From Desulfobacterales bacterium (GTDB lineage Bacteria > Desulfobacterota > Desulfobacteria > Desulfobacterales > UBA11574): DNA of 36,485 nt. The stretch spans positions 1 to 36,485 of the forward strand of contig JAUVTO010000002.1 in the NCBI GenBank assembly GCA_030601485.1, read 5' to 3'. This document shows positions 1-36,485 of this stretch, piece after piece (the first letter of the stretch is position 1; every line of letters begins with the position of its first letter). Below the pieces are notes generated by a model. It saw only the letters and a program-made list of their open reading frames with translations, was not told the origin of the DNA and did no database searches. Position numbers and translations under genes: made by a program.

Positions 1-1
1 C

Positions 2-169
2 GGCGCAGGCGCTGCGGCCCGAAACTCCATCGGCCTGGTGATCGTAGGCGGCATGACCATCGGCAGCCTTTTCACCCTTTTTGTTGTTCCGTCTATTTAC
101 ATACTGATTGCACGGGATCATTCCACAGAAGCGGCGCCCGACGCCGTTGGATCTCAAGGCAAGCTATAA
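2..169 (+). CDS. 3' end of an RND (AcrB/HAE1-type) efflux permease, truncated by the window edge
   Basis: Frame 2 reads GAGAAARNSIGLVIVGGMTIGSLFTLFVVPSIYILIARDHSTEAAPDAVGSQGKL, with stop TAA at 167-169. A hydrophobic last TM followed by VPxxYxLI is typical of RND inner-membrane pumps. It is absent from the ORF track because no start codon lies in the window. Confidence 0.7.
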   Translation, partial: GAGAAARNSIGLVIVGGMTIGSLFTLFVVPSIYILIARDHSTEAAPDAVGSQGKL

Positions 170-183
170 TTTTTTTTCCATAG

Positions 184-257
184 ATGAGTCTGTTGATTAA
201 TGAGGATTTTCGTTCAAGATCAAGGCATGCGAAAAGACCATTAATCAACAGACTCAT
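184..257. repeat. Perfect 19-bp inverted repeat (184-202 / 239-257) with a 36-nt spacer
   Basis: ATGAGTCTGTTGATTAATG at 184-202 is the exact reverse complement of CATTAATCAACAGACTCAT at 239-257. The spacer carries a segment resembling the left arm of the 121-bp repeat (ttcaagatcaaggcatgcgaaa vs ttcaaactcaaggcgtgcaaat). Confidence 0.85.
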
Positions 258-291
258 AGATCCGCTTATGGGGTTGCTACAGATTTGATGT

Positions 292-412
292 TTTCGTAAA
301 AAGTTCAAACTCAAGGCGTGCAAATTTTGCAATCATGAGGCGTACTTATCGTACGTTGAATGATTACGAAATGCAGCACAACGCAGAAGTTGGACTTTTT
401 ACGAGACCGTCA
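292..412 (+). repeat. 121-bp long-hairpin repeat, copy A (MITE/REP-like)
   Basis: It aligns without gaps to 35410-35530 with 5 mismatches by eye. It is internally an imperfect palindrome centred on gaggcgtac-ttatc-gtacg (about 345-360). It overlaps the last codons and the stop of the minus-strand MBL gene. Confidence 0.9.
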
Positions 413-1193
413 GATTTATTTGCATAAGATCTTCTGCAAGGAGCAGGGGGCCGGAATAGGTTTTTCGGCACTGTTTTTCGATATCGACCTGATCGCATTC
501 CGGATAAAAATGGGTCAAAACCAGTTTGCGGACATTGGCCCGGGTTGCAATCTCGCCTGCCAGAGAGGGGGTAAGATGCCCTTTTACCTTCAATTCATCG
601 GGAAGAGCCGATTCACAAATAAGAAGATCTGCATCCTTTGAAAGCGTCACCAGATTTTCGGAAAAATCCGTATCCCCGGAATAGACCATGGATATTCCGC
701 CGGGAGTTGTTATTCTGAATGCAATGCTCTCCGGGTTGTGTTCAACCGGAAGTGATTCCACTTTAAAATCATCAAACTCCTTCATGTCATGGCCGGTATT
801 GTCGAATTCAACAATGTTTAAAAGACCCGGCGCAAGTTCGATCCAATGGCCATAAACATTTTTCAGGTTATCATAAAATTTTGCAAATCCCTTTCCGGCC
901 ATCAGTGTAAGCGGAATTTTGCGCCGTCTCCCGTCAGGATATTTGTTGGCGAATAAAAACGGGACCAGTTCACCGGTATGATCCGGGTGGAAATGGCTAT
1001 AAAAGACAAAGGAAACCTCGAAAATTTCAATACCGTTTTCAAGAAGCTTGTGCATGGTACCGGCTCCGGAATCGAACAGAAGAAATTTGTCCCTTATTTT
1101 CATGAGTATTGAACATGAGCTGCGTCTGAGAGAAGGGACGCATGTTCCGGAACCGAGGATGGTCACAGATGTTTCGACAGGATCAGAACTCAT
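399..1193 (-). CDS. MBL-fold metallo-hydrolase (RNase Z / beta-lactamase superfamily)
   Basis: 264-aa ORF with the HxHxDH motif (YSHFHPDHTGE) and downstream His/Asp motifs. A 4-nt ATGA overlap with the upstream DHH gene suggests an operon. Confidence 0.8.
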   Translation of the reverse strand: MSSDPVETSVTILGSGTCVPSLRRSSCSILMKIRDKFLLFDSGAGTMHKLLENGIEIFEVSFVFYSHFHPDHTGELVPFLFANKYPDGRRRKIPLTLMAGKGFAKFYDNLKNVYGHWIELAPGLLNIVEFDNTGHDMKEFDDFKVESLPVEHNPESIAFRITTPGGISMVYSGDTDFSENLVTLSKDADLLICESALPDELKVKGHLTPSLAGEIATRANVRKLVLTHFYPECDQVDIEKQCRKTYSGPLLLAEDLMQINLTVS

Positions 1194-2179
1194 TTTTTGC
1201 CTGCTTTTTTTTCAACTTTGTTGATGATCCACCGTAAGAGCTTTTTATCATGCTTATAATCGACAACTTCTTTTAGGGCTTCAAACGGAATTTCAGCACG
1301 CGCCATGCTTTTATGGCCGCCTGCAGAGCCGATTTGTCCGAAACTTAGTTTGGCGACTTTTCCTGCATGCTTGCGAAGACCGTCGTTTCTGAAAACAATA
1401 ATAAGCTTTTTACTATATACACCAGAGACAATGCTCCAGTTTACCGAGCTGATTTTCATGAAAAAATCTGCGATAATCACGCAAATGTCAGGATTTACCA
1501 CCGGACCGAGGTAAGCGAACATATGTCCTTTACGGACACGCTTATTATCAAGGGCTATTTTGAAATATTTTAAAAAATCGATCGTCAATTCCGACTGCTC
1601 GATTTTGTTGATAAGATGGAGATTAGAATGACGGTAAAGAAACTGAAATGCCCTGACATCTTCAATTAAGGTTTGACGTACAAAATTGTCCGTATCTGTT
1701 TTAATGGCATAAAACAGGCCGGTGGCCAGTTTGCTGGAAGGTTTAATTTTTGCCGCCCTCAAATATTCGGTCATTATGGTGGCGGTTGCTCCGTATTTAG
1801 GGCGGATGTCCACAAAAGGCGCACTCACACCGGTGTCGGGATGATGATCTATAATGACATGCGGCGGGTACTCTGTAAATACTTCATTATGATTCGGCTG
1901 GGAATCGACAATTACAAAACGGTTGAAGGAATCTTTGACAATGTCTTTAAGTGGGACAAGATCCACACCCAATAGCCGGACCATTGCAATATTGTCCGGA
2001 CGTTTAATGATGTTGATATTGGAAATGGTTACACTGGATACTTTGCGCCAAAGCAATCTTTTGACAGCCATAGCGCTTGCAATTGCATCCGGATCGGCAT
2101 TAATCAGGATAAGAACATTATCTTCGCCTTCAAACGGATCATAAAAACGGCGCAACTTCTCGACAGCAGAGAGTGTCAT
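1190..2179 (-). CDS. DHH/DHHA1 family phosphoesterase (NrnA-like oligoribonuclease/pAp phosphatase)
   Basis: 329-aa ORF with DHH motifs (INADPDAIAS, IIDHHP) and a DHHA1 GGGH-like motif (GSAGGHKSMA). Confidence 0.8.
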   Translation of the reverse strand: MTLSAVEKLRRFYDPFEGEDNVLILINADPDAIASAMAVKRLLWRKVSSVTISNINIIKRPDNIAMVRLLGVDLVPLKDIVKDSFNRFVIVDSQPNHNEVFTEYPPHVIIDHHPDTGVSAPFVDIRPKYGATATIMTEYLRAAKIKPSSKLATGLFYAIKTDTDNFVRQTLIEDVRAFQFLYRHSNLHLINKIEQSELTIDFLKYFKIALDNKRVRKGHMFAYLGPVVNPDICVIIADFFMKISSVNWSIVSGVYSKKLIIVFRNDGLRKHAGKVAKLSFGQIGSAGGHKSMARAEIPFEALKEVVDYKHDKKLLRWIINKVEKKAGKK

Positions 2180-2415
2180 ATGGGTGCTTCTTCCTCAGGT
2201 AGTCTTAAACAAAACGTATTTAACTTACAATATATTACAAAAAAATTTAATGCAATCACACTTTTTTTTCGATTCAGATAAATCAAGAAAAAAAATTGGT
2301 TATCTTCTTGACAGTTACAAATAATATTTGTTATCTGACTACCCTACCATTTTTTAGAGGCATTTATTAAATATCAAAGCAATGCTTCGAATTCAAAGAG
2401 TTTTTATCAGGCAGG

Positions 2416-2700
2416 ATGCCAAAACAAAAAAAAAAGATTTTCGATTATAAAAGAAACCGTGCCTGGACCGAAAATCTTTACATTGTAACGCATCTGGGCC
2501 TTACAATGGCCGGTTGCATCGCTTTGTGTTTTTTTATCGGGCTATACCTTGACAAATGGTTGGGAACAAAGGGGGTTTTCATAAGCATATTTATCATTTT
2601 AGGTGTTATCGGCGGCGCGAACGTGGTATATCGTCAGATTCTCGATATAACTGAACACAAGGAAAATGATAAAATAAATTCCGACAATGGACACTCTTAG
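2416..2700 (+). CDS. AtpZ/ATPase_gene1-family small membrane protein (putative F0F1 accessory subunit)
   Basis: 94 aa with two TM helices. The core GLTMAGCIALCFFIGLYLDKWLGTKGVFISIFIILGVIGGANVVYRQI matches the pattern of small proteins that lead atp operons. It is the first gene of the Fo cluster. Confidence 0.7.
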   Translation: MPKQKKKIFDYKRNRAWTENLYIVTHLGLTMAGCIALCFFIGLYLDKWLGTKGVFISIFIILGVIGGANVVYRQILDITEHKENDKINSDNGHS

Positions 2701-3073
2701 ACAAATACAGAAAAAGTACTGTACCAGAGCTATTTCGGCGGCAATCTTTGCCGGCCTTTTTTTTATCCTTGTCGGTCAAAAACCAATCGGAAAGGGATTG
2801 ATTCTGGGAACTGTTTTCAGCATTATTAATTTTATTCTAATGGGTGAAACTATCCCTATGAAAATGGGTAAAACAAAAAGGAAAACCTACGTGTTTTCCC
2901 TGGGCTCGATTTTTTTCAGATATCTTATTTTAGCAGTGCCCCTGATCACTGCAATAAAACTTGAACAATACAATCTTTTTGCTGTCATTATCGGGATATT
3001 TTTTATCCAGCTTTTCATTCTGGCAGATCACATATTTAACTATTTATCATCTGCCCGTGGAAAACAGATATAG
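2687..3073 (+). CDS. atpI: ATP synthase protein I (AtpI-like)
   Basis: 128-aa polytopic membrane protein located between the atpZ-like gene and atpB. It overlaps the previous gene by 14 nt. Confidence 0.65.
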   Translation: MDTLRQIQKKYCTRAISAAIFAGLFFILVGQKPIGKGLILGTVFSIINFILMGETIPMKMGKTKRKTYVFSLGSIFFRYLILAVPLITAIKLEQYNLFAVIIGIFFIQLFILADHIFNYLSSARGKQI

Positions 3074-3085
3074 GAAGAATGTATT

Positions 3086-3760
3086 ATGGAAGATCTTGGT
3101 AGGATTCACCAACTCATAGTTCATGTTATGGGACGTGATTTGACGTTTAATCTTGAAGTCATTGTGATGACCTGGATCGTCATCACCGCGCTGATTTGCT
3201 TTGGTTTTTTGGCGACCAGAAAAAAGAGTATACTCCCCGGACCAATACAGGTTGTGGGAGAACTTTTTGTAAATTTTCTTTACGGCCTGACCGAAGATGC
3301 TCTGGGTGAGGAACTTTCAAAAAAGTACTCCCCCCTTATATGTGCATTGTTTATGTTTCTTTTACTTTCAAACTGGCTGGGGATCATTCCTCACCTGGAA
3401 GAGCCGACCAAAGATCTCAATACGCCGTTGAGTTTTGGGATCATGGGATTTGTCATCGCCCATCATGCCGGTATCAAGGCCAAGGGAATAAAAAAGTATC
3501 TTAAAGCCTACTGTGAGCCGATGTTTTTTATGGCGCCGTTGAATATAATCGGGGAGTTGGCCAAGGTTGTTTCCATATCTTTTCGTCTCTTTGGCAATAT
3601 TATGGGCGGTGCTATCATCATCCTGGTGGTGTCTTACCTGACCTACAGCATTATTACACCACCTTTTCTGAATGCGTTTTTCGGGGCATTCGTTGGAACT
3701 ATTCAGGCGTTTGTGTTTACCATGCTAACGGTTGTATATATTGCAGTGCAGGTAAATTAG
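3086..3760 (+). CDS. atpB: F-type ATP synthase Fo subunit a
   Basis: 224 aa with the conserved stator Arg context (ISFRLFGNIMGG) and a C-terminal helix (QAFVFTMLTVVYI). Confidence 0.9.
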   Translation: MEDLGRIHQLIVHVMGRDLTFNLEVIVMTWIVITALICFGFLATRKKSILPGPIQVVGELFVNFLYGLTEDALGEELSKKYSPLICALFMFLLLSNWLGIIPHLEEPTKDLNTPLSFGIMGFVIAHHAGIKAKGIKKYLKAYCEPMFFMAPLNIIGELAKVVSISFRLFGNIMGGAIIILVVSYLTYSIITPPFLNAFFGAFVGTIQAFVFTMLTVVYIAVQVN

Positions 3761-3763
3761 CTT

Positions 3764-4735
3764 ATGGCATACGATATTCAAACATGGGTAAGTGTAGCAG
3801 CGTTTAGTGCCGGCGGAATTACCATGGGATTCGGCGCCATAGGAGCGGCGATAGGTGAAGGATATACCGCCGCAAGCGCTAATGAGGCCATCGGCCGTAA
3901 CCCCGAACAGTCGGGTGATATTTTCAAGTCCATGCTGGTAGGGCAGGCCATTGCCGAATCTGCTGCTATTTTTGCGCTGGTCATTGCAATGATGCTTTTG
4001 TTTACGAATTTTACATCACATATTTTAATGATACCTGTTTTATTGAGCGCTGGTTTGTGTATGGGGCTGGGGGCCATCGGTGCCGGCGTAGGTGCGGGAT
4101 ATCCTGCGGCAGCCGCCTGTAGAGGCATGGCCAGGCAGCCGTCCATGAGTGGGCGCTTAACTACCAACATGCTGATCGGTTCAGCGGTCTGCCAGACCCC
4201 TGCGATCTTTGCGTTGGTGGTGTCGTTTATTTTAATGTTTACAGATTTTTCATCAAGTCCGGTTTCACCGACATGGGCGGCGATTCTGGGTGCAGGGATT
4301 TCGTCCGGGTTTGGAGCCATCGGCTCAGGCTTAGGCGGTGGTATGGTTGCGGAAGCCAGTTGTGATGGGATCGCCCGGCAGCCCTTAACTGTAACATCGG
4401 TGACCAATGTCATGCTTCTCGGCCAGGCAGTCACCCAGACCACCGCCATATATGCACTTTTAGTAAGCTTTATCTTGATGTTCAAATCCTTTCCGGCAAC
4501 CGATTTATTAGCCCCTCCCATGGCTTTGCTGGCGGCCGGCTTGTGTATGGGTATCGGTGCCATCGGCCCGGCAATCGGTGAAGGCTTTGCCGGTCGCAGC
4601 GCCGTCGACGGGATTGCACGCAACGAAAAACACATTGCGGATTTGACAAGATTGATGCTGGTGGGGCAGGCGGTGGCCGAGTCAACGGGGATTTATTCCC
4701 TGGTCATTGCTCTAATCCTGATTTTTGTTATTTGA
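3764..4735 (+). CDS. Fused four-hairpin (about 8 TM) F-type ATP synthase c subunit
   Basis: 323 aa made of four tandem c-subunit units. Each has a Gly-rich helix 1 (GxGAIGxxxGxG), a polar loop (GRNPEQ / ARQPSM / ARQPLT / ARNEKH) and a helix 2. The helix-2 carboxylate is present in units 1 and 4 (E65, E306) and is Gln in units 2 and 3 (Q144, Q225). The ATG lies 3 nt after the atpB stop. Confidence 0.85.
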   Translation: MAYDIQTWVSVAAFSAGGITMGFGAIGAAIGEGYTAASANEAIGRNPEQSGDIFKSMLVGQAIAESAAIFALVIAMMLLFTNFTSHILMIPVLLSAGLCMGLGAIGAGVGAGYPAAAACRGMARQPSMSGRLTTNMLIGSAVCQTPAIFALVVSFILMFTDFSSSPVSPTWAAILGAGISSGFGAIGSGLGGGMVAEASCDGIARQPLTVTSVTNVMLLGQAVTQTTAIYALLVSFILMFKSFPATDLLAPPMALLAAGLCMGIGAIGPAIGEGFAGRSAVDGIARNEKHIADLTRLMLVGQAVAESTGIYSLVIALILIFVI

Positions 4736-4790
4736 TGGTAACGTTTCTTGAAAAATAAAATCTAAACCCAAATTATATAGGAGGATTAAA

Positions 4791-5039
4791 ATGGCAATTG
4801 AAGGTGCGGATCTGATAAGAGCATCTGCTTATCTAGGAGCAGGTCTTGCTATGGGACTCGGGGCAATCGGTCCTGGAGTAGGTGAAGGTATGGCAGCCGC
4901 AAAAGCATGTGAAGCAATCGGTAAGAATCCTAAAGAGGCGGGCCTGTTGACCCGAACGATGCTGGTGGGACAGGCGGTTTCCGAGTCTACCGGAATTTAT
5001 TCACTGGTGATTGCATTACTGCTTTTATTCGTTGTTTAA
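4791..5039 (+). CDS. atpE: F-type ATP synthase Fo subunit c (single hairpin)
   Basis: 82 aa with a strong SD (AGGAGG at 4779-4784). Motifs are [10 protein letters not shown], loop GKNPKE, and [18 protein letters not shown] (E65-S66-T67...Y70). Confidence 0.92.
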
Positions 5040-5072
5040 TTTCTATAGCATTGTTTTAATGGAAGATAGCTT

Positions 5073-5528
5073 ATGGAAATAGTCAGCAACATAGCTCTGA
5101 TAACTATCAATGGGACTTTATTTCATCAACTGATAGCTTTTCTGATATTTGTGTTTATCATGAATCGTATTATGTTTCGTCCCCTGCAGAAAGTTATGGG
5201 CGAAAGAGACAGTTTTATTGAGAAAATAAAGCTGGAAACCGTTGATGCAGCCAAAGAACTTGAGCACCTGACCGATGAGCTGAAAGAGAGGGAATCTGCA
5301 GTTCGAACTAAGGCCATGGAAGTTAGGCGTGAGCTCGAAGCAGGGGGAAGCCAGGAAGCTACCGAGATTTTTACTTCTGCCAACAAAGAGATTGAGACAA
5401 TAAAAGAAAATGCCGAAAATGAAATTAACGCTCGAATCTTAGAAGCAAGAAAGCATCTCCAAAAAGAATCCGAAACCCTGGTTGTAAATATTATGGAAAA
5501 TTTGCTGAATCGGAGACTGGCTCCATGA
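5073..5528 (+). CDS. atpF2: F-type ATP synthase Fo subunit b' (b-family)
   Basis: 151 aa with one N-terminal TM helix followed by a long charged helix (ATP-synt_B pattern). A 4-nt ATGA overlap joins it to the next b gene. Confidence 0.75.
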   Translation: MEIVSNIALITINGTLFHQLIAFLIFVFIMNRIMFRPLQKVMGERDSFIEKIKLETVDAAKELEHLTDELKERESAVRTKAMEVRRELEAGGSQEATEIFTSANKEIETIKENAENEINARILEARKHLQKESETLVVNIMENLLNRRLAP

Positions 5529-6112
5529 AAAGAGTTAATGGAATAACTTTGCTGTGCTTTTGTATCACAGCAGGTGTCCTGAGCCTTCATTTCCTCGGAC
5601 ACGAAGCCTTTGCAGCAGAAAAATCAAGTAGTTGGCGGCCAACATATGATCTGATTTTAAGGTGGATCAACTTTGGGATCATTGTTTTTGTGTTGAATAA
5701 ATATGCAAAAGCTCCACTAATGAATTTCCTGCGGGGTCAAAAAGAAAAGTTGGCAAAGGAAATCAAAAAGCTGGATGATAAAAAGGAAAATGTTGCCGCA
5801 AATATCAAAGAAACCCAAAAAGTCATTGATGTAAGTGAAGTTCGTTTTGCTGAACTTAAAGAGCGAATTGTTAAACAAGGACAAAGGAAAAAACAGGAAA
5901 TTATCGAATCTGCTCATCAGCAAAGTAAAATGATGCTAAAAAATGCCAGACGAAGGATAGGCAGCCAATTTGACCAGGCAAAAAGTGCTTTCAGGGCGGA
6001 ATTGATAGACACAGCAATCGAATTGGCCATGCAAAGACTTCCCCAAGAGATTATCGATGAAGACCACGATAAATTCTTAGATCAATACCTGGCCAGCAAA
6101 TTATCAGACTAA
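5525..6112 (+). CDS. atpF: F-type ATP synthase Fo subunit b
   Basis: 195 aa with an N-terminal hydrophobic segment, a second TM (WINFGIIVFVLNKY) and then a Lys/Glu-rich coiled helix. It is the last gene of the cluster, and no delta or F1 genes follow. Confidence 0.75.
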   Translation: MKRVNGITLLCFCITAGVLSLHFLGHEAFAAEKSSSWRPTYDLILRWINFGIIVFVLNKYAKAPLMNFLRGQKEKLAKEIKKLDDKKENVAANIKETQKVIDVSEVRFAELKERIVKQGQRKKQEIIESAHQQSKMMLKNARRRIGSQFDQAKSAFRAELIDTAIELAMQRLPQEIIDEDHDKFLDQYLASKLSD

Positions 6113-6144
6113 CGTTCTGTTATAAAAATCTTATAAAAGATCTC

Positions 6145-6173
6145 TTGACAACCTAAAAGCTTAGATTTAAAAT
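6145..6173 (+). promoter_or_regulatory. Sigma-70-type promoter candidate for the thi operon
   Basis: TTGACA (6145-6150), 17 nt, then TAAAAT (6168-6173), ending about 8 nt before the TPP riboswitch P1 stem. Confidence 0.6.
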
Positions 6174-6181
6174 AGTATTAT

Positions 6182-6270
6182 CTCGTTAGGGGTGTTGGTA
6201 TCATCTGAGAGTCCGGGAAAGGACAACCCTTAACCACCTGATCAGGGTAATACCTGCGAAGGGAAACGGG
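6182..6270 (+). promoter_or_regulatory. TPP (THI-box) riboswitch aptamer
   Basis: Contains the canonical blocks aGGGGUG...CUGAGA...ACCCUU..ACCUGAUCaGGGUAAUACCuGCGaAGGGA. P1 can form between 6182-6187 and 6265-6270. It lies upstream of thiC. Confidence 0.9.
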
Positions 6271-6294
6271 CCTGCGATTCGGATTTGATTGTCC

Positions 6295-6332
6295 ATGCTG
6301 TTTTCCTATTCGGGGAAACAGCATTTTTTTTT
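6295..6332 (+). terminator. Intrinsic terminator (riboswitch expression platform)
   Basis: A 12-bp stem pairs ATGCTGTTTTCC (6295-6306) with GGGAAACAGCAT (6313-6324), followed by a 9-T run through 6332. Confidence 0.85.
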
Positions 6333-6519
6333 GGAATAAAATTTGTTTACTTACCGATCGCCGTCTTTTTGCATACCGATCAGATAACGCCCCTATTTAA
6401 ACCGGGTTTCTCACTGCTCAGAGCAATACAGGAACACGGCATTTTTCAGGCCGAAGACGCAGTTACTTGGCCTTCAGATCCCATAAAATGGGAATAAACG
6501 CAACGAACGGAGGTATAAA

Positions 6520-7797
6520 ATGACACAGATTGAAGCGGCCCGAAGCAATCGGATTACAGATGCCATGCATCAGGTTGCCCAAAAAGAGGGGCTTACCGCC
6601 GAACAGGTGCGCGAAAAAGTGGCCGCCGGCGTGCTGGTAATTCCCAAAAACCGCAACCGGGATTTCGAAGCGCGCGGCATCGGCCAGGGCTTGAAAACCA
6701 AGGTGAATGCCAACATCGGCACTTCCCCGAGCCACCATGACCTGAAAGAAGAACTGACCAAGCTCGACACGGCTGTTGCGGCCGGTGTGGATGCGGTGAT
6801 GGATCTTTCCACCGGTGGAAATCTCGACCTCATATTGGAGACCATATTGAAACGCTCCCCGGTCATGGTCGGCACCGTTCCGATCTATAAAGTCGTCAGC
6901 AAGTTGATGGCAAATAACAAAACTCCGGTACAGATGACCGCGGACGACCTTATGGAGGAAATCGAGATGCAAGCCGAGCTGGGAGTTGATTTCATAACGG
7001 TGCATTGCGGTATTACCCGACAAAGCTTAAGCGCTCTTAAGGGGTGCAATCGGATTATGGGCATGGTGTCGCGCGGCGGCAGCTTTATCGCTGAGTGGAT
7101 CACGGCCAATAAAAAGGAAAACCCCCTGTTTTCCCAATATGATCGTCTGTTGGAAATCTGCCGGCAACATGATGTTACCCTGTCTTTGGGGGATGGACTT
7201 CGACCCGGGGCAATCCATGATGCCGAAGATCGTGCCCAAATTTCCGAGCTTTTAATTTTGGGCGAGCTGACGCGCCGCGCCCGCAAGGCCGGTGTCCAGG
7301 TGATGGTCGAAGGTCCCGGCCATGTTCCGCTGGGACGTATCGCCGGGGATGTACAATTACAAAAGCGCCTTTGTGACAACGCTCCTTATTACGTGCTGGG
7401 GCCTTTGCCCACCGACATTGCCCCGGGCTACGATCATCTGGTAGGCGCCATCGGCGGGGCGGTGGCTGCTGCCAGCGGTGTGGATTTCTTATGTTATCTG
7501 ACACCTGCCGAACACTTGCATCTGCCCACGGTCCAGGATGTCCATGACGGCGTCATGGCCACGCGGATTGCGGCCCATATCGGCGATCTGGAAAAAGGGT
7601 TGCCCGGGGCCGAGGACTGGGATAGGAGGATGTCCATGGCGCGACGGGAATTCGACTGGGAAACCATGTATAACCAGGCCATCGACCCGGAATTGGCCCG
7701 CAAGCGCCGTATGCAGACCGAAGATCATGATCGGGATGTCTGCACCATGTGCGGTGATCTTTGCGCGATTAAAACCTTTGATCGTATCATACTTTAA
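6520..7797 (+). CDS. thiC: Phosphomethylpyrimidine synthase
   Basis: 425 aa, short anaerobe-type ThiC, with the C-terminal CxxCxxxxC cluster motif (CTMCGDLC). SD GGAGG lies upstream of the ATG. Confidence 0.92.
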   Translation: MTQIEAARSNRITDAMHQVAQKEGLTAEQVREKVAAGVLVIPKNRNRDFEARGIGQGLKTKVNANIGTSPSHHDLKEELTKLDTAVAAGVDAVMDLSTGGNLDLILETILKRSPVMVGTVPIYKVVSKLMANNKTPVQMTADDLMEEIEMQAELGVDFITVHCGITRQSLSALKGCNRIMGMVSRGGSFIAEWITANKKENPLFSQYDRLLEICRQHDVTLSLGDGLRPGAIHDAEDRAQISELLILGELTRRARKAGVQVMVEGPGHVPLGRIAGDVQLQKRLCDNAPYYVLGPLPTDIAPGYDHLVGAIGGAVAAASGVDFLCYLTPAEHLHLPTVQDVHDGVMATRIAAHIGDLEKGLPGAEDWDRRMSMARREFDWETMYNQAIDPELARKRRMQTEDHDRDVCTMCGDLCAIKTFDRIIL

Positions 7798-7830
7798 CGA
7801 ACGAGATCTTTGAAAGTAGGAAATCATCGG

Positions 7831-8595
7831 ATGAAAGATTTGACCGCAACCCAGAAGATTCGGTATTCGCGCAATATCCTGGTGCCGGAAATCGGCATAA
7901 CCGGACAGCAAAAGCTTTTAAGGGGCCGGGTTCTGGTGGTAGGTGCCGGAGGATTGGGCAGCCCCGCCTTGTTTTACCTGGCCTGTGCCGGCGTCGGGAC
8001 TATAGGTATTATGGATGGGGATCGAGTCGAATTGTCCAACCTGCAGCGCCAGATTTTGTATACATTGAAGGATCTGGACAATTTGAAGACCCATTCGGCC
8101 CAAGAAAAATTGCATCGCCTGAACCCGGATGTTTGCATTGAACCGTACAACGAGCCGTTTACTGCAAAAAACGGCCCAGCGTTGGTAAGCCGGTACGACT
8201 TTGTGATCGAGGCCACGGATAATTTCGAAGCCAAGTTTCTGGTCAACGACATATGTATTCATGCCAAGGTTCCCTTCTGCCATGCTGGCATCTTGGGCAT
8301 GTTCGGCCAGGTCATGACCATTGTGCCCGGCCAAGGTGCCTGTTACCGTTGCGTGTTCGGCAACATTCCCGAGCCGGATCAGGTATCCTCCACCGACCAA
8401 GTCGGGGTTTTGGGGGTGGTGCCTGGCGCGCTGGGGAGCATACAGGCCGCCGAAGCCGTCAAATTCTTGACCGGCAGCGGAAAATTGCTGATAGGGCGGC
8501 TGTTGACCTACGACGCCCTGAATTTGATATTTCGGGAAATCGAACTGCCGCCGCCATGTTGCGACGTATGCCGGGGGGCAGAACTCATCCAATAA
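7831..8595 (+). CDS. thiF: ThiF/MoeB-family sulfur-carrier adenylyltransferase
   Basis: Rossmann motif [10 protein letters not shown] and two CxxC pairs (CYRC, CDVC). Start chosen at ATG 7831 (MKDLTATQK). The ORF-track start at 7810 is a TTG and is possible but less likely. Confidence 0.85.
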
Positions 8596-8609
8596 AAAAG
8601 GAGATGACC

Positions 8610-9398
8610 ATGACCCAATTACCTCCGCTGATTATTGCGGATCGCACCTTTCATTCCCGCCTGCTGGTCGGGACCGGCAAGTTTGCCTCCACCCAGATAA
8701 TGCAGAAGGCTATTGCGGCCTCTGGAGCCGAGATTGTCACCGTGGCTCTGCGCCGTGTTGATTTGAGCGATCCCCAGGACAACTTCATGGAAGCCATTGA
8801 TAGAGATCGCTACCTGTTTTTGCCCAACACCAGCGGTGCCAGGGATGCGGAGGAAGCCATGCGTCTGGCACGAATCGCCCGGGCAGCGGGATGCGATCCG
8901 TGGGTCAAGCTGGAAGTGACGCCCGATCCCCATTATCTGCTGCCCGATCCGGTGGAAACCCTGAAGGCGGCCGAAATTCTGGTTAAAGAAGGATTCAAGG
9001 TACTTCCCTACATTAATGCGGACCCGGTCCTGGCCAAGCGGCTGGAAGAGGTGGGGACGGTTACGGTGATGCCTCTGGGGGCCCCTATCGGAACCAACCG
9101 CGGTTTGAAAACACGCGACGCGATTCAGATCATCATCCAACAGGCACAGGTGCCGGTGGTGGTGGATGCCGGACTGGGAGCGCCTTCCCATGCGGCGGAA
9201 GCCATGGAGATGGGCGCTGATGCCGTTTTAGTTAACACCGCCATTGCTACAGCCGGCGATCCGGTGGGCATGGCAGAGGCCTTCCGGCTGGGTGTGGAAG
9301 CCGGGTTTAAGGCATACATATCAGGTCTGGGCCGACATTCTTGGGAGGCAGAAGCCAGCTCCCCTCTGACCGGATTTTTAAGGAACAATCACGCATGA
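8610..9398 (+). CDS. thiG: Thiazole synthase
   Basis: [25 protein letters not shown]... with VKLEV (Schiff-base Lys). SD AAAAAGGAG (8595-8603) is 6 nt before ATG 8610; ATG 8604 is an alternative. The ORF-track extension back to 8253 overlaps thiF and is not believed. Confidence 0.9.
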
Positions 9399-10507
9399 GT
9401 TTCTGGCAGAAAATCATTCAATATCGATGGGATCAGATCGAAGCGGCGATTTCCAGCAAGACGGCCGAAGACGTTCGGCAGGCCTTGAGAGCGCCTACTC
9501 GAAACTTTGACGACCTGTTGGCGCTACTCGCTCCGGTTGCGGCCGACTTTCTGGAAGAAATGGCTCTGGCGGCCCATGGGCTGACGGTTCAGCGCTTCGG
9601 CCGGACCATCCAAATGTTCGCTCCTGTTTATGTGTCCAACGAATGCATCAATTTCTGTGTATATTGCGGGTTCAACCGCCACAATCAAATATCACGCGCC
9701 ACCCTTAGCGTAGCGGAAGTGGAGAAGGAAGTGATGTTTTTGCACGGACAGGGATTCCGTCACGTGCTTTTGCTGACCGGTGAGTCGCCACACCACGTAC
9801 CGGTGGAGTACTTGATCCGCATCGCCCGTAAATTGCGGCCGCTTTTAGCGTCCATATCCATCGAAATCTATCCGATGGCAACGGATGACTACCGCCGTCT
9901 GATCGAAAACGGCGTGGACGGATTGACCGTTTACCAGGAGACCTACCATCTAAAACGGTATGCCGAGGTTCATCCTGCCGGTCCCAAGCGCAACTACCGC
10001 TGGCGCCTGGAAACCCCGGACCGCGGAGGTCAGGCCGGATTCCGTCGGCTCAATATCGGCGTCCTATTAGGATTGTGTGACTGGCGCGTGGAAGGGGCCT
10101 ACGTGGGATTACACGCCGCCTATCTGGCGCGCAGCTACTGGCAAAGCCACGTGTCTGTCTCCTTTCCACGCCTGCGGCCTGCGGCCGGAGGATTTCAGCC
10201 CCAATTTCCCGTAAACGACGCCCATATGGTGCAGCTCATGTGCGCGCTGAGACTCTGGCTGCCCGATGCAGGGCTGGTGCTGTCCACGCGCGAACCCGCC
10301 AGCCTGCGCGAGAATCTGCTGCCTCTGGGGATTACCCAAATGAGTGCGGGCAGCAAAACCGCACCGGGCGGTTATGTGGCCAAAGAAAACGTCGAGGGCC
10401 AGTTTGAGATCAGCGACCTTCGCAGTCCGCAAGAAGTCGTCCGCATGATCGCCGCCCACGGTTACGAGCCGGTCTGGAAGGATTGGGATGCGGTTTTTTT
10501 GCGATAA
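9395..10507 (+). CDS. thiH: 2-iminoacetate synthase (tyrosine lyase), radical SAM
   Basis: MSFWQKI... with the CxxxCxxC motif (CINFCVYC). The start overlaps the thiG stop (ATGA at 9395-9398). Confidence 0.9.
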
Positions 10508-10542
10508 CCCGGCAAATCGCCGGTTTGCAAGAGGAGCTATTT

Positions 10543-10749
10543 ATGGCGATTCATATCAAGCTTAACGGTAAAACCCACGCGGTTGAACACCGTATGGATA
10601 TCTTATCATTTCTGGAAACATTGAAGGTGCCTCCCGCCAGTGTTGTGGTGGAGCGCAACCGAAATATTTTACACCGGGGCATGTTTGACAGCGTTGTTTT
10701 GAAAGACGGGGATGAACTGGAACTCATTCGATTTGTAGGTGGGGGATGA
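10543..10749 (+). CDS. thiS: Sulfur carrier protein ThiS
   Basis: 68 aa, MAIHIKLNGK..., ending in GGG (ubiquitin-like Gly-Gly C-terminus). SD GAGGAG at 10531-10536. Confidence 0.85.
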   Translation: MAIHIKLNGKTHAVEHRMDILSFLETLKVPPASVVVERNRNILHRGMFDSVVLKDGDELELIRFVGGG

Positions 10750-11408
10750 ATCGTAAAGAACGTTTGGTAAAATTAAAGGCCATCGATATTTATCCGGTTA
10801 CCTGCCAAGAGCTTTCAGAAGGCCGAACCAACTTGGAAGTGCTGGAGGCGGTCCTGGCAGGCGGTGCCAAAATCATTCAGCTCAGGGAAAAGCATTGGGA
10901 CAAGAAGGATCTTTATGAACTGGCCATTGAATTCCGCAAACGCACCCGAAGCCAACACGCGCTCCTGATTATCAACGATCATGTGGACGTGGCCCTGGCT
11001 GCAGGAGCCGACGGGGTCCATTTGGGTCAGGAAGATCTGCCCATCGGGGCGGCACGCAAAATCGCCCCGGAGCTGATTATCGGTGCTTCCAGCCACAATC
11101 TGACAGAGGCCCTGAAGGCCGAGCAAGACGGTGCCGATTACGTGAACATCGGTCCCATTTTCCCCACGAAGACCAAAGCAAATACGGTCCGTTTCCTGGG
11201 ACCTGAAGCCATCGGCGAAATCGGGCCGCAGCTCACCGTGCCCTTTACCACCATGGGCGGTATCCATCCGGACAATATCGACCGGGTTCTGGAAGCGGGC
11301 GCGCGCTGTGTGGCCATGATCACCGGCATAACGCGTGCTGCGGATATCACGGCAAGGGTGCGCCGGCTCCGAAAAACCATCACCGATTATTATGACAGTT
11401 CTCATTAG
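10746..11408 (+). CDS. thiE: Thiamine-phosphate synthase
   Basis: 220-aa TMP-TENI pattern (IQLREK, INDHVDVALAAGADGVHLGQEDL, GPIFPT). ATGA overlap with thiS. Confidence 0.9.
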   Translation: MNRKERLVKLKAIDIYPVTCQELSEGRTNLEVLEAVLAGGAKIIQLREKHWDKKDLYELAIEFRKRTRSQHALLIINDHVDVALAAGADGVHLGQEDLPIGAARKIAPELIIGASSHNLTEALKAEQDGADYVNIGPIFPTKTKANTVRFLGPEAIGEIGPQLTVPFTTMGGIHPDNIDRVLEAGARCVAMITGITRAADITARVRRLRKTITDYYDSSH

Positions 11409-11497
11409 CCGATTCGGAAATTCTGCAATTCATTGAAAATAAAAAGATTTGCTTAAGATTTAAATTTTTTTCTTAGGAACTTGAATATTGGGTTGGT

Positions 11498-11525
11498 GGA
11501 AGGGCGGCGCAGAAGCCGCCCTTCC
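11498..11525. terminator. GC-rich hairpin between convergent thiE (+) and PilZ (-) genes
   Basis: GGAAGGGCGGC (11498-11508) pairs with GCCGCCCTTCC (11515-11525) around a 6-nt loop. There is no clear U-tract on either side, so terminator function is inferred from position only. Confidence 0.5.
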
Positions 11526-11582
11526 AGGCGCTAAAGATGTAGCCTCCTTGGCGCATAAGAAAGGAAAAACCGTAATAGCCTG

Positions 11583-11888
11583 TTAATAATATTTGACGCC
11601 AATGCCAAAACGAGAAGCGTCTTCGCTGCTCATTTCCTTCCACCATCTTACTTCAGCGAGCGATGCGGTTCGCAGCCCATTGCAGAGTTCCGGTTCAGAA
11701 GTATCAAAGGAACAGGTTTTCACCTTGAAGAAAATATTCGTTCCTTCTTTGAAAAATGAATCAGACTCAAAATACATGCCGCCTTCACCGCAGTTGAGCA
11801 TTGTGGCATTAAAGGTTTTATCTTTATTAAAACAGTTGCATATAACGGATGCTTCGCATTTATGGCGTTTATCAGCTCTCTTTTGCAT
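11583..11888 (-). CDS. PilZ-domain protein (single domain)
   Basis: 101 aa with RxxxR (RADKR) near the N-terminus and NCGEGGMYFES in the position of the D/NxSxxG motif. It is a paralog of the N-terminal half of 18299-18805. Confidence 0.7.
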   Translation of the reverse strand: MQKRADKRHKCEASVICNCFNKDKTFNATMLNCGEGGMYFESDSFFKEGTNIFFKVKTCSFDTSEPELCNGLRTASLAEVRWWKEMSSEDASRFGIGVKYY

Positions 11889-11957
11889 AGGATATAAAAG
11901 CTCCTGATTTGCGGCGAATTCGTTATTTAATCCATAGGTTGTTTTAGTTTGCCCGAT

Positions 11958-12254
11958 TTAAGGTACGGTCAGATTAAGGATATTGTTGTAACTCCCGAAG
12001 CAGTTTAAACAAGTCTGGTCATTTTGGGGATCTTCTTTCCAGTGCCCGTCAACAAGAAATTTATACTCGTAGCTTCCGGAAGGTAGAATCACAGCCTTAT
12101 TCCACACGCCATTCCTATCCTGCTTCATAAGATGTTTTTTGGGATTCCAATTATTAAAGTCTCCCATCAAAATGACCTTTTTAGCACCTGATAAATCAAT
12201 GGAAAATGTTACTTTTTTCCGCTTGATTTTCTTTTTTGATTTGACCTTTGCCAT
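11958..12254 (-). CDS. Stand-alone CBM48 / AMPK-beta-like glycogen-binding domain protein
   Basis: VTFSIDLSGAKKVILMGDFNNWNPKKHLM...GVWNKAVILPSGSYEYKFLVDGHWKEDP is the classic CBM48/E-set pattern. Start set at ATG 12254 (MAKVKSKKK), 6 nt after SD GGAGG. The ORF-track ATG at 12269 lies inside that SD region. Confidence 0.8.
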   Translation of the reverse strand: MAKVKSKKKIKRKKVTFSIDLSGAKKVILMGDFNNWNPKKHLMKQDRNGVWNKAVILPSGSYEYKFLVDGHWKEDPQNDQTCLNCFGSYNNILNLTVP

Positions 12255-12337
12255 GCAATACCTCCTCATATAAAATTGCTTCGAGATTTTATGTCATGTT
12301 CACTTAAAATAGATCATTATCAAATTATAATTTAATC

Positions 12338-12436
12338 TGTCCATAGAGGAGGGGATTCATTTTGATGGTGGAAAACCCCTGTGGGGCGGGAAGTTATCCC
12401 ACGCAATCGGGAGAAAAACTGATGAGATAGGTTTTT
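12338..12436. promoter_or_regulatory. Conserved intergenic element, copy 1 (about 100 bp)
   Basis: TGTCCATAGAGGAGGGGATTCATTTTGATGGTGGAAAACCCCTGTGGGGCGGGAAGTTATCCCACGCAATCGGGAGAAAAACTGATGAGATAGGTTTTT. It aligns with 14189-14286 and 19034-19129. It lies 84-182 nt upstream of the CBM48 gene start (minus strand). Confidence 0.85.
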
Positions 12437-12545
12437 GAGGGCAGTCTTATTTTTTTCATGGATTAAGCCAATCAACAAGTCTGAGTTTCGGCTTATACGT
12501 GTGATGATCGATAGCTGTTTAATCTTAGTTTACAGTGTGATGAGG

Positions 12546-12842
12546 CTATTCCTTAAATCCATAGTGAAACATTTCATATTCGGTTTTTCCCCCAAGCAAA
12601 GCATCTATCTTATCTTGAGCTTCCTGTCTTTCCTTGCTTAACAACCATTTTTCCCAGTATTCAGAGGACTTCCAGGTACTGATAACCAGAAACGTATCGG
12701 GTCTATCCAGGCTTTTTAAGGTTTCACCGGAGATATAACCCGACTGGTTTGTCGCGAGGACTCTCATTTGTCTAAATAGGGGTATCATTTCCTTTGCCTT
12801 GTTTTCCGGTACAGTCCGTTTAATTAGAATTTTAACAGCCAT
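12546..12842 (-). CDS. ABM (antibiotic biosynthesis monooxygenase-like, ferredoxin-fold) domain protein
   Basis: 98 aa. The pattern ...GYISGETLKSLDRPDTFLVISTWKSSEYWEKW... is typical of small ABM/Dabb proteins. Confidence 0.65.
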   Translation of the reverse strand: MAVKILIKRTVPENKAKEMIPLFRQMRVLATNQSGYISGETLKSLDRPDTFLVISTWKSSEYWEKWLLSKERQEAQDKIDALLGGKTEYEMFHYGFKE

Positions 12843-12907
12843 TTTGTCCTCCTTTAATATAAAAGATTATATTAGCTTTTATCTTTAAGAAAGTTCCCTT
12901 ATGGTGG

Positions 12908-14095
12908 TTATTCCTGATACACATGTGATCGAGTAACCGGCAACGTATTGTCCAATCCTTTGGAGACAAGGATCTGAAACAGGCGAGAATCGCCGTACTT
13001 AAATCCTGCTGCCGCACTGTTTAAAAACAGACGCCATTGCCTCACAAACGTTTCATCAAATAATTTCCTAATTTTCTCTATATTTTCTTCAAAATTTTCT
13101 GCCCACTTTTCAAGAGTTTTGGCATAGTGCAGCCGCAAATTTTCTACATCCAGGATGGAAAAACCGGTTTTTCCCATTTCTTTCACAATTTCGTGAAGTG
13201 TCGGAATATAGGTTCCGGGAAAGATATAACTAAACGTCCAGGGATCTCCGGCAGACGGGGTATCTTTTCCAATGGTATGCAGCAGGGCCAGCCCTCCGCT
13301 TTTTAATAAATCCGAAACTTTTTGAATAAAAGCAGGAATAAATTTTTTCCCTACGTGTTCCATCATGCCTATGGAAACTATTTTATCAAATTTATCATCT
13401 AACTGTCTGTAATCCTGACATAAAATCTTAAGCTGATTTTGAAGCCCCAACTCTTCGATTTTACGATTGGCGTATTGGAACTGATTTTTCGATAGCGTAA
13501 TTCCAACTCCGGTTATGCCATATTTCCGGGCTGCATAGATAAGCATTCCGCCCCAGCCGCACCCAATGTCGAGAAGCGATTCATTAGGCTTAAGCAAAAG
13601 TTTGCGGGAAATATGTTCGTATTTGTTCAATTGTGCCTGTTCCAGAGAATCGTCCGGCTTTGAAAAATACGCACAGGAGTAAGTCATGGTCTTGTCAAGA
13701 TAGAATGCATAAAATTCATCGCCCCTGTCGTAATGAAAGGAAATGTTTTTTGGGGTTTGTCGCAGGGTAGAACTGTTTAGCAGCGAAAGGATAAGCGGTT
13801 GAAATTTTTGCCAGAAAGGTAACCGGTAATTGTCAAAATCAATGGCGAATCCCAGACGGAAAAGTTTTAGAAGATCCTTCTCTATTTCCAGATCTCCCTC
13901 CATATAGGCTTCTCCAAACCCTAAAAATCCTTTTCTGATGATTTTTTTGGTACAACTTTTGGTTTTCAGGCGTAATATTACCTCTGGAAAGTTTCCAAAG
14001 CGTATGGCATCACCATCCCAGAATTCTATGGCAAAGCATGCCCCTGGGTCAGATTGATGCATCATTTGGGCGATATTTTTGATAACCTTTTTCAT
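12908..14095 (-). CDS. cfa: Cyclopropane-fatty-acyl-phospholipid synthase family SAM-dependent methyltransferase
   Basis: 395 aa with SAM motif I (LLDIGCGWGGM) and CMAS-family blocks (YDRGDEFYAFYLD, SIGMMEHVG, YIFPG). Confidence 0.85.
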   Translation of the reverse strand: MKKVIKNIAQMMHQSDPGACFAIEFWDGDAIRFGNFPEVILRLKTKSCTKKIIRKGFLGFGEAYMEGDLEIEKDLLKLFRLGFAIDFDNYRLPFWQKFQPLILSLLNSSTLRQTPKNISFHYDRGDEFYAFYLDKTMTYSCAYFSKPDDSLEQAQLNKYEHISRKLLLKPNESLLDIGCGWGGMLIYAARKYGITGVGITLSKNQFQYANRKIEELGLQNQLKILCQDYRQLDDKFDKIVSIGMMEHVGKKFIPAFIQKVSDLLKSGGLALLHTIGKDTPSAGDPWTFSYIFPGTYIPTLHEIVKEMGKTGFSILDVENLRLHYAKTLEKWAENFEENIEKIRKLFDETFVRQWRLFLNSAAAGFKYGDSRLFQILVSKGLDNTLPVTRSHVYQE

Positions 14096-14188
14096 ATGGC
14101 ATAAAAAGGTTGTGATTAAAAGACTTGTGATTTCGTCAGGTTGTGGAATTTCCGGAACATTTAATTAGTACCAGAATATAATTCATTT

Positions 14189-14286
14189 TGTCCATAGAGG
14201 AAATTCTTTATTTTGATGGTGGAAACCCCTGTGGGGCGGGAATTTATCCCACCCGCTCGGGTGAAAAACTGATAAAATAGGTTTTT
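14189..14286. promoter_or_regulatory. Conserved intergenic element, copy 2
   Basis: TGTCCATAGAGGAAATTCTTTATTTTGATGGTGGAAACCCCTGTGGGGCGGGAATTTATCCCACCCGCTCGGGTGAAAAACTGATAAAATAGGTTTTT. It lies 94-191 nt upstream of the cfa start and about 10 nt downstream of the response-regulator stop. Confidence 0.85.
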
Positions 14287-14296
14287 GTAGACAGGC

Positions 14297-14974
14297 TTAT
14301 CCTTTCCACAGGTCCACGTCGATAATTCCTAACCTTGCGGCATATCGAACCAGCTCTATGGTGCTGTGGAGATTAAGCTTGCGCAAAATATTTGATCTGT
14401 GGTTCTCAACAGTTTTGGGGCTGATGAAAAGTTTTTCCGCGATCTTTTTGGTGGAAAGGCCCTGGGCCAGCAACACCATGATTTCTTGCTCTCGGGAGGT
14501 CAGAGTTTCATAGGAGGCATCGGTTATCTTCGCCTCTTTTTCCGGGAATTGCATAAGCTTTTTAACCACTTTATGGGAGACGGAACTGTCCATGAAATAT
14601 TCTCCCTTCAAGACAGTATCTATCCCCTGTAAGAGTCTTTCAGAGGCCGATTCCTTGACCACATATCCTGTTGCTCCGGCCTGAAATGCCTTAACAATAT
14701 AATCCACTTTGGAATGCATGGTGACCATCATAATACGTATTTTCGGCAATGCATTCTTAAGTTCGCGGGTGAGTTGAATGCCGCTTTGATCCGGCAAAGA
14801 CATGTCCACCAGCGCCAGATCAGGCTTGAGTTCCCTCGCCATTTGGAGCCCTTCACGTCCGTTTCCAGCCTCCCCGACCACCTCAAACCTATTATTGCGT
14901 CCGATGATCGCTTTGAGGCCTTCTCTGAAAAGGGGATGGTCGTCTATTATTAATATGGTTTTCTTATGAACCAC
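14297..14974 (-). CDS. NarL/LuxR-family response regulator (REC + HTH_LuxR)
   Basis: Receiver (ILIIDDHPLFREG...LALVDMSLPD) plus a LuxR HTH (LTSREQEIMVLLAQGLSTKKIAEKLFISPKTVENHRSNILRKL). Start placed at GTG 14974 (VVHKKTIL) after AAGGA. The 283-aa ORF-track version runs into the kinase gene. It overlaps the kinase 3' end by 11 nt. Confidence 0.85.
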   Translation of the reverse strand: MVHKKTILIIDDHPLFREGLKAIIGRNNRFEVVGEAGNGREGLQMARELKPDLALVDMSLPDQSGIQLTRELKNALPKIRIMMVTMHSKVDYIVKAFQAGATGYVVKESASERLLQGIDTVLKGEYFMDSSVSHKVVKKLMQFPEKEAKITDASYETLTSREQEIMVLLAQGLSTKKIAEKLFISPKTVENHRSNILRKLNLHSTIELVRYAARLGIIDVDLWKG

Positions 14975-17207
14975 TCTTTTGGTCCTTATATGGAAGCGTG
15001 ATAGAGATCTTTGTACCCTGCATCGGCCTTGATTGAATTTCCATTTCACCTTGAAGCAGTTTGGCCCTTTGCTCCATGCTCCGAATTCCCATTCGTTTCT
15101 CTTCTGATAGGGTTGCCAATCGTTTCTGCACATCAAAACCCTTACCATTATCTTCTATACGAAGAATAATATTAGGAAAAGCTGCAACCAGTCTGATGGT
15201 CACATGGTCAGCGTCAGCGTGCTTTTTGATATTGGTAAGACTTTCTTGAATCAAACGATACAGGTTGATTTCGGTGTCAAAATCCAGCTTTAAATTCTTC
15301 ATGCCGGCGGAATGGAAATCAACATTTATTCCATTGTCTTCAGAAAAATCATGACAATACTGAAAAATAGCCTGTACAAGTCCCATTTCGTCGAGCACTG
15401 AAGGTCGTAAATAATATGAGAGATCCCGGACTGCTTTGATGACCTCCTGAAGCATTATTGACATTTCAGACATTCTTCGCCTGATCTCAGGGGTTATATT
15501 TGGCTGATTATCAAAAAGCGTTTCACAGCCGATTTTTACCGCGGAAAGCTCTTGCGCCACGTGGTCGTGCAAATCACGAGAAATTCTCTGACGCTCATTT
15601 TCTTGGGATTTCATCAACTCGCGGGTGAGAGCATGAATCTGTTCTTCGGCCCGTTTTCGCTCGTTGATATTACGCAATGAGCCAATAATTTTTTCAGGAT
15701 TACCATGCTTATCTCTTATCAGCTTTGCCGTTATCGAACAATAGGTTTGAGAGCCTTCTTTATCTATCATAAGCGCTTCATAGTCAGTGACTTTTCCATT
15801 TTTCAGAAGCTTTTTTAGAAATTCATCTCTATTTTTCGGATCAACATATATATCGGATAATGATTTTCCTATGATCTCTTCTCTTTTGTAGAACGAAACA
15901 TCCTCTATCGAGGGGCTGGCTTCTAAAATTATTCCATCAAGGGTTACTTCATAATAAACATCCTGGATATTTTTAAAAATGTTGCGATATTTCTCTTCAC
16001 TTTTCCTCAGAGCCTCCTCCGCCCGCTTTTTTTCGGTAATATCAGTAATAAATGCAAAGGCGCCCTGTACCTCGCCCGATTTACCCCTGATTGTGGTGGC
16101 ATTAAAATATGTTGGCAGGTCTTCACCGCTCTTTTTTTTTAAGGTAATTTCATAACTGCGATGGGCTGTGACGGATATCTTTGAGGTCTGTTCAATAAAA
16201 ATTTTTCGGTTCTCATCATCAACGAAGTCAAAGGGTGTTTTGCCAATCATCTCATCTTGACTGTAGCCAAGCATTTTGGAAAGAGCCGCGTTGACTTCGA
16301 TAGTTTTGAGTTCAGAATTTATCAGCCAGCATCCTTCCGATGTAATTTCCAGAAGGGTTCGGTATTTCTCTTCGCTTGCTCTCAGCGCCTCCTCTCCTTG
16401 TTTCCGTTCGACAATTCTTCCCGTTAGCCCGGCAATAGCATTGATCAAATTCCTTTCTTCTCTAAGGAAAGGACCTTCATCAATTGCCGGTCTTTCTTCC
16501 AGGTAATAAACCTCCAAAATACCGCTCGGTTCACCATGCACTTTAATATCGCCGACCTGCTTCCAAATTGTCTCCCGGAAATTTTTTGTTCTCCATTCTC
16601 TGCCTTGTATAATAACTCGTGCGCAAGTTATTTCCGGATATTGCCACGAAGGGGGAATAAGATCAACTGTCCCCTGAAGTATCTCCTCCAACGCAACATC
16701 CTGCTGTTCAACAAGATTGGCAATACCATAGAGGCAGTTGAGTTCCTTGACCCGTTCGCCAAGATCATGGGTCTTCTTCCGCAAGGCTTTCTCTACATGC
16801 TTATATTCTGTAACGTCGTGCCAGATGCTGATGATAACACCCGGCTCCTTATCTGCAACTCGTTCAAGGAGAGAAGCATTTACGTTGAAATGGCTTACTT
16901 TGTCCTTTGTTGTCATCCGGAATTCGGCATTATGGTAAAAACCTTCGAGGCGAACCTTTTTTTCCATCTCAGACCAACGGTTCAAAGCATTGGCATCGAG
17001 TTGTTCAAGCCAGATGAACATACTGGTCTCAACGACATCCCGCCACTGCCGTCCGAAGAACGTGCAAAAGGTCTCATTGACCACGATAATAGTATGCGTC
17101 GAGTCCGTAATCACGATACCGTCGGCCGAGGCACGCAGCAGCGTCTCGAAGAACTTTACTGTCTGCCGGGTGGCTTCTAATTCGCCTTTCCTAAGTCGTT
17201 TGCTCAT
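14964..17207 (-). CDS. Cytoplasmic multi-PAS sensor histidine kinase (HisKA_3 / HATPase_c, NarX-DegS type)
   Basis: 747 aa with no obvious TM. It has at least three PAS-like modules, an H-box (RISRDLHDHVAQEL) and ATPase N/G boxes (ESLTNIKKHA, EDNGKGF). Confidence 0.85.
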   Translation of the reverse strand: MSKRLRKGELEATRQTVKFFETLLRASADGIVITDSTHTIIVVNETFCTFFGRQWRDVVETSMFIWLEQLDANALNRWSEMEKKVRLEGFYHNAEFRMTTKDKVSHFNVNASLLERVADKEPGVIISIWHDVTEYKHVEKALRKKTHDLGERVKELNCLYGIANLVEQQDVALEEILQGTVDLIPPSWQYPEITCARVIIQGREWRTKNFRETIWKQVGDIKVHGEPSGILEVYYLEERPAIDEGPFLREERNLINAIAGLTGRIVERKQGEEALRASEEKYRTLLEITSEGCWLINSELKTIEVNAALSKMLGYSQDEMIGKTPFDFVDDENRKIFIEQTSKISVTAHRSYEITLKKKSGEDLPTYFNATTIRGKSGEVQGAFAFITDITEKKRAEEALRKSEEKYRNIFKNIQDVYYEVTLDGIILEASPSIEDVSFYKREEIIGKSLSDIYVDPKNRDEFLKKLLKNGKVTDYEALMIDKEGSQTYCSITAKLIRDKHGNPEKIIGSLRNINERKRAEEQIHALTRELMKSQENERQRISRDLHDHVAQELSAVKIGCETLFDNQPNITPEIRRRMSEMSIMLQEVIKAVRDLSYYLRPSVLDEMGLVQAIFQYCHDFSEDNGINVDFHSAGMKNLKLDFDTEINLYRLIQESLTNIKKHADADHVTIRLVAAFPNIILRIEDNGKGFDVQKRLATLSEEKRMGIRSMEQRAKLLQGEMEIQSRPMQGTKISITLPYKDQKSGS

Positions 17208-17482
17208 AGTAATTCAAATTTGCTTCTCTCTCGGGCATTAATAATTTCCCAACAAAGAAAAAACGAAAAGGCCCATACTTTGATACAGTTTATATACTGT
17301 ATATGAGCCTTTATCTATCACATAGGGTTACCCCTGAATTTGGCTGTTATTATCTTATTTCTATTTTATTCTAACAGGTTATATGTCATTTTGAATCGGG
17401 CCTTCAATTTTGTTTAGTCATAAATATTATAGATAAAAATATATTTCTATAAAAAAAAACTATTACAAATTTTAAAAAACAA

Positions 17483-17548
17483 GTCTATAGGATAAAGTTC
17501 TTATTTGTGTAGGAAAACATCCTAAAGATATAGGGAGTTATCCCGAAC
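17483..17548. promoter_or_regulatory. Degenerate fourth copy of the conserved intergenic element, upstream of the kinase operon
   Basis: GTCTATAGGATAAAGTTCTTATTTGTGTAGGAAAACATCCTAAAGATATAGGGAGTTATCCCGAAC. It keeps GTCyATAG, TTCTTtATTTg.TG.aGGAAAAC and the GGGAGTTATCCC dyad (17533-17544), in the same orientation as copies 1-3. Confidence 0.55.
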
Positions 17549-17644
17549 TTGAATCAAATATTACAATGCCATACGGTTAATGGACAACAAAATATATCAT
17601 TCTGCCCTGGCTTTCAGGTTCTTGCCTCCCTTTGGCATGGTTTT

Positions 17645-17737
17645 TGGAATTTGATGCTTGAGATTTGGGATTTATTTGGAATTTGGTACTTGGAATTTGG
17701 GATTTAATTGATCTTTGTCGCCTGGAATTTGGGATTT
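17645..17737. repeat. Degenerate direct repeats of TGGAATTTGGGATTT
   Basis: Exact 15-mers at 17691-17705 and 17723-17737. Partial copies at 17645-17656, 17663-17673 and 17677-17690. Confidence 0.8.
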
Positions 17738-17800
17738 CAAAAAATCCGTGAACGGTTACAAATGATCCTTAACCCGCTACACCCATCAGCACACTTGTTT

Positions 17801-18073
17801 CTAATTTTGTGCTAAATGACGTTCATTTTCTCCGATAAAAATTAGGTTGCAGAGTTTCTCTAAGTCGCCAAAGTTCTTTTGCAACACATTCCTGCCAAAT
17901 GAATAAATGGTCCTAAGATCATTAGTATCAATAAAGATTTGATAAAAATTGTTTCCATGATCTTTAATAGTATTGATCAATTCATATGCCGACGTTCCAT
18001 CAAAATCACCATTCAGTTTCAGATGAAGACTGTCTCTGGTTTTATAAGATACAATTTGAAAATTTGCAGCCAT
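17801..18073 (-). CDS. Small hypothetical protein, possibly STAS-like (anti-sigma antagonist fold)
   Basis: Start set at ATG 18073 (MAANFQIV...), 7 nt after SD AAGGAG. LHLKLNGDFDGTSAYEL...IFIDTNDLRTIYSFG loosely follows the STAS pattern. The function call is weak. Confidence 0.45.
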   Translation of the reverse strand: MAANFQIVSYKTRDSLHLKLNGDFDGTSAYELINTIKDHGNNFYQIFIDTNDLRTIYSFGRNVLQKNFGDLEKLCNLIFIGENERHLAQN

Positions 18074-18298
18074 TGCGTATCTCCTTTTAAAGCAATTAAA
18101 ACCATACAAGAAATAAGAAAAAGGTCATTATCCCTGCCGGTACAGTTAAATCCCTTTTTACCAGCAGGGACTGAACACCACCACCCAGGTGGTGATATAT
18201 CTGCCAGAAGTTATAAACGGTATCACCATTGACTTTGTGATTTAACCCGGCATTGTTCACCCTTCGACAGTTCGCTCAATCGGGGAATGAGTGAGGTT

Positions 18299-18805
18299 TC
18301 AGATGACGTTTCCGATCAGGAATTCCTTTATGCTTTCCTTAATCTTACCCTCAGGTAAGTCCTCTAAATAATTAAAACAATTTATACACAAACAGACAAA
18401 ATCTTCGTTCTCAAGGATTTCTTCAGAAGGCACCTTTTCGCCGCATAAGTCACACGAACAGCTTAATCCATGAACATTCCCACCATAAACTGCATGGCTT
18501 TTAGCCAGATATTGGATGCCGATTCCATAACAGGAAGTTTCACTTTTATCTATTTTTTTGCACCATTTTACTTTCGCCCGATAGGCCTTGTAAGCTTCAG
18601 GGCCAGGCGTATCAGGCGTGTAATTTACCATTTTAATGCAAATATCTGACTTTTGCTTGATGGCATGGTCTGACTCGAAATACATACCGCCAAGGCCGCT
18701 GTTATACATTTTGGCATTATAATAGTTTTCCGTATCATAATTTGCATACATGATAGGGGCTTCATAAGAATTGCGGGAATACGCTCTTTTTATTAATGTA
18801 GACAT
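18299..18805 (-). CDS. PilZ-domain protein with a C-terminal Cys-rich (2x CxCxxC) module
   Basis: 168 aa with RxxxR (RAYSR) and NSGLGGMYFES. The C-terminal region has CSCDLC (C116/118/121) and CLCINC (C138/140/143). Confidence 0.7.
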   Translation of the reverse strand: MSTLIKRAYSRNSYEAPIMYANYDTENYYNAKMYNSGLGGMYFESDHAIKQKSDICIKMVNYTPDTPGPEAYKAYRAKVKWCKKIDKSETSCYGIGIQYLAKSHAVYGGNVHGLSCSCDLCGEKVPSEEILENEDFVCLCINCFNYLEDLPEGKIKESIKEFLIGNVI

Positions 18806-19033
18806 TTTTTTACTCCTACTTGAATTTTGTAACTAAAAATATGAATTCGGTAACAACTAACCCTGGAGCGGGTTTTTTTGCCAAACTTATTGGTTTACTT
18901 GGAGCAATTTTGATCTTGCATAGTTTGTATCTAACAATTTGATTTCTCGGAATTGAATAGAGGTTTTTCTTTGTAAATGTCCAACCTTCTATTTTTGGAA
19001 CTTTATCTTTTTTATTACGCTTTATATTCAATT

Positions 19034-19129
19034 TGTCCATAGAGGGAAGGCTTCATTTTGATGGTGGGGACCTCTATGGGAGCGGGAGTTTATCCCACAC
19101 AATCGGGAGAAAAACGGATGAGATAGGTT
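19034..19129. promoter_or_regulatory. Conserved intergenic element, copy 3
   Basis: TGTCCATAGAGGGAAGGCTTCATTTTGATGGTGGGGACCTCTATGGGAGCGGGAGTTTATCCCACACAATCGGGAGAAAAACGGATGAGATAGGTT. It lies directly downstream of the DUF72 stop and 229-324 nt upstream of the PilZ/Cys-rich gene. Confidence 0.85.
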
Positions 19130-19137
19130 GTAACCGT

Positions 19138-19875
19138 TCAGGGGTTCAGAAGGTCTTTGAGCCTCAGAGCATTTTTAGGTGCATGCCCCATCGCATCGTT
19201 GTCAAAGTAAACATAAGTATCTACGCCCCATTTTTTTATCTTTTCAGCCCAGTTGTTAATTTCGTTTTCTGAGTATTCGGACACATATAGTTTTCTTGAT
19301 CCATGCAGACGAATATAGATAAAATTAGATGTTACTGCTTCAAGATAGGGGTAGCGTCCCGCAGTGTCTGAAATACACCATGCAATATTATGTTTTTTTA
19401 AAGAAAATAGCGCCTTTTCTTCCAACCAACTCGGGTGTCTTGCCTCTATAGCTACGCACTTATTTTTTGGCAGGAAGTTGCAAAATAAATCGAAAACTTC
19501 CTTTTCAAAGGTCAGTGTGGGCGGGAGCTGGAAAAGAATTGCCCCAAGCTTTTCTTTTAATCCCGATACCTCACCAAAAAACTTTTTTAATGGTTCTGCG
19601 ATATCTTTTAGCCTTTTGATATGGGTTATGTAACGGTTCGCTTTGACCGACCAAATAAACCCATCCGGTGTTTTTTCCCTCCAGGTTTCGTAAGTTTTGT
19701 GAGACATGGATCGGTAGAAGGTCGCGTTTACTTCAACGCTGTTAAAGTGTTTTGCGTAGAATTTCAACCAATCGGACTTGGGACAGCTCTTCTCATAAAA
19801 TACTTGTTTCCAGTGATCATAGTTCCATCCGGAGGTTCCGATATGTATCTTGTTCTGCATTTGAGGTAAAACCAT
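19138..19875 (-). CDS. DUF72 (UPF0759) family protein
   Basis: 245 aa. IHIGTSGWNYDHWKQVFY...FNSVEVNATFY...LFQLPP matches the DUF72 signature. It is the last gene of the glycogen operon. Confidence 0.75.
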   Translation of the reverse strand: MVLPQMQNKIHIGTSGWNYDHWKQVFYEKSCPKSDWLKFYAKHFNSVEVNATFYRSMSHKTYETWREKTPDGFIWSVKANRYITHIKRLKDIAEPLKKFFGEVSGLKEKLGAILFQLPPTLTFEKEVFDLFCNFLPKNKCVAIEARHPSWLEEKALFSLKKHNIAWCISDTAGRYPYLEAVTSNFIYIRLHGSRKLYVSEYSENEINNWAEKIKKWGVDTYVYFDNDAMGHAPKNALRLKDLLNP

Positions 19876-19925
19876 ACTCAGGGGTAATCCAAAGCTACGC
19901 CTCCTAATCGTGGACCCTTTATTCT

Positions 19926-22019
19926 TTAAGGATGTCCCAAATCATTACAGTCGGAGGAGGCAGATTGAAGGACCAGTGCCGTGCGGGTGGGAAGATATAG
20001 GCTGAGCAGATTACATTGCCGGTCCATTGAAGTGTCCAACAGGGTCAGATGATGTTGATCCGGGTGTAAACGGTTGTGACCCCCATATTCCGGCGCATCG
20101 CTGTTGAAAATCATACGGTATTTTCCGGGCGGCGCTTCGAAGCGATAATCCGAATACGAGTGTTCGGGATGAAAGTTGAAGATGAATAGAAGTCCTGCTC
20201 TTTCAAATATAATAATTTTATTGTCCGAGTGCTCGTAAACAAGGCGTATTTCCATAGATTCCAGCAGTTTATAATCCCCGGATAAAGATATCATGTCTCG
20301 ATCAAAACGGGCGAGGAATTGATACTTCAGGCTTTCGTCATCCACCAGATGCCATTGGCGCCGGGCATATCTATAAGACCAGTTGTTTCCTTCCCGCGGA
20401 AAGTCGATCCACTCCGGATGCCCGAATTCATTACCCATGAAATTGAGATAGCCATTGCCGGCCGTGGCCAGGGTGATGAGCCGAATCATTTTATGCAGAG
20501 CCATTCCGCGTGCCACGGTATGGTTATCATCACCCACCTGCATGTGATCATACATATCCGCATCAATTAAACGGAAAAAAATCGTCTTATCGCCCACCAG
20601 GGCCTGGTCGTGGGACTCGGTGTAACTGATGGTTTTTTCATCCCGTCTCCGGTTGGTCAATTCAGACCAAAGGTGCCCCATGTGCCATTTTTCATCCGGC
20701 GTATCTTTGACAAGTCGTATCCAGTTGTCGGGCACTCCCATGGCGAAACGATAATCAAACCCCATGCCGCCGGATGAAACCGGAACGGCCAACCCGGGCA
20801 TTCCACTGATATCCTCGGCTATGGTAACCGCATCAGGGCGCACATCATGGATAACTTTATTTGCAAGGGTCAGATAGATAAGGGCATCTTCGTCCACGTT
20901 GTCGCCAAAGTAGTGGTCATAGGAAGTAAATGCTTTTTCCAAGCCGTGATCCATGTAAAGCATACTGGTCACCCCGTCAAACCGAAAACCGTCCAATTTA
21001 TATTCATCCAGCCAGAAACGGCAGTTGGAAAGAAGAAAATGAAGTACCTGGTGTTTTTCGTAGTCAAAACACCTGGAATCCCAGGCTTCGTGAATACCCC
21101 GTGGTCCTTCATGAAAGTATTGATACAGTGTGCCGTCGAATCTGCTCAATCCCTCCACCTCATTGGAAACCCCGTGTGAATGAACCAGGTCTATAATCAC
21201 CCTCAGACCGGAAGCATGAGCGGTGTCGATAAGCTCTTTCAGCTCCTCCGGTGTTCCGAACCGGGACGAAGCAGCAAAAAAGCTCGAAACCTGGTAGCCG
21301 AAAGAACCGTAGTAAGGATGCTCCTGAATCGCCATTAATTGCAGTGTATTGTAGCCCGTCGCAACAATACGCGGAAGGATTTGTGTGGTAAATTCTCCAT
21401 AAGAGCCGATTTTCTCCTCTTCCTGGGCCATACCCACATGGGCTTCGTAAACAAATATCGGGTCCGAGGGAAACTGAAAATCCATACATTTCCAGTGATA
21501 AGGATCTGGCGGGAACCAGACCTGGGCATTAAAAATCAGCGTATCAGGGTCCTGAACAACGCGACGGGAATAGGCAGGGATACGATCGCCTTCACTACCG
21601 GGCCAGTGGATACGGAGTCGATAATGATCGCCGTGTTTCAATTTATCTTGAGACAAACGAATTTCCCAATGACCATCTTGGGTGATCCGGTGCAGGGCGA
21701 AGTCTTTTTTCTCTCGCCAGTTCGTCATATCGCCGATCAAGTAGATCCGGGTGGCATTGGGCGCCCACTCACGAAAAACCCATTCACCGTTTCGGAAATG
21801 CATTCCGAAATATTCATGGCCGGCGGCGAATTCCGCCAGGCTCTTTTTGCCCTGGGTCAGGCGCGATTCTGTTTCCATTGTTTTCAGCAGTCGCCGGCGA
21901 ATGGTTTTCTCATATGGCGTCAGGTAGGAGTCTCGGGATAAAAAACGCTTGAGTATGGTATTGATATGATTGTCTTGACCCGAACTTTTCGGATCACCTG
22001 AGGTTTCAAACATAATCAA
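19926..22019 (-). CDS. glgB: 1,4-alpha-glucan branching enzyme, eukaryote-like GH13 type
   Basis: 697 aa. GH13 regions are DLVHSH, GFRFDGVTSMLY, IAEDISGMP and YTESHDQALVGDKT. The last three closely resemble the signatures I recall for eukaryotic GBE1-type (GH13_8) enzymes. Confidence 0.85.
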   Translation of the reverse strand: MIMFETSGDPKSSGQDNHINTILKRFLSRDSYLTPYEKTIRRRLLKTMETESRLTQGKKSLAEFAAGHEYFGMHFRNGEWVFREWAPNATRIYLIGDMTNWREKKDFALHRITQDGHWEIRLSQDKLKHGDHYRLRIHWPGSEGDRIPAYSRRVVQDPDTLIFNAQVWFPPDPYHWKCMDFQFPSDPIFVYEAHVGMAQEEEKIGSYGEFTTQILPRIVATGYNTLQLMAIQEHPYYGSFGYQVSSFFAASSRFGTPEELKELIDTAHASGLRVIIDLVHSHGVSNEVEGLSRFDGTLYQYFHEGPRGIHEAWDSRCFDYEKHQVLHFLLSNCRFWLDEYKLDGFRFDGVTSMLYMDHGLEKAFTSYDHYFGDNVDEDALIYLTLANKVIHDVRPDAVTIAEDISGMPGLAVPVSSGGMGFDYRFAMGVPDNWIRLVKDTPDEKWHMGHLWSELTNRRRDEKTISYTESHDQALVGDKTIFFRLIDADMYDHMQVGDDNHTVARGMALHKMIRLITLATAGNGYLNFMGNEFGHPEWIDFPREGNNWSYRYARRQWHLVDDESLKYQFLARFDRDMISLSGDYKLLESMEIRLVYEHSDNKIIIFERAGLLFIFNFHPEHSYSDYRFEAPPGKYRMIFNSDAPEYGGHNRLHPDQHHLTLLDTSMDRQCNLLSLYLPTRTALVLQSASSDCNDLGHP

Positions 22020-22051
22020 TCTTTTCTTGGTTTGTTTAGGTTTGCTTTGCT

Positions 22052-23581
22052 TCAGCTATCCGTCGGTTTGTTCACAATCAGCGGCCGCCGCAGCATCTTC
22101 TCATAAAGCTCGATATACTGTCGAGCTGTTTCGGCATGGGTAAATTTGGCGGCACTTTCGGTCATGACCCGTTTGATTTGCTTTGCCTTTATCCTGTCGG
22201 GAAGATTATAAAAGTTCATGGCCTGGTTGACAGCCCAGAAAAGCCCATTGGCACCAAAATTCTTAAACAGGAAGCCATTGCCGGAATTGTTTTCAACATC
22301 CAGATCACTAATCGTATCATGGATCCCGCCGGTATCATGGGCTACAGGAAGACTTCCGTAAATCGGGGCTATCATTTGCGGAAGGCCGCACGGTTCAAAA
22401 CTAGACGGCATCAGGATAAAATCCGAAGCCCCGTAAGCCTGATGTTCCAGCCCGTTGTCAAAATCGCAAAGTGCTACGCGTTTCTGAAATCCGTGATGAT
22501 TCACAATGTCTCTGAATACCATTTGATAATCACCATTGGCGACAAAGACGACCTGAAGATTCTGGTCCCAGTATTTCGAAATCACCTTGTAAAATATTTT
22601 GTCTAACAACTGGCATCCCTTCTGAATCGGATCAAGCCGGGATGGCCAGAAGAAGACGGGTGCTTTTTCGTCTTTAATTAATCCTAATTTTTCTTGCAAA
22701 AACAGCTTGTTTGCTCGTTTGCCCAATAAAAAGTCTTCCGGACCGTAGTTTTGCTTGAGATGTTTATCTGCACAAGGATTAAAGGAAGGGTCCGGCGCAT
22801 TCAGTATTCCAACGGCACAGCCGGCATGATATTTATTGGCCAATTCCCGTTGTATGGGATGTTCGACAAAACCATGCCTCCCATTGACGACTTCCAGCAG
22901 GAATGTCGGGCTGACAATATTCACAAAATGAGCGGCAAAAATTCCACTGGTGAGCAAATCTACGGGATTGGTATTCCGTATGTCTTCATAATTCGTGGCC
23001 ATATTTTCATAATATAAATTTTGCCAAAAATAGGCGGCATCGATACCCCTATCCTCCATATAGGCCAGTGTTGTCTTTATCGTGTGCACATTGTGAATGG
23101 TAAAAAGGCATGGAATTTCCATTTGCCTGGCCATCGCCGGAATGATACCGGTCATCCAATCATTGCAATGAATCAAATCCGGTTGGATCTGGGGGACGAT
23201 GTGATTGATCACCTCACGTTGAAAAGCCAGGGCGAGTTTAATATTGTCTTCTCCGTAGGAAGAATAAACACGGTTGATGTAATAAAAGGCCCTGTCTTCC
23301 GCCAGATGGATGCGATCATCAGGCATTTTGCGCTGAATTTTATTGAGTTCTTTTTTTAAAACAGGGGCCAACCCGTTACTGAAGATGGAACGGTAGTCCG
23401 GAATGGCCACGTGCACGTCGGCTCCCTGTTCAAACAGGGCACTGATCAGTGCTGCCGAGACGTCGGCAAGCCCCCCTGCTTTGGCGGTAAAAAAAGAGGC
23501 CATACCTCCCATACGGTCCGGCAAATACGTTACTTCCGGAGTTACAACGAGAATGCGGGGATTAATCTGTGGATGTATCAT
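22052..23581 (-). CDS. glgA: Glycogen/starch synthase (GT5)
   Basis: 509 aa with the N-terminal KxGGL motif (KAGGLADV) and the C-terminal EPCGLxQ motif (FEPCGLPQM). Confidence 0.88.
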   Translation of the reverse strand: MIHPQINPRILVVTPEVTYLPDRMGGMASFFTAKAGGLADVSAALISALFEQGADVHVAIPDYRSIFSNGLAPVLKKELNKIQRKMPDDRIHLAEDRAFYYINRVYSSYGEDNIKLALAFQREVINHIVPQIQPDLIHCNDWMTGIIPAMARQMEIPCLFTIHNVHTIKTTLAYMEDRGIDAAYFWQNLYYENMATNYEDIRNTNPVDLLTSGIFAAHFVNIVSPTFLLEVVNGRHGFVEHPIQRELANKYHAGCAVGILNAPDPSFNPCADKHLKQNYGPEDFLLGKRANKLFLQEKLGLIKDEKAPVFFWPSRLDPIQKGCQLLDKIFYKVISKYWDQNLQVVFVANGDYQMVFRDIVNHHGFQKRVALCDFDNGLEHQAYGASDFILMPSSFEPCGLPQMIAPIYGSLPVAHDTGGIHDTISDLDVENNSGNGFLFKNFGANGLFWAVNQAMNFYNLPDRIKAKQIKRVMTESAAKFTHAETARQYIELYEKMLRRPLIVNKPTDS

Positions 23582-23660
23582 GGACAGCTCCTATATCGGA
23601 TAAACCGGAACCGAAGAGGATTTAAAATTAAATATTTAAAATTTCCAATCATCAATCCTT

Positions 23661-26216
23661 CTACGCCCATGTAATAAGTCCGGGGGCAAACCTGATCCGG
23701 TCATCTCCCCTGGGTATAACCCTGACAGTGAAACCGTATCGGCCTGAATCGCCGCAGATTATGGTGCATTCGTAAAGATACTCGCCGTCTCCACGGTTTT
23801 CTTTTACAGCCATGTTTTCAGAATGACTGTCAGCGATGCTGTCCACAGTTTTCAAGGCCCCGTAATAGAGTTCCACTTTTATCTCATCAGGACGGAGTTC
23901 CCCCAGGTTAACAACCGCTGTTACAGCAAAGCTTTCTCCCACCCGAAACGGGCCTTCAGCTTTTCTCACAGGATGCTCAATCCTGATATTTTTCCACAGG
24001 GTTCTGAGTCGTTTATACTGAGCGGAAAGAATTACGGCTTCTTTGGCGTTATTTGCAGTCAGGTGTGCAAAGTTTTTTGCGGCGGGCAAATAAAATTTCT
24101 TTTCATATTTGCCTACCATCATACGGGCGCAAAAATGCTGCATCGCCATCTTCATCGATTCTTTCATCATTTTGAGCCACCGGCCCGGCACGTCTCCATT
24201 CTTTCTTTCATAAAAACAGGGAATAACGTTGTTTTCCAGCACATTATAAAGGGCCTGACTCTCCACGGAATCCTGGTAGGCGGCATCAGCATATTCCTCT
24301 CCGTTTCCGATCCGCCAGCCTCTTCCCTCAGCATATCCTTCACACCACCATCCGTCCAGGATACTTACATTTAAAACTCCGTTTGCGGCTGCTTTTATAC
24401 CGGACGTACCGCAAGCCTCAAAGGGCCGTCTTGGAGTGTTGAGCCACACATCCGCTCCCTGAACCAGGTGCCTTGCGATACTGATATCGTAGTCTTCTAA
24501 AAAGGCGATTCGATGGCGAACACTCGAACTGCTGGCAAACCGGATAAGACGTTTGATCAGTTCCTTACCTTCATTGTCCTTGGGGTGGGCTTTTCCTGCG
24601 AAGATAAACTGAACCGGATGTTTCTTGGAATTAATCATTGCCTCAAGGCGCTCCGGGTCTTTAAGCAAAAGATCGGCCCGTTTGTAAGTTGCAAATCGAC
24701 GGGCAAAAGCGATGGTCAATATATCCTGGTCAAGTACCGATTCAGCATCTTTCATCATTGCTTTGGGGGCATTACGGCGCCGGTATTGCTTTATCATCAG
24801 AGCTCGACAATTACGAATAAGACGGCTTCGACTCATTTCGCGGGCACGCCACAATTCCTCATCATAAATATCGTCGATACGTTTGGCGATTTCCGGATTC
24901 CACATGTTCAGATGCCAATCCGGTCCAAGATAGCGTTCAAACAGCAGGGCGTTCTCAATGGAAATCCACGAGGAGATATGTACTCCGTTGGTGACATGGA
25001 TGATGGGAACCTCATCTTCCGGCCTGCCGGGCCAGACATGGGACCACATGCGTCTGGCCACCTTGCCGTGCAATTCGCTGACGCCGTTGCAGTACTGAGA
25101 CATCCGCAATCCCAGAATGAACATGGAAAGGGGGGAATCCGAACCGGATTCCATGGGTTGTCCCCACGATACAATCTCGTCAACGTTTACCCCCAGTCGC
25201 TTAGACAAAGAACTAAGATACGGTTTTACAAGGTCCACGGGAAACTCATCGTGCCCTGCTGCCACCGGTGTATGGGTAGTAAAGACCGTGGTTCGTGAAA
25301 CGATCTCCTTTGCCGTCTCAAGATTTACGTTATAAGAGGAAATCGTTCGGGCAAGCCGCTCCAGTGTGGCAAAAGCGCAATGACCTTCATTCATGTGGCA
25401 CACGGTGGGATGGATTCCCATGGCTTCAAGAGTACGCATTCCGCCGATTCCCAGCAGTACCTCCTGGGCCAGCCGGGTCTTTGGATTTCCGGCATACAGA
25501 CGAGAGGTTATTGCCCGAATTTCCGGGGGATTCTCCGGCAAATTGGTATCAAGAAGATAAAGAGGAATACGCCCCACCATGATCTTCCAGACAACGGCCC
25601 GGATTTCGCCCTCAGGTCCGTTGACTGAAATGCTTACCTCATTTCCTGAACGATCCTTTGCCCGTTTCACAGGCAGGTGAAAAAGATCGGTTTCCGGAAA
25701 TTCCTCCTGCTGCCAACCCTCCTGATCCAGAAACTGGTGAAAAAATCCCTGCCGGTAGAGAAGCCCTACCCCTATTATGGGAAGTGCAAGGTCGGAAGCC
25801 GCCTTTAAGTGATCACCGGCAAGGACTCCGAGACCTCCGGCAAACAGGGGAACACTTTCATGAATTCCGAACTCCATGGAAAAATATCCGATAGTTCCGT
25901 CTTTCCCGTAGGAAGATTCGCTTGGATCCACAGGGGTTAAAACCTCGCCCACAAAACTTTCTTTCACCCGCTGCTGATGAGCCAGAAAGCTTTCGTCTTT
26001 TGACAGTTCTTCCAGTTGTTTCTGGGGAATTAAGGTTAAAAATACGATGGGATTGCGCCCGGACGCTTCCCAGAGCCGGGGACTTATGCGACGAAAGAGT
26101 TCAATGGCATCCAGATGCCAGCACCACCAAAGGTTGCGTGCCAGAACCTGGAGAAAAGAAAGGGATTCCGGAATTGCAGGAAACACCTGAAATGTTTGCA
26201 AATAACTCATATTCAT
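23661..26216 (-). CDS. glgP: Alpha-glucan phosphorylase (GT35, long maltodextrin/glycogen phosphorylase type)
   Basis: 851 aa with GGLGVLAGDHLK and the PLP-Lys block EACGTSGIKAAANG. Confidence 0.88.
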   Translation of the reverse strand: MNMSYLQTFQVFPAIPESLSFLQVLARNLWWCWHLDAIELFRRISPRLWEASGRNPIVFLTLIPQKQLEELSKDESFLAHQQRVKESFVGEVLTPVDPSESSYGKDGTIGYFSMEFGIHESVPLFAGGLGVLAGDHLKAASDLALPIIGVGLLYRQGFFHQFLDQEGWQQEEFPETDLFHLPVKRAKDRSGNEVSISVNGPEGEIRAVVWKIMVGRIPLYLLDTNLPENPPEIRAITSRLYAGNPKTRLAQEVLLGIGGMRTLEAMGIHPTVCHMNEGHCAFATLERLARTISSYNVNLETAKEIVSRTTVFTTHTPVAAGHDEFPVDLVKPYLSSLSKRLGVNVDEIVSWGQPMESGSDSPLSMFILGLRMSQYCNGVSELHGKVARRMWSHVWPGRPEDEVPIIHVTNGVHISSWISIENALLFERYLGPDWHLNMWNPEIAKRIDDIYDEELWRAREMSRSRLIRNCRALMIKQYRRRNAPKAMMKDAESVLDQDILTIAFARRFATYKRADLLLKDPERLEAMINSKKHPVQFIFAGKAHPKDNEGKELIKRLIRFASSSSVRHRIAFLEDYDISIARHLVQGADVWLNTPRRPFEACGTSGIKAAANGVLNVSILDGWWCEGYAEGRGWRIGNGEEYADAAYQDSVESQALYNVLENNVIPCFYERKNGDVPGRWLKMMKESMKMAMQHFCARMMVGKYEKKFYLPAAKNFAHLTANNAKEAVILSAQYKRLRTLWKNIRIEHPVRKAEGPFRVGESFAVTAVVNLGELRPDEIKVELYYGALKTVDSIADSHSENMAVKENRGDGEYLYECTIICGDSGRYGFTVRVIPRGDDRIRFAPGLITWA

Positions 26217-26226
26217 TTATCCTTTA

Positions 26227-26275
26227 TCATTGATTATTGATCATTGGTCAACCACTCAACTACTCAACTATTACC
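26227..26275. repeat. Short simple-repeat block (TGATTAT/TGATCAT units plus YAACYACT octamers)
   Basis: atcattgattattgatcattgg followed by tcaaccactcaactactcaactattacc. It is related to the blocks at 32910-32993 and 33021-33062. Confidence 0.7.
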
Positions 26276-26281
26276 AAATAG

Positions 26282-29200
26282 TCAATCCAAAGCTTGGAGC
26301 AGCTTCCATACCCTTAAAACTTCGCTTGCCCCCCAGGCCTGTGCATCACAGCCACGTTGCCTGTGGGGAAAATCTCCGTCCATGATTTCCGGCACATGGC
26401 CGACGCACCCCTGGGATATGAGACGGCTACTGCTTGCCAGCCAGGAGAACGCCGTGTTTTTTCCTTCATCTCCGTAAGCTCTTGCCCATGCTTCACAATA
26501 ACTGGGGAACAGCCATGTCCAGGCAGTGCCGTTATGATATGCAGGCTTGCGTTTTAAATCTTCCTCTCCCGCATATTGCCCCTGATAAGGATGATGGGGA
26601 TTGTTAATCGTTGTCCCGTTATGATAAATGGCAATCGGTCGGCGAACCGGTCGGTCCGCAAGGCTTCGAATGCCTCCGGGGACCAGCAGTTCCTCACATG
26701 CTGCCACGATCTTACGGCAAATATTACGGTCGGAGACAGCGCCAAGTGTTACGGCAAAAAGCTGATTCGGCCTCAGTGCATCGTCAGGGTCTGCCTGTGC
26801 GGCCGGTTTTCCGGAATCGGTATGGAGACAATCCGCCAAGTAACCTGATTTTTCGAGCCAAAAGAGGTTAAAAATTGACGCCTGAACCCGGGAAGCTCTA
26901 CTGGTCCAGTCACCGGCATCTCCGGAGGGGTCAATGCATGCTAAAAAGGATAGTGCGGCAAACCAGAGCGCCTGGATTTCAATGGGATACCCTTGCCGGG
27001 GTGTGCATGCAGGGTGATTGGTGTCCATCCAGGTAAAATGGGTCGGACTGAAAATGAGACCCGATTCCGGATCCATACGGATACCGTTGGGCGTGCCCTT
27101 CTCATAAGCATTGGCCATGGAAAAAAGAATATGGCGAATGGTTCGATCACCACACTTTGAATCAAGAAATTTTTCATTTCCTTCAACACGGACCAGATCG
27201 GCACATGCGACAAAAAACCATAGCGGTGCGTCAGAGGTGTTCCGGTTTGTGGCGTCTTTGCCCTGAATCATATTAGGAATCGTCCCGTTATTTTCAAACT
27301 GTCCGAACTGTTTCAGGATAGAACGGGCCTCGTCCAATCTTCCTGCTGCAATCAACCCCCTCACAAAAATCAAGGAGTCCCGCCCCCAATCCAGAAACCA
27401 TGGATATCCGGCAATTACCGTATTCAAATCGTTCCTTTTTACCACATAATCATCCAGTGCTGTTTGTAACGCCTCCTCCGGTTTACAAAATCTGCTTTTT
27501 TCAAAAATAGCCGGTTTCATATCACGGAACCCGGGTTTTTGATTCTGGAAATGAGAATCTTGGAACCCCGTAACAGAGGCGCTCAGCGCTACGGATTCTC
27601 CTCCTTTCATGAATGAAGAAAAATAGCCCGGACTGAACAGATCCGAATCCGGATCTAAACCACGCTCGGCCTCTATTGGCCGGTGTACCATGTATTGCCA
27701 TTCCGGCTCCAATACAAAAGTCCCCTCAGAAATCTTCAAACTCAGCCGGTGTTCCTGCTCCGGCACAAATGTGAAGCCGTCCGGATTCGACTTTACAGCC
27801 CCGGGCCAGAAATGTTCCGGTCCCTGATATGCCTTAGTCGTCTTGTGAAAATCGCGGCTTTCAATATCCGGACGCAGGATGAGCCGGACCGGTTCATGAT
27901 CTGCCAGCATTCCCTGCTGACTTTTTGCTGAATCTCGGATAAAAACCATACGCATGGAATTTTCTCCGGGAACCATCTCCACACATATGGTTAGAAAGAC
28001 ATGTTCCCCCTGGCCCGTGGGCACCTGATATCGCCACACGCCTCGGGTACGGGACTGGAAACAAAAAGAATCAAAACAATCATCGCAGATTTTCTGTGAA
28101 TAGCCCTGATACACCAGCCATGCACGGCATCGTGTGAACATTACCCACCGATCTTCAGGGATCTCAAGGTCCATATTGGCTACCAGAAGGGCATCATATC
28201 TGCTGGCAAGTTCTCCCCAGGAAACGGCAGCCCGAAGCATGCCTCCACAACCGTTGGTTTCGAGCAGAATGGGGGAATGGTTAGACAGATCCGGCCGGTA
28301 ATAGATCCGTTTCACCGTTGCATCCTTTGCCCGAGAAAGGAAAAGAAGCGGCCCGTCAACATGTTGAGTATCACCTGGCGTATAAACCGACAACTTCAGG
28401 GTAACCGAGCGATGAGTCTTGGGCGGAGGTAGGGGCGAAAAAAGTATAAAACACGATCCGTCCATACACTGCAGACTTTCTTCATGATACAGACACCGGT
28501 TTTTGTCCATGATCCTGGCGCGGAAAGCCCTGTCGGCGTAAACCATTAGAAAATGATCCGGAGGCACCATTACCTCTCGATTTTTATCACGGGGCCATCG
28601 CCAGGTTATCACTCGCGGTTCATTGCTGAACGGGTTAAGACTACGGCAGTACTCCAGGGGATTTTCCGCCAGCTTCCGCGCAGCCTTGTCCGGTTCAAAT
28701 TTGCCCAGATCCCGGGTGCCGTTATAAAAATGCAGCACATCCATGGCCTTGGCACGAAGGCACTGTCGTTTAATTCGCTCGGGATATAATACGGTTTCAG
28801 ATTCACCCTCGCAAACAAGATCAAAATCATGCCGATCATCGGTAAGACAGAGAACCCGACCGGAATCCAGGAGACAGGAATGCTTTCCGTCAGACTCGGC
28901 AATAGCCACATTCTCGCCTGAGATAAGGTCCACATACGCAGATTCATCCATGCCTGTTTCCTGGGGATTCCAGGATGCTAAAGTCTTACGCCGATCATCC
29001 AGATTCGCCACAATAAGAAGCTTTTTCCCTGATGGCAGATGGCGTCGCAGCATCACAATACAATTTCCATCACCCTGCTGGACCATTTTCAGTTCCGTTT
29101 GGTCATGAAATGCCGGATGTAATTTGAGCAGAGCATTGAGGCGGCGGAGATGATTCACCTGATTGGTTTCAGCCCCCCAGTTCAGTGAAGTTGCTCCATG

Positions 29201-30586
29201 GACGCTGATTTTTTCCGTTGCATACCATTCCACGCCGTTGGCAAAACCGAAGCTGCCTTTATAACTGAAAAGAGCGCACAGTGCGGTCCGCATGCGAGCA
29301 AAGACCTGAGATCGAGAGGCCAGACGAAGGTTATCGTGGGTTTCAGCAAAATGTACCGTTATTCCGTCACTTACGGAGATCTCATTGGTTCCCGGGAGAT
29401 AGGTTTCAATCTGGCTTCGGTCATAGTTTTGAAAAAGCTCAGAATAGGACCAGTTGAAATTGGCTTTGTTCAGGATATCTCTGGTCACTGAAATTTTCCC
29501 CCCAAGCCCTTCCAGAAGAAAAATTGTATCAGGATACTGATCCCTGACAGCGGCAACAATATACTTCCAGGCAGGAACCGGAATCATATATCCAGCATCG
29601 CACCGGAATCCGTCCACTCCCCGCCGACACCACGTAATAAAAACATCGGCCATATATTGCCACAGGTCTTTTTGGGTGTAGTCGAGACTTGTCAGGTCTG
29701 CCCAGACGACTCCCCAGGCGCCCGGCATCTCGATCTGGCCGTCCGGATTTCGGACAAGCCATTGCGGGTGAGTTTCATGAAGACCGGCGGCCCAGCCCGT
29801 ATGGTTGATGGCGATGTCAATAAAAATCATGGCATGACGTTCATGGATTGCATCTATCAATTCTATGAACTGCTCGAGAGGAGTTGCCTTGGGGTCAAAT
29901 TCGGCCAAAGCCGGATCCACGGCGGTAAAACTGAGTGCCGCATACGGACTTCCAAACCTTCCCATTCGGGCATAGGTAGTGGGGGTGGGATGTATCGGAA
30001 GCAACTGGAGGATTCGGCACCCAAGCTCGCCGATAATGAAGTCCAGTTCTCCTATCAGATCACGAAAGGTTCCTGATGGCGGGATCACCGTGTAACCGTT
30101 TTTATCAAGAGACCGGATCGAATCTTCATCTGCCCCGGATAAAAACTTGCCATTCTTGTTTGGACCGAACTGACGGACAAATGCATTATAAATGATGTTT
30201 GAACAGCATGTGTGTGCCGGCTCCACGTTGATGGCAACATTAGGACCCTCCGGCCACACCGGAATGGTCTCGCTGTCACTCAAAAAGAAACATTTGGCTT
30301 CAAAATGCCCGACTTCACAAAAAGGGAGGGTAATCATAAAGTTTTGGTCGTCAACACGGTTCATGGGAATGTCAAACCAGTCCCGACTGAGGGGAGGCTT
30401 GTCGTTATCGACTTTCCTGGTGATTTCCTGCCTGGCGGTTTGGGCATGACCGATGTTGGTGCGAAGCCATGCACTTCCTTTTCCGGGATGTGAAAGGGAG
30501 AGCTTAAATGTCCGGGTATCGCCTCTAAATATAAGAATGCGTGTTCCCGGCGCGGGATCCTGAATGACCCAATTTGAATTATCCAT
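26282..30586 (-). CDS. Large glycogen debranching-type enzyme: N-terminal GH13 catalytic domain fused to a C-terminal amylo-alpha-1,6-glucosidase (GDE_C/GH133) domain
   Basis: 1434 aa. GH13 regions are FIDIAINHTG, GFRCDAGYM, LLEGLGG and FAETHDN. The GDE_C region has AGYPWFLDWGRDS, YHNGTAWTWLFP and CDAQAWGASEVLR. Confidence 0.8.
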   Translation of the reverse strand: MDNSNWVIQDPAPGTRILIFRGDTRTFKLSLSHPGKGSAWLRTNIGHAQTARQEITRKVDNDKPPLSRDWFDIPMNRVDDQNFMITLPFCEVGHFEAKCFFLSDSETIPVWPEGPNVAINVEPAHTCCSNIIYNAFVRQFGPNKNGKFLSGADEDSIRSLDKNGYTVIPPSGTFRDLIGELDFIIGELGCRILQLLPIHPTPTTYARMGRFGSPYAALSFTAVDPALAEFDPKATPLEQFIELIDAIHERHAMIFIDIAINHTGWAAGLHETHPQWLVRNPDGQIEMPGAWGVVWADLTSLDYTQKDLWQYMADVFITWCRRGVDGFRCDAGYMIPVPAWKYIVAAVRDQYPDTIFLLEGLGGKISVTRDILNKANFNWSYSELFQNYDRSQIETYLPGTNEISVSDGITVHFAETHDNLRLASRSQVFARMRTALCALFSYKGSFGFANGVEWYATEKISVHGATSLNWGAETNQVNHLRRLNALLKLHPAFHDQTELKMVQQGDGNCIVMLRRHLPSGKKLLIVANLDDRRKTLASWNPQETGMDESAYVDLISGENVAIAESDGKHSCLLDSGRVLCLTDDRHDFDLVCEGESETVLYPERIKRQCLRAKAMDVLHFYNGTRDLGKFEPDKAARKLAENPLEYCRSLNPFSNEPRVITWRWPRDKNREVMVPPDHFLMVYADRAFRARIMDKNRCLYHEESLQCMDGSCFILFSPLPPPKTHRSVTLKLSVYTPGDTQHVDGPLLFLSRAKDATVKRIYYRPDLSNHSPILLETNGCGGMLRAAVSWGELASRYDALLVANMDLEIPEDRWVMFTRCRAWLVYQGYSQKICDDCFDSFCFQSRTRGVWRYQVPTGQGEHVFLTICVEMVPGENSMRMVFIRDSAKSQQGMLADHEPVRLILRPDIESRDFHKTTKAYQGPEHFWPGAVKSNPDGFTFVPEQEHRLSLKISEGTFVLEPEWQYMVHRPIEAERGLDPDSDLFSPGYFSSFMKGGESVALSASVTGFQDSHFQNQKPGFRDMKPAIFEKSRFCKPEEALQTALDDYVVKRNDLNTVIAGYPWFLDWGRDSLIFVRGLIAAGRLDEARSILKQFGQFENNGTIPNMIQGKDATNRNTSDAPLWFFVACADLVRVEGNEKFLDSKCGDRTIRHILFSMANAYEKGTPNGIRMDPESGLIFSPTHFTWMDTNHPACTPRQGYPIEIQALWFAALSFLACIDPSGDAGDWTSRASRVQASIFNLFWLEKSGYLADCLHTDSGKPAAQADPDDALRPNQLFAVTLGAVSDRNICRKIVAACEELLVPGGIRSLADRPVRRPIAIYHNGTTINNPHHPYQGQYAGEEDLKRKPAYHNGTAWTWLFPSYCEAWARAYGDEGKNTAFSWLASSSRLISQGCVGHVPEIMDGDFPHRQRGCDAQAWGASEVLRVWKLLQALD

Positions 30587-30875
30587 CGGGCGTCACGGTT
30601 TGGTTTGTAAACAATACGATTTTGTTTCAAAAAAATAATATAAAATAACAGCACTTGTGTGTCAAAGAAAAAGGTATCATTATCAGGGAAACGTCAAAGT
30701 CGCTTAAAAAATTAGAATATTAATAGGTTAGACATGAAAATGACGGAGCCCTGGTGTTATGAGTGTATAGGTTGACATTTTATTATAGTTGTCTTAATTT
30801 CTTACCTTCTAAACGGAAATTCGGACAACATAATATAGTGAGGTATATGCCATCGAAATTATTACGACAAACAAA

Positions 30876-31697
30876 ATGATGCAGGCGCGATCCGACCGGA
30901 TGCGTCGTCAGTTTAAAACCATTGTTTTTATCCCTACCATGGGATTTCTCCATGAAGGTCATCTGTCTTTGATTAAAGAAGGCCACAAATATGGAGATGA
31001 CATGGTCGTGAGCATATTTGTCAACCCCACACAGTTTGGCCCTGGTGAAGATTTGGAGGCTTATCCCAAGAATCTTGAAAGGGATTTGGAACTGTTACAA
31101 AAACAAGGGGTGAATGCGGTATTTAACCCTGATGCAAAGGAAATTTACGGCAAAAAATTTCAGACCTATGTTACGCTGGAAAAACTGCCGAATTACCTTT
31201 GCGGCGCCTCCAGACCCATACACTTCAGAGGTGTTGCAACCGTTGTTACCAAGCTGTTCAACACTGTCAAACCGCATGTGGCCGTTTTCGGGCTGAAGGA
31301 CTACCAGCAGCTTATCGTCATTCGTCAGATGGTTCGTGATCTCGATTTCGACATAGAAATAATCGGTGCTCCCACGGTAAGGGAGCCGGACGGGCTTGCC
31401 ATGAGTTCCCGCAATAATTATCTTACTGCCGAACAGCGGATTAGCGCCCTTTCCCTGTACAAATCATTGCAGAAGGCAAAGGAGCTTATCAAGAGCGGGA
31501 TACGAGATGCGCCGACTATTATTGACGCGGCAACAGAGCTGATACAGTCATATCCTGAAACCGATATAAATTATATCTCCATCTGCGACACGGAAACACT
31601 TGTCGATATCAAAGCCATTGACAGGCCAGTAGTGATGGCTCTGGCTGTCAAAGTCGGAAAAGCCCGCCTGATTGACAATATGATACTGAATCAATAG
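30876..31697 (+). CDS. panC: Pantoate--beta-alanine ligase
   Basis: PTMGFLHEGHLSLI (HIGH-like motif) and further PanC blocks. The true start may be upstream at a non-canonical codon (see findings). Confidence 0.88.
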   Translation: MMQARSDRMRRQFKTIVFIPTMGFLHEGHLSLIKEGHKYGDDMVVSIFVNPTQFGPGEDLEAYPKNLERDLELLQKQGVNAVFNPDAKEIYGKKFQTYVTLEKLPNYLCGASRPIHFRGVATVVTKLFNTVKPHVAVFGLKDYQQLIVIRQMVRDLDFDIEIIGAPTVREPDGLAMSSRNNYLTAEQRISALSLYKSLQKAKELIKSGIRDAPTIIDAATELIQSYPETDINYISICDTETLVDIKAIDRPVVMALAVKVGKARLIDNMILNQ

Positions 31698-31738
31698 CGA
31701 ACAGAATTTAAAACTAAAGAAACCCAAGGAGATGCTTT

Positions 31739-32908
31739 ATGAGTAATGAACAATTCTTTTTTACATCCGAATCGGTGACCGAAGGTCATCCGGACAAGGT
31801 TGCAGATGCGATATCGGATTCCATTCTCGACGCAATTCTTGAAAAGGATAAAGCCTGCAGGGTTGCCTGTGAGACTCTTGTAACCACCGGCCTTGCTTTT
31901 ATTGCCGGTGAAATTACAACCGATTGTTATGTGGATATGCCTGAGATTATTAGAAATACAATTCGTGAAATCGGATACCATTCATCCCAGATGGGGTTTG
32001 ACTGGCAGACCTGCTCGGTCATTACAAGTATTGATCAACAATCTCCGGATATTGCTCAGGGGGTAAACGTCGGTGAAGGACTTTTCAAAGACCAGGGCGC
32101 CGGAGATCAGGGGCTGATGTTCGGGTTTGCCACGGATGAGACGCCTGAATTAATGCCCATGCCGATTATGTATGCCCATAAATTATGCCAGCGTCTTGCC
32201 ACGGTTCGAAAAAACGGATCCCTTGATTTCTTAAGGCCTGACGGCAAAACTCAGGTGACCATCGAATATGAAAACGGCAACCCGGTACGGATTGATACCG
32301 TTGTTATTGCCGCACAGCACAAACCGCATATTACTTACGATGAGTTGAGAGAAGCGATCGTAGAAGAGGTCATAAAAAAGGTGATCCCCAAGGAGCTAAC
32401 GGACGGTGACACCCGATACTTTATAAATGCCACCGGCAAGTTTGTGATTGGCGGCCCCATGGGAGACTGCGGGGTTACGGGGCGAAAGATCATTGTTGAT
32501 ACTTACGGAGGCCAGGGGAGTCACGGCGGCGGATGTTTTTCAGGGAAAGATCCTTCCAAGGTCGATCGCAGCGCTTCATATATGGCCAGACATATCGCAA
32601 AAAATATTATTGCCGCCGGCCTTGCAAAAAAATGTGAATTGCAACTCGCCTATGCCATCGGTGTGGCAGAACCTGTTTCCGTGATGGTAGATCTTATGGG
32701 AACCGGTGTAATTCCCAAATATCGGGTAAAAGAAATTATCAGAGAAATTTTTGATTTAAGACCTGCAGCAATTATTGAATATCTGGACCTGCTGCGGCCA
32801 ATCTATCGTAAAACTTCAGCTTATGGGCACTTTGGCCGGAATGAACCTGAATTCACGTGGGAAAAAACCAATATGGTGGATGTTATTCGGGAAAAGGCAG
32901 GGGTTTAG
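31739..32908 (+). CDS. metK: S-adenosylmethionine synthetase
   Basis: 389 aa with GHPDK, GAGDQG and [16 protein letters not shown] motifs. SD AAGGAG upstream. Confidence 0.95.
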
Positions 32909-32909
32909 G

Positions 32910-32993
32910 GATTGACGATTGATGATTGTCGATTGTCGATTGAAAAATTGAAGATTGATGATTGGTGATTGATGATTGGTGATTGATGATTAA
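32910..32993. repeat. Tandem heptamer repeat (GATTGNN, about 12 units)
   Basis: gattgac gattgat gattgtc gattgtc gattgaa aaattga a gattgat gattggt gattgat gattggt gattgat gattaaa. It begins right after the metK stop. Confidence 0.85.
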
Positions 32994-33020
32994 AGAATGA
33001 GAAAGATAGATATGATCAAA

Positions 33021-33062
33021 TTAACAACCGGTTAACCACTCAACCACTTAACTGCTTAACGG
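33021..33062. repeat. Tandem octamer-like repeat (TYAACYRC)
   Basis: ttaacaaccggttaaccactcaaccacttaactgcttaacgg, in the ahcY leader. Similar to 26248-26275. Confidence 0.7.
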
Positions 33063-33085
33063 AATCTGAAGGAGATTAATAATCC

Positions 33086-34342
33086 ATGGAATATGATATT
33101 AAAGATGTAAAACTGGCCAGGGAAGGTCTGCTGCGGGTTGAATGGGCCAATCAGAGCATGCCGGTCCTAAACAATATAAAGAAAAGGTTTGCAAAGGAAA
33201 AGCCCCTAAAAGGCAAACGCATCGCAGCCTGTCTTCATGTTACCACTGAAACCGCCTCTTTGATGCAGACATTAAAAGCCGGCGGCGCCAAGGTTTCTCT
33301 TTGCGCCTCCAACCCGCTGAGCACACAGGATGATGTGGCGGCTTCCCTTGTAAAGAATGACAAAATTTCCGTTTTTGCCATCAAGGGTGAAGACAACAAA
33401 ACATATTACAAGCATATCCATTCATCGCTGGACATCAAACCTCATTACACCATGGATGATGGCGCCGATCTGGTTTCCACAATTCATTCGGAGCGCCAGG
33501 AACTCATTGAGGGAGTAAAAGGAGGTACGGAGGAAACCACCACCGGAATCATTCGACTCAGAAGTATGGCGGCAGACGGAGTCTTGCAATACCCGATCAT
33601 CTCTGTAAATGACGCCCGGACCAAACATTTTTTTGATAATCGTTACGGTACCGGTCAAAGCACTATGGACGGCATCATTCGGGCCACGAATCGCTTGATC
33701 GCAGGGTCCAATTTTGTGGTCTGCGGTTATGGATGGTGCGGCAAGGGTCTTGCGATGAGAGCGTGCGGAATGGGAGGAAACGTTATTGTAACCGAAGTCG
33801 ATCCCACAACCGCTCTTGAAGCGGTTATGGACGGATTTACCGTAATGCCGATCCGGCAGGCGGCGAGAATCGGTGATTTTTTCTGTACGGTTACCGGGAA
33901 CATCAATGTGATACGCAAAGAACATTTCGAGGTCATGAAAGACGGTGCTATTGTAGCCAATTCCGGTCATTTTAATGTTGAACTTGATCTTGAGGGGCTC
34001 AAAAGCATAACAAAATCCCACAGGACAATAAGGCCCTTTGTCGAAGAATTTATGCTGGAAAACGACAAACGGATCAATGTTCTGGGTGACGGAAGGCTGA
34101 TAAATCTTGCGGCCGCCGAGGGACATCCGTCAAGTGTTATGGATATGAGTTTTGCCAATCAGGCTTTGAGTATCGAATATATGGTAAAAAGGAAAAAGAG
34201 ATTTAAAAAGGATGTCTATCCGGTACCTGATGAAATAGACAGGGCCATCGCCAAAGAAAAGTTGGCTTCCATGAACGTTAAAATTGACAAACTCACCGCT
34301 GAACAGAAAAAATACTTGGCGTCGTGGAGTATGGGAACCTAA
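33086..34342 (+). CDS. ahcY: Adenosylhomocysteinase
   Basis: 418 aa with an NAD-binding GYGWCGKG motif and AhcY blocks ([31 protein letters not shown]). SD GGAG upstream. Confidence 0.93.
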
Positions 34343-34370
34343 TGGATTGTCGATCGAGGGATAAATAAAA

Positions 34371-34396
34371 GCTGACCCCTTTTGGGTCGGCTTTTT
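34371..34396. terminator. Bidirectional intrinsic terminator between convergent ahcY and lipoprotein genes
   Basis: GCTGACCC (34371-34378) pairs with GGGTCGGC (34384-34391), with one G:U. It is flanked by an A-run upstream and TTTTT downstream. Confidence 0.75.
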
Positions 34397-35237
34397 ACTC
34401 AACCACAATGATAACCCGGCATTTCTTCATAAAGGAAAGATTCTCGGAAGCACTTCGAAGCCTGCGAGCATCTGCGTTACTGATTACAACGTGGGAATGT
34501 TCGACATCTTCTGTTTTCAACCCTTTTACCGTCAAAGGATTGTCTGAAACCCTCTGATTACTCTGAGCTGCTGCAAGATCCTTTGAATACCCACTCATAC
34601 CCTGCTGTACGGCATATTCACGGCTGACAAAGGCTGATCCATAAACTTCACGTGCGTTTTCGTCAAGTATTTTTGGGGCCATGACAGGCTTTGTTCCAAG
34701 GCCCCGGGTATCAACAACCAATCCGGTAAAAACAGAGGATGAATTCTTAACCGGCGTAATGGTTCTGATCGACTCCAACGGCCTGATTTCCCCTGGAAGA
34801 ACAAGCTGAGCAAATCCACCTCTCAGATTCATCTCCATTGTAACTTCTACGGTTCCGTCTGAAAAATATTCTTTTTTTACAACCTCGGCACGTTGAACCA
34901 TACTCTTTATTTTAGACATAATCATATCATTTTTGCCCTCATAATCTCCGACAACTGTGGTGCCGTCAATCCTGATCGCTTTCGCAACCTCAAGGAGTTT
35001 TCGGCAGGCATCCAGGGTTGCATCTTGTAAAGCGGTTGAACGTGCTTTGACGCGGTTAGAGAGCTTATTAGGAAGAACCCCTATCCCTTTTGCTTGAATG
35101 ACACCCCTGCTCCAATTAATGACCCCTTGTGTCTTTTGCTCGACAACGTCCTGGTCCCGATATTCATTACAAAATCCAACAGCAGGAATTAGCATCAGCA
35201 ACATAAGTGCCAAAGCAAAAGTCGGCTGATTTTTCAT
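34395..35237 (-). CDS. LPP20-like lipoprotein
   Basis: Start set at ATG 35237 (MKNQPTFALALMLLMLIPAVGFC, with a lipobox-like VGFC), 5 nt after SD AAGGAG. ARSTALQDATLDACRKLLE resembles the LPP20 family core. Confidence 0.6.
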   Translation of the reverse strand: MKNQPTFALALMLLMLIPAVGFCNEYRDQDVVEQKTQGVINWSRGVIQAKGIGVLPNKLSNRVKARSTALQDATLDACRKLLEVAKAIRIDGTTVVGDYEGKNDMIMSKIKSMVQRAEVVKKEYFSDGTVEVTMEMNLRGGFAQLVLPGEIRPLESIRTITPVKNSSSVFTGLVVDTRGLGTKPVMAPKILDENAREVYGSAFVSREYAVQQGMSGYSKDLAAAQSNQRVSDNPLTVKGLKTEDVEHSHVVISNADARRLRSASENLSFMKKCRVIIVVE

Positions 35238-35378
35238 AATAACTCCTTGGCCTATTTTTTTAATCATATCGTTTTTCAAAATAACGTTTGGTTTCAGAGG
35301 CCGATCCATCAGAACATATTCCCGAGAATCCTCCGAATAACACTGAGTTAATCACTTAGTTTTGTCAATAATAATTTT

Positions 35379-35398
35379 GACAGTCTCGTAAAAAGTCC
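35379..35398 (-). repeat. Inverted solo fragment of the right end of the 121-bp repeat
   Basis: GACAGTCTCGTAAAAAGTCC equals the reverse complement of copy A's right end (GGACTTTTTACGAGACCGTC, 392-411) with 1 mismatch. Confidence 0.75.
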
Positions 35399-35409
35399 GA
35401 TTTAGACGG

Positions 35410-35530
35410 TTTCGTAAAAAGTTCAAATTCAAGGCGTGCAAATTTTGTAATCATGAGGCGTACTTTTCGTACGTTGAATGATTACGAAATGCAGCACAAC
35501 GCAGAAGTTGGACTTTTTACAAAACCGTCA
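35410..35530 (+). repeat. 121-bp long-hairpin repeat, copy B
   Basis: Aligns to 292-412 with 5 mismatches. It overlaps the last codons and the stop of minus-strand dusB. Confidence 0.9.
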
Positions 35531-36482
35531 ATTTTTTATATTCTTCGATCCGGTATAGGGCATCTTTTTCGGTCGAAATCTGTTTGATGGATTCGCGGAA
35601 TCTGCTGCTGTAACGCAATCCCTTGACAAACCAACCGAGCCGGCTGCGCATCATCCGGATCGCCCGCTGCTCTCCAAAGTATATTACAGAAGATCTAAGA
35701 TATTGGGCCATAACTTCAAAACGCCGGTATGGATCAGGGAAAGAAACTTTATTATCCCGGATTAGCTCAAGTACCTGAGAAAAAATCCAGGGGTTGCCGA
35801 TGGCCGCTCTGCCGATCATGACGGCATCACACCCCGTTTGATTTTGCATCTTCAACACATCTTCAGGCTTTATGATATCCCCGTTTCCTATTACAGGGAT
35901 TGAAGCAGTATCTTTAATAGCGGCAATCACGGGCCAGTCGGCCTTGCCCCGAAACCCCTGATTTGCCGTGCGCGGGTGCACTGTAATAGCGTCCACGCCG
36001 CATGCTTGAGCTATTTCAGTTATTTTTAAGGCCTGGTCGCCGGAACTGTCCCATCCGGTTCTTATTTTTATGGTCAACGGAATTTTTACCGTTCTACGAA
36101 TTGCCCGAAGAATTTTTTCGACCTTTTGCGGTTCTTTCATAAGGGCCGCACCTGAACCGGTTTTTAGCACTTTTTTTACCGCACAGCCAAGGTTAATGTC
36201 GAGGATATCGGCCCCTGAGGATTCAACTATGGTTGCAGCTTCAGCCATAAGCGAACAATCCGAACCGAATATCTGAACGGACAACGGTTTCTCTGCAGGA
36301 TGGCTGCGGAGCAATTCATGTGTTTTAACCGAGTTGTAAACCAGACCGTTAGAACTGATCATTTCCGAGCAGACCAGTGCACAACCCGCTTCTTTGGCCA
36401 GTAGCCGGAAGGGCAGATTGGTAATACCTGCAAGTGGGGCTAAAACCGTGATATTATCGAGTGTAACGGAACCTATTTTCAT
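35517..36482 (-). CDS. dusB: tRNA-dihydrouridine synthase (DusB-like)
   Basis: 321 aa with LAPLAGITNLPFR, DINLGCAVKKV, TIKIRTGW and ITVHPRT, all Dus-family FMN/active-site blocks. Confidence 0.9.
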   Translation of the reverse strand: MKIGSVTLDNITVLAPLAGITNLPFRLLAKEAGCALVCSEMISSNGLVYNSVKTHELLRSHPAEKPLSVQIFGSDCSLMAEAATIVESSGADILDINLGCAVKKVLKTGSGAALMKEPQKVEKILRAIRRTVKIPLTIKIRTGWDSSGDQALKITEIAQACGVDAITVHPRTANQGFRGKADWPVIAAIKDTASIPVIGNGDIIKPEDVLKMQNQTGCDAVMIGRAAIGNPWIFSQVLELIRDNKVSFPDPYRRFEVMAQYLRSSVIYFGEQRAIRMMRSRLGWFVKGLRYSSRFRESIKQISTEKDALYRIEEYKKLTVL

Positions 36483-36485
36483 TTT

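Follow-up and report, generated by a model that had tools for sequence, protein, structure and literature searches.

The Fo operon analysed here encodes, directly after atpB, a single protein (c4) in which four F-type c-subunit hairpins are fused. The helix-2 carboxylate is present in hairpins 1 and 4 (E65 and E306), while Gln occupies this position in hairpins 2 and 3 (Q144 and Q225). The gene lies in a window of 36,485 nucleotides, which is the whole stretch of DNA under study. The initial annotation of this window had described four fused c hairpins with ion sites kept only in the first and the fourth. In the domain-count check, the PF00137 match was resolved into four separate stretches (Pfam; E 6.2e-64, 212.6 bits), and all eight named residues and their codons were found to be correct (Table 1). 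Judged from its sequence, c4 is probably a rotor subunit of a Na+-coupled F1Fo enzyme, present in low copy, and probably once, in a ring mixed with the ordinary 82-aa c subunit.

The c4 gene and its operon

The gene order of the F-type Fo operon is atpZ-atpI-atpB-c4-c-b'-b, so that c4 is flanked by F-type stator genes, with PF00119 directly upstream and PF00430 twice downstream. The atpB translation contains the RLFGN motif with the essential Arg, which reads SISFRLFGNIMGG. An atpZ-like gene was also identified at the head of the operon in loci L070, L071, L075, L076 and L077. Walker motifs of the alpha and beta subunits were used to look for F1 genes, and none was found in the window or in any of 76 loci. 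In a scan of positions 2100-6600, no terminator was observed in the 55-nt gap between c4 and the one-hairpin c gene, and promoter-like sites were not above chance. The two c genes adjoin each other within one operon in all loci reaching that far.

Table 1. Features of the Fo operon around c4, with codons and their positions for the helix-1 and helix-2 site residues
Feature	Position	Strand	Domain or residues
atpZ/gene-1-like small membrane protein, first operon gene	2416..2700	+	PF09527 (ATPase_gene1), E 1.5e-14
atpI, ATP synthase protein I, assembly factor	2687..3073	+	PF03899, E 2.2e-09
atpB, F-type subunit a (stator, ion half-channels)	3086..3760	+	PF00119, E 1.3e-50, full length
AGGT, weakly SD-like, within the final codons of atpB and 10 nt upstream of the c4 ATG	3750..3753	+	
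c4, four-hairpin F-type c subunit, 323 aa	3764..4735	+	PF00137 x4
c4 hairpin 1, active head	3764..4012 (aa 1-83)	+	E32 (GAA, 3857-3859), E65 (GAA, 3956-3958)
c4 hairpin 2, silent	4013..4249 (aa 84-162)	+	A111 (GCG, 4094-4096), Q144 (CAG, 4193-4195)
c4 hairpin 3, silent	4250..4492 (aa 163-243)	+	G192 (GGT, 4337-4339), Q225 (CAG, 4436-4438)
c4 hairpin 4, active tail	4493..4735 (aa 244-323 + stop)	+	E273 (GAA, 4580-4582), E306 (GAG, 4679-4681)
AGGAGG, a strong Shine-Dalgarno sequence for the one-hairpin c gene, spaced 6 nt from its ATG	4779..4784	+	
atpE, ordinary one-hairpin c subunit, 82 aa	4791..5039	+	PF00137, E 3.7e-19
atpF' (subunit b')	5073..5528	+	PF00430, E 1.9e-18
atpF (subunit b), last Fo operon gene	5525..6112	+	PF00430, E 2.9e-14
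TPP riboswitch, start of the next unit	6178-6281		

The c4 reading frame is open throughout, and its 323-aa product compares with ~70-90 aa for the usual single-hairpin c. The AlphaFold2 model, based on a 40-sequence alignment (pLDDT 95.4, pTM 0.89), displayed eight long helices arranged as four hairpins, the topology that had been expected from the sequence. A loop Arg (R45, R124, R205, R286) and a Gly-rich helix 1 are conserved across all four hairpins, and the unit most similar to the 82-aa c subunit is hairpin 4 (61% protein identity). Identity among the four units amounts to 38-56% in protein and only 56-65% in DNA, which rules out a collapsed or expanded repeat.

Two other assignments were rejected. 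A V/A-type proteolipid (K/c) is ruled out by the K models, all of which scored below their cut-offs (101 bits for NCBIfam NF004913, cut-off 211), and by the neighbouring F-type a and b genes. N-type ATPases have the gene order beta-epsilon-Q-R-a-c-b-alpha-gamma. This type is ruled out by the absence of F1 genes from the operon and by the scores of TIGR03322 against the 82-aa c (66 bits, cut-off 130.85) and of TIGR03306 against subunit a (121.8 bits, cut-off 302.1).

Conservation and hairpin number

An intact c4 orthologue was identified in the same slot in 62 species-level genomes, nearly all of them Desulfobacterales and including the cultured Desulfosarcina variabilis, whose c4 gene belongs to locus L021 (NZ_CP159846.1). 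These orthologues measure 323-324 aa (323-325 aa in the protein databases) and keep the same order of units. Q144 and Q225 were invariant in 40 c4 orthologues; the orthologue alignment (A2) also exhibited invariant E32, E65 and S66 in hairpin 1 and an invariant Q144-T145-P146 in hairpin 2. Every c4 hairpin is under purifying selection, with dN/dS values of 0.07-0.13 across the 62 intact orthologues (0.13 in hairpin 2 and 0.07 in hairpin 3).

This conservation bears on the reading of the ORF as an artefact or a decaying gene, whether a misassembled c array, a read-through of separate genes or a pseudogene. Split frames were indeed observed in the multi-hairpin region of loci L065 and L066; because atpB is broken there in the same way, the splits point to indel errors of long-read assemblies. 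With the ORF intact in 62 independent genomes, the units so diverged in DNA and dN/dS at ~0.08, an assembly artefact or pseudogene is ruled out for practical purposes. The initial annotation had likewise argued against an assembly repeat, and its structural reading as a whole is strengthened by this conservation, by the selection on every hairpin and by the neighbour-ligand pattern described below.

As a single four-hairpin protein c4 is real, but it was found to be one member of a series. The same operon slot holds versions with 3, 4, 5 and 6 hairpins, in most of which the first hairpin alone is active. Four-hairpin orthologues are present in Desulfobacterales as anticipated, but the E/Q/Q/E pattern is not general: many retain one site (E-Q-Q-Q), and the longer relatives include E-Q-Q-Q-Q and E-Q-Q-Q-Q-Q patterns. 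The count of silent hairpins varies freely, from 1 to 5, between close relatives that share the slot, and the extra hairpins appear as duplications of the hairpin-2 type in an unsupported neighbour-joining (NJ) tree of hairpins. A separate family of ~320-aa four-hairpin proteins, located after atpB with no adjacent one-hairpin c, was also observed (L073/L074).

Such freedom in the number of silent hairpins would be expected if the ion count were not tightly selected, and it is compatible with a mainly structural or assembly role, in which a pre-formed four-hairpin arc nucleates the ring or fixes its size or curvature. The two assembly-type genes of the operon (atpZ-like and atpI) and the growth of the series by hairpin-2-type duplication also favour this role. 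We nevertheless regard it as unlikely, and no less so that the two lost sites are a tolerated side effect instead of a selected function. Neither the loop Arg nor the Gln of the silent positions varies, and the silent hairpins have dN/dS values as low as those of the active ones, so that both kinds appear to face the same surfaces (stator, F1). A structural role would, moreover, be compatible with a mixed ring, as the subunit would still sit in the ring and still change its ion count.

Ion sites and the predicted mixed ring

In the c11 ring of F. nucleatum (PDB 3ZK1), Na+ is coordinated by E32, V63, E65, S66, T67 and Y70. The product of atpE has the same six residues at the same numbering, and thus a complete two-carboxylate Na+ motif, and both carboxylates also occur in c4 hairpins 1 and 4. 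According to the supplement of ProAD (PMC11738941), residues 66/67/70 of one hairpin serve the site of the next hairpin. The partner residues of c4 differ among its hairpins. Hairpin 1 has I63, S66, A67 and F70, which are degenerate at 67 and 70, and hairpin 2 has V142, T145, P146 and F149. Hairpin 3 keeps V223, T226, T227 and Y230, and by the preceding-hairpin rule these residues would complete the Na+ site of hairpin 4, where E273/E306 and the preceding T226-T227-x-x-Y230 form the multi-hairpin arrangement described in ProAD. Hairpin 4 also has V304, S307, T308 and Y311. By the same rule, the site of hairpin 1 (E32/E65) is predicted to depend on the preceding neighbour in the ring.

The positions of Tyr70 across 102 representative mixed proteins match this neighbour-ligand rule, at the level of sequence. 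Residue 70 is Tyr in 91 of the 102 last hairpins, active or not, and Phe, Leu or Ile in 98 of the 102 first hairpins. Across all representatives, an active hairpin i is strongly associated with Tyr70 in hairpin i-1 (odds ratio 22, p 1.6e-09); the association is driven by all-Glu proteins with many hairpins and is weak in the 102 mixed proteins (p 0.08). Because of this weakness, the Tyr70 argument is built on the last-versus-first position together with the published rule. In favour of a mixed ring, residue 32 changes jointly in the head hairpin and the one-hairpin c (Q/Q) in loci L050, L051, L055 and L076. Locus L077, with V32 in the head hairpin and E32 in the one-hairpin c, counts against a mixed ring. 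In one sub-clade (L024, L026, L028-L032 and L067), the active tail is preceded by QTPL, and the partner rule is therefore not universal.

We infer the incorporation of c4 into a ring, its copy number, the ring size, the ion specificity and the energetic consequence as follows. Several copies of the 82-aa c subunit would assemble with c4 into one ring, as A. woodii builds in its c1 subunit, and the four c4 hairpins would fill four neighbouring positions. The preceding one-hairpin c would complete the hairpin 1 site with its V63/S66/T67/Y70 face, and hairpin 3 the hairpin 4 site with its four partner residues; hairpin 4, with its V304/S307/T308/Y311 face, would do the same for the next one-hairpin c in the ring. 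Hairpins 2 and 3, which have a neutral Gln and no helix-1 ligand and should therefore bind and move no ion, would simply pass the stator arginine. Each turn would then use as many Na+ as there are hairpins, minus two, and the Na+/ATP ratio would fall accordingly. With 11 hairpins, the number in the closest solved relatives, the ring would carry 9 sites and require 3.0 instead of 3.67 Na+/ATP.

The earlier proposal of a substoichiometric subunit in such a hybrid ring, with a lowered ion/ATP ratio, is plausible and agrees with the translation signals. The atpB stop codon occupies positions 3758-3760 and c4 starts 3 nt later, a gap that suggests translational coupling of c4 to atpB. The initial annotation had assigned no Shine-Dalgarno sequence to c4. 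A weak AGGT does exist, conserved in most orthologous loci, but it does contrast with the AGGAGG in front of the one-hairpin c gene. In the 60 loci compared, the multi-hairpin gene directly follows atpB and is preceded by AGGT or AGGTGA at most, with a CAGGT(A/G)AA context and a stop-to-start gap of ~2-3 nt in nearly all upstream sequences; the one-hairpin c gene has AGGAGG or AAGGAGG at 4-6 nt, an optimal spacing, in nearly all loci. The contrast fits an a-like output (~1 per complex) of the multi-hairpin gene and a c-like output (many) of the one-hairpin gene, with Shine-Dalgarno strength being a weak proxy for stoichiometry.

Further considerations stand against the mixed ring. In a ring of 11 hairpins, the pair of neighbouring silent ones would create a sector of ~98 degrees that lacks a coupling ion, and this sector would be far larger in the five- and six-hairpin relatives; how ion-driven torque would bridge such a gap is not obvious. 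Furthermore, rings of c4 alone would account for the neighbour-ligand pattern equally well, since hairpin 1 is active too. Three copies, for instance, would give 12 hairpins, 6 sites and 2 Na+/ATP, with both head and tail active and the tail keeping the full S-T-x-x-Y face, so that head-to-tail completion of the sites would be possible. The L073/L074 family suggests that four-hairpin-only rings may exist elsewhere. We consider a c4 homo-oligomer in this operon rather improbable. The c4 and one-hairpin c genes are adjacent in one operon, with no separate regulation seen in the window, and the known precedent, A. woodii, has a mixed ring. The E-Q-Q-Q, E-Q-Q-Q-Q and E-Q-Q-Q-Q-Q orthologues would provide only 2-3 sites per homo-oligomeric ring, which falls below the limit of 2.6 ions/ATP quoted for synthesis at 60 kJ/mol and 210 mV. 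Equally improbable, in our view, are the corollaries of such a ring, namely two enzyme populations per cell or a switch between a high-ratio and a low-ratio rotor, and, with a similarly small chance, its use chiefly for ATP-driven Na+ pumping, or for synthesis when the sodium-motive force is high.

Significance and comparison with known rotor subunits

The ion/ATP ratio, which is the basic gear in chemiosmotic energy conservation, is determined by the number of ion sites in the c-ring. To our knowledge, A. woodii has the only natural F-type enzyme in which a rotor position is silent, namely one hairpin in eleven. The initial annotation knew of no described four-hairpin F-type c subunit. In agreement, the full-text literature searched, which did not extend to one relevant review, yielded no account of an F-type c subunit that has more than two hairpins, nor of a natural four-to-six-hairpin c with silent units. 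ProAD (PMC11738941) refers to 'two or more hairpin domains' in general and presents logos for one and two hairpins only. We put at somewhat less than an even chance the possibility that these proteins form an undescribed class of F-type rotor subunit in Desulfobacterales and at least one further lineage, with 3-6 hairpins, ion sites on the first or on the first and last hairpins only, and an uninterrupted silent stretch two to five hairpins long, which corresponds to ~100-200 degrees of an 11-hairpin ring.

If so, the Fo motor would carry rotation across a large ion-free arc, and the ion/ATP gear would be tuned stepwise by duplication of silent hairpins, down to ~2 Na+/ATP. A conserved family in which two to five silent hairpins lie side by side would challenge current views of how Fo produces torque stepwise, and a natural series of one to five silent hairpins would serve for tests of elastic Fo-F1 coupling. 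It would also bear on energy conservation near the thermodynamic limit in abundant marine sulfate reducers. The question is directly testable, because the cultured Desulfosarcina variabilis has the gene and the A. woodii enzyme can be expressed heterologously.

The proposed likeness to A. woodii c1 was borne out, as c1 is the best PDB match of c4 by both sequence (4bem_J, E 3.8e-25) and fold (E 5.8e-07), followed by the Na+ c subunits of I. tartaricus, F. nucleatum and A. woodii c2. The atpE1 gene of A. woodii and C. aceticum is preceded by atpB and followed by the one-hairpin c gene or genes (PMC7911925), and c4 occupies the same slot of an F-type operon. Both proteins have an active first hairpin and a later change from Glu to Gln (hairpin 2 of c1 reads AVAQTTGIY), and Na+ coupling is common to both enzymes, being predicted from sequence for that of c4. 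The F/V-hybrid ring of A. woodii contains 9 one-hairpin c subunits and 1 c1. However, c1 has two hairpins with one site and one silent hairpin, whereas c4 has four hairpins with two sites and two adjacent silent hairpins, and its relatives have up to five consecutive silent ones. The Na+ motif also differs, with the two-carboxylate E32/E65 in c4 and Q...ET in c1, as does the lineage (Desulfobacterales for c4, Firmicutes for c1), and the Fo operon of c4 is separate from F1 genes, unlike that of A. woodii. In the hairpin tree, an unsupported NJ tree in which c1 is represented by hairpin 2 alone, this hairpin grouped with the I. tartaricus c and the one-hairpin c subunits and not with the silent hairpins of the c4 family. 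We take this as no more than a lead towards a separate origin.

Beyond the shared Na+ residues, the F. nucleatum rotor differs from c4 in that it is built of a one-hairpin subunit only, with all 11 sites occupied. The archaeal A-type c/K subunits likewise arose by duplication and fusion of hairpins, with sites lost in some cases and kept in others. The subunit of Methanocaldococcus jannaschii is triplicated, and that of Methanopyrus kandleri has 13 hairpins with all sites kept. These proteins belong to A/V-type enzymes with other stator subunits, in contrast to c4 in its F-type Fo. We know of no report of an archaeal multi-hairpin c/K that has several silent hairpins in a row within an F-type Fo.

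The fold of Enterococcus hirae NtpK (2BL2) matches c4 over two hairpins, with a TM-score on the target of ~0.8. V-type proteolipids (NtpK and the eukaryotic c/c'/c'') have one site per two hairpins, with the ligands split between neighbouring hairpins. In V-type rings silent and active hairpins alternate regularly, whereas the silent ones are contiguous in c4, and V/A-type subunits are absent from the c4 operon. Laboratory fusions of E. coli and Bacillus PS3 c subunits demonstrate that linked F-type hairpins assemble into working rings; those fusions are artificial, whereas c4 is natural.

Architecture of the four-hairpin gene and its operon

The gene for c4, the four-hairpin F-type c subunit, is an uninterrupted reading frame for 323 aa that starts 3 nt downstream of the atpB stop codon TAG. 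Four consecutive c-subunit units had been proposed from the sequence, and the Pfam model PF00137 (ATP-synt_C) matched four separate stretches of the protein (E 6.2e-64). The carboxylates and codons named in the initial annotation were all correct (E32/E65 in unit 1, E273/E306 in unit 4), as were the non-acidic positions (A111/Q144 in unit 2, G192/Q225 in unit 3). Hairpins with Glu at the helix-2 site are termed active and those with Gln silent, giving the order E-Q-Q-E from the first hairpin (head) to the last (tail). Alignment of the four units with the 82-aa one-hairpin c subunit encoded downstream revealed 16 invariant columns, including the Gly-rich helix 1 and the helix-2 M-L-x-G motif. 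Since the units of c4 share only 56–65% identity in DNA and 38–56% in protein, a collapsed or expanded repeat is excluded, as had been argued before; unit 4 is nearest to the one-hairpin c (61% identity). The expected eight-helix topology was recovered in an AlphaFold2 model calculated from a 40-sequence alignment (pLDDT 95.4, pTM 0.89), where eight long helices form four hairpins connected by short periplasmic linkers. A 285-aa antisense reading frame inside c4 is rich in Pro, Ala and Gly, as expected opposite a Gly/Ala-rich coding sequence, and shows no sign of being a real gene.

The operon is Fo-only and ends before a TPP riboswitch, which is followed by thiC. The remainder of the window carries thiamine, glycogen, pantothenate and methyl-cycle genes. 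No F1 genes were found in the window, and alpha/beta Walker motifs were present in none of 76 related loci within about 8 kb, so Fo and F1 are encoded apart in the c4 lineage. Assignment to the V/A type was rejected because all V-type K models scored under their cut-offs, and assignment to the N type because the N-type c and a models both did so.

Features of the Fo operon and its surroundings in the window
Feature	Position	Strand	Evidence or content
atpZ-like	2416-2700	+	PF09527
atpI	2687-3073	+	PF03899
atpB, subunit a	3086-3760	+	PF00119
c4	3764-4735	+	PF00137 x4
Antisense reading frame	3778-4635	-	285 aa
One-hairpin c	4791-5039	+	82 aa
b'	5073-5528	+	PF00430
b	5525-6112	+	PF00430
Promoter-like site	6145-6173		near-consensus, upstream of TPP riboswitch
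TPP riboswitch	6178-6281		RF00059, 59.7 bits; upstream of thiC and thiamine biosynthesis cluster
Terminator-like hairpin	6295-6324		with T-run, downstream of TPP riboswitch
thiC	6520-7797
Glycogen metabolism cluster	19926-30586	-	GH13 with CBM48, glycogen/starch synthase, alpha-glucan phosphorylase with DUF3417, 1434-aa protein with alpha-amylase and GDE_N/GDE_C debranching domains

In the window and nearly all of 60 loci, about 2–3 nt separate the atpB stop from the start of the multi-hairpin gene, which has at most AGGT or AGGTGA, 8–10 nt upstream and inside atpB. The one-hairpin c gene follows a spacer of 24–471 nt and has AGGAGG or AAGGAGG at 4–6 nt. As indirect evidence, these signals fit a multi-hairpin gene translationally coupled to the single-copy subunit a and a many-copy c translated strongly and independently.

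Conservation and relatives of the four-hairpin gene

Sampling one genome per species, we identified 69 loci with relatives of c4, nearly all in Desulfobacterales MAGs (Desulfosarcinaceae, Desulfococcaceae, Desulfatibacillum and Ca. Desulfatibia). A cultured carrier is Desulfosarcina variabilis str. Montpellier (L021, 76% identity). The order atpB, four-hairpin gene (323–324 aa) and one-hairpin c was observed in every locus reaching far enough, and E-Q-Q-E, whose conservation the initial annotation had left to be checked, is the rule in the window's clade. A second four-hairpin variant, found in about thirty loci, is E-Q-Q-Q with a tail hairpin N...VQSTY. Compared pairwise with 61 orthologues, the window gene has dN/dS values of 0.085, 0.132, 0.069 and 0.081 in hairpins 1, 2, 3 and 4; because these values are similar, the silent hairpins are constrained like the active ones. 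Little or no variation was seen among 40 orthologues at Q144-T145-P146, at Q225-T226-T227...Y230, at the two Glu pairs or at the Arg in the loop of each hairpin.

Both atpB and the four-hairpin gene are split over several reading frames in two long-read MAG contigs (L065 7323-9360, L066 7318-9433), which most likely reflects indel errors and not split genes; the Thermoguttaceae label of L066 may come from wrong binning. The possibility that c4 is an artefact or pseudogene is refuted by the divergence of its units, the intact conserved orthologues, the dN/dS values and the indel explanation of these breaks.

The initial annotation saw only one member of a hairpin-number series. Among the 120 best protein matches, those of 323–325 aa are E-Q-Q-E, those of 402–405 aa have five hairpins (mostly E-Q-Q-Q-Q) and those of 481–490 aa have six (mostly E-Q-Q-Q-Q-Q). 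Three-, five- and six-hairpin versions occupy the same operon slot as c4, and one six-hairpin locus has the window's upstream neighbours too. In a single-hairpin tree (distance-based neighbour-joining, without support values), hairpins grouped by position as head, hairpin-2 type, penultimate and tail. The additional units of the five- and six-hairpin proteins clustered with the hairpin-2 type, which suggests that silent hairpins were added via internal duplication. One 487-aa protein (P0060) combines E-Q-Q-Q-Q with a sixth unit carrying the full EVESTY motif and resembles a fusion of a five-hairpin subunit with the one-hairpin c gene downstream.

When 1.84 billion cluster representatives were searched exhaustively, 85 clusters had E below 1e-30, and proteins with 2, 3, 4, 5, 7, 12 and 15 hairpins were among the best 150 representatives. 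About 60 of these 150 belong to a separate four-hairpin family of about 320 aa with the pattern E-Q-E-D/E, 28–32% identical to the window's c4. Its gene directly follows an F-type a gene at L073 (6270-7966) and L074 (5102-6798), where neither a one-hairpin c nor a b gene adjoins it, and the protein may serve as the only rotor subunit in a further F-type variant not yet described. Very long all-Glu multi-hairpin proteins were also observed (P0146, P0142, P0199), of 1139 aa with 15 hairpins and names pointing to Promethearchaeota and Hodarchaeota MAGs, of 968 aa with 12, and of 524 aa with 7 from Candidatus Gracilibacteria.

Predicted ion sites

The 82-aa c subunit carries E32, V63, E65, S66, T67 and Y70, the six residues that bind Na+ in the F. 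nucleatum c11 ring, and because of this motif the enzyme is predicted to be Na+-coupled. In the Na+ site of the F. nucleatum c11 ring, S66 and V63 are contributed by the adjacent subunit. For multi-hairpin subunits, the ProAD rule assigns Na+ binding to [Q/E]...E when the previous hairpin has [S/T]-[S/T/Q]-x-x-Y (PMC11738941). By this rule, site 4 of c4 (E273/E306 with T226-T227-x-x-Y230 of hairpin 3) is predicted to be complete. Sites 2 and 3, which have neither the carboxylate nor the helix-1 ligand and lack most of the partner residues, count as dead under the same rule. The geometry of the E. hirae K-ring matches the previous-hairpin rule. Site 1 (E32/E65) would use the face of whatever precedes hairpin 1 in the ring and would be complete next to a one-hairpin c or another tail hairpin. 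The tail face S307-T308-x-x-Y311 would in turn complete the site of the next subunit.

Of 102 representative proteins in which active hairpins are mixed with silent ones, 91 have Tyr at residue 70 of the last hairpin, which is itself silent in 37 of these. In the first hairpin this residue is Phe, Leu or Ile in 98 of the 102, although 86 first hairpins are active. This general pattern is expected if hairpins lie side by side in sequence order with the tail abutting an active hairpin. An exception to the preceding-hairpin ligand rule is an E-Q-Q-E sub-clade (L024, L026, L028-L032, L067) in which hairpin 3 reads GIQTPL, lacking Thr67 and Tyr70, before an active tail; its fourth site may be weakened or of H+ type. 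Residue 32 is Gln in both the head hairpin and the one-hairpin c at three four-hairpin loci (L050, L051, L055) and one six-hairpin locus (L076), hinting at co-evolution of the two; at L077 the head has Val and the one-hairpin c Glu.

Proposed place of c4 in the rotor and comparison with known systems

The closest characterised system is the Acetobacterium woodii enzyme, where the gene for c1, a two-hairpin, one-site subunit, sits between atpB and the one-hairpin c genes (PMC7911925). Its ring contains one c1 and nine one-hairpin subunits (11 hairpins). A. woodii c1 (4bem_J) is the PDB chain that matches c4 best in both sequence and fold; in the fold search, solved chains cover at most half of the c4 model. 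As c1 is both the nearest precedent and the best match, we propose that c4 would fill four neighbouring places in a mixed Na+ ring. Rings consisting solely of c4 are possible, as head and tail could complete one another's sites, but less likely, given that the one-hairpin c gene is invariably paired with c4. The data also agree with c4 serving mainly for structure or nucleation, and the ion count could change in that case as well.

In a mixed ring, c4 would remove two ion sites per turn. The nearest relatives with a solved ring are I. tartaricus and F. nucleatum (c11 in both) and A. woodii, whose ring has 11 hairpins. With 11 hairpins, the ratio would fall from 3.67 to 3.0 Na+/ATP with c4, and to 2.67 (E-Q-Q-Q), 2.33 (five-hairpin) or 2.0 (six-hairpin), figures that are illustrative only because ring size is assumed. 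The contiguous silent arc of c4 would then span about 98 degrees. Neutral Gln can move past the stator Arg and into the lipid with no ion bound, but the mechanistic difficulty is that no ion-driven step would rectify motion across the arc. We estimate that rotation across it would require the stalks to store elastic energy, or the phosphorylation potential to be low, and that crossing would be easier in the ATP-driven direction. A 2022 Muller-laboratory paper places the synthesis limit at 2.6 ions/ATP (60 kJ/mol, 210 mV) and reports that enzymes with V-type c subunits still make ATP at low driving force.

The same paper gives archaeal hairpin numbers of 1, 2, 3 or 13 and lists A. woodii as the sole F-type hybrid; a 2008 survey lists duplications for V/A-type enzymes only. 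A 2026 Desulfatiglandales paper reports two to four atpE copies and does not remark on how many hairpins they encode, and public annotations name the c4 protein just 'ATP synthase F0 subunit C'. The literature searched describes no F-type c subunit of three or more hairpins, although an earlier listing among hybrid-rotor surveys is possible; the initial annotation likewise knew of no four-hairpin case. The hybrid or multi-hairpin rotor as such is known already, and the interest of c4 lies in the contiguous silent sector and the graded 3-to-6-hairpin series.

Follow-up and report, generated by a model that had tools for sequence, protein, structure and literature searches.

What purpose is served by an intergenic block of about 100 bp that recurs around a two-component system of a Desulfobacterales bacterium is the question raised by the locus described here, part of a 36,485-nucleotide stretch (contig JAUVTO010000002.1), all of which we refer to as the window. 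The original prediction, made by eye, had placed three co-oriented copies at 12338-12436, 14189-14286 and 19034-19129. Indeed, a 34-nt pattern built from these three minus-strand copies matches the window exactly three times, against 0 matches expected from shuffles, and the estimate of 80-90% identity amid unrelated flanks agrees with pairwise identities of 86%, 83% and 80%, compared with 47-55% for flanks aligned in the same way. Correct, too, were the coordinates given for the dyad GGGA-N5-TCCC and the observation that each copy closes in TGGACA on the minus strand. Of the blocks described as invariant, CGGGAnTTTATCCCAC has G for T in copy 1 and GATAGGTT reads AATAGGTT in copy 2. On the gene side, conservation continues for ~22 nt more, up to a GATAAT-like box, and in copies 1 and 2 the other side of the module is conserved for another ~35 nt as well.

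With these extensions, copy 1 (12316..12442, minus strand) lies upstream of the CBM48 (11958-12269) and PilZ (11583-11888) genes and comprises a -10-like GATAAT picked up by a sigma-70 scan (12316-12321), the -35-like TGGACA (12338-12343), the half-site CCTCTAT (12343-12349), AAAATGA (12357-12363), CCACCAT (12365-12371), the left arm ACAGGGG (12376-12382), GGGA-N5-TCCC (12388-12400) and a clade-specific 5' part up to ~12442. Copy 2 (14165..14293, minus strand) lies upstream of cfa (12908-14095) and ABM (12546-12842), with TG plus a TACTAA / GGTACT box at 14165-14173, TGGACA at 14189-14194 and the dyad at 14238-14250; as had been noted, it adjoins the response regulator gene, starting 11 nt past its stop codon. 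Copy 3 (19012..19136, minus strand) begins right behind the DUF72 stop (19138) and carries a TAATAA box (19012-19017), TGGACA (19034-19039) and the dyad (19084-19096); downstream of it come a truncated small ORF and a 168-aa PilZ-like/Cys-rich gene (18299-18805). To these we add a new and diverged copy 4 (17460..17548, minus strand; nhmmer E = 3.2e-5), which precedes the start of the kinase gene (17207) by ~250 nt and consists of GGGATAACTCCC (17533-17544), TAGGA-N5-TCCTA (17510-17524), TAGACT (17482-17487) and TAATAG (17460-17465). Its internal spacing is identical to that of the element family, and paralogous loci, too, have a counterpart of it ahead of the kinase operon.

The element is real, repeated and conserved family-wide in geometry, position, orientation and linkage to a regulator. 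In diverged copies, the core runs with fixed geometry from GGGA-N5-TCCC through ATAGGGG-TTT-CCCCTAT and AAAATGA to CCTCTATGGACA, which holds the -35-like hexamer, and to a -10-like TGnTAAT. Among 135 unique copies TGGACA is near-invariant, T22, G23, T25, A26 and A27 are conserved past it (family profile T1 G2 G3 A4 C5 A6 ... T22 G23 n T25 A26 A27), and composition returns to background beyond position ~30, with conservation ending at the -10-like box. The element offers -35- and -10-like hexamers that fit the 16-18 nt spacing of a sigma-70-type promoter, and in copy 1 the sigma-70 scan finds TGGACA-16-GATAAT with 10/12 matches; the -10-like hexamer is weak in some subtypes, and copy 2, like its orthologues, has a poor one (GGTACT / TACTAA). 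Within the close family, the spacer from one box to the other shows an unusual degree of conservation (AAnTGAATTA), and in some subtypes it holds a palindrome whose differences appear compensatory (CAGAGTG...CACTCTG versus CAGATTA...TAATTTG). Further upstream, the distance from AAAATGA to the ACA of the -35-like hexamer is 26 nt in 132/132 copies, the middle 8 nt being free to vary, and the centre of dyad 1 falls 28.5-30.5 nt from the anchor in ~126/132. Both dyads (GGGA-N5-TCCC and, second, ATAGGGG-N3-CCCCTAT) offer inverted-repeat half-sites suited to a helix-turn-helix (HTH) dimer, and both are kept in 74 diverse copies with arms that vary independently: the CCACCAT arm is invariant, whereas changes in its partner go uncompensated. 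The second dyad has a single clearly variable position, at which the four possible combinations were seen 22, 11, 11 and 7 times, close to the product of column frequencies (chi-square ~3.7, 1 d.f., by a hand calculation that ignores relatedness). The dyads behave as independent half-sites.

As for a protein that may read these sites, the response regulator encoded at 14297..14974 (minus strand) combines REC and GerE/LuxR HTH domains by Pfam, belongs to the NarL/VraR/DevR class and is our candidate binder of the dyads. Its nearest solved structures are VraR, DevR, NarL and DesR, and it matched none of the NCBIfam equivalogs at cut-off. Its partner is a sensor histidine kinase (14964..17207, minus strand) with several PAS domains, HisKA_3 and HATPase_c (Pfam). 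The element stands behind the stop of regulator orthologues and paralogues (68-93% identity) in ~60 loci, and a regulator homologue was present in 40/110 independently sampled motif loci, typically ~100 nt upstream of the motif. The association with the regulator takes two forms, copies adjacent to its stop and copies ahead of the kinase operon. On the gene side, the putative targets of copies 1 and 2 are the CBM48-PilZ and cfa-ABM operons (11583..14095, minus strand; Pfam), and genes of the same families come after the motif in many genomes; those of copy 3 are the 168-aa PilZ-like/Cys-rich gene and then a 90-aa 'MAANFQIVSYK...' gene (together 17801..18805, minus strand), the latter (17801-18073) having a separate module copy of its own in other genomes. 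Recurrent downstream families begin at a median of 61-111 nt past the ACA of the -35-like hexamer and are co-directional with the element, which places it upstream of genes at a plausible UTR distance.

Taken together, conservation through TGGACA to the -10-like box, rigid spacing, co-directional genes 60-110 nt downstream, the motif behind regulator stops in dozens of genomes and a copy ahead of the kinase gene lead us to favour a promoter-operator function. The element is probably a sigma-70-type promoter shared by several operons, in which operator half-sites serve the adjacent PAS-kinase/NarL-type regulator. This is one of the options that the original prediction had raised, and comparative evidence supports it, with binding by the regulator predicted from sequence; the notion of a local regulon proved too narrow, as about two thirds of sampled diverged copies have no regulator gene in the stretch of DNA retrieved with them. 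Each copy, read on the minus strand, would be a DNA-level promoter-operator cassette, whose gene-proximal end would form the core promoter with TGGACA as TTGACA bearing one mismatch and TGnTAAT / GATAAT, 15-16 nt beyond, as -10 box. From the positions of these boxes, transcription is predicted to start ~30 nt past TGGACA, giving 5' UTRs of ~30-80 nt. Upstream, operator half-sites would lie at set distances: CCTCTAT directly against the -35 hexamer, the two dyads ATAGGGG-N3-CC(A/C)C(C/T)AT and GGGA-N5-TCCC with centres near -65 and -85, respectively, and another TCCC ~12 nt upstream. The phosphorylated NarL/LuxR-type regulator may occupy these sites in dimeric form and recruit RNA polymerase or stabilise it, and so might control its own kinase-regulator operon through copy 4 (autoregulation), cfa-ABM through copy 2, CBM48-PilZ through copy 1, the PilZ-like/Cys-rich operon through copy 3 and, in related genomes, more stress and glycogen-storage genes. 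Where transcription starts, which protein binds and that regulation is by activation are what we infer here from sequence.

Several features count against this promoter-operator reading. A plain promoter requires neither the conserved spacer nor its palindrome; the -10-like hexamer of copy 2 and its orthologues is weak; and a length of 130 nt together with 80-86% identity between old paralogues is high for a bacterial operator region. Also, the half-sites run from G-run to C-run, the reverse of the NarL 7-2-7 order. Dimers of NarL-class regulators recognise inverted heptamers ahead of promoters, with TACCCCTAAAGGGGTA as the 7-2-7 site of NarL and activator sites near -40 to -49 or -89 (PMC4549865). 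The likeness to the NarL/NarP promoters of Escherichia coli lies in the regulator class (REC plus GerE HTH, with NarL among the nearest solved structures) and in short CCCCT/AGGGG-rich inverted repeats ~-40 to -90 upstream of a sigma-70 promoter, binding to the element being a prediction. However, its arms put the G-run first (ATAGGGG-N3-CCCCTAT rather than TACCCCT-N2-AGGGGTA), there is GGGA-N5-TCCC as a further dyad, as well as a third, direct half-site, and the entire array is one rigid block of ~100-130 bp reused at several promoters. The element does not match the 7-2-7 consensus (TACYYMT-N2-AKRRGTA) and has only the CCCCT core in common with it. Hence, given this arm order and spacing, it is not a NarL box as such.

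Other NarL-family systems offer partial parallels. In Bacillus subtilis, the HisKA_3 kinase DesK and the NarL-type regulator DesR are encoded beside the membrane-lipid-modifying des gene, whose promoter Pdes they control, and regulators of the DesR type bind inverted repeats next to the -35 box, on its upstream side; the VraSR and LiaSR operons are autoregulated. Similarly, the kinase-regulator pair described here adjoins a lipid-modifying gene (cfa rather than des), copy 4 suggests autoregulation, and DesR and VraR are among the nearest solved homologues. The kinase in the window, by contrast, is cytoplasmic and multi-PAS, unlike the membrane thermosensor DesK or a sensor of cell-wall stress, the targets form a wider set that takes in glycogen-binding, PilZ and small Cys-rich proteins, and the operator sequences are unrelated. 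The boxes of ComA, a NarL-family regulator of B. subtilis, consist of an inverted repeat plus an extra downstream half-site upstream of the -35 box, an arrangement reminiscent of the dyad plus CCTCTAT in our element, albeit with a different half-site (TTGCGG), other spacing and in an unrelated organism.

Could the module be read by another factor, such as an alternative sigma or a global stress or stationary-phase regulator, with the two-component system as a member rather than the master of the regulon? Since ~70/110 sampled motif loci were without a regulator homologue in the DNA fetched around the motif, the binder could be such a factor, and the downstream genes do have the look of general-stress genes (cfa, and proteins that we take, from their N-terminal sequences alone, to be Hsp20-, WrbA-, CspA-, DksA- and dodecin-like). 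In addition, conservation of the ACA in the -35-like hexamer and of its flanking CTAT exceeds what sigma-70 -35 boxes usually show. Yet we regard this as rather unlikely, for the positional tie to the regulator family at ~60 loci, ~100 nt past the stop as well as before the operon, is strong, dyad symmetry is better suited to an HTH regulator that binds as a dimer than to a sigma factor, and no sigma or anti-sigma gene was found in the window. Less probable still, to our minds, is that the element acts as a structured minus-strand RNA leader, be it a riboswitch or an attenuator bound by a protein, transcribed from a promoter further upstream or by transcription running on out of the regulator or DUF72 gene; its hairpins would be GGGA...UCCC and AUAGGGG...CCCCUAU, plus alternative pairings. 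The element does resemble Rfam cis-regulatory RNAs in its ~100 nt, its intergenic position upstream of genes, its conserved blocks and internal dyads; it adjoins upstream stop codons with no terminator between, its successive complementary GGGA/UCCC segments could make mutually exclusive hairpins, and a few diverged copies have compensated arms (e.g. TAGGGC-TTT-GCCCTA, ATAAGG...CCTTAT). However, Rfam cmscan, which had been proposed as a check, returned zero matches to known classes for any copy, at gathering thresholds and at E <= 10, RNAalifold predicted a single 5-bp hairpin, and single-copy folds are not unusually stable (z -0.6 to -2.2). Pairing stays at the level of shuffled controls both in a 5-helix model over 66 close homologues (82.2% paired versus 80.0% shuffled; 8 versus 8.1 double-change pairs) and in a two-hairpin model over 74 diverse copies (70.3% versus 69.9%; covariation 0.155 versus 0.158), so the suggestion that substitutions in copy 3 improve pairing did not generalise. 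Mismatches are inconsistent in strand bias as well, G-U variants outnumbering A-C in the GGGA-N5-UCCC dyad, a point in favour of RNA, and A-C outnumbering G-U (184 versus 33, gene strand) in the second. Nor was there an expression platform, no copy being followed by a terminator-like site and none showing consistent Shine-Dalgarno sequestration, while linker lengths are rigid, leaders differ from one gene type to another and conservation stops at the -10-like box.

A plus-strand small RNA antisense to the operons, driven by (T/C)ATAAT 6 nt upstream of TGTCCATAGAGG, strikes us as very improbable, even though copies 1 and 2 have a TATAAT-like box there, the scan lists TTAAAA-16-TATAAT at 12304-12331, second-dyad mismatches become G-U pairs on the plus strand and plus-strand folds reach z ~-1.2 to -1.9. 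Conservation is at background where its -35 box would lie (positions >30), ATAAT is not conserved in diverged copies, no terminator was found, dyad 1 has the opposite strand bias, and covariation is absent. Just as hard to credit is a selfish or neutral dispersed repeat of REP/MITE type, or a footprint of segmental duplication, without regulatory role. Like REP, BIME and MITE repeats, the element occurs as several similar intergenic copies of ~100 bp with internal dyads; neighbours on both sides of the module differ between sites as though shuffled, and copy-1-type flanks keep ~25 nt like the 3' end of the regulator gene (CTGTGGAAA.AATAAGCCTG), a duplication footprint. Copy number, by contrast, is low: exact-pattern scans over 185,579 genomes list 1-3 copies per genome, and the degenerate core pattern hits several contigs per genome among the matches listed. 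In genomes and metagenomes of related Desulfobacterales, loci hold 1-4 close copies each (~84 in all), always co-oriented, and among the diverged copies, of which there are >100 more, 114/119 matches lie outside long ORFs and just 5/119 inside genes. The way the element faces the downstream gene and its distance from the start codon are constant. Terminal inverted repeats and target-site duplications were absent from the element copies. Paralogues group by downstream gene type rather than genome, so the copies are old though still 80-86% identical, and a neighbouring partial inverted copy decays fast between genomes while the element does not, which argues that the element is under selection.

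Returning to the promoter-operator reading, the module may - and we put this forward tentatively, at somewhat less than even confidence - be the signature promoter of an undescribed stress and carbon-storage regulon that extends clade-wide through the Desulfobacterales and Desulfatiglandales and is run by the PAS-kinase/NarL-type regulator family. These clades include sulfate-reducing partners of alkane-oxidising archaea, e.g. Eth-SRB2. If true, cytoplasmic multi-PAS kinase/NarL-type regulator pairs would each have their own operator variant, and membrane cyclopropanation by cfa would be tied, along with glycogen-binding, PilZ, small Cys-rich and chaperone-like genes, to one redox or energy signal.

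A direct check of the sequence bears out the three copies of the ~100-bp element, all on the minus strand (copy 1, 12316-12442; copy 2, 14165-14293; copy 3, 19012-19136), and a 34-nt pattern made from them (CCACCATCAAAATNAAN6CCTCTATGGACA) has three exact matches in the window, all on that strand, where shuffles lead one to expect none. Pairwise identities of 86%, 83% and 80% (gapped), as against 47-55% for the flanks in the same alignment, agree with the original prediction of roughly 80-90% identity in unrelated surroundings. Its dyad coordinates, the TGGACA ending every copy and the position of copy 2 directly after the stop codon of the NarL/LuxR-type response regulator gene (14297-14974, minus strand) are likewise right, while two of the blocks it called invariant carry one substitution in one copy each. 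Homologue searches extend the observation by one more copy and place the element in a wider family with a defined core. Copy 4 (17460-17548, minus strand; E = 3.2e-5), absent from the original prediction, is diverged and was found with a profile built from homologues; it has the same internal spacing as the family and lies ~250 nt upstream of the histidine kinase start, which suggests the two-component operon is autoregulated.

The genes relevant to the element are all on the minus strand, where a glycogen cluster (debranching enzyme, GlgP, GlgA, GlgB, DUF72) precedes copy 3, followed by a truncated small ORF, a 168-aa PilZ-like/Cys-rich protein, a 90-aa protein and copy 4; then come the multi-PAS HisKA_3 kinase (14964-17207) and the REC-GerE regulator, whose nearest solved relatives are VraR, DevR, NarL and DesR, copy 2, cfa and an ABM monooxygenase gene, and finally copy 1 ahead of genes for a glycogen-binding CBM48 protein of 103 aa and a PilZ protein of 101 aa. 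The 90-aa protein ('MAANFQILSYK') matches nothing in Pfam or NCBIfam; its likeness to STAS anti-sigma antagonists is one seen by eye, so this identity was set aside and partner-switching is not claimed. The first ORF past copy 3 (18890-18915, minus strand) reads MQDQNCSK and then stops, within a leader of the 168-aa gene that is ~230 nt long in the window. Its N-terminus is like those of 72-81-aa Cys-rich proteins downstream of the motif elsewhere (e.g. MKNQDCLNAS...), and to judge from this likeness the ORF may be the decayed remnant of a Cys-rich gene. Past the promoter, the cfa leader (ATTCTACAACCTGACSAAATCACAAGTCTTTTAATGACAACCTGTTTATGCC; 14096-14165, minus strand) is strongly conserved among orthologues and could be a region of post-transcriptional control. 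Three 32-nt units in tandem (17643-17738; TTTGGAATTTG..TTGGGATTTA), with 69-88% identity to the first unit, lie in the long intergenic stretch that separates copy 4 from the 90-aa gene.

Close relatives were gathered from genome and metagenome collections, first by scanning with exact and degenerate patterns and then by nhmmer, and number 84 copies (73 unique); the named records are nearly all Desulfobacterales or related MAGs and the remainder are metagenome contigs. Copies occur at one to four per locus and are co-oriented within a locus without exception. The window's gene neighbourhood is found again in relatives, with the module ahead of five kinds of operon (cfa; CBM48-PilZ; the 90-aa gene; the PilZ-like 168-aa operon; a small Cys-rich plus GlgA-like gene). 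Paralogous copies cluster with the type of downstream gene and not with the genome, and are therefore old duplicates kept similar by selection, not by recent conversion; the plain dispersed repeat that the original prediction had offered as its third reading is not supported. As to how the module spread, the flank of copy 1 (12437-12474, minus strand) and matching flanks in four other loci (L026, L086, L089, L107) resemble the regulator gene's last codons, stop and trailer (CTGTGGAAA.AATAAGCCTG.C.ACA); on the strength of this resemblance, the flank upstream of copy-1-type elements is a still conserved trace of the duplication by which the module spread. Some copy-3-type elements are immediately preceded by a partial inverted copy of the promoter-proximal blocks (TGTCCATA...ATGGTGG; L108:7142-7190, L001, L111, L115), which decays fast between genomes. 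One copy (L045:76-279 and L114:1-146, both minus strand) is broken off after CTCTAT, where GC-rich sequence of no relation takes over, owing to an insertion or assembly join; its contig bears a Bacteroidetes label together with Desulfobacterales-type genes and is probably misbinned.

When loci around relatives of the regulator were fetched and searched for the module, paralogous two-component systems (regulators 68-75% identical) were found to have a diverged copy directly after the regulator stop and, often, a second one upstream of the kinase operon. A final scan with a degenerate core (CYATNAAAATGAN10CTATRGACA) recovered at least 117 loci, and among the matches listed Desulfobacterales or Desulfatiglandales make up nearly the whole (with Desulfoluna and Desulforapulum as cultured members), several contigs are hit per genome, 114 of 119 core matches fall outside long ORFs, and 40 of 110 motif loci have a regulator homologue, typically ending ~100 nt upstream of the motif. 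Recurrent downstream families start at a median of 61-111 nt past TGGACA and comprise two kinds of small Cys-rich proteins (28 and 24 cases), CBM48 (27), cfa (21), the 90-aa protein (13), a 70-aa dodecin-like protein (8), GlgA-like (7) and PilZ-like 168-aa proteins (5), with Hsp20-, WrbA-, CspA- and DksA-like proteins in one or two cases each; the dodecin, Hsp20, WrbA, CspA and DksA labels are provisional, read from N-terminal sequences.

In the diverse alignment the core runs from a T-rich/CCC segment through dyad 1, (C/T)GGGA-N5-TCCC(G/A), and ~8 variable nt to dyad 2, (A/T)(T/C)RGGG(R)-TTT-YCCCYAT; after one further nucleotide come AAAATGA, 10 nt, CTAT(G/A)GACA, ~15 nt and TGnTAAT on the gene side. 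The window family has CCACCAT in place of most relatives' CCCCTAT, as well as an extra conserved 5' part (AAAAACCTATCTTATCAGTTTTTC) absent from diverged copies. Spacing is rigid: 132 of 132 copies have 26 nt from AAAATGA to ACA, with a freely varying middle, and in nearly all of them the anchor and the centre of dyad 1 are 28.5-30.5 nt apart. Past the hexamer T22, G23, T25, A26 and A27 are conserved and background level follows, so the conserved block ends at a -10-like box. If the TGnTAAT-like box is the -10, CCTCTAT would abut the -35 hexamer and the dyads would centre at about -65 (dyad 2) and -85 (dyad 1).

A structured RNA leader or sRNA was the second reading of the original prediction. 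The Rfam check it suggested found no family for the element, neither with cmscan over the whole window nor in a permissive scan of 11900-19400 (no match even at E <= 10), the scans returning only a TPP riboswitch at 6178-6281 and chance-level matches. Single-sequence folds of both strands are not distinctive, and RNAalifold predicts only a 5-bp GGGA/UCCC hairpin. A five-helix model drawn by eye (AAAAAC/GUUUUU, GGGA/UCCC, CCAUAG/CUAUGG, GGGGUUC/GAA-CCUU, spacer palindrome) was rejected, its pairing being no better than that of shuffles (82.2% vs 80.0%) and doubly changed pairs not in excess. Similarly, a two-hairpin model over 74 diverse copies gives 70.3% paired vs 69.9% in shuffles and covariation of 0.155 vs 0.158, its pairing being reached by 143 of 500 shuffles, and ranking column pairs by mutual information brings gene-type subfamilies to the top, not Watson-Crick pairs. 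In dyad 2 one arm is invariant and its partner drifts, with mixed and matched combinations at the variable position (22, 11, 11, 7) close to the product of column frequencies in a hand calculation that ignores relatedness. On the gene strand, A-C mismatches in dyad 2 outnumber G-U (184 vs 33) and the bias in dyad 1 is opposite, hence neither strand is favoured. Taken with the rigidity of the linkers and the lack of a terminator, these results favour protein-DNA recognition of independent half-sites over RNA pairing, and the RNA reading is not supported. Part of the evidence runs counter to this: the -35/-10 spacer is unusually conserved and has palindromes with seemingly compensated arms in two subtypes. 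This spacer may hold a second regulator site.

We regard the first reading of the original prediction, a shared operator and promoter of a local regulon, as the best supported of its three and, on comparative evidence, consider it rather probable that the element is a promoter plus operator. Each copy would be a sigma-70-type promoter dependent on the NarL-type regulator, which, when phosphorylated, would bind as dimers to the dyads and to the half-site next to the -35 box, and would control its own operon along with a group of genes for stress and glycogen storage. For the NarL class, binding of dimers to inverted CCCCT/AGGGG heptamers is known at positions from ~-40 to ~-90 (PMC4549865); the element's arrangement differs from the NarL 7-2-7 box, however, so this is functional analogy, not membership. 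The regulator as binding protein is putative and less certain than the promoter/operator nature, and binding by a different global factor, albeit unlikely, is a serious rival. Checked by eye, sigma-54 (-24/-12), ECF-type and sigma-B-like promoters do not fit the sequence. An integron attC site, considered because the repeats are co-oriented after gene ends, was dismissed since R'/R'' cores are missing and the centre, not structure, is conserved; an IHF site and a CsgD-box likeness in copy 2 were judged chance.

Other features of the window deserve mention. The TPP riboswitch (RF00059, plus strand; 59.7 bits, above the gathering score) lies upstream of thiC, which with the thiamine biosynthesis operon spans 6520-11408. 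Another small dispersed repeat, which has inverted arms and the core GACGGTTTCGTAAAAAGTCCAA, occurs at both window ends (284-417 and 35370-35535) and, in other genomes, is inserted in leaders that separate the 90-aa gene from the element (L004, L108, L111, L115); it may be MITE-like. Three related ATP synthase c-subunit-like segments (3764-5040, plus strand; repeat families D2, D7) include two inside one 323-aa ORF (3764-4735), possibly a fused or multiplied c subunit, which a separate 82-aa c-subunit gene adjoins. GATTG-rich short tandem repeats (GATTGACGATTGATGATTGTCGATTG...) lie between metK and the SAH hydrolase gene (32910-32998).

Desulfobacterales are one of the dominant groups of sulfate reducers in the sea and act as syntrophic partners when alkanes are oxidised anaerobically. 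To our knowledge, almost nothing is known about their transcriptional regulation, and we found nothing relevant in the literature on this system in the order. As a cis-regulatory motif the element is new but of a familiar kind, in a clade that has been little studied, and with a conventional activator-dependent promoter as its mechanism the conceptual novelty is modest. As a ~100-bp marker for promoters in Desulfobacterales that ties a PAS-kinase/NarL-type system to cfa, glycogen-associated, PilZ and small Cys-rich genes, and that is present in strains available in culture (Desulfoluna spongiiphila AA1; D. limicola ASN36, complete genome NZ_AP024488.1; Desulforapulum autotrophicum) as well as in the MAG chromosome CP070697.1, the motif would offer a directly testable regulon and an annotation handle for many hypothetical small genes.
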